A stretch of 64,000 bases of DNA from Macrostomum lignano. Taxonomy: Eukaryota. The position numbers were made by a program, and so were the translations under genes. Where the stretch lies: the NCBI GenBank assembly GCA_002269645.1, contig NIVC01002201.1:30008-94007 (forward strand). Direction: 5' to 3'. The notes beneath the pieces are model-generated. The model was not told the DNA's origin and made no database searches. It saw nothing but the letters and a program-made list of their open reading frames with translations. Positions 1 through 64,000 of the stretch are shown here, piece after piece (positions within the stretch are counted from its first letter, which is position 1; every line of letters begins with the position of its first letter).

Positions 1-469
1 TGGGGGTGGAAAACATGGAGGGGGTATAGAAAAATTAGCTTCTTTAGCCGGGAAGAAGAAAGATAAAGGAGGATCAAGCGAAGGAATCGGGCATAGATAG
101 GATTTTGGATAGGCGGGCATGCCGGAGAAATAAGCCGCTGAGCATGCGGCTGGCGCATTCGAATGTTATTAAATTGAAATAATCCTCCCCCCCGCAGTCT
201 TGTGTTTCCGTATCGGGGCATTCTGTTTTGGTGCGCGTTCCCATGAATACGCGGATTGCTTTGGAGCGGAGATAATTAAAAAAATGTGTTGTTGTTTCTT
301 TTTTCGCTTTGCCTTTAATATATTTTTGTCTATTTTGTCACCGAATTCGAGCAATATGGGTTCTGCATCTTGGTGATAGTTCCGAGGTTATGTTTATAGT
401 GGTTAGATTTTGAAACTGTCGTAGTACACAGAAGAGTGAGATTTTGATTTTACCTTGTCCAGCTGGTTG

Positions 470-900
470 AGATTTTGTTTGAGGCTACCGTAGACAGCAA
501 GGGATGAGATTTTGAGGCTACCATAGACAGCAAGGGATGAGATTTTTAGGCTACCGTAGACAGCAAGGGATGAGATTTTGAGGCTACCGTAGACAGCAAG
601 GGATGAGATTTTGAGGCTACCATAGACAGCAAGGGATGAGATTTTGAGGCTACCGTAGGCAGCAAAGGGTGAGATTTTGAGGCTACCATAGACAGCAAGG
701 GATGAGATTTTGAGGCTACCGTAGGCAGCAAAGGGTGAGATTTTGAGGCTAAAATAGACAGCAAAGGGGTGAGATTTTGAGGCTACCGTAGGCAGCAAGG
801 GATAAGATTTTAATTTTTTTCCAGCAGGGGTGAGAGGCCACAACAGAAAGGGTGAGATTCTGAGGCTAACTCGTCCATCAGGGGTATATAATTTTGAGGC
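470..900. repeat. 33-bp minisatellite (GAGATTTTGAGGCTACCGTAGACAGCAAGGGAT)n, copy 1
   Basis: Direct tandem repeat, degenerate after ~830. Lies upstream of the PPP1R16 start exon, possibly in a 5'UTR intron (AG acceptors near 1028/1042). Confidence 0.95.
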
Positions 901-1103
901 ATCCGAATTTTAGTGTTCTCAATTATTTTATTGTAGAGAGTATGAACTACATGAGCATAAATTTGCGATGATAATGTCATGTTTCATGCTGCCCGCCTCC
1001 GCCTGTCGACCGTCGGGCGTTTAACAGTTTCTTCTTACTCAGCAGCGCAGCCTGTACTAAATCGGCCCAGTCCCCATCCTCTCCTCGGACCCGCCGCGGC
1101 AAG

Positions 1104-19756
<18,653 letters not shown>

Positions 19757-20029
19757 AGTTTGTGACAGGGGAACAACAAGGACCACTGTAGTATATCAGG
19801 ATGGTGCAATTTTTTTCGAGGCCTGTTTTCTAGAGCGGAGTTAGGAACAAAATCATTATTTGCATCACAAAATCTGTGATTAGACTAACAATCTTCGCCG
19901 CCCAATGAGGGACATCTGGATAGAATGCTTGTTCTTTACGAATAACAAATGGACAGCGAAATAAAGCCTTCATAAAAAAATAACAGACATTCCCTCTAAA
20001 AAACATTCCAAGACAGCACTCAAGCATCG

Positions 20030-20490
20030 ATCCCCAAATAGCAAGCAACCCCAGACTGCAAGCATCCCCCAGATAGCAAGCATCCCCCAGACTGCAAGCA
20101 TCCCCCAGATAGCAAGCATCCCCCAGATAGCAAGCATCCCCCAGACTGCAAGCATCCCCCAGACTGCAAGCATCCCCCAGATAGCAAGCATCCCCCAGAT
20201 AGCAAGCATCCCCCAGATAGCAAGCATCCCCCAGACTGCAAGCATCCCCCAGATAGCAAGCATCCCCCAGACTGCAAGCATCCCCCAGATAGCAAGCAAC
20301 CCCAGATAGCAAGCATCCCCCAGATAGCAAGCATCCCCCAGATAGCAAGCATCCCCCAGACCGCAAGCAACCCCAGATAGCAAGCATAACCTGGGATACA
20401 AAGAGACCTTATAGATATCTAGCAACCCCCTCTCAGATAGCAAGTTCCCTTCACCCCCAAGAGCAAGCATCTCCCAATAGCAAGTTAACC
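20030..20490. repeat. 18-bp minisatellite (GCAAGCATCCCCCAGATA)n
   Basis: Direct tandem repeat downstream of the PPP1R16 stop codon. Confidence 0.94.
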
Positions 20491-22020
20491 CGGTAGCAAG
20501 CATCCCTAAAATAAAACAAAATGAAAATAAAACTTTTACTTCGCAAATATATATAACACAACAGGGTAACATTTTTGTTCTAAAAAATCGACCTACAAAA
20601 AGAATTACACAATTGTTAAGAGTAGCGTACTAATATACTACTATTGGTCCCTGTCTGCATGAGCTCGCTCTGTCATTGTTGTTGCTTGTTCTAAGAAATC
20701 GTACCGCTTGGCTTTTTAATTGCTGTAATGTTATATGAATAAATTCTGCTTGGTAGCCCCTACACTTAGCGTCTTCCGCAGGTGGCTCATCCAGATTTCT
20801 ATGCGCGTGCGGTCACGGATAATGAAACCATAGAATACGTAAAATGCTCATTCAAACTACTATTTAGTTAATAAGTAGGCTCTGACGAGTATGCACTTAG
20901 ATAAATTTATTAGCCTGAATATCTGTCCATGGTTTCTGTGTCTGTGACTTCTGCTGCTGCTGAACATGAAACAAATATAGGACCAATGCTAGCTAATTCG
21001 ATGTATTAGATATGGATATGCATATTTTCATCTGTCTATATGTATTTGCAGATGCTGAAATATACTTATTTATCGTTTTACACACAGATATGATGATTGT
21101 AGACTGTCTTTATTTTGACTCGCGTAAAACAAACAAAAACAGTTATGATTATGATTTATGATTAGGATTATTATTAGTGAGAAAATATTTCACTGTCTAC
21201 TGCCTCAGTAGCAAGTTAAAGGACTTGGTTATCATCTGTTATATAATGTTGTATTCATTTTTTACCCAGAAAAGAACTTTCCGCGCACCATTTTCGCATT
21301 ATACTACTTATTTTATACGCCCCGCGAGTAAAAAAACGTGTATAGAGCATTGTTTTAAATTTAGCTTTGATTCTGCAACAATGTCAATTTCTTATGACCA
21401 AAATTATGTAAAGTACACAGTGTTTTTTATTATTATTCAAATTATTGGTTAATTTTTTGTCATCGAATTGCAAGCCGCGCATACGCGCAAGATGCTACTT
21501 ATCCTAGTAGGAAGTGGCGAATCTTTTTTCCGCATAGAAATACTATATTATTTATGAATTACTATGCTAAAATATAGACAGCTTGTCAGATCTCAATGTG
21601 TTTGGCGCCAGTGCACCTGTTGTTCTTAAATTGCCTCTTCAAATTTTGTAGCTAACTGCGAAGCCTAAAAGTATGCTTTTGTTATACCTTTTACATTTTA
21701 TATAATTCCGCTATACTCCAGCCCGTCACTTGCTATTTTTTCACTTGCATGTGTTTTCTGTCGGCCAACTTCACAACTCCTTTGGATTCCCAGCTGTGGG
21801 GCTCGGCAGGCGGGTGGGGCGCCCCATTTGCCCCTCATTTTATGCATATTTTATCTGTGCGATAATATACGGTTAGGTCCACACGGTGGTGCCTCAAATA
21901 TTGGCGCATCATTTCAGCATTGCACTGTCATCCTTGCAGCTTTAGCTGCTCATCACATTGGTGACGCTAACCCGGCGCCAAGATGGTCTTGCTGCTGCCT
22001 TTCTTTCCTGCCATTTTGAC

Positions 22021-22848
22021 ACCCCAGCTGCTGGGCCAGCCTCTCACATCCTCAGTTTCTGGGCCAGCCTCCCAGATCCTCAGTTGCTGGGCCAGCCTCC
22101 CAGATCCTCAGTTGCTGGGCCAGCCTCCCAGATCCTCAGTTGCTGGGCCAGCCTCCCAGATCCTCAGTTGCTGGGCCAGCCTCCCACATCCTCAGTTGCT
22201 GGGCCAGCCTCCCACATCCTCAGTTGCTGGGCCAGCCTCCCAGATCCTCAGCTGCTGGGCCAGCCTCCCAGATCCTCAGTTGCTGGGCCAGCCTCCCACA
22301 TCCTCAGCTGCTGGGCCAGCCTCCCAGATCCTCAGCTGCTGGGCCAGCCTCTCAGATCCTCAGCTGCTGGGCCAGCCTCCCACATCCTCAGTTTCTGGGC
22401 CAGCCTCCCACATCCTCAGTTTCTGGGCCAGCCTCCCACATCCTCAGTTGCTGGGCCAGCCTACCACATCCTCAGTTGCTGGGCCAGCCTCCCACATCCT
22501 CAGTTTCCTGGCCAGCCTCCCACCTCCTCAGTTGCTGGGCCAGCCTCCCAGATCCTCAGTTGCTGGGCCAGCCTCCCACATCCTCAGTTGCTGGGCCAGC
22601 CTACCACATCCTCAGTTTCTGGGCCAGCCTCCCACATCCTCAGTTGCTGGGCCAGCCTCCCAGATCCTCAGTTGCTGGGCCAGCCTCCCAGATCCTCAGT
22701 TGCTGGGCCAGCCTCCCAGATCCTCAGTTGCTGGGTCAGCCTCCCAGATCCTCAGCTGCTGGGCCAGCCTCCCACATCCTCAGTTGCTGGGCCAGCCTCC
22801 CAGATCCTCAGTTGCTGGGCCAGCCTCCCAGATCCTCAGCTGCTGGCT
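22021..22848. repeat. 28-bp minisatellite, copy 2 (same unit as 11478-12235)
   Basis: ~29 units, same orientation, ending ~190 nt upstream of the ATG at 23035. Confidence 0.96.
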
Positions 22849-23034
22849 CGGTAGCTTGTCTCATTGGTCAGTTGGCATTTAGCCAATTAGAAGGAGCCTA
22901 GAGCACGTTACACACGTGACGCTGCTAAGATAAATAGCCCAACTTTTACGTTAAAGCAGGCAGTTGAAGAAGTCAGTATTAGTCGAACTTCTAAAAAGAG
23001 AAAGAAGCTGTAACGAGCACTCTGAAGCAAAATT

Positions 23035-26000
23035 ATGTCTGATACTTCTAAATATTATTGGCTGTTGTTGCTTTTTCTGCTCGGCATGACTCAAGCAGCC
23101 GAAGCAGCAGCAGCAAATGCCAACGAGGCAGATGTTGTCGGCCAGCTAGACGAGTCGGAGGTCGCAACCGACCAGCGCGTCGTGGCCAGGCGCATTCAGA
23201 TTTTACTGCGCCGAAAGCGCAGCAGCGGCCTCTCATTGCGCGAGCTGAATGACACCTTCGTGCCCAGGGTGCTGGGCGAGCTGCAGTCGCAGGCGCGCCG
23301 ATTCCACCTGACCACTTGCGCTGATAGCGAGCGAAACGACGGCGGCGGAGTCTGCGTTCGGTTCAGGGTTGAGTACCCAACTGCCTCTGAGTGGCGCGGT
23401 GAGCTGAACTGCTCTTTGCAAAGTGCTTGCTAGCAGACTTAAATTTCCGCTGGCAAAATTTGTACGCACACTTTAGGGTGTACATGTAGCTTGAGCACAC
23501 TTCAGGGAGTACATGTAGGTTGAGCAAACTTCAGGGTGTACATGTAGGTTGAGCACACTTCAGGGTGTACATGTAGGTTGAGCACACTTCAGGGTGTACA
23601 TGTAGGTTGAGCACACTTCAGGGTGTACATGTAGGTTGAGCACACTTCAGGGTGTACATGTAGGGTTGAGCACACTTCAGGGTGTACATGTAGGGTTGAG
23701 AGCACAGTTCAGGGTGTGGGATGAGAGCACAGTTAAGGGTGTGGGATGAGAGCAAGTTCAGGGTGTGAAATAAGAGCACAGTTAAGGGTGTGGGATGAGA
23801 GCAAGTTCAGGGTGTGAAATAAGAGCACAGTTAAGGGTGTGGGATGAGAGCAAGTTCAGGGTGTGAAATAAGAGCACAGTTAAGGGTGTGGGATGAGAGC
23901 ACAGTTCAGGGTGTGGGATGAGAGCACAGTTCAGGGTGTGGGATGAGAGCACAGTTCAGGGTGTGGGATGAGAGCACAGTTAAGGGTGTGGGATGAGAGC
24001 AAGTTCAGGGTGTGAAATAAGAGCACAGTTAAGGGTGTGGGATGAGAGCACAGTTCAGGGTGTGGGATGAGAGCACAGTTCAGGGTGTGGGATGAGAGCA
24101 CAGTTCAGGGTGTGGGATGAGAGCACAGTTCAGGGTGTGGGATGAGAGCACAGTTCAGGGTGTGGGATGAGAGCACAGTTCAGGGTGTGGGATGAGAGCA
24201 CAGTTCAGGGTGTGGGATGAGAGCACAGTTCAGGGTGGTTGGTTTAGGTTAGGGCTTTTGTGTCTCCCTTCATGGTAACTTCAGTAGACTCTGAAGAGAA
24301 GACTCTGAACAAGAAGTTTTTCTAAGTGCAAGAACTCTATCAAATAGGAACTTCATGTTTATTGGTAATTTTGTTAGATTTTTAATTTCTGAATTTCGCT
24401 ACCAATTGGACTGGACTAACCGCTGCCACTTTTCTCAAACAGTCCATATCTCTTCACAAGGTATCAGATTTCCACATGGGTGCCTGCTACCTGCCCGCCT
24501 GCTCGGAATTTGCATTAAATTAGTCAGTGCCTACCTGGCACAGCCTGGCCGCCGTCAGGTGCGGGCGGAGTTGCTTCTTATTTAATTTATTCGCAATCGG
24601 CCACTCTCCAGGCAGTGGCTGCGGTTGAATATTCAAATCATGCCCATCTAATCAAGATAAATAAGTCAGCTGCACTCTTTCGAGCTAGCTGTTTCCTAGA
24701 AAGTGGTTGGTTGCTTCTCAATAAGCGCGTGTGTGCGTTCGAATGTCTTAATCATATTTCAGCGAATAATGGATGCCTTATTTATTAAAAGCATAAACTA
24801 TTATCAGTTTGCAAACCTTTATATTCAATTCTGATGCGCTCCAATGGCGCTAAAATGCGCGTTTAATATGTTCACCACTAGCCAGCAGCCCCTATGCATG
24901 CAATCCACCCCGACAACAGAGCTGCGGGTGGCCGCTCTGCTGCTGCGGCCGCCGGCCAGCCAGCCGGAGCCGGGCGAACTGCGCGCCTTCGCCAACCTGG
25001 CCGAGGACCGCCTGCGCTCGGTGGAGGGCCTCGACAGCCACTTCGAAGTTACCGCCTTCTGGCGAAACGGCGCCAGCGGCGGTGGCACCGACGGCGTCAC
25101 CAAAAATGGCAACGGCAACGGCGGCATCTGGCTCTTCGACTTCGGCGATGGTGGAGGCGGCGGCGGCGGCGGCGGCGGCGGCCCAAGGCTGCTCAGAGCG
25201 GCTTTACCGGCCGCAGCCGCCGCCGCAGCGGCCCTTGCCCTGGCTGGCCTGCTGGCGCGCCATCTGCGGCGCCGGCGCCGACTTCAACAACGCCGCCTTC
25301 AGCAGAGCCGTCGCCGCTGCCGACTATGGAGCGTCGAGACCGCGTCCACCTGGGTTGAAGATGGCGACTCCGGCACCGTCAGGAGCGGCGACTCCTCCGA
25401 CTCCGAGGCCGAGCCGCCCAGCCGCCCCATCCGCTTCCGCGGCAGCTCCGACCGGCCGTTCGTTGACGCCTCCGACGCCGCCGCCAAGTTCGCCAGCCTG
25501 GTCGGCCTGCCGCCGCTGGTCGCCCCAGCCGCCGCTACCCCCGACTTCCAGACCGTCGCGAGCCTGGAGCCCTGGTGGCCGCACGGCTTCGCCCTGGTTT
25601 CGGCGAACGCCGAGCCGACGGCTCTTCTGGCCGGACTGTGGGAGGCCAACTGCACCGTGGTGTGCAGCCTGCGGCCCGCGGCCACCGGCCTCGACGACAG
25701 CGGCGGCGGCCAGTTCCGGCTGTGGGGTCTCCGCGCCTCCTGCCACCCGAGCCACACGCTGCGCTACCTGAGCCTGGCCTGCCTGGACTCCAACCTGATG
25801 AAGCGCCTCACCCTATGCAGCTTCACCGCCGCCTGGGACCCGGCCTCCGGCCTGCCGCTCGGCCGGGCCAACTTCGTCCGGTTCGGCGTCGCCTGCGCCG
25901 CAGCGCTGGCCGCTGCGCCCGACTCCGCCAGGGCGGCCTTCATCGGCCCTGGGCCCGGGCTGGCCGGCTCCGCCCTGCTGCCAGCCTTCCTGGCCGCTGC

Positions 26001-26166
26001 CGCCGAGGTTCGACGTAGCCGCAGCTGCGACCTGCTCCGGCTGATCGGCCGGCTGCGCAGGCGGTGCCCGGCTGCCGCGGCCGCCGAGCTGGGACCCCGG
26101 CAGTACGTGTTCCTGCTGGAGTGCCTGCACCTGTACGCCTACCTGCTGCGCCAGAGCGTGCTGTAG
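23035..26166 (+). CDS. Receptor-type protein-tyrosine-phosphatase-like pseudophosphatase (signal peptide, short ectodomain, single TM, degenerate PTP domain), ~560 aa
   Basis: Preferred model join(23035..23398,24528..24558,24882..26166) = 1680 nt; alternative middle exon 24461..24558 joined to 24886. Signal peptide (YYWLLLLFLLGMTQA), RRKR site, Ala/Leu TM followed by RHLRRRRR. PTP-like remnants LWEANCTVVCSL, SFTAAWDPASGLP, FIGPGPGLAGSALL, DLLRLIGRLRRRCP and RQYVFLLECL occur in PTP order. The domain call is by eye. Confidence 0.72.
23470..24236. repeat. Compound minisatellite: 29-bp (GAGCACACTTCAGGGTGTACATGTAGGTT) then 25-bp (GAGAGCACAGTTCAGGGTGTGGGAT)
   Basis: Intron 1 of the PTP-like gene; unit switches at ~23700. 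Confidence 0.95.
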
Positions 26167-26283
26167 TTGCTGTGGGCAGCTCAGCTGAATTCAATCAGCT
26201 CGACTATTCAACATCGCGTCGTATTGCATAATTTTCATTGATTTTGAGAATTATTTCAATGTCTCACAATATGAGTCAGACTC

Positions 26284-29200
26284 TGGAGGGGAGACTGGGA
26301 GACTGGGAGAGAGGGAAAATGGGAGAGTGGTAGAGACTGGGAGAGTGAGAGACTGGGAGAGTGGGAGAGTGACTGGGAGAGTGAGAGACTGGGAGAGTGA
26401 GAGACTGGGAGAGTGAGAGACTGGGAGAGTGAGAGACTGGGAGAGTGAGAGACTGGGAGAGTGAGAGACTGGGAGAGTGAGAGACTGGGAGAGTGAGAGA
26501 CTGGGAGAGTGAGAGACTGGGAGAGTGAGAGACTGGGAGAGTGAGAGACTGGGAGAGTGAGAGACTGGGAGAGTGAGAGACTGGGAGAGTGAGAGACTGG
26601 GAGAGTGAGAGACTGGGAGAGTGAGAGACTGGGAGAGTGGGAGAGTGACTGGGAGAGTGAGAGACTGGGAGAGTGAGAGACTGGGAGAGGGAGAGACTGG
26701 GAGAGTGAGAGACTGGGAGAGTGGGAGAGTGACTGGGAGAGTGAGAGACTGGGAGAGTGAGACTGGGAGAGTGGGAGACTGGGAGAGTGAGAGACTGGGA
26801 GAGTGGGAGAGTGAGAGACTGGGAGAGTGAGAGACTGGGAGAGTGAGACACTGAGAGAGTTAGAGTGAGAGACTGGGAGAGTGAGAGACTGGGAGAGTGA
26901 GAGACTGGGAGAGTGAGAGACTGGGAGAGTGAGAGACTGGGAGAGTGGGAGAGTGACTGGGAGAGTGAGAGACTGGGAGAGTGAGAGACTGGGAGAGTAA
27001 GAGACTGGGAGAGTGAGAGACTGGGAGAGTGGGAGAGTGACTGGGAGAGTGGGAGACTGGGAGAGTGAGAGACTGGGAGAGTGAGAGACTGGGAGAGTGA
27101 GAGACTGGGAGAGTGAGAGACTGGGAGAGTGAGAGACTGGGAGAGTGAGAGACTGGGAGAGTGAGAGACTGGGAGAGTGGGAGAGTGACTGGGAGAGTGA
27201 GAGACTGGGAGAGTGGGAGAGTGACTGGGAGAGTGAGAGACTGGGAGAGTGGGAGAGTGACTGGGAGAGTGAGAGACTGGGAGAGTGGGAGAGTGACTGG
27301 GAGAGTAAGGGACTGGGAGAGTGAGACTGGAAGAGTGGGAGACTGGGAGAGTGAGAGACTGGGAGAGTGGGAGAGTGACTGGGAGAGTGAGAGACTGGGA
27401 GAGTGAGACACTGGGAGAGTTAGAGTGAGAGACTGGGAGAGTGAGAGACTGGGAGAGTGAGACACTGGGAGAGTGAGAGACTGGGAGAGTGGGAGAGTGA
27501 CTGGGAGAGTGAGAGACTGGGAGAGTGAGACTGGGAGAGTGGGAGACTGGGAGAGTGAGAGACTGGGAGAGTGGGAGAGTGACTGGGAGAGTGAGAGACT
27601 GGGAGAGTGGGAGAGTGACTGGGAGAGTGAGAGACTGGGAGAGTGAGAGACTGGGAGAGTGAGAGACTGGGAGAGTGAGAGACTGGGAGAGTGGGAGAGT
27701 GACTGGGAGAGTGAGAGACTGGGAGAGTGAGAGACTGGGAGAGTGAGAGACTGGGAGAGTGAGAGACTGGGAGAGTGGGAGAGTGACTGGGAGAGTGAGA
27801 GACTGGGAGAGTGGGAGAGTGACTGGGAGAGTGAGAGACTGGGAGAGTGAGACTGGGAGAGTGGGAGACTGGGAGAGTGAGAGACTGGGAGAGTGGGAGA
27901 GTGACTGGGAGAGTGAGAGACTGGGAGAGTGAGACTGGGAGAGTGGGAGACTGGGAGAGTGAGAGACTGGGAGAGTGGGAGAGTGACTGGGAGAGTGAGA
28001 GACTGGGAGAGTGAGAGACTGGGAGAGTGAGACACTGGGAGAGTTAGAGTGAGAGACTGGGAGAGTGAGAGACTGGGAGAGTGGGAGAGTGACTGGGAGA
28101 GTGAGAGACTGGGAGAGTGAGACTGGGAGAGTGGGAGACTGGGAGAGTGAGAGACTGGGAGAGTGGGAGAGTGACTGGGAGAGTGAGAGACTGGGAGAGT
28201 GAGAGACTGGGAGAGTGAGACACTGGAAGAGTTAGAGTGAGAGACTGGGAGAGTGAGAGACTGGGAGAGTGAGACACTGGGAGAGTGAGAGACTGGGAGA
28301 GTGGGAGAGTGACTGGGAGAGTGAGAGACTGGGAGAGTGAGACTGGGAGAGTGGGAGACTGGGAGAGTGAGAGACTGGGAGAGTGGGAGAGTGACTGGGA
28401 GAGTGAGATACTGGGAGAGTGGGAGAGTGACTGGGAGAGTGAGATACTGGGAGAGTGGGAGAGTGACTGGGAGAGTGAGAGACTGGGAGAGTGAGACACT
28501 GGGAGAGTGAGAGACTGGGAGAGTGGGAGAGTGACTGGGAGAGTGAGAGACTGGGAGAGTGAGAGACTGGGAGAGTGAGACACTGGGAGAGTTAGAGTGA
28601 GAGACTGGGAGAGTGAGAGACTGGGAGAGTGAGACACTGGGAGAGTGAGAGACTGGGAGAGTGGGAGAGTGACTGGGAGAGTGAGAGACTGGGAGAGTGA
28701 GACTGGAGAGTGGGAGACTGGGAGAGTGAGAGACTGGGAGAGTGGGAGAGTGACTGGGAGAGTGAGAGACTGGGAGAGTGAGAGACTGGGAGAGTGGGAG
28801 AGTGACTGGGAGAGTGAGAGACTGGGAGAGTGAGACACTGGGAGAGTGAGACACTGGGAGAGTGAGAGACTGGGAGAGTGGGAGAGTGACTGGGAGAGTG
28901 AGAGACTGGGAGAGTGAGACTGGGAGAGTGGGAGACTGGGAGAGTGAGAGACTGGGAGAGTGAGACACTGGGAGAGTGAGAGACTGGGAGAGAGACTGGG
29001 AGAGTTAGAGTGAGAGACTGGGAGAGAGACTGGGAGACTGGGAGAGTGAGACACTGGGAGAGTGAGAGACTGGGAGAGTGGGAGAGTGGGAGAGTGAGAC
29101 ACTGGGAGAGTGAGAGACTGGGAGAGTGACTGGGAGAGTGAGAGACTGGGAGAGTGAGAGACTGGGAGAGTGAGAGACTGGGAGAGTGGGAGAGTGACTG

Positions 29201-32200
29201 GGAGAGTGGGAGAGACTGGGAGAGAGTGGGAGAGTGGGAGAGACTGGGAGAGTGAGAGACTGGGAGAGAGACTGGGAGAGTGGGAGACTGAGAGAATGAG
29301 ACTGGGAGAGAGACTGGGAGACTGGGAGAGAGAGTGGGAGTGGGAGAGTGGGAGACTGGGAGAGAGTGGGAGTGGGAGAGTGGGAGACTGGGAGAGAGTG
29401 GGAGTGGGAGAGTGGGAGACTGGGAGAGTGAGACACTGGAAGAGTTAGAGTGAGAGACTGGGAGAGTGAGAGACTGGGAGAGTGAGACACTGGGAGAGTG
29501 AGAGACTGGGAGAGTGGGAGAGTGACTGGGAGAGTGAGAGACTGGGAGAGTGAGACTGGGAGAGTGGGAGACTGGGAGAGTGAGAGACTGGGAGAGTGGG
29601 AGAGTGACTGGGAGAGTGAGAGACTGGGAGAGTGGGAGAGTGACTGGGAGAGTGAGAGACTGGGAGAGTGAGACACTGGGAGAGTGAGAGACTGGGAGAG
29701 TGGGAGAGTAACTGGGAGAGTGAGACTGGGAGAGTGGGAGACTGGGAGAGTGAGAGACTGGGAGAGTGGGAGAGTGACTGGGAGAGTGAGAGACTGGGAG
29801 AGTGAGACTGGGAGAGTGGGAGACTGGGAGAGTGAGAGACTGGGAGAGTGGGAGAGTGACTGGGAGAGTGAGAGACTGGGAGAGTGAGAGACTGGGAGAG
29901 TGAGACACTGGGAGAGTTAGAGTGAGAGACTGGGAGAGTGAGAGACTGGGAGAGTGGGAGAGTGACTGGGAGAGTGAGAGACTGGGAGAGTGAGACTGGG
30001 AGAGTGGGAGACTGGGAGAGTGAGAGACTGGGAGAGTGAGAGACTGGGAGAGTGAGAGACTGGGAGAGTGAGAGACTGGGAGAGTGAGAGACTGGGAGAG
30101 TGGGAGAGTGACTGGGAGAGTGAGAGACTGGGAGAGTGAGACACTGGAAGAGTTAGAGTGAGAGACTGGGAGAGTGAGAGACTGGGAGAGTGAGACACTG
30201 GGAGAGTGAGAGACTGGGAGAGTGGGAGAGTGACTGGGAGAGTGAGAGACTGGGAGAGTGAGACTGGGAGAGTGAGAGACTGGGAGAGTGGGAGAGTGAC
30301 TGGGAGAGTGAGAGACTGGGAGAGTGAGAGACTGGGAGAGTGAGACACTGGGAGAGTGAGAGACTGGGAGAGTGGGAGAGTGACTGGGAGAGTGAGAGAC
30401 TGGGAGAGTGAGACTGGGAGAGTGGGAGACTGGGAGAGTGAGAGACTGGGAGAGTGGGAGAGTGACTGGGAGAGTGAGAGACTGGGAGAGTGAGACTGGG
30501 AGAGTGGGAGACTGGGAGAGTGAGAGACTGGGAGAGTGAGACACTGGGAGAGTTAGAGTGAGAGACTGGGAGAGTGAGACACTGGGAGAGTGAGAGACTG
30601 GGAGAGTGGGAGAGTGACTGGGAGAGTGAGAGACTGGGAGAGTGAGACTGGGAGAGTGGGAGACTGGGAGAGTGAGAGACTGGGAGAGTGAGACACTGGA
30701 GAGTGAGAGACTGGGAGAGAGACTGGGAGAGTTAGAGTGAGAGACTGGGAGAGAGACTGGGAGAGTGAGAGACTGGAGAGTGAGACACTGGGAGAGTGAG
30801 ACACTGGGAGAGTGAGAGACTGGGAGAGTGGGAGAGTGGGAGAGTGAGACACTGGGAGAGTGAGAGACTGGGAGAGTGACTGGGAGAGTGAGAGACTGGG
30901 AGAGTGAGAGACTGGAGAGTGGGAGACTGGGAGAGTGAGAGACTGGGAGAGTGGGAGAGTGACTGGGAGAGTGAGAGACTGGGAGAGTGGGAGAGTGACT
31001 GGGAGAGTGAGAGACTGGGAGAGTGAGACTGGGAGAGTGGGAGACTGGGAGAGTGAGAGACTGGGAGAGTGAGACACTGGGAGAGTTAGAGTGAGAGACT
31101 GGGAGAGTGAGACACTGGGAGAGTGAGAGACTGGGAGAGTGGGAGAGTGACTGGGAGAGTGAGAGACTGGGAGAGTGAGACTGGGAGAGTGGGAGACTGG
31201 GAGAGTGAGAGACTGGAGAGTGAGACACTGGGAGAGTGAGAGACTGGGAGAGAGACTGGGAGAGTTAGAGTGAGAGACTGGGAGAGAGACTGGGAGAGTG
31301 AGAGACTGGGAGAGTGAGACACTGGGAGAGTGAGACACTGGGAGAGTGAGAGACTGGGAGAGTGGGAGAGTGGGAGAGTGAGACACTGGGAGAGTGAGAG
31401 ACTGGGAGAGTGACTGGGAGAGTGAGAGACTGGGAGAGTGAGAGACTGGGAGAGTGAGAGACTGGGAGAGTGGGAGAGTGACTGGGAGAGTGGGAGAGAC
31501 TGGGAGAGAGTGGGAGAGTGGGAGAGACTGGGAGAGTGAGAGACTGGGAGAGAGACTGGGAGAGTGGGAGACTGAGAGAATGAGACTGGGAGAGAGACTG
31601 GGAGACTGGGAGAGAGAGTGGGGGAGTGGGAGACTGAGAGAATGAGACTGGGAGAGAGACTGGGAGACTGGGAGAGAGAGTGGGAGAGTGGGAGACTGAG
31701 AGAATGAGACTGGGAGAGAGACTGGGAGAGTGAGAGACTGGGAGAGTGAGAGACTGGGAGAGTGAGAGACTGGGAGAGTGAGAGACTGGGAGAGTGAGAG
31801 ACTGGGAGAGTGGGAGAGTGACTGGGAGAGTGAGAGACTGGGAGAGTGAGAGACTGGGAGAGTGAGAGACTGGGAGAGTGAGAGACTGGGAGAGTGGGAG
31901 AGTGACTGGGAGAGTGAGAGACTGGGAGAGTGAGACTGGGAGAGTGGGAGACTGGGAGAGTGAGAGACTGGAGAGTGGGAGAGTGAGAGACTGGGAGAGT
32001 GAGAGACTGGGAGAGTGAGACACTGAGAGAGTTAGAGTGAGAGACTGGGAGAGTGAGAGACTGGGAGAGTGAGAGACTGGGAGAGTGAGAGACTGGGAGA
32101 GTGAGAGACTGGGAGAGTGAGAGACTGGGAGAGTGGGAGAGTGACTGGGAGAGTGAGAGACTGGGAGAGTGAGAGACTGGGAGAGTAAGAGACTGGGAGA

Positions 32201-35200
32201 GTGAGAGACTGGGAGAGTGGGAGAGTGACTGGGAGAGTGGGAGACTGGGAGAGTGAGAGACTGGGAGAGTGAGAGACTGGGAGAGTGAGAGACTGGGAGA
32301 GTGAGAGACTGGGAGAGTGAGAGACTGGGAGAGTGAGAGACTGGGAGAGTGAGAGACTGGGAGAGTGGGAGAGTGACTGGGAGAGTGAGAGACTGGGAGA
32401 GTGGGAGAGTGACTGGGAGAGTGAGAGACTGGGAGAGTGGGAGAGTGACTGGGAGAGTGAGAGACTGGGAAAGTGGGAGAGTGACTGGGAGAGTGAGAGA
32501 CTGGGAGAGTGAGACTGGAAGAGTGGGAGACTGGGAGAGTGAGAGACTGGGAGAGTGGGAGAGTGACTGGGAGAGTGAGAGACTGGGAGAGTGAGACACT
32601 GGGAGAGTTAGAGTGAGAGACTGGGAGAGTGAGAGACTGGGAGAGTGAGACACTGGGAGAGTGAGAGACTGGGAGAGTGGGAGAGTGACTGGGAGAGTGA
32701 GAGACTGGGAGAGTGAGACTGGGAGAGTGGGAGACTGGGAGAGTGAGAGACTGGGAGAGTGGGAGAGTGACTGGGAGAGTGAGAGACTGGGAGAGTGAGA
32801 GACTGGGAGAGTGAGAGACTGGGAGAGTGAGAGACTGGGAGAGTGAGAGACTGGGAGAGTGAGAGACTGGAGAGTGGGAGAGTGACTGGAGAGTGAGAGA
32901 CTGGGAGAGTGAGAGACTGGGAGAGTGAGAGACTGGGAGAGTGAGAGACTGGGAGAGTGGGAGAGTGACTGGGAGAGTGAGAGACTGGGAGAGTGGGAGA
33001 GTGACTGGGAGAGTGAGAGACTGGGAGAGTGAGACTGGGAGAGTGGGAGACTGGGAGAGTGAGAGACTGGGAGAGTGGGAGAGTGACTGGGAGAGTGAGA
33101 GACTGGGAGAGTGAGACTGGGAGAGTGGGAGACTGGGAGAGTGAGAGACTGGGAGAGTGGGAGAGTGACTGGGAGAGTGAGAGACTGGGAGAGTGAGAGA
33201 CTGGGAGAGTGAGACACTGGGAGAGTTAGAGTGAGAGACTGGAGAGTGAGAGACTGGGAGAGTGGGAGAGTGACTGGGAGAGTGAGAGACTGGGAGAGTG
33301 AGACTGGGAGAGTGGGAGACTGGGAGAGTGAGAGACTGGGAGAGTGGGAGAGTGACTGGGAGAGTGAGAGACTGGGAGAGTGAGAGACTGGGAGAGTGAG
33401 ACACTGGAAGAGTTAGAGTGAGAGACTGGGAGAGTGAGAGACTGGGAGAGTGAGACACTGGGAGAGTGAGAGACTGGGAGAGTGGGAGAGTGACTGGGAG
33501 AGTGAGAGACTGGGAGAGTGAGACTGGGAGAGTGGGAGACTGGAGAGTGAGAGACTGGGAGAGTGGGAGAGTGACTGGGAGAGTGAGATACTGGGAGAGT
33601 GGGAGAGTGACTGGGAGAGTGAGATACTGGGAGAGTGGGAGAGTGACTGGGAGAGTGAGAGACTGGGAGAGTGAGACACTGGGAGAGTGAGAGACTGGGA
33701 GAGTGGGAGAGTGACTGGGAGAGTGAGAGACTGGGAGAGTGAGAGACTGGGAGAGTGAGACACTGGGAGAGTTAGAGTGAGAGACTGGGAGAGTGAGAGA
33801 CTGGGAGAGTGAGACACTGGGAGAGTGAGAGACTGGGAGAGTGGGAGAGTGACTGGGAGAGTGAGAGACTGGGAGAGTGAGACTGGGAGAGTGGGAGACT
33901 GGGAGAGTGAGAGACTGGGAGAGTGGGAGAGTGACTGGGAGAGTGAGAGACTGGGAGAGTGAGAGACTGGGAGAGTGGGAGAGTGACTGGGAGAGTGAGA
34001 GACTGGGAGAGTGAGACACTGGGAGAGTGAGACACTGGGAGAGTGAGAGACTGGGAGAGTGGGAGAGTGACTGGGAGAGTGAGAGACTGGGAGAGTGAGA
34101 CTGGGAGAGTGGGAGACTGGGAGAGTGAGAGACTGGGAGAGTGAGACACTGGGAGAGTGAGAGACTGGGAGAGAGACTGGGAGAGTTAGAGTGAGAGACT
34201 GGAGAGAGACTGGGAGACTGGGAGAGTGAGACACTGGGAGAGTGAGAGACTGGGAGAGTGGGAGAGTGGGAGAGTGAGACACTGGAGAGTGAGAGACTGG
34301 GAGAGTGACTGGGAGAGTGAGAGACTGGGAGAGTGAGAGACTGGGAGAGTGAGAGACTGGGAGAGTGGGAGAGTGACTGGGAGAGTGGGAGAGACTGGGA
34401 GAGAGTGGGAGAGTGGGAGAGACTGGGAGAGTGAGAGACTGGGAGAGAGACTGGGAGAGTGGGAGACTGAGAGAATGAGACTGGGAGAGAGACTGGGAGA
34501 CTGGGAGAGAGAGTGGGAGTGGGAGAGTGGGAGACTGGGAGAGAGTGGGAGTGGGAGAGTGGGAGACTGGGAGAGAGTGGGAGTGGGAGAGTGGGAGACT
34601 GGGAGAGTGAGACACTGGAAGAGTTAGAGTGAGAGACTGGGAGAGTGAGAGACTGGGAGAGTGAGACACTGGGAGAGTGAGAGACTGGGAGAGTGGGAGA
34701 GTGACTGGGAGAGTGAGAGACTGGGAGAGTGAGACTGGGAGAGTGGGAGACTGGGAGAGTGAGAGACTGGGAGAGTGGGAGAGTGACTGGGAGAGTGAGA
34801 GACTGGAAGAGTGGGAGAGTGACTGGGAGAGTGAGAGACTGGGAGAGTGAGACACTGGGAGAGTGAGAGACTGGGAGAGTGGGAGAGTAACTGGGAGAGT
34901 GAGACTGGGAGAGTGGGAGACTGGGAGAGTGAGAGACTGGGAGAGTGGGAGAGTGACTGGGAGAGTGAGAGACTGGGAGAGTGGGAGAGTGACTGGGAGA
35001 GTGAGAGACTGGGAGAGTGAGACTGGGAGAGTGGGAGACTGGGAGAGTGAGAGACTGGGAGAGTGGGAGAGTGACTGGGAGAGTGAGAGACTGGGAGAGT
35101 GAGAGACTGGGAGAGTGAGACACTGGGAGAGTTAGAGTGAGAGACTGGGAGAGTGAGAGACTGGGAGAGTGGGAGAGTGACTGGGAGAGTGAGAGACTGG

Positions 35201-37443
35201 GAGAGTGAGACTGGGAGAGTGGGAGACTGGGAGAGTGAGAGACTGGGAGAGTGAGAGACTGGGAGAGTGAGAGACTGGGAGAGTGAGAGACTGGGAGAGT
35301 GAGAGACTGGGAGAGTGGGAGAGTGACTGGGAGAGTGAGAGACTGGGAGAGTGAGAGACTGGGAGAGTGAGACACTGGAAGAGTTAGAGTGAGAGACTGG
35401 GAGAGTGAGAGACTGGGAGAGTGAGACACTGGGAGAGTGAGAGACTGGGAGAGTGGGAGAGTGACTGGGAGAGTGAGAGACTGGGAGAGTGAGACTGGGA
35501 GAGTGAGAGACTGGGAGAGTGGGAGAGTGACTGGGAGAGTGAGAGACTGGGAGAGTGAGAGACTGGGAGAGTGAGACACTGGGAGAGTGAGAGACTGGGA
35601 GAGTGGGAGAGTGACTGGGAGAGTGAGAGACTGGGAGAGTGAGACTGGGAGAGTGGGAGACTGGGAGAGTGAGAGACTGGGAGAGTGGGAGAGTGACTGG
35701 GAGAGTGAGAGACTGGGAGAGTGAGACTGGGAGAGTGGGAGACTGGGAGAGTGAGAGACTGGGAGAGTGAGACACTGGGAGAGTTAGAGTGAGAGACTGG
35801 GAGAGTGAGACACTGGGAGAGTGAGAGACTGGGAGAGTGGGAGAGTGACTGGGAGAGTGAGAGACTGGGAGAGTGAGACTGGGAGAGTGGGAGACTGGGA
35901 GAGTGAGAGAGTGGGAGAGTGAGACACTGGGAGAGTGAGAGACTGGGAGAGAGACTGGGAGAGTTAGAGTGAGAGACTGGGAGAGACACTGGGAGAGTGA
36001 GAGACTGGGAGAGTGAGACACTGGGAGAGTGAGACACTGGGAGAGTGAGAGACTGGGAGAGTGGGAGAGTGGGAGAGTGAGACACTGGGAGAGTGAGAGA
36101 CTGGGAGAGTGACTGGGAGAGTGAGAGACTGGGAGAGTGAGAGACTGGGAGAGTGGGAGACTGGGAGAGTGAGAGACTGGGAGAGTGGGAGAGTGACTGG
36201 GAGAGTGAGAGACTGGGAGAGTGGGAGAGTGACTGGGAGAGTGAGAGACTGGGAGAGTGAGACTGGGAGAGTGGGAGACTGGGAGAGTGAGAGACTGGGA
36301 GAGTGAGACACTGGGAGAGTTAGAGTGAGAGACTGGGAGAGTGAGACACTGGGAGAGTGAGAGACTGGGAGAGTGGGAGAGTGACTGGGAGAGTGAGAGA
36401 CTGGGAGAGTGAGACTGGGAGAGTGGGAGACTGGGAGAGTGAGAGACTGGGAGAGTGAGACACTGGAGAGTGAGAGACTGGGAGAGAGACTGGGAGAGTT
36501 AGAGTGAGAGACTGGGAGAGAGACTGGGAGAGTGAGAGACTGGGAGAGTGAGACACTGGGAGAGTGAGACACTGGGAGAGTGAGAGACTGGGAGAGTGGG
36601 AGAGTGGGAGAGTGAGACACTGGGAGAGTGAGAGACTGGGAGAGTGACTGGGAGAGTGAGAGACTGGGAGAGTGAGAGACTGGGAGAGTGAGAGACTGGG
36701 AGAGTGGGAGAGTGACTGGGAGAGTGGGAGAGACTGGGAGAGAGTGGGAGAGTGGGAGAGACTGGGAGAGTGAGAGACTGGGAGAGAGACTGGGAGAGTG
36801 GGAGACTGAGAGAATGAGACTGGGAGAGAGACTGGGAGACTGGGAGAGAGAGTGGGAGAGTGGGAGACTGAGAGAATGAGACTGGGAGAGAGACTGGGAG
36901 ACTGGGAGAGAGAGTGGGAGAGTGGGAGACTGAGAGAATGAGACTGGGAGAGAGACTGGGAGAGTGGGAGACTGAGAGAATGAGACTGGGAGAGAGACTG
37001 GGAGACTGGGAGAGAGACTGGGAGAGTGGGAGACTGAGAGAATGAGACTGGGAGAGAGACTGGGAGACTGGGAGAGAGAGTGGGAGTGGGAGAGTGGGAG
37101 ACTGGGAGAGAGTGGGAGTGGGAGAGTGGGAGACTGGGAGAGAGAGTGGGAGTGGGAGACTGGGAGACTGGGAGAGAGAGTGGGAGTGGGAGAGTGGGAG
37201 ACTGGGAGAGAGAGTGGGAGTGGGAGAGTGGCAGACTGGGAGAGAGGGTGGGAGTGGGAGACTGGGAGACTGGGAGAGAGTGGGAGTGGGAGAGTGGGAG
37301 ACTGGGAGAGAGAGTGGGAGTGGGAGACTGGGAGACTGGGAGAGAGTGGGAGTGGGAGAGTGGGAGACTGGGAGAGAGTGGGAGTGGGAGAGTGGGAGAC
37401 TGGGAGAGAGGGTGGGAGTGGGAGACTGGGAGACTGGGAGAGT
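26284..37443. repeat. 11.2-kb satellite of 16-bp unit (GAGAGACTGGGAGAGT)n with variants and higher-order structure
   Basis: Continuous array, ~81% purine on + strand. Rare variant markers recur ~5.18 kb apart. Confidence 0.98.
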
Positions 37444-38217
37444 CGCACAAATTATATTCACATCACCGCACAGAAATATTTTCATGCTTTGCTCATTCTC
37501 ACAGAATCTCGATGCTCCGACGCCCCATAGCAAATTACAAACGAGCTCTGCTTTAACGGAGAAAATTCTCATCATAAAAATTAGGCCACCTGAATTTTTT
37601 TGCAATATCAACATAAACAGAGAAGCGCGCGCTCTGTTGGTTAATTGTAGCAATTTATTAATTTAAATTATAAAAAAGATTATAACATTTTTTCACGTTT
37701 TTAAAGGCCTTCGCAATCGAAATAAATAAGCGATATTCATATGGATATAGATAGTAAAGAAAGTTAGCAAAATTTCAGTTTCACTTCTTTTTAAACAACT
37801 TTAGAAGCCGCGATGGGGTTAAAAAAATAAAATTGATTCGCAAATAGCTGCACGGATTACAGAGACGGCGGGACAGAGATTACAAACAGCTCTCTCATTG
37901 GCCCCTGAGCTGCCAGCCAATCAGGAGGAAGCGGAGGAGGTGGTGGGTTGACAGCGAAGGCACAGTAAAGGCCGGTGCGATTTAAGGATTAAAAAAGTTA
38001 ACGCGTGGCTACTCGCAGTAACTACATGAACATTGAGAACAGCAGGCACTGTTAGTATCGAAAAAATTAAAGCATTTCAAAGCTAATCGAATGGGGAAAT
38101 CTGTTCTATTCACCAATCTGGTTTAGCTATTGTACAGCGGCGTATGGAATTTGCGTACTTAAGCACTTGACACACTGCGGCGGTTTACTAAGTAGTAGAA
38201 CTGTGTGCCCTCACGCC

Positions 38218-39140
38218 TCTGCTCTCTCTCTCACCCTGCAGCCACTGCTCTCTCTCACCCTGCAGCCACTGCTCTCTCACCCTGCAACCCCTGCTCTCTC
38301 TCACCCTGCAGCCACTGCTCTCTCTCACCCTGCAACCCCTGCTCTCTCTCACCCTGCAGCCACTGCTCTCTCTCACCCTGCAACCCCTGCTCTCTCTCAC
38401 CCTGCAACCCCTGCTCTCTCTCACACTGCAACCCCTGCTCTCTCTCACCCTGCAACCCCTGCTCTCTCTCACCCTGCAACCCCTGCTCTCTCTCACCCTG
38501 CAACCCCTGCTCTCTCTCACCCTGCAACCCCTGCTCTCTCTCACCCTGCAACCCCTGCTCTCTCTCACCCTGCAACCCCTGCTCTCTCTCACCCTGCAGC
38601 CACTGCTCTCTCTCACCCTGCAGCCACTGCTCTCTCTCACCCTGCAACCCCTGCTCTCTCTCACCCTGCAGCCACTGCTCTCTCTCACCCTGCAACCCCT
38701 GCTCTCTCTCACCCTGCAGCCCCTGCTCTCTCTCACCCTGCAGCCACTGCTCTCTCTCACCCTGCAACCCCTGCTCTCTCTCACCCTGCAGCCCCTGCTC
38801 TCTCTCACCCTGCAGCCACTGCTCTCTCACCCTGCAGCCACTGCTCTCTCTCACCCTGCAACCCCTGCTCTCTCTCACCCTGCAGCCCCTGCTCTCTCTC
38901 ACCCTGCAGCCACTGCTCTCTCTCACCCTGCAGCCACTGCTCTCTCTCACCCTGCAGCCACTGCTCTCTCCCACCCTGCAGCCACTGCTCTCTCTCACCC
39001 TGCAGCCACTGCTCTCTCTCACCCTGCAGCCACTGCTCTCTCCCACCCTGCAGCCACTGTTCTCTCTCACCCTGCTGTCACAGGCTGCAACCCCTGCTGT
39101 CACAGGCTGCAACCCCTGCTGTCACAGGCTGCAACCCCTG
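38218..39140. repeat. 24-bp minisatellite (CTCTCTCTCACCCTGCAGCCACTG)n
   Basis: Direct tandem repeat. Confidence 0.95.
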
Positions 39141-40049
39141 CCGCAGTCACATGCCGTCTGCCCACACTGCCGCGGAGTACATGGCGCATAGAACGCAAGC
39201 AAAATAAAGCAATCGCACAGCCATACCAGTACAAAACAAAGATAGCTGCGCGCACTAGGAGAAAACTGAGAGCAAAAACGTGATAAGTAGAGAAGAGAAA
39301 ACAAATATGTGCTTTGCTACAACTTGTTGGCAATAAAGAAGCGACACACACACAAGCCATAACAATTTCCTGTTTTGGCCAACCTGCAGATAAAAGCAAT
39401 CAACAAATAATCGATAAAACTAATTAATGTTCAGCGGCACACAAGAGAGATTAGAATAATAGTAAGGGGAAAACAGCAGCAAGTTAAAGCGAGAGATTGA
39501 CAAAGCGAAAACAATCACATGTACAGATTTGTACAAGCAATAAAAATTCAGACCAATGCCCGAAATTCACAGATTTGCGCACAGCAGTAAATAAATAAGG
39601 AAAAATACTGCTTCTGCTGCTGAAATTCAAATTCAAAACAAAATGGAGACGTACAGAAAAAAAATGAATACGAGTTAAAATTGCGCACTGGAAATGTTAT
39701 ACTACTTACTTTAAAAGCAGAGTTTTTTATCGCAAAATGTGCAAAGCAAAAAATCTTAACGCATTAACGCATTTTATCATAAAACTTTAACCTGCCTACT
39801 GAAACCACTGGCACTGTACATGGGAGAAAAACAAAGCAGTAATGCCGCGTCTACTAGAGATCAGTTCAATGGAAGGTTTCAATTGTATGCGGGTTAATCA
39901 CAGATTTTACACACAGAGTTCCAGGTGCTAAACAGGCATTTGTGCAATCGGGGTAATGCCAGATAAAATATATACCCCCCTTAGGAACTAAAGCAGAAAA
40001 TATAAGCGAAGTTTTGATAGCATCGACAAGAAATACAGAGCCACATCAA

Positions 40050-40895
40050 ACATACAGAACTGTCTACAGTAGCATACAGAACTGTCTACAGCAGCATACA
40101 GAACTGTCTACAGCAGCAAACAGAACTGTCTACAGCAGCATACAGAACTGTCTACAGCAGCATACAGAACTGTCTACATTAGCATACAGAACTGTCTACA
40201 GCAGCAAACAGAACTGTCTACAGCAGCATACAGAACTGTCTACATTAGCATACAGAACTGTCTACAGTAGCATACAGAACTGTCTACAGTAGCATACAGA
40301 ACTGTCTACAGTAGCATACAGAACTGTCTACAGCAGCATACAGAACTGTCTACAGCAGCAAACAGAACTGTCTACAGCAGCATACAGAACTGTCTACAGC
40401 AGCATACAGAACTGTCTACATTAGCATACAGAACTGTCTACAGCAGCAAACAGAACTGTCTACAGCAGCATACAGAACTGTCTACATTAGCATACAGAAC
40501 TGTCTACATTAGCATACAGAACTGTCTACATTAGCATACAGAACTGTCTACAGCAGCATACAGAACTGTCTACAGCAGCATACAGAACTGTCTACAGCAG
40601 CATACAGAACTGTCTACATTAGCATACAGAACTGTCTACAGCAGCATACAGAACTGTCTACAGCAGCATACAGAACTGTCTACATTAGCATACAGAACTG
40701 TCTACAGCAGCATACAGAACTGTCTACAGCAGCATACAGAACTGTCTACAGTAGCATACAGAACTGTCTACATTAGCATACAGAACTGTCTACAGCAGCA
40801 TACAGAACTGTCTACAGCAGCATACAGAACTGTCTACAGTATCATACAGAACTGTCTACAGCAGCATACAGAACTGTCTACAGCATCACACAGAA
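40050..40895. repeat. 22-bp minisatellite (CATACAGAACTGTCTACAGCAG)n
   Basis: Direct tandem repeat ~200 nt downstream of the CTDSPL2 stop. Confidence 0.95.
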
Positions 40896-41107
40896 CAATT
40901 TACAGGACATTCTACAACGTCATTCGAAGAACAAAGACTCACTATAGCTAAGCAAATGAATATTGGTGTCAGTAAATATGATATTAGTGCATTAATAATG
41001 GATAATTGAAACTAGCTGCAATAACCTGGAAACAGCTAAATAATGATAATGAGAAATTACACAAATTAAACTAAAAGCCTATATAAAAACTCGCCAGCAC
41101 GGGGGGG

Positions 41108-41552
41108 TCACCACAGCTCCAGCGGTTGCAGGGCCGGGGCGGCCGATACCCGCTCGTGTAGGCGAAACTTCTGGCTGATCACAGTGCGCACGTCTGTGTC
41201 CTGCGCGGGCCAGGATAAGGGAAATACGCTTGTTAGGTTAGCTATATTCCGATATGTTTTGTAGTTAACATCTACTAACAACCCACCTGACTAGCAATGA
41301 ACTCGAGGAAGGGTAGCAACTTGAAGAGCTCCCGATCCTCGGAGTCTGTGTACCACGACGAGATGGGGATGCCGTTGCTGAGCTGATAAGCGAACGCCTG
41401 AGGCGAATTGTCCACGATCACTGTGGCGGACATGTCCCGGTCCAGGATGCTCAGGTCTTTGATGTAGTTGCCCTGGACTGACACGCAGTGCTCGCGGAAT
41501 AGCCGGTGCCTGCGGCGCGAGATTAGCGATGAAGGGACTGAGTGAGGGCCTG

Positions 41553-41639
<87 letters not shown>

Positions 41640-41640
41640 A

Positions 41641-41673
<33 letters not shown>

Positions 41674-42028
41674 CTAAGACAGACACTAAGACAGACAGAT
41701 AGACACTAAGACAGACAGACAGACACTAAGACAAACAGACTAACAGACAGACAGACAGACAGACACTAAGACAGACAGACAGACAGACACTAAGACAGAC
41801 AGATAGACACTAAGACAGACAGACAGACACTAAGACAGACAGACAGACAGACACTAAGACAGACAGATAGACACTAAGACAGACAGACAGACACTAAGAC
41901 AGACAGACAGACAGACACTCTGACAGACAGACAGACAAACACTAAGACAGGTAGACAGACAGACAGACAGGCAGGCAGACAGACAGACAGACAGGCAGGC
42001 AGACAGACAGACAGACAGACAGACACGC

Positions 42029-42061
<33 letters not shown>

Positions 42062-44058
42062 GGCAGGCAGAGAGACATAAAGACAGACAGACAGACACTA
42101 AGACAGACAGACAGACAGACACTAAGACAGGTAGACAGACAGACAGACACTAAGACAGGTAGACAGACAGACAGACAGGCAGGCAGACAGACAGGCAGAC
42201 AGACAGGCAGGCAGACAGACAGAAAGACAGACAGACAGACACTAAGACAGACAGACAGACACTAAGACAGACAGACAGACAGACACTAAGACAGGTAGAC
42301 AGACAGACAGATAGGCAGGCAGACAGACAGGCAGACAGACAGGCAGGCAGACAGACAGACAGACACGCAGACAGACAGACAGACAGGCAGGCAGGCAGAC
42401 AGACAGACAGGAAGGCAGGCAGACAGACAGACAGACAGACAGACACGCAGACAGACAGACAGCCCAGCTGCACCTGATGAAGCGCTTCTCCGGGTCCAGG
42501 ATGTCCAGCAGGGCGTCCGCATAGTCACGGATGCTGGCAGTGAACAGCACCACCTCGAACAGCTGGGAGACTCGGTGCAGGAATTCATGAAAGCCGGGCC
42601 TCAGCTTCACGTGCACCTTGTACTCAACAAACTCGAATGAGACAGGGAAGGTGAGATCGGCGCCGTGCAGGAAGTTGTCCACGCTGGAGTGCACCAGCGT
42701 CTCATCCAAGTCCAGCACCAGGGTGCATCGCGGAGTCCGGCGGGTCTTTTTCGGCAGCACCGGGATGCGCTGGGGCTGGCCGGCGGCGCCGGCGGGAGGC
42801 TGCGGATGAAGCTGAACCTGAAAATTTATTTTAAAATGCTACACTGTACATGAAACGTATAAAAGTAAGTTGATTAAAAGGGCCTGTTCTCTGAACTTGG
42901 TGCACTGGTTTAGTGGTGGGTAATTCATAGATAAAATAAATACCTGCACAAATAAACAGAATGTGCAGGTTTGATTAGGGAATGTGTAGGTTTGATTAGG
43001 GAATGTGTAGGTTTGATTAAGAAATGTGCAGGTTTGATTAGGGAATGTGCAGGTTTGATTACGGAATGTGCAGGTTTAGTTAGGGAATGTGCAGGTTTAG
43101 TTAGGGAATGTGCAGGTTTAGTCAGGGAATGCGCAGGTTTAGTCAGGGAATGTGCAGGTTTAGTCAGGGAATGTGCAGGTTTAGTCAGGGAATGTGCAGG
43201 TTTAGTCAGGGAATGTGCAGGTTTAGTCAGAGCAAGTGAAACCTGTCGAGTCTCTAGAAGATCAGACAAGGTGAACTGAGGGCACTCACGGATCCAAGTA
43301 GTCCTCAGTGGCGGTGCCGGCACAATATCTGTACTCCTCCGGATCGGTGTACTTCCTAGCCAGCAGCTGCTCATGCTCACTGCTAGCTAGAGGATTTTTA
43401 CAAGCCATGGCGTTTTCGTCAGTGACTGGCGGCTGAGTCGGCTCCGCAATTGGCGCGGCGCCGTCGCCGGCTCCGTCGTTGGCACCGACGGCCGTGGCTT
43501 CAATCTCTTCCTCTTCGGCCTCCTCCTCGGAGCCGCCATCGTCCGAGGATTCGCCGCTGTCGGGCGCCGGCAGCTCCTTGTCGGCCGGTGCTGGCGCAGT
43601 AATGTTAGCGGCTGTTGCTAAGGAAGCCAAATCGACCGAATGATGCACGAGGCAGCGACGCCGGGACAGCAGGCGAGCCGGGTTTCGTCCACGACGCCGC
43701 TGCTTGGTTGTCCGCTCCGCCGCCAGCTGCTGCTTCCTGCTGCCAGAATTATTATTGTCATCGTTGCCAGCCGCGTCAACAGCAGCTGGCGTCGGATCTT
43801 CGAATGCCGGCGAGAACAGCCGGCCGTGCAGGTGAGTTCTGGTCCGCTTCGGCGTGCCAGCAGCTTTGGCGGCGCACGACGGCGAGGATGAAACGCCAAC
43901 CTGTTGAGGCGGCGGACGGCGAATCCGACGAAGGCGGTGCTGCTGCTGATGCTGCTGCTGCTGTTGAGCGGCTGAAGTGATGAAGGAGGCACCGCCGCCG
44001 CCGCCGCAAACCCTGGCCGGAGCAGTCTGGATCCTGTGCAGCCTTGCGTGTCGAGCAT
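41108..44058 (-). CDS. CTDSPL2: CTD small phosphatase-like protein 2 (SCP4/CTDSPL2), FCP1-like HAD phosphatase; contains apparent frameshift(s)
   Basis: Exons complement(41108..41200, 41287..41509, 42474..42817, 43290..~44058). Motifs [34 protein letters not shown] (DxDxT intact), [52 protein letters not shown] and DVR..I..KFRLH, plus upstream LFSPAF. A 1-nt shift lies at ~42780. The 5' end is uncertain. Confidence 0.92.
41552..42461. repeat. (GACA)n microsatellite with GACACTAA/GGCA variants, CTDSPL2 intron
   Basis: Fills intron 41510-42473. Confidence 0.96.
42960..43230. repeat. 21-bp minisatellite (GGGAATGTGCAGGTTTAGTCA)n, CTDSPL2 intron
   Basis: In intron 42818-43289. Confidence 0.94.
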
Positions 44059-44112
44059 TCTTTGATCTGGTCTGGGCTGCACGGCGGAACCAACGTTCCA
44101 GAGATTGGTTGG

Positions 44113-44118
44113 TTTATA
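44113..44118 (-). promoter_or_regulatory. Candidate TATA box for CTDSPL2
   Basis: TATAAA on - strand, 55 nt upstream of ATG 44058. Position only; no TSS data. Confidence 0.35.
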
Positions 44119-44264
44119 AGGAGGAGGGAGATTTATCCCAGTTTGCTCTCTTTATCGCTGGCCGCTAGAATCAAAGTGTTGATACTAGCCGCATGAATGT
44201 AAATTTATAGAGGCAAATTCTAATTCAATGAAAAGAAATTATATCTTTTTTCTAACTGGAACAG

Positions 44265-44715
44265 TCAGAGACGAGCTGGTTATTCTGTTTCTATCCCAAC
44301 CAATCATAGTCGAGCTGGTTACTCTTTTTTGCATACCAGCCAATAAGAGTCGAGCTGGTTACTCTTTTTTTCTATCCCAGCCGATAAGAGACGAGCTGGT
44401 TATTCTTTTTTTCCAGCCAATCAGAGTCGAGCTGGCTACTCCTATTTTTATCCGGACCAATCAGAGTCGAGCTGGTTACTCTTTTTTTCTATCCCAGCCA
44501 ATAAGAGACGAGCTGGTTATATTATTTTTTTCCAGCCTATCAGAGTCGAGCTGGTTATTCTTTTTCCATCCCAGCCAATCAGAGACGAGCTGGTTATTCT
44601 TTTTCCATCCCAGCCAATCAGAGACGAGCTGGCTACTCCTATTTTTATCCGGACTAATCAGGGACGAGCTGGATACAATTTTTCTATCACGAGCAATCAG
44701 AGACCAGCTAGCTAT
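44265..44715. repeat. Diverged ~39-40-bp tandem repeat carrying CCAAT motifs (CAGCCAATCAGAGACGAGCTGG...)
   Basis: ~11 units between the TOP2 stop and the CTDSPL2 start; most carry CCAAT or a one-base variant. Confidence 0.85.
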
Positions 44716-45113
44716 TCTATTCTAGCTAGGAATACATTACCTATCAGACTAATAGAAGATCAGTTAGGAAAACAACATACTCGTAGTTACAAAAAGTAGT
44801 CAACTTTATACTTGATATATAAAAATTACAAGTCCAGGTATAATCAGTAGAAAATACAAGCAAGTAGAAATGCAATTTCTTGAAAAAGCAGTTAAATTCA
44901 ATCCTTTTTGTGCTTCGCAAAATAGACATCCAAAACACAGGAGGAAGCATCCATTATAAACCTTTTTCAAATACAATTGCGTCTACACTTTCATAAGCAA
45001 ACACTGAAAATGCAGTCAATAAAATAACTAACTTTTCAAGCTTAAAAAACGATTTTTACTCGTATTTTAATCTGAACTGTTAATCACAAGACTTTTAAAT
45101 TTCAATTTTGTCG

Positions 45114-48100
45114 TTAAAAACCGTCGCTAACGAGATCGCAGGGCGGTGACACAACGGTGGGCATGAGCCCCGCCGGTGGCCTGATGACTGCCTGGCCGTG
45201 GCCTGGCCGATGGTCGGACTGCTGCTGCAGTTGGTGGCCAGAGAGAGAGAGAGAGAGAGAGGGAGTTCGTCATTTACTGATACTGCTAACAATACTGGTG
45301 CATTACCTTGCTGCCCCAACCCATCCCCTACCCCAACCCATCCCCTACCCCAACCCACCCCTTCCCCGACCCACCCCTTCCCCAACCCATCCCCTACCCC
45401 AACCCACCCCTTCCCCGACCCACCCCTTCCCCAACCCACCCCTTCCCCAACCCACCCCTTCCCCAACCCACCCCTGCCCCAACCCATCCCTACCCCAACC
45501 CATCCCCTGCCCCAACCCATCCCTACCCTAACCCATCCCCCTGCCCAACCCACCCTACCCCAACCCACCCCTACCCCAACCCATCCCTACCCCAACCCAT
45601 CCCTACCCCAACCCATCCCTACCCCAACCCATCCCTACCCCAACTCATCCCTACCCCAACCCATCCCCTGCCCCAACCCATCCCTACCCCAAACCACCCC
45701 TGCCCCAACCCATCCCCTACCCAAACCCATCTCCCTACCCCAACCCATCCCTACCCCAACTCATCCCTACCCCAACCCATCCCCCTGCCCCAACCCATCC
45801 CTACCCCAAACCACCCCTGCCCCAACCCATCCCCTACCCAAACCCATCTCCCTACCCCAACCCATCCCTACCCCAACTCATCCCTACCCCAACCCATCCC
45901 TACCCCAACCCATCCCTACCCCAACTCATCCCTACCCAACCCATCCCTACCCAAACCACCCCTGCCCCAACCCATCCCCTACCCAAACCCATCTCCCTAC
46001 CCCAACCCACCCCCCTACCCCAACCCACCCCCTACCCCAACCCATCCCCCACCCCATCTCCAGTCAGTCCCAGCTCAAACCTCGGTCTCGCAGCCATCCT
46101 CCCCGTCGCCGCCGCCGCCCAGCTGCTTGGCCTCCTCCTTGGTGCAGGTGGCTGCCCGCGACTCCAAAGCGTTCAGATCTTCTAGCCAGGCCCTGGCCGG
46201 GGTCAGCTCGGCCAATTGGCGCAGCCGGCCGGCGGCTTCATCTCGATCCTGCAGCAGACGCTGCCGACGCTCCAGAGTCAGCGACCACACGGGCATCCGG
46301 AGCAGATAGTCGAATTCGTCGCCGCCGTTGAAATCGTCGGCATTTCGAATCGCGGCGGCCCGGACAGGATCGGGCTCGAACCCGGCGGCCGACAATCGCC
46401 GGTTTGTGTCCGACCGGCCGGTAAATCCGGACAGGTTTAATCGACCTTCGGCTACGTCTAAAGCGAATCGAGCTTGGTTGCTTAGCAACCGGACTAAAGC
46501 GTAGAGTTCGGCGCGTTGATAATCGAGTCGGCGCCTGTACATGTCCAGCCGGTGGTCGAAGTAGTCGCGCATGATGTCGCTGACCGTCTGGTACCTGGCG
46601 GGGATCGGGAAGTTGAGGAATGTTCAAAGAAACATTGGATCGCAAATCAGCTCAGCGGCAAACAGTTGCCAGCCGACAGTTGCCAGCTAACATTTGCCAG
46701 CCGATAGTTGCCAGCCGACAGTTGCCAGCCGATAGTTGCCAGCCGACAGTTGCCAGCTAACATTTGCCAGCCGATAGTTGCCAGCCGACAGTTGCCAGCC
46801 GATAGTTGCCAGCCGACAGTTGCCAGCCGACAGTTGCCAGCTAACAGTTGCCAGCCTAGAGTTGCCAGCCAAGAGTTGCCAGCCAAGAGTTGCCAGCCAA
46901 GAGTTGCCAGCAAAGAGTTGCCAGCCAACAGTTGCCAGCCAACAGTTGCCAGCCAACAGTTGCCAGCCAACAGTTGCCAGCCGACAGTTGCCAGCCAAGA
47001 GTTGCCAGCTAACAGTTGCCAGCCAACAGTTGCCAGCCGACAGTCGCCAGCCAAGAGTTGCCAGCCAACAGTTGCCAGCCGATAGTTGCCAGCCAAGAGT
47101 TGCCAGCTAACAGTTGCCAGCCAACAGTTGCCAGCCGACAGTCAGAAAATCCATTAGCTAATTGCACTAATCTCTTTGTGCCATCCCATCGGCCCGTGCA
47201 CTGACCTGCACATCCGGTCTCCGCTATCTGCCAGCACCATGGATCCGGTGCTGAACCGGCTACTCAAGCCGGAAGGATCGTATAGTCCCATCCGGTTAGC
47301 TCCTGGCCAGCTGAGACGGGTCCAGTTTAACTAGAAATCGAACTCGCCAATCCGAGCAGTAGTTATTGACAGACTCGGCCAGGCTGGCCAGGCTGCAGCC
47401 GTACGGCTCGCTCCAGACTCGAACAGGCAGTTCGGTGATTTCGAATATACCCGTATTAGCGTAGGCTAATAGCCGGCCGTAGGAAACGAACCGGCGACCG
47501 TCGGGCATGGCAACGATGCGGCCGGTGTGACCGCGAAATGCCGGCAGCATAGGCAGGGGCTCCGCTGTGCCGCCCTCGCGAAGCATGTGGCGCAGGTTCG
47601 CCATCACGTCGGCTAAGGAATGGTTGGGAATGCTGGTGTTCCAGCCGGTGCCGATGCCTTCGGCTCCGTTCACCACCGCTAGGGGCACCACTGGCGAGTA
47701 GCTGCGGGATGGGCGATAAGGAGAGACTTGATCTGACCTGAACCATGTCAACCTGACCTGACCCGTGTCCTGACTGACCTGACCCGTGCCTCACTGACCT
47801 GACCCGCGTCCACCTGACCTGACCCTAGGCCTGACCCTGTATTAACATGGCCTGACCTTGTATCAATATGACCTGACCCTGCATTAACATGGCCTGACCT
47901 TGTATCAATATGACCTGACCCTGCATTAACATGGCCTGACCCTGTATTAACATGGCCTGACCCTGTATCAATATGACCTGACCCTGTATCAATATGACCT
48001 GACTATGCATTAACATGGCCTGACCCTGTATTAATATGGCCTGACCCTGTATCAATATGGCCTGACCCTGTATTAACATGGCCTGACCCTGTATCAATAT

Positions 48101-51100
48101 GACCTGACCCTGTATCAATATGACCTGACCCTGTATCAATATGACCTGACCCTGTATCAATATGACCTGACCCTGTATCAATATGGCCTGACCCTGTATC
48201 AATATGACCTGACCCTGTATCAATATGACCTGACCCTGTATCAATATGACCTGACCCTGTATCAATATGACCTGACCCTGTATCAATATGGCCTGACCCT
48301 GTATCAATATGACCTGACCCTGTATTAACATGGCCAGACCCTGTATCAATATGGTCAGACCCTGTATCAACATGGCCTGACTCTAGGTGAAGTGACCTCA
48401 TCTAGACCAGAAATGAGAGTCTACCCTTATTAAAAGACAACTATCCACAAGATCCTGCATCCACTAACACACAGGTGACAAACCTGACAGGTTCAACCCG
48501 TTCGCCATCCTCCATCCGATAGTTTAGCAGGGCATCATCGTCAGGATGAAAGATAAGCCGAGCCAGCGGAGACAGGCAGGTGTAAATATACCTGGCAGCG
48601 GCTGCGTCCTTACCGCCGAGCAATCTGGAGCCGAACTGACCGCCAGGCACTAACAAATTGATATTGTTAGAGCCGGGGAAATTCTGCGCCATGCCAACTA
48701 TAGTATTGAATAGGGCTCCATCGCCGTGCCTGTAGGCTGTTAGTTCGGCTACGCTGCCAGCCAGCTGGGGCACTCTGATTGGCTGGCGTTGGCGGCGCTT
48801 GAAACAGGTGTACAATACCTTCCGCTGCGACGGTTTCAAGCCGTCCATTAAGGCCGGTATGGAACGCCGATTATCGGCTAGAGAGAATTGGACCAGCTCG
48901 CGATGGATGAAATCTGAGCAGCTTAGCTCGGCATTTGGCGACGATTTGTTGAGCTCTTCTGCCAGAGAGGAGCTTAGAGGGGCAGCGTCGGACTGATGGT
49001 CGCTGTGGGGGGAGACACGTTGATTTTGTCACATGCACAGCCGGCTCTCAGTGATAGAAGGCGAGATAGACTGTGGGATTTCTAGAATTTCTAAGAAAAT
49101 GTTGATTTCTAGGAAAAACTACTGATGTTTGGAGGAAAAAAAGATTTCTAGCAAAAGCTACAACAATTTCTAAGGAAAAATACTGGGATTTCTAGGAAAA
49201 TACTGGGATTTCTAGGAAAACACAGGGATTTCTAGAAAAATACTAGGATTTCTAGGGAAAACATTGATTTCTATGGAAAATACTGCAATACTTGGGAAAA
49301 ATACAAGGACTTTTAGGAAACTGGGATTTCTAGGAAAATACTGGGATTTCTAGAAAAAAAACCAGTGATTTCTAGGAAAACACAGGGATTTCTAAAAAAA
49401 TACTGGAATTTCTAGGGAAAACATTGATTTCTATGGAAAATACTGCAATACTTGGGAAAAATACAAGGACTTCTAGGAAAATACTGGGATTTCTAGGAAA
49501 ATACTGGGATTTCTAGGAAAATACTGGGATTTCTAGAAAAAAAAAGCAGTGATTTCTAGAAAAAAAGCAGTGATTTCTAGGAAAATACAGGGATTTCTAG
49601 GAAAACACAGGGATTTCTAGAAAAATACTAGGATTTCTAGGGAAAACATTGATTTCTATGGAAAATACTGCAATACTTGGGAAAAATACAAGGACTTTTA
49701 GGAAACTGGGATTTCTAGGAAAATACTGGGATTTCTAGAAAAAAAAGCAGTGATTTCTAGGAAAACACAGGGATTTCTAAAAAAATACTGGAATTTCTAG
49801 GGAAAACATTGATTTCTATGGAAAATACTGCAATACTTGGGAAAAATACAAGGACTTCTAGGAAAATACTGGGATTTCTAGGAAAATACTGGGATTTCTA
49901 GAAAAAAAGCAGTGATTTCTAGGAAAATACAGGGATTTCTAGGAAAACACAGGGATTTCTAGAAAAATACTAGGATTTCTAGGAAAAATACAGGGATTTC
50001 TAGGAAAATTTTGGGATTTCTAAGAAAATTATTGCGATTTCTAAGATAGACGGTGGGATTTCAAGGATAAACAGTGGCAATCAGATAATGAAATTGAGAC
50101 AAAATCGGCACTAGTAGTCACACAATGGTGCCAGAATTCTACGAGTACAATACAAGGCCGAATTGATCTCCTACTCACTCAGCGGCAGCCTCGGCCAGCC
50201 AGGCCTTTCGCGCATCGGCATCGGGTCCGAATGCCAGCACCAGGGCGGCGTCGTCCTGCTCTCCGCCTTGGCCGGCATCGCGTCGGACAAGCCGGACAGA
50301 CTGGCCAGAGAACAATCGGACAAAGAAGCGCCTACCCTCGGCGGCAGTGAAACCGCCTAAGCCTTTGTAATACTTCAAAGACCAGCGCCGCCAGTCTGGC
50401 TTAGAGCTAATCCACTTGGCCAGCGAGTCCATAGAATAGAATTCTTCGCTATCCGCTTTCACGTCGGCTGGCGGCGTTGCCTTAGCAATCGGCATCACTA
50501 ATAGGCGCAAAAAATCCCACCTGCTTAACAATAGTTCCGGCCAGAAGCAGTGCAACAGATTCAATACTAGGCCTCGGATATGAATGCCGTCCGTGTCCTG
50601 ATCGGACATGATTAGAATTCGGCGATAGTGCAAACTGGCCAAGTCGGCTTCTGTCTCGTAGCGTTTGCCAAGCTGCGTGTGTGCGTGCGTGGGTGGGAAT
50701 TGAATTATTGACTGTTCCAGCATGTTGCTACTGTTAGTAGCATGGTTGGCATAGGCCTTGGGTAATACATAAACAGGATAAATGTATCATTTAGCTATTA
50801 GTGACATACTATCATTGATAAAGGACACAGATACCTGGTACCATGGATACAGGACAAAAATCCCATGAATAAAGGACGCAAATATCATTGATAAAAGACA
50901 CAGATCCCATGGATAAAGGACACAGATCCCATGGATAAAGGACACAGATCCCATGGATAAAGGACACAGATCCCATGGATAAAGGACACAGATCCCATGG
51001 ATAAAGGACACAGATCCCATGGATAAAGGACACAGATCCCATGGATAAAGGACACAGATCCCATGGATAAAAGACACAGATCCCATGGATAAAGGACACA

Positions 51101-54100
51101 GATCCCATGGATTGATGGATAAAGGACACAGATCCCAGGGGGCATAAATAAAAGACACAGATTCCATGGATAAAGGACACAGATCCCATGGATAAAGGAC
51201 ACAGATCCCATGGATAAAGGACACAAATGCCATTGATAAAGGACACAGATCCCATGGATAAAGGACACAGATCCCATGGATAAAGGACACAGATCCCATG
51301 GATAAAGGACACAGATCCCATGGATAAAGGACACAGATCCCATGGATAAAGGACACAGATCCCATGGATAAAAGACACAGATCCCATGGATAAAGGACAC
51401 AGATCCCATGGATAAAGGACACAGATCCCAGGGGGCATAAATAAAAGACACAGATCCCATGGATAAAGGACACAGATCCCATGGATAAAGGACACAGATC
51501 CCAGGGGGCATAAATAAAAGACACAGATCCCATGGATAAAGGACACAGATCCCATGGATAAAGGACACAGATCCCATGGATAAAAGACACAGATCCCATG
51601 GATAAAGGACACAGATCCCATGGATAAAGGACACAGATCCCATGGATAAAGGACACAGATCCCATGGATAAAAGACACAGATCCCATGGATTAAGGACAC
51701 AAATGCCATGGATAAAGGACACAGATCCCATGGATAAAGGACACAGATCCCATGGATAAAGGACACAGATCCCAGGGGGCATAAATAAAAGACACAGATC
51801 CCATGGATAAAGGACACAGATCCCATGGATAAAGGACACAGATCCCATGGATAAAAGACACAGATCCCATGGATAAAAGACACAGATCCCATGGATTAAG
51901 GACACAAATGCCATGGATAAAAGACACAGATCCCATGGATTAAGGACACAAATGCCATGGATAAAGGACACAGATCCCATGGATAAAGGACACAGATCCC
52001 ATGGATAAAGGACACAGATCCCATGGATAAAGGACACAGATCCCATGGATAAAGGACACAGATCCCATGGATAAAGGACACAGATCCCATGGATAAAGGA
52101 CACAGATCCCATGGATAAAGGACACAGATCCCATGGATAAAGGACACAGATCCCATGGATAAAGGACACAGATCCCATGGATAAAAGACACAGATCCCAT
52201 GGATAAAGGACACAGATCCCATGGATAAAAGACACAGATCCCATGGATAAAGGACACAGATCCCATGGATAAAAGACACAGATCCCATGGATAAAGGACA
52301 CAGATCCCATGGATAAAAGACACAGATCCCATGGATAAAGGACACAGATCCCATGGATAAAGGACACAGATCCCATGGATAAAAGACACACACAAGAAAC
52401 AAAATTAAAACCCGATAAAATCCGCATACCTACAAGCCTTACGCCCCCATATTTACGCTACAGACCAGCAAACAATTCAGCCAAGCAAAAAGCCGGCGCC
52501 TCACCCGCAGCCCAACAACATCGCAAAGCAGTTGCAACAGGCGACTCTCAGCCAGGGTGGTGGGCGCAGCCTCCCTGGCATTGATTAGCTTGCCCTGCAG
52601 TGCCAACACGCCGATCCGATCTCGACCGCCGGGAACCGCAGCCGCTCCGGCCACGGCAAGCGCCTTGGCCGAGTCGCCCTCAGTCAGTACCAGGACGCAG
52701 TCGTTGCCGCGCCCGACGCCTGAAGCTACTAGATTGGCGTGCTGCAGTTTGCCAGCAGCGGCAGCAGCAGCGGCGGCCACCTTAGCACCCGAGGCTGCTG
52801 CCGAAGCTTCAGCCAAAGATTTCTCGCGACTTCTATTCGATGCGGAATCAGCAGCAGCGGCAAGCATGGAGCTGCAAACGGCCTGACCGACGCTGCCCCG
52901 CTTGCCAACGTCGGCCAGAACGCTGACAAAACTGCCGCCTTTGATCAGCTCCTCCGGCACGGCGGCAGCGGCGCCGAATTTCGACGCCGGTAAAGTGAGC
53001 CGGCGCTTCGCCTGCGATTCGAAACTGGGATTGTCAACTCGGCAGCTGCAGAATAGCCAGAGACGCCGGCGAACCTGCGAAGAGGGAGAAATGCGAGTTA
53101 TTTCTGTCATGGCTCTGTGCATTGATGCTCTGTGATTTGGGCCCTAACTCGAAGAAACAGACAGAGGGGGAATAAAATAGGCTGGGATCCCAGAGGAATA
53201 ATGATGGATTAATGATCAGGGATCCCATTTCCGTAGGAATAAAATTGACAGTCACCCGAAAGAAGAAATAATATGGACAGGAATCCCAGGGGGGATAAAA
53301 TGGACAGGAATCCCAGGGGGAAAAATGGACAGGAATCCCAGGGGGATAAAATGGACAGGAATCCCAGGGGGATAAAATGGACAGGAATCCCAGGGGGGAA
53401 TAAAATGGACAGGAATCCCAGGGGGGAATAAAATGGACAGGAATCCTAGGGGGGAATAAAATGGACAGGAATCCCAGGGGGATGAAATGAAGACAGATCC
53501 CAGGGGGAAAGGACAGGGATCCCAGGGGGAATAAAATGGACAGGAATCCCAGGGGGGAATAAAATGGACAGGAATCCCAGGGTGGGTGAATAAAATGGAC
53601 AGGAATCCCAGGGGGAATAAAATGGACAGGAATCCAGGGGGGAATAAAATGGACAGGAATCCCAGGGGGGAATAAAATGGACAGGAATCCCAGGGGGATG
53701 AAATGAAGACAGATCCCAGGGGAAAGGACAGGGATCCCAGGGGGGGGGGATAAACAACGGACAGAACTGCCACAGGACACATTACTAAAGTGCCTAAGCT
53801 ACCTGTGAAGGCTTCACAGCCGGAAAGGCATCGATAAGCCTCCGCCGCCGCTTTCCAAGCGCTGTGGAATTTCTCAGCGAAGCATCGACAGCTTCGGTCA
53901 GCGGCCGCAGCAGCCGGTCGCACAGCAGCTCAACGTGCCGACCGCCAGCCGGAGTTGCTATGGCATTAACAAAGCTCACGTGACGAAACCCGTAATTAGC
54001 ATCGACAATCTCGTCATTAGAATCGACACCGCCGCCGCCAGACGCGCAGGCGGCCACCAGCCATCGCTGATTGGCGGCGCTAACCAGCAGGCTGCCAGGC

Positions 54101-57100
54101 GGCGCGTACATTTCACAGTAGTGCCGGAAACTTCTCACCGGCACCTGTTGGTCGTTAAAGTACACGCGCACTCCCGGGCAGGTGGCGGCCAGATCGTAGG
54201 CTCTGCGTTGAATCAATGCGACAAGGTCGGCGTCCAGGCTGGTCGACCCGAATCTGGCCAAGTCGGGCTTGAATGTCACTCGGGTGTAGTCTGGACCGCC
54301 GTTGGCTGCTTGCACCTGCAGCAGGGTGGGATGGGTGTTGGGACAATCTATGGTATGAAACTTTCACCCAGTTATCAGCAACAATAAACACAAACTCTCA
54401 CCCAGTTATCAGCAAAAGTAAACACAAACTCTCACCCAGTTATCAGCAAAAGTAAACACAAACTCTCACCCAGTTATCAGCAAAAATAAACACAAACTCT
54501 CACCCAGTTATCAGCAAAAGTAAACACAAACTCTCACCCAGTTATCAGCAACAATAAACACAAACTCTCACCCAGTTATCAGCAAAAATAAACACAAACT
54601 CTCACCCAGTTATCAGCAAAAATAAACACAAACTCTCACCCAGTTATCAGCAACAATAAACACAAAATCTCGCCTAGTTATCAGCAAAAATAAACACAAA
54701 CTCTCACCCAGTTATCAGCAAAAATAAACACAAAATCTCGCCTAGTTATCAGCAAAAATAAACACAAAATCTCGCCTAGTTATCAGCAAAAATAAACACA
54801 AACTCTCACCCAGTTATCAGCAAAAGTAAACACAAAATCTCACACAGTTATCAGCAGCAATAAACACAAACCCTGATCCAGTTATCAGCAACAATAAACA
54901 CAAACCCTGATCCAGTTATCAGCAACAATAAACACAAACCCTGATCCAGTTATCAGCAACAATAAACACAAACCCTGATCCAGTTATCAGCAACAATAAA
55001 CACAAACCCTGATCCAGTTATCAGCAACAATAAACACAAACCCTGATCCAGTTATCAGCAACAATAAACACAAACTCTCACTGAAATAAACTACAATAAA
55101 CACAAAATCCCACTTCAATGAGCTACAAGAAACAAAAACAAAATCTCACTGAAATAAGCCGCAGTTAACACAAAATCTCGCAGAAATCAGCAACAATAAA
55201 CACAAACTCTCACCCAGTTATCAGCAAAAGTAAACACAAAATCTCACACAGTTATCAGCAGCAATAAACACAAACCCTGATCCAGTTATCAGCAACAATA
55301 AACACAAACCCTGATCCAGTTATCAGCAACAATAAACACAAACCCTGATCCAGTTATCAGCAACAATAAACACAAACCCTGATCCAGTTATCAGCAACAA
55401 TAAACACAAACCCTGATCCAGTTATCAGCAACAATAAACACAAACCCTGATCCAGTTATCAGCAACAATAAACACAAACCCTGATCCAGTTATCAGCAAC
55501 AATAAACACAAACTCTCACTGAAATAAACTACAATAAACACAAAATCCCACTTCAATGAGCTACAAGAAACAAAAACAAAATCTCACTGAAATAAGCCGC
55601 AGTTAACACAAAATCTCGCAGAAATCAGCAACAATAAACACAAATCTCACTTTAATCTCACTGAAAAACGCTACAATAAACAGAATATCACCCAATTATG
55701 AGCAACAATAACTCCAAGCGACACTGCAACTCACCGCAGGCTCCCCAGCCACTGTCATATTGTCTCTCCAAGCCTGCCGAAACTCCAGGCCGGTCTGGCC
55801 GCTCCGAGTCTCCACAGAGAACTCCTTGCTAAACACGTTGGCCAGCTTCGCCCCGAATCCGTTCCGCCCACCCGTGGTAGCCTTGACCGAGTCGTCGAAA
55901 TTGCTGGAAGTTAACAGCCGGCCAAATAGCAGGCTAGGCACGTACCGGCTGTCAGGATCGTCAGGGTGTACAGCAACTGGGACGCCGCGGCCGTTGTTCC
56001 AGACTTCCACTGTGCCAGTCGTCGAGTCCACGGCGATGCGAATGTCCTTAGTGCCGGCCGGATCTCGCTGCCAGTTATCCGCCGCGTTCACAATAATCTC
56101 GTCACAGATCCGGTACAGGCCGGGCGAGTAGCACAGCTCACGCTCGGACATCCGATCGCCGCAGCTGTCCGGCCGCAGTGTCCAGGCCAGCTGTTTGGCC
56201 GGCTCGATAGAACCAATGTAGGCGTCCGGGCGCAATAGCATGTGCTCAGTGGGCGACTTCAGCTGGGTTTGGGAGAGCAGGGATAAGGGGTGTGTGGGTG
56301 TTGTTACAGATAGATAGACTAGCTGACAGACACAGACAGACAGACAGACACATACACTAAGACAGACAGACAGACACTAAGGCACTAAGACAAACAGACA
56401 GACACTAAGACACTAAGACAAACAGACAGAAAGACACTAATACATAGACAGACACTAAGACACACAGATACTGAGACACTAAGACAAACAGACAAACAGA
56501 CAGACAGAAAGACATTTTTAAAGGAAACTAAGACTTTAGGACAATTAGACACTAAAACAAACAGACAGACTGCCGCCACGCTTTCACCATAAAATATTTC
56601 GCTCGCCAGACAAGCGAAAAAATAAAATACACAATACAAACGCACAGCACTCACCTGGTAGACCTGTTCCACTGACCGGAGCTGGCTATCATCGCTACTG
56701 TCCCAGTTGCCAACGCATCCGCCATTGTGCACTCTTCCACCATAGCCAGCGGTGCGGAGGCATCCCAGCCGTAGCAAACTTGCTCTTCCCCCAAATAGTG
56801 CATAATACCTGTCATATTAGCCAGTCCAGGTGTGAGAAGGGGTTAGCAAAATTTAATAGTAATTGCATAATATAACCTTAGATTTATAGCCGAACTTTAA
56901 ATATCAGGTGTATTTAAATTCTACTCATGTTCCATGCTACTCATGTTGAAATAAGTAGTTTAAACTTTAAAGCACAATGCAACAAATATTTGAATATGAT
57001 TACAAAAACTTAGTAACCCACCTGGTCCTGTTGTACCTCTGCAACAGTGAACTAATCATTGCATATTGAATACAGTTAAACTTTGTGCCTCTTTAGTAGC

Positions 57101-57448
57101 ATCATGCAATAAGTATTAATAGAATTATAGCAAAATAATTCATATTGAAAAATGTGAGTTTGAACTGAATAAGTAGTTTGGATTAATTAGCATAAAGCAC
57201 AAAATGCTATACATATGATTTTTACTATCAATACCATAAGTATTAGCAAATTTTAGCATATACTTTATAATGGCTTAGTGGTACTTGCTAAATCAATTTT
57301 TTTATGTGGTAAAGATAAGTCTAGCTAGATTCTAGACATTTTATAACAATTTAACTTAGACAATAGATTTACTTGACAACATTTGATGCATATTTTAGCA
57401 ATATTATAGTTAATAAATAAATTTGTCAATGGATAAATTGCTTACCAT
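45114..57448 (-). CDS. TOP2: Divergent DNA topoisomerase II (type IIA) paralog, ~1300 aa, lacking most of the CTD; one apparent frameshift
   Basis: Exons complement(45114..45224, 46081..46594, 47206..47701, 48484..49002, 50179..50672, 52505..53074, 53803..54315, 55735..56262, 56655..56807, tentatively 57446..57448). Motifs [117 protein letters not shown] (catalytic Tyr), [10 protein letters not shown] and [13 protein letters not shown]. The first and last exons are less certain; the protein could instead end at 46075. Confidence 0.9.
45313..46055. repeat. C-rich/G-rich degenerate repeat (CCCCAACCCATCCCTA-type) in last TOP2 intron
   Basis: Sense (-) strand reads GGTAGGGATGGGTTGGGG..., with dense G3-G4 tracts. 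Confidence 0.93.
46660..47143. repeat. 14-bp minisatellite (GTTGCCAGCCGACA)n, TOP2 intron
   Basis: Fills intron 46595-47205. Confidence 0.95.
47735..48380. repeat. 21-bp minisatellite (CTGACCCTGTATCAATATGAC)n, TOP2 intron
   Basis: Fills intron 47702-48483. Confidence 0.95.
49075..50060. repeat. ~20-bp minisatellite (CTGGGATTTCTAGGAAAATA)n with 385-bp higher-order period, TOP2 intron
   Basis: Fills intron 49003-50178. Confidence 0.93.
50815..52388. repeat. 22-bp minisatellite (GATCCCATGGATAAAGGACACA)n, TOP2 intron
   Basis: Fills intron 50673-52504. Confidence 0.96.
53270..53755. repeat. ~27-bp minisatellite (GGACAGGAATCCCAGGGGGAATAAAAT)n, TOP2 intron
   Basis: In intron 53075-53802; G-run length varies. 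Confidence 0.94.
54355..55690. repeat. 34-bp minisatellite (AATAAACACAAACTCTCACCCAGTTATCAGCAAC)n, TOP2 intron
   Basis: Fills intron 54316-55734 and includes a 438-bp internal duplication. Confidence 0.95.
56308..56570. repeat. (GACA)n/GACACTAA microsatellite, TOP2 intron
   Basis: In intron 56263-56654; same variant unit as 41552-42461. Confidence 0.9.
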
Positions 57449-57479
57449 TCTGTTTATTCTATTTATCATAGGCCTAACC

Positions 57480-57835
57480 AAGAAGGCTCTTTTGATATAA
57501 CAAGGTTGCATTTTCATAAAAAAACTATAGATAAAATTTAGGAGATTGTGCATATATAATAAATTAAATATCTACTAATACTAAAGCTGACACAATGTTT
57601 GTCTATTCGTTTGTTGCAATCTTATATAAATATAGTACAATAAATCAGTATACACAAGTTGTACAAAATAATTTTGCAAATATGTTGCAAGAAGGCTCTT
57701 CAGAGACAAGTAACAAGGTTGCATTTTCATAGAAAACTTATTGCATTGGCTAGATAAAATTTAGGAGATTGTGCATATATGTAATAAATGAAATATCTTA
57801 TATAAATATAGTACAATAAATCAGCATACATAAAT
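57480..57835. repeat. Degenerate direct duplication of ~180-210 bp
   Basis: The CAAGAAGGCTCTT...AACAAGGTTGCATTTTCATA...TAGATAAAATTTAGGAGATTGTGCATATAT...AAATATAGTACAATAAATCAG block is present at ~57480-57660 and ~57688-57835. Confidence 0.75.
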
Positions 57836-58104
57836 CTATAAAGTGCTTTTAATTATACTTGCAAATATAGCAATTTTATAAAATATAATTATTTGTTATA
57901 TTGCTATAACTTTAGCCTTTGTCTAAGCCTAGCCCATAGTCAAGAAAGTGGCATTTTAATAGAATTTTTAGTACAAAAAGTATAGTATAGTATCAATATA
58001 CATTGTGCCTTATATCTTTAATAAAGTATTTATTGGCTGCTTTGTACAAAAAACCAACAAATTATAATAATATGTATTATATCATTTATATTATGCCTAA
58101 TATA

Positions 58105-60341
58105 CGAGGGGCGTCCGGAAAGTAGTGTTACTTTTGCTTGGTGTGGACGTATGGACAGTCACACTTGCATGTGCTTGGTGTCATTTGAAAGCGGCAAGTC
58201 TCTTCTTTAAAATGACACTAATTGCAAGATATTTGAATATGTGCTTCAAGAGATATGGACGATTAAGTAGAGAAAGGTCAGTCATAGACTTACAGAACCT
58301 CAAAAATGTCAATAGAAAACTTTTATGAGTTTATCGATTTTTTTGTAATCATGGGCTGTCTATGGCCAAATGTGATGCAGTGAACAAGAAGGGCTGTCTC
58401 ATAAAACTACGGGACTTGTAAAACTGCTTCTGCTGCGCCTGCAAAGTTTATTGACATTCAATTTTCAATTGTGAACTGCAAATGGATGTGCATTCAAAGA
58501 CTGGGCAGCGACATGCCATCTTTACACTTTAGAGCTCTGGAACCAAATTGGCTGACATCCACAGGCAACTTTGCACAGCTCATGGCGACCATGCTGTCAG
58601 CAAGATGACAGTAAGCAGGTGGGTGGGCGAGTTTCAGGCTGGAAGAACTGACGTGAGCGACATGCCAAGGTCCGGACGCCCTGCAATTCGCGACAGCAGC
58701 AGCCTGACGGATCGCATTCTCGACTTGATTGATGAAGACTGCTGCCAGAGCATTCGCAAAATGGCCGATCGATTGGATTGCCCAAAGTCCACAGTTCACG
58801 AGTGCCTGCAGAAGATGAATCACGTCAAGCTGAGTGCCCGTTGGGTACCACAATTGCTCACTGAGGTCATGAAGCTGGATCGCCAGCAGAAATGTGTGAA
58901 CAACCTGGAGCTAGTCAATCAACATGGAGGATGGGAAGCCTTTCGAGAGCTGATCGTAACTGGCGACGAGACATGGGTGCCATACTTTGACCCTCCAACG
59001 AAGCAATAGTCAATGGTTTGGACCATCAGGGGATCTGATCCACCAATGAAAGCTCGCCGAGACCGGCACAGCAACAAAGTCATGCTGACTCTCTTTTTTG
59101 ATTGCAATGGCCCACTGACCATCGAGTTCCTGGAGCCAAACTTGACCATCAATGCTGACCGGTATGTGACCTCCCTGACAAAACTGAAGTAAGACATCTG
59201 CAACAAAAGACGGGGGAAAGAAAGACCCCATATCCTCCACCACGACAATGCGAGGCCGCATACTGCTGCAAAGACCATGCAAGCAATTGACCAACTGAAC
59301 TTTGAGTTGCTTCCTCACCCTCCATATTCTCCTGACCTGGCACCTGCGGACTTCGCCTTGTTTCCTGAGTTAAAGCGACAGCTTCGAGGGCGAGTTCACA
59401 ACAGTCGTGATCACTTGGAGAGTGAGGTCAGGAGGATCTTGCTGCACCAGATCCCAAGAAATGTGTATGCAAATGCCATCGACAAGATGCGAGACCGATG
59501 GGAGAAGTGCATCATGTCTCATGGTAACTACGTTGAGAAGACAAGTCTACCAACCAATGAATGATTTTAATGTTGTTCGCTTGTATGATAATTTGCTTGT
59601 TATCTGTTTCACCTGCTTCTGTACTGTACTATTGTGTTTTTTGTTTTTTCTGGAGTAATTACGCTTGTAATAAAAGTTTTCTGTTGACATTTTTGAGGTT
59701 CTGTAAGTCCATGACTGACCTTTCTCTACTTAATCGCCCATATCTCTTGAAGCACAGATTCAAATCTCTTGCAATTGGTGTCATTTTAAAGAAGAGACTT
59801 GCCGCTTTCAAATTGAAACGAAAAATTATATGGGTTTTCCCATATTATCGTTTCCTTCTGCCAACAGTTCAGGAAGACAACGAACAATGGACCTGATGGT
59901 AACTTTCTCTGTGTGATCTCTAGAGTCACATTCTCAAACTTCAGGCAAGGATCTTTCCTCTTCAATCAGTATATTTTATAAGCTAGCACACTGTACGCGA
60001 GCAACGAGGAATAGGAGCAGTAGGGAGAGAGAGTGGGATTTCGAGGCCCAATAGGCAGTGTCGGTCAGAGGTTGTGCATGCATCACGCGAGGGTCGCATG
60101 GCTGGGCTTCTTGCTCGCCGATCATCAGGACTATTTTTAGGCATGCAGATCTTGTACATCTGGGGAGTTGCTGGCAAGGCTGGATGCTTGTTCACGCATC
60201 ACGCGCGTGTCGGCTGATTTCTCCCATCCTCTTGCTAACGGCGCCTTCGTTTCACTTCAAAATGACACCAAGCACATGCAAGTGTGACTGTCCATACGTC
60301 CACACCAAGCAAAAGTAACACTACTTTCCGGACGCCCCTCG
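58105..60341 (+). mobile_element. Mariner (DD34D, irritans/Hsmar2-like CGAGGGG end) transposon, 2237 bp, long inverted repeats
   Basis: TA duplications at 58103-04 and 60342-43. Perfect 82-bp TIR at 58105-58186 / 60260-60341. Additional 144-bp inverted repeat at 58183-58326 / 59670-59813 (6 mismatches). Subfamily call is from memory of the TIR end only. Confidence 0.95.
58482..59564 (+). pseudogene. Mariner transposase, 360 codons, three in-frame stops, no frameshift
   Basis: Single frame from ATG 58482 to TGA 59562-64. Motifs HTH (DIHRQLCTAHG...TVSRW), RSGRP, RWVPQLL, IVTGDETWV, HHDNARPH and YSPDLAPADF. Stops are TAG 58530, TAG 59007 and TAA 59190. Confidence 0.92.
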
Positions 60342-62134
60342 TAGATATTGTTTAGTTAAAATAATTAGAAATCTCTATTTTAAAAAGCCAAATATAGTAT
60401 ATATAGGTGGAGGTCATTTTAGTAATAGACATTTTATGACAAAGTTATTTTGGTAACAATTTGCTTCTATTTTAAACATGCTTCAACTTTGGATAAAAAG
60501 TTTTTTATTATTACATGTAGATAACTAGGCCTAGACATTATGTTATTAGACATTATTAGAAAGATTGCAACAATAGAATAAAGAAACTTTTTGTTACAAC
60601 AATGTAGGACTCTTTTTGTATTATGACATTGTATGTTTTGTAAGCTAACAGCTATGTTATACATTGGCTGTAACACAATTTTCTAGCAGATTGTTTATAT
60701 ACTAGATATTTTAGACCAACCATTTTTGCATCTATTGTATACCCATATTTTCTAGTATATATGTAACACTTAAGAATGGAGGCTCAATGGCTTTGCTTTT
60801 AAATGCAAATACTTTGTTTTACTGTATGGCTTATTAACAAATGCAATATTCAATATTTTTTTAAAAATCACAAGTTTTTTTGAACAAATAAAAGCATATA
60901 AACATTTTAGAGTTGCTTAAGTTTTCTAGAAATGTGCATGCAAGTACACAAGTTTTTGTCAATGTGCATAGACCATAGTCAGGAAAGTGTCTTATAGGCC
61001 CTATGCCATAATTTTCCGGCATGCATTAGCCTTGCATAATTCATTAGCATATATATTTGGCATGTTTAAATCTTAAAAAGTTGTTTTGACATATAAAAAG
61101 GTAGTATAAAAAGCAATTTGAAAATAGATGCAAGTATCTTACAGTTTCTATAACAAAAAGTAGAACATATCAAAGAAAAATGTAAGTAGTTAAGAGATAA
61201 TGAAAATGCAAACAAAAAATAGAAATTGGATATGATAGTGCTATTTTAAAGAATTTAGATACTAGAACTTTGAGAAATTGCAAGTTTTTATAAAGGAGTA
61301 ATAGACACACAATTATTTTGTTACAATGTATATATAAACATTAAATATAACAATAGAAAAAGGTCCTCTATTGTTATAATGGAAAAGTGAAGTTGCATCA
61401 TTTTGATACATATGTAATGAAATTATAGCTTGATTTTGAATATTGTACTTTATTTGGAATTTCTTATAGTTTTATATAGTATTTATATTATTTTCCATAT
61501 ATATCCCTTATTCTGTAATTGTAGTAGTATATTCTTACATTATGTACTTATTTTGTTATTATTTAGTTTATATAAAATATATTCAAATTGGAAAGAGCAT
61601 TGTGCTGGGACAGTTAGACAGTCTACTTGGGCTACTTGGGCTACTGGGTTGTGAGTCACCGCTTAGCTTAGCATCTTCTTAATAATAGCAGTCATTGGTA
61701 TTGTGATTTAGCATTGGAGTCTTAGGTTTATCCAATTTGTTAATAAAAGCACCCAACTAACTAAGTAGTTATTATAGTTGCGGTCAATTGTTCCAGTGCT
61801 CGCTCAGATTATTAATTAGCGTATTGAACTACTTGACTTAACTACTTAACTTAAATTACTCAGTTGCTATACTTGTTAATTGACTTTTATTTTTTTTGGA
61901 GAAAATAATTTGGCAACCACACTATAGTTTCTAACTCTCTATATCCTATTACAGCATTACACATGCGAGCCCAGCATTTAGAGAAAATTCAAACGAGACC
62001 TAAACCAAACCACTTTCTTTACACATATGACATAAGTCAAATTTCCAAGTTTGGCATACTTGATGTACATCTAAAATTTTGCCCAAAAACTTTTGGCATA
62101 CACTAGACACTTTCATGTCAATGGTGCATAGAGT

Positions 62135-62827
62135 GGGGTGCCACCGAATTCGTCAACATTTAATTCATCAACTCTATTGACGAATTTGGCTACCTTAATA
62201 GGCACTATTGACGAATTTGGTTATCTGAGTAGGCCTGTCCAATATACATGCAGTCTACAAAAATATACTGAAGAAATGAAATTAAAAAAAGATGAAAGCC
62301 AATTTCAAAAGTAAAACGAAGGCGAATGCATGGATATACAAACCCATGGTTATTTGTGTATTCATTGTTTATGCAAAAATATAAAGTTAAAATTGCAGTT
62401 AAAACGAAACAAAAAGAGTTCTTAGAAATGAGATTATTTTTTAGAAACAATAAGAGTCTGAATAAGTAAAAAACTAAAATGAAAAAACTAAAAATTTAAT
62501 GCAGCATGCTGCACCTTTGGAGAAGCTCTACAGATGTCAGCTCCTGATCGTCATACCTGCGGTACAGTGATTTCAATCGATCGTCTGTGCATTCTGATGT
62601 ACGAAGGCTCTTCAATCTTCCAAATATACTATCTTTCTATATACTAAATATTTAAATTTAAAAGAAATTTACATTATTGAGATACAAAACAACTTTTAGT
62701 AATTCTGCCTCATTTTGTTGACGAATTCTCTTAGCTTGTTTTAACTATTGACAAATTTGACTTCTTCCAATTTCTCAAATTTTAGGTCTTTTGACGAATT
62801 AGATATTGACGAATTCAGTATAACCCC
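62135..62827. mobile_element. Candidate non-autonomous TIR element (MITE), 693 bp
   Basis: Imperfect TIR GGGGT-N6-GAATTCGTCAA at both ends, ~7 subterminal TTGACGAATT motifs, and 7-bp flanks ATAGAGT / ATAGAAT (6/7, possible TSD). Confidence 0.6.
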
Positions 62828-63224
62828 ATAGAATGTGTCTAGGATTTTGTACAAAAATTCTATCCTAAGCCCTAAGGCCTAGGGTAAGCAAAATATCTAT
62901 AGCCAAAATGATTTAAAGGGAACAACCAGAAGAACATGTATATAAATAAGAACAAAAATTCATTTTGATTCATTTTTTAGTTTAGGAACTGGTGCAGTGG
63001 CACTAGGGGTTGCTAGATATGGTTCCGGCCGAAGTCGTCATATTCGAGATTGTCATCTGCGGCTTATGAGAAAAACAACTAAATTATCTAAATCGTCATC
63101 ATCTCAGTATTGGACAATGCTGCATTCACTAAATTGTCATATTGTGTTGCATTGGCTGCACAAGGATCTTAGCTCATGGCGGCAGTGTGTTCTTGTTTGC
63201 CAACAAATTAAAACAATTTACAGT

Positions 63225-63407
63225 CAGTAGCGCAACCAGAAATTTTTCAAGGGGGGGGACGGATTCTGAGGGTAAAGTCCCAGGAGGGGGGGCGGCAGGG
63301 GGTGGCTCTGTTTTTGGCAAAAATTTGCTTGGTCCCCCCTTTGATTTTTTTTCGGTCCCCCGCCTAAGGGGGGGGGGCGACCGCCCCTCCTCCTAGTTGC
63401 GCCACTG
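63225..63407. mobile_element. hAT-type MITE, 183 bp
   Basis: TIR CAGTAGCGCAACCAG / CTAGTTGCGCCACTG (13/15) with a perfect 8-bp TSD TTTACAGT at 63217-24 and 63408-15; G/C-run-rich interior. Confidence 0.88.
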
Positions 63408-64000
63408 TTTACAGTGTATTCTCAGTAGTCATGTGTGGCAGTCGGGTGCCACTTAATTGATATTTGAAGTAATAACCATTACTCTAATAACTCATTTAAA
63501 AGGAAAACTGCTACAAAAGTTTAATTTTTGTCCGCTCATTGTTCAATTTTTGTCACATTTCTATTGACTGGAAGTTCCAGAAATTGTTCTGTTCTTCTTT
63601 GATTGGAAAAGTAGGTCTTGGTCAAATCTTGTCAAAACTTTTGTTTTAATTTTGTTGCTTGCATGTTTGTGAGCCGTTCCATCGGTAGTCTCCACGCATG
63701 GGATTTTTGGTCCAGTAGTGTGTCCAGCAACCAGCGGCAACCCCACCCGTTGATTGTAACCTTTTTTAATATTTATATTGCCTTGATGTGCCGCCTAATT
63801 TCAACCCCCTTTTTCCTTTTTCTTTTTCTTGTCTTTTTCCTTTTGCGTTTGACAGTTTAGTTCAAATTTATTTATTAGTTTTGCGCACTTTAGACTTGTT
63901 AGTTTTATTTTATAGTTTTATTAGATTTATTAGACTTGAGAACCGGCTGTCGGAGTAAGCAGGAGAAAGAAAATTTCGTTGTGATTCCTCTGCGCGATTT

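What the first reader, a model, noticed from the sequence alone, without database searches (positions are those of the whole stretch)
45114..57448. CTD-less TOP2 paralog with a mitochondrial-presequence-like N-terminus: candidate dedicated mitochondrial type II topoisomerase in an animal
Seen: the spliced product (~1300 aa) keeps the ATPase Glu/Asn (DEIIVN), G-loop, QxK lysine, TOPRIM acidic residues (TEGD, DQDTD) and catalytic RY. It ends <=40 aa after the coiled-coil/C-gate, so the long basic NLS-bearing CTD of canonical animal TOP2 (human TOP2A is 1531 aa) is absent. The N-terminus reads (M)[35 protein letters not shown]: Arg-rich with no acidic residue for ~35 aa. Established: mitochondrion-dedicated type IIA enzymes exist in trypanosomatids (TOP2mt) and Dictyostelium (TopA), and CTD-less TOP2s are typical of large DNA viruses such as chloroviruses. 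Inference: this is a second, divergent TOP2 specialised for mtDNA, or an intronised viral/horizontally acquired gene. I do not know of a described dedicated mitochondrial TOP2 paralog in flatworms.
Basis: partly seen in the sequence, partly recalled or inferred. Interest (0 to 1): 0.85.

Follow-up and report, generated by a model that had tools for sequence, protein, structure and literature searches.

The report
CTD-less divergent TOP2 paralog, flatworm
The flatworm Macrostomum lignano carries a second, fast-evolving but still constrained topoisomerase II gene that has lost the long nuclear tail and gained an acid-free, arginine-rich N-terminus, so it may work in mitochondria, though nobody has tested this and the copy in this window has a frameshift.

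Summary
The window is Macrostomum lignano contig NIVC01002201.1. On the minus strand, 57059-45114, lies a 10-exon GT-AG gene for a 1311-aa type IIA topoisomerase.

Confirmed:
- The catalytic motifs are kept.
- There is no long CTD. The tail is 59 aa, and the next gene (CTDSPL2-like) starts about 1 kb downstream.
- A separate canonical 1536-aa TOP2 with a CTD exists in the same genome.

Corrected:
- Its ATG exon at 57446 is out of frame.
- The transcript-based N-terminus is [25 protein letters not shown]..., 48 aa with no acidic residue and 7 Arg.
- This copy has a +1 frameshift at 47301, so NCBI truncates it to 1073 aa. One of the two sister copies is intact.

Origin: the paralog's nearest relative in 1.84 billion proteins is M. 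lignano's own TOP2. The two share two intron positions and lineage-specific motifs, so this is a lineage-specific duplication. It is neither viral nor an ancient mitochondrial lineage. dN/dS among copies is 0.09-0.25, so the gene is functional.

Mitochondrial targeting is plausible (about 0.4) but untested. Arg enrichment is protein-wide, and no trained predictor was available. The gene is already in databases as an uncharacterised "DNA topoisomerase 2".

The parts
57022..57059 (-). Exon 0: start codon ATG 57059-57057, encoding [12 protein letters not shown] and the first two bases of R13. Donor is AG|GTGGGT.
   Evidence: The same exon is in the NCBI transcript-based models at three loci (P0242, P0243, P0245) and is 100% identical in all three. 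An in-frame TAA lies at 57095-57093.
56655..56808 (-). Exon 1: the rest of the acid-free Arg-rich extension ([35 protein letters not shown]), then [16 protein letters not shown], the conserved N-terminal strap.
   Evidence: This exon has no in-frame ATG, and a TAA lies immediately upstream in frame. The extension therefore has to be translated if SVEQVYQ is.
55735..56262 (-). Exon 2: GHKL ATPase domain ([50 protein letters not shown]).
   Evidence: Pfam HATPase_c; alignment.
53803..54315 (-). Exon 3: end of the ATPase domain and the transducer ([15 protein letters not shown]; basic K-loop KRRRR). It carries a 15-aa insertion relative to other TOP2s.
   Evidence: Pfam DNA_gyraseB; alignment.
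52505..53074 (-). Exon 4: QTK loop (NPSFESQAK), an Ala-rich linker, and the first half of TOPRIM (LTEGDSA). The PLRGK motif has changed to ALQGK.
   Evidence: Toprim scores 22.3 bits against a cutoff of 23.1.
50179..50672 (-). Exon 5: TOPRIM acidic triad ([14 protein letters not shown]) and TOPRIM_C.
   Evidence: Pfam TOPRIM_C; alignment.
48484..49002 (-). Exon 6: winged-helix domain with the catalytic Arg-Tyr ([13 protein letters not shown]). The acceptor at 49002 follows the transcript-based models; a weaker alternative lies at 48972.
   Evidence: Pfam DNA_topoisoIV.
47206..47701 (-). Exon 7: tower domain ([10 protein letters not shown]). It contains the copy-specific +1 frameshift (extra A at 47301) and the indel cluster at 47279-47268 (DPSG in place of RYFR).
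   Evidence: Both lesions are absent from L002 and L003. NCBI truncates this copy here (P0242).
46081..46594 (-). Exon 8: coiled-coil and C-gate up to ...[32 protein letters not shown]. Donor is GAG|GTTTGA. If the donor is not used, the stop is TGA 46077-46075.
   Evidence: Pfam DNA_topoisoIV matches model positions 1-431 of 432.
45114..45224 (-). Exon 9: 36-aa tail [36 protein letters not shown] plus stop TAA 45116-45114. There is no CTD.
   Evidence: The tail is present in P0121 and P0243 and is 100% identical in the three loci.
41278..44058 (-). Downstream neighbour on the same strand: a CTDSPL2-like NIF/FCP1 phosphatase with ATG at 44058. It bounds the 3' end of the TOP2 gene.
   Evidence: (P0241, P0244), and (Pfam NIF).

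Best explanation
This is one of three near-identical copies in the polyploid M. lignano genome of a lineage-specific duplicate of the nuclear TOP2 gene.

Shown:
- The duplicate kept a complete type IIA catalytic core: ATPase, transducer, TOPRIM, WHD with Tyr, tower and C-gate.
- It evolved about three times faster than its sister gene.
- It lost the roughly 340-aa Lys-rich CTD that carries nuclear targeting and regulatory sites.
- It gained about 24 extra N-terminal residues. This gives a 48-aa acid-free stretch with 7 Arg that is necessarily translated.
- It is still under purifying selection.

Inferred:
- The enzyme performs ordinary ATP-dependent strand passage as a homodimer, but away from the canonical chromatin role.
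- The leading candidate site is the mitochondrial matrix. The N-terminal extension would act as a cleavable presequence, and the enzyme would relax or decatenate circular mtDNA.

The particular copy in the window is interrupted by a +1 frameshift. This is either a PacBio consensus error or a null allele.
For: Gene model and motifs:
- The model has 10 exons, all GT-AG.
- The catalytic motifs are intact in alignment with human, fly, cestode and M. lignano TOP2.
- Pfam finds HATPase_c, DNA_gyraseB, TOPRIM_C and a full-length DNA_topoisoIV. Human TOP2A is the best PDB match at 876 bits.

Origin by lineage-specific duplication:
- In the exhaustive HMMER search the best non-self hit is M. lignano TOP2, at 992 bits against 772 for the next.
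- NJ bootstrap support for the sister relationship is 165 of 200, and the paralog branch is 2.6-3.7 times longer.
- Two intron positions and phases are shared, along with Macrostomum-specific motifs.

Functional constraint:
- Among the three copies there are 26 synonymous and 14 nonsynonymous changes, giving dN/dS 0.09-0.25 (binomial P = 1.4e-7).
- Intron flanks are 2.6-3.9% divergent, against about 0.7% for exons.
- The NCBI models are named after clusters of the Mlig_RNA_3_7_DV1 transcriptome.

CTD absence:
- The stop is at 45114 or 46075, and the next gene's ATG is at 44058.

Presequence-like N-terminus:
- There is no D or E in residues 1-48, the longest acid-free run in the protein. For one window, P is about 0.003.
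- The stretch has 7 Arg, a short amphipathic segment at residues 2-12 (muH 0.68), phi-x-x-phi-phi motifs (ISSLL, YYALF) and an R-3-type motif RYY|A.
- Exon 1 has no in-frame ATG, so the extension must be translated for the conserved SVEQVYQ strap to be made.
Against: - No trained predictor (TargetP, MitoFates, DeepLoc) and no localisation or expression data were available.
- Arg-for-Lys replacement is protein-wide (K 2.6%, R 9.5%), so 'Arg-rich' is not specific to the N-terminus.
- The extension is Gly-rich, and its 18-residue hydrophobic moment is below the shuffle mean.
- Basic clusters in the core (KRRRR, KRRQRQ) could still act as nuclear localisation signals.
- Two of the three assembled copies carry frameshifts.
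- The PLRGK motif has changed to ALQGK.
- No orthologue was found in any other species, so conservation of the N-terminus cannot be judged.
- Human mitochondria manage with TOP1MT and TOP3A only (PMC9638942).
Confidence: 0.42

Rival explanations
1. The protein is a specialised non-mitochondrial TOP2 paralog, for example germline-, meiosis- or neoblast-specific, or cytoplasmic. It would reach DNA through core basic clusters or a partner protein. The N-terminal extension would then be a by-product of the protein-wide shift to Arg, Ala and Gly, with no targeting role.
For: - The K-to-R and Ala/Gly enrichment is protein-wide.
- KRRRR and KRRQRQ clusters lie in the core.
- The 18-residue amphipathic moment is weak.
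- From general knowledge, M. lignano has many lineage-specific duplicates with reproduction-related expression.
- Purifying selection fits any function.
Against: - Loss of the whole CTD removes the region that carries the nuclear localisation signals in canonical TOP2 (established knowledge of the family).
- A 48-aa acid-free N-terminus is the longest such run in the protein.
- No expression data support a germline pattern. The supplement search found nothing for these gene IDs.
Confidence: 0.38
2. The gene is a decaying duplicate or pseudogene left over from recent polyploidisation. The frameshifts would be real and the gene would be on its way out.
For: - The window copy has a +1 frameshift plus an indel cluster, and L003 has a 1-nt deletion.
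- NCBI annotates both as truncated products.
- The PLRGK motif is degenerate, and Toprim is just below the Pfam cutoff.
- The branch is three times faster than the sister gene's.
Against: - dN/dS among copies is 0.09-0.25, P = 1.4e-7.
- One copy (L002) is fully intact over 1311 codons.
- All the other catalytic residues are kept.
- The L003 lesion is a CCC-to-CC homopolymer change, typical of long-read error. The neighbouring CTDSPL2 in the window also has a GG-to-G deletion, which suggests a contig-wide indel error rate.
- Protein models from the other (ML2) assembly read through both sites (P0121).
Confidence: 0.1
3. The gene is horizontally acquired or viral (an NCLDV-type CTD-less topo II that later gained introns), or it belongs to an ancient eukaryotic mitochondrial TOP2 lineage of the kinetoplastid TOP2mt or Dictyostelium TopA type.
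For: Only the shared absence of a CTD and the protein length of about 1300 aa.
Against: - The nearest relative is the host's own TOP2, by 220 bits.
- NJ bootstrap support for that pairing is 82%.
- Intron positions, phases and lineage-specific indels are shared.
- ASFV topo II scores 240 bits against 876 for human TOP2A.
Confidence: 0.02

Closest known systems
Canonical Macrostomum lignano TOP2 (PAA94319.1 / BOX15_Mlig014497g1, 1536 aa) and animal TOP2A/TOP2B
   Same: The domain order and catalytic residues are the same. It is the closest sequence relative (45-54% identity). Two intron positions are shared, as are the motifs NNYCSD, FCxC and [20 protein letters not shown] and a 2-aa insertion before GRDR.
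   Different: The paralog lacks the roughly 340-aa Lys/Asp/Ser-rich CTD. Its N-terminus is about 24 aa longer and acid-free. Lys drops from 8.9% to 2.6% and Ala rises from 6.7% to 11.8%. It has Ala-rich linker insertions, ALQGK in place of PLKGK, and a branch about three times longer.
Kinetoplastid mitochondrial topoisomerase II (TOP2mt) and Dictyostelium TopA. The mitochondrial role of the trypanosomatid type II enzyme is reviewed in PMC6514783; Dictyostelium TopA and the details of both proteins are from my own knowledge.
   Same: Each is a separate nuclear gene for a type IIA enzyme without the long CTD, with an N-terminal extension for mitochondrial import. This is the architecture proposed here.
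   Different: The origin is independent: the flatworm gene is sister to its own nuclear TOP2. Import and mtDNA function are experimentally shown for those proteins and untested here. Kinetoplastids need the enzyme for the catenated kDNA network, and no comparable need is known for a flatworm mitogenome.
C-terminally truncated TOP2B reported in bovine heart mitochondria, and the disputed mitochondrial TOP2A/TOP2B of mammals (PMC6514783, PMC9638942)
   Same: An animal CTD-less TOP2 form associated with mitochondria.
   Different: In mammals it is the same gene product, no targeting sequence is known, and its presence is contested. PMC9638942 finds only TOP1MT and TOP3A in human mitochondria. Here there is a dedicated paralogous gene with its own N-terminus.
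CTD-less topo II of large DNA viruses (chlorovirus PBCV-1 from my own knowledge; ASFV P1192R structures such as 8j9y)
   Same: A compact enzyme without a CTD.
   Different: Sequence similarity is far lower (240 bits against 876 for human TOP2A). The flatworm gene has nine spliceosomal introns, two of them at host TOP2 positions.

Membership tests
Eukaryotic type IIA DNA topoisomerase (TOP2) | GHKL ATPase domain with the catalytic Glu, the Mg-binding Asn and the Gly-rich ATP lid | tested here: met
   [30 protein letters not shown] and [10 protein letters not shown] all align to human, fly and cestode TOP2. Pfam HATPase_c scores 36 bits against a cutoff of 26.4.
Eukaryotic type IIA DNA topoisomerase (TOP2) | Transducer domain with the QTK-loop lysine | tested here: met
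   NPSFESQAK aligns to NPTFDSQTK. Pfam DNA_gyraseB scores 52 bits.
Eukaryotic type IIA DNA topoisomerase (TOP2) | TOPRIM fold with the Glu and the DxDxD metal ligands | tested here: met
   LTEGDSA and IMSDQDTDG are conserved. Caveats: the Pfam Toprim score is 22.3 bits, just under the 23.1 cutoff, and the PL(R/K)GK motif reads ALQGK.
Eukaryotic type IIA DNA topoisomerase (TOP2) | Winged-helix domain with the catalytic Arg-Tyr, tower and coiled-coil C-gate, fused in one chain with the B-type half | tested here: met
   AAARYIYT and [10 protein letters not shown] are present. Pfam DNA_topoisoIV matches positions 1-431 of 432 at 305 bits. Human TOP2A residues 23-1220 are covered.
Canonical animal nuclear TOP2 (TOP2A/TOP2B type) | A long, basic, NLS-bearing C-terminal domain of about 300-400 aa | tested here: not met
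   The tail after the C-gate is at most 59 aa. The next gene starts about 1 kb downstream. The canonical M. lignano gene has the CTD.
Dedicated mitochondrial type IIA topoisomerase (functional class) | A cleavable N-terminal mitochondrial presequence | tested here: inconclusive
   In favour: 48 acid-free residues, 7 Arg, a short amphipathic N-terminal segment, and TOM20-like and R-3 motifs. Against: enrichment of Arg over Lys is protein-wide, the segment is Gly-rich, and the 18-residue moment is not above shuffles. No trained predictor was available.
Dedicated mitochondrial type IIA topoisomerase (functional class) | Demonstrated mitochondrial localisation and action on mtDNA | not testable with these tools
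   This needs GFP fusion or immunolocalisation, and RNAi with an mtDNA read-out.
Kinetoplastid TOP2mt / Dictyostelium TopA lineages | Orthology, meaning common descent with those genes | tested here: not met
   The nearest relative is the host's nuclear TOP2 (992 bits against 772), with 165 of 200 bootstraps. Named TOP2mt and TopA sequences were not in the tree.
NCLDV-type viral topo II / horizontally acquired gene | Phylogenetic affinity to viral sequences and no host-type introns | tested here: not met
   ASFV topo II scores 240 bits against 876 for human TOP2A. The gene has nine GT-AG introns, two of them at host TOP2 positions and phases.
Processed or unprocessed pseudogene | Disrupted reading frame together with relaxed constraint | tested here: inconclusive
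   This copy is disrupted by the +1 frameshift at 47301. The family is nonetheless constrained (dN/dS 0.09-0.25) and one copy is intact. The sequence alone cannot tell an assembly error from a null allele.

The most novel reading that the evidence does not exclude
An animal has evolved, by duplicating its own nuclear TOP2, a dedicated mitochondrial type IIA topoisomerase. The enzyme would have shed its CTD and acquired a presequence, converging on the solution seen in kinetoplastids, Dictyostelium and many algae. That would give a clean genetic handle, in a transgenesis-competent flatworm, on the disputed question of whether animal mtDNA uses a type II enzyme.
Probability: 0.4. Interest if true: 0.7.

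Novelty: new variant of a known kind. Interest (0 to 1): 0.5.

Why it matters
Whether animal mitochondria use a type II topoisomerase is disputed. Reviews describe TOP2B, including a CTD-less form, in mammalian mitochondria (PMC6514783). A systematic study found only TOP1MT and TOP3A in human mitochondria (PMC9638942). No mitochondrial targeting sequence is known for any animal TOP2.

A separate, constrained, CTD-less TOP2 gene with a presequence-like N-terminus could be removed or tagged without touching the essential nuclear enzyme. It sits in an animal where transgenesis and RNAi work.

Even if the protein is not mitochondrial, it is a natural experiment on what a metazoan TOP2 core does without its CTD, and on a striking Lys-to-Arg recoding of a whole enzyme.

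If the gene turns out to be a nuclear or germline duplicate, or the N-terminus is not a targeting signal, it is an ordinary lineage-specific paralog.

Tried and rejected
1. Rejected.
2. I tested whether the spliced leader could supply the AUG at that acceptor. The M. lignano SL ends in ...TTGCATG (PMC8629364), but it falls in the same wrong frame. Rejected.
3. Translation could start at Met71 (EHMLLRPD). This would drop the conserved [14 protein letters not shown] strap, so it is unlikely.
4. The 275-aa ORF at 44113-43289 has basic stretches followed by acidic ones, and I considered it as a hidden TOP2 CTD. It is the first coding exon of the CTDSPL2-like gene (P0241, P0244; GRLFSPAFE motif; NIF domain downstream). 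The fused TOP2-CTDSPL2 models P0122 and P0246 come from the other assembly and are read-through predictions.
5. I searched for orthologues in other species three ways: a full-length query, a 601-aa N-terminal query and an exhaustive HMMER search. None was found. In the exhaustive search, orthologues more than 50% identical would be hidden inside the P0121 cluster.
6. I looked for expression class in the supplements of PMC5816591. The gene IDs were not found, and the stored file is cut.
7. A literature search for Macrostomum plus topoisomerase returned nothing relevant.
8. A contig look-up for P0121 found no record.
It was rerun with P0242.


Full report
**Identity of the window**

The window is Macrostomum lignano. 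It is identical to NIVC01002201.1 of assembly GCA_002269645.1 (Mlig_3_7), and record coordinate = window coordinate + 30007. A draft translation of the region found M. lignano proteins at 92-96% identity (P0121 = A0A1I8ICT6, P0122 = A0A1I8IIA3). The next hit was M. lignano's canonical TOP2, P0123 = PAA94319.1, 1536 aa, at 45%. All other animal TOP2s were at 38-41%.

**Gene model**

The gene is on the minus strand. ORF fragments with Pfam HATPase_c, DNA_gyraseB, Toprim/TOPRIM_C and DNA_topoisoIV lie in the expected order. I built a 10-exon model in which every junction is GT-AG with a pyrimidine-rich acceptor:

| Exon | Window coordinates |
|---|---|
| E0 | 57059-57022 |
| E1 | 56808-56655 |
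| E2 | 56262-55735 |
| E3 | 54315-53803 |
| E4 | 53074-52505 |
| E5 | 50672-50179 |
| E6 | 49002-48484 |
| E7 | 47701-47206 |
| E8 | 46594-46081 |
| E9 | 45224-45114 |

- The E6 acceptor follows the transcript-named NCBI models.
- The same exons are annotated at three loci by NCBI: PAA60030.1 for this window, PAA62286.1 and PAA86639.1.
- The locus tags follow clusters of the Mlig_RNA_3_7_DV1 transcriptome. I did not read the annotation method itself.
- The intact copy encodes 1311 aa from the first Met.

**Check of the observation**

- [30 protein letters not shown] and [10 protein letters not shown] in the ATPase domain;
- NPSFESQAK in the QTK loop;
- LTEGDSA and IMSDQDTDG in TOPRIM;
- AAARYIYT, the catalytic Arg-Tyr;
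- [10 protein letters not shown] in the tower.

DNA_topoisoIV matches model positions 1-431 of 432. Human TOP2A residues 23-1220 are covered at 876 bits.

Two blemishes stand out. The near-universal PL(R/K)GK motif reads ALQGK. The Pfam Toprim score (22.3 bits) is just under the cutoff (23.1).

1. Its N-terminus '(M)VLCTIWGRAS...' splices two reading frames. VLCTIWG belongs to a frame that terminates after 38 codons, and GRASLLRLG... is the TOP2 frame.
2. The ATG at 57446 cannot feed that frame. The true start is ATG 57059 in a 38-nt exon, giving [13 protein letters not shown]|[40 protein letters not shown]....
3. This copy is not intact. An extra A at 47301 shifts the frame between ...KLDPSQLAR and ANRMGLY.... 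A -1/+1 indel pair then turns RYFR into DPSG at 47279-47268. NCBI accordingly annotates a 1073-aa product ending ...QLARS.

**Absence of a CTD**

- Exon 8 ends ...GEDGCETE at a GAG|GTTTGA donor.
- The annotated last exon adds 36 residues and stops at TAA 45116-45114.
- If the donor were skipped, TGA 46077-46075 would stop the protein one codon later.
- In either case the tail after ...LNALESRAA is at most 59 aa, against about 340 aa in the canonical M. lignano protein.
- The next gene on the same strand, a CTDSPL2-like NIF phosphatase, starts at ATG 44058.
- The interval in between is AT-rich spacer plus a 39-nt minisatellite.
- I first suspected that the basic-then-acidic 275-aa ORF at 44113-43289 might be a CTD. 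It belongs to that phosphatase.

**Origin**

- An exhaustive HMMER scan of 1.84 billion cluster representatives ranks M. lignano's canonical TOP2 first after self, at 992 bits. There is then a drop to 772 bits.
- In a 38-taxon NJ tree on 1043 well-aligned columns the two are sisters in 165 of 200 bootstraps.
- Three-point distances put the paralog's branch at 2.6-3.7 times the canonical one.
- I recovered the canonical gene's structure exactly (L001, 8 exons). Two of its seven introns coincide in position and phase with paralog introns (alignment columns 956 and 1152, both phase 2).
- The two proteins share features absent from other animals: NNYCSD, FCxC in the transducer, [20 protein letters not shown], and a 2-aa insertion before GRDR.
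- ASFV topo II scores only 240 bits.

The gene is therefore a DNA-level duplicate of the host's own TOP2 within the Macrostomum lineage. It was not acquired from a virus, and it does not belong to the kinetoplastid or Dictyostelium mitochondrial lineages. No orthologue was found outside M. lignano. The databases may simply lack other macrostomid proteomes, and orthologues more than 50% identical would be hidden inside the P0121 cluster.

**Is it functional?**

I fetched the other two loci, L002 = NIVC01001954.1 and L003 = NIVC01000270.1, and aligned the three coding sequences.

- L002 is intact over 1311 codons.
- L003 has a single CCC-to-CC deletion.
- Outside the indel cluster there are 26 synonymous and 14 nonsynonymous differences.
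- Pairwise dN/dS is 0.09-0.25 with dS about 0.017. The binomial probability of so few nonsynonymous changes under neutrality is 1.4e-7.
- Intron flanks differ by 2.6-3.9%, against about 0.7% for exons.

The family is under purifying selection.

The sequence alone cannot decide whether the window's frameshift is real. Three points favour an assembly error:
- the L003 lesion is a homopolymer change;
- the adjacent CTDSPL2 in this same contig also has a GG-to-G deletion two codons after its ATG;
- models from the other assembly (ML2) read through both sites.

**Mitochondrial hypothesis**

What is shown:
- Exon 1 has no in-frame ATG and has a TAA just upstream. The conserved strap [25 protein letters not shown] can therefore only be made if translation begins at Met1 of exon 0. 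The 57 residues before it are obligatorily part of the precursor.
- Residues 1-48 contain no Asp or Glu. This is the longest acid-free run in the protein; P is about 0.003 for a given window at 11.3% D+E.
- The stretch has 7 Arg and no Lys.
- Residues 2-12 form a strongly amphipathic helix on paper (muH 0.68).
- There are two phi-x-x-phi-phi motifs and an R-x-Y|A motif.
- The extension is about 24 aa longer than the canonical N-terminus.

What weakens it:
- The whole protein has swapped Lys for Arg (K 2.6%, R 9.5%, against 8.9% and 6.1% in the canonical core) and is Ala/Gly-rich. GC3 is equal in the two genes (0.67 and 0.69), so this is a protein-level shift.
- The extension has 9 Gly.
- Its best 18-residue moment (0.27) is below the shuffle mean (0.44).
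- KRRRR and KRRQRQ clusters in the core could act as nuclear localisation signals.
- I could not run a trained predictor, and I found no expression or localisation data.

I therefore rate mitochondrial import as the single most likely reading, at about 0.4, with a specialised non-mitochondrial role close behind.

**Context**

- Dedicated mitochondrial type II enzymes are established in trypanosomatids and reported in many algae (PMC6514783). Dictyostelium TopA is from my own knowledge.
- In animals the question is open. A CTD-less TOP2B was reported in bovine mitochondria and full-length TOP2A/TOP2B in mouse and cultured cells, with no targeting sequence known (PMC6514783).
- A systematic study concluded that human mitochondria contain only TOP1MT and TOP3A (PMC9638942).
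- I found no paper on M. lignano TOP2.
- The proteins are in UniProt and NCBI only as automatic 'DNA topoisomerase 2' or 'hypothetical protein' entries.

**Verdict**

- The sequence-level observation is largely right but needs three corrections: the N-terminal residues, the start coordinate, and the frameshift in this copy.
- The 'second, divergent, CTD-less TOP2' reading is supported.
- The viral or horizontal-transfer alternative is rejected.
- The mitochondrial reading is plausible and readily testable, but unproven.
- This is a new variant of a known kind, of moderate interest.

Noticed in passing
window 44044-44058 (minus strand; CTDSPL2-like start): The downstream CTDSPL2-like gene reads ATGCTCGACACG here but ATGCTCGGACACG in the sister locus L002. 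This is a 1-nt deletion two codons after the ATG that frameshifts this copy too. Two adjacent genes with indels suggest either a raised indel error rate in this contig or a degenerating haplotype.
   Followed up: partly
window 45225-55734 (introns 2-8 of the TOP2 paralog): Seven of the nine introns consist mostly of a minisatellite array, each with a different unit (34, 28, 22, 20/61, 21, 14 and 16 nt). Array lengths differ greatly among the three gene copies; intron 2, for example, is 1419, 495 and 827 nt, while the exons are about 99% identical.
   Followed up: partly
window 26289-37443: An 11-kb tandem array with a 16/32-nt unit (GGGAGAGTGGGAGACT) shows extreme strand asymmetry, with GC skew about +0.77. 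It produces long spurious ORFs on the minus strand.
   Followed up: no
window 44058-45114, and proteins P0122 and P0246: The TOP2 paralog and CTDSPL2 lie on the same strand, about 1.06 kb apart, of which 454 nt is a minisatellite. Two gene models from the other assembly fuse them into one protein. By the repeat-adjusted 1-kb criterion of PMC8629364 the pair could be an SL-resolved operon, if CTDSPL2 is trans-spliced.
   Followed up: no
window 4308-5076 (minus) and 58548-59009 (plus): There are two mariner/Tc1-type transposase remnants, with DDE_3/Transposase_1 and Mos1-type HTH_48 hits. The antisense of the second was used as a false N-terminus in the database model P0122.
   Followed up: partly
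whole paralog protein (P0243) compared with P0123: The composition has shifted across the whole protein. Lys falls from 8.9% to 2.6%, Arg rises from 6.1% to 9.5% and Ala from 6.7% to 11.8%, while GC3 is unchanged (0.67 and 0.69). This is not mutational GC drift at silent sites, and it remains unexplained.
   Followed up: partly
window 11812-12765 (plus) and 24844-26166 (plus): An ankyrin-repeat exon (Pfam Ank_2) is embedded in 28-nt repeat-derived ORF sequence. Separately, a 440-aa GC-rich ORF has no Pfam match. Neither was examined further.
   Followed up: no
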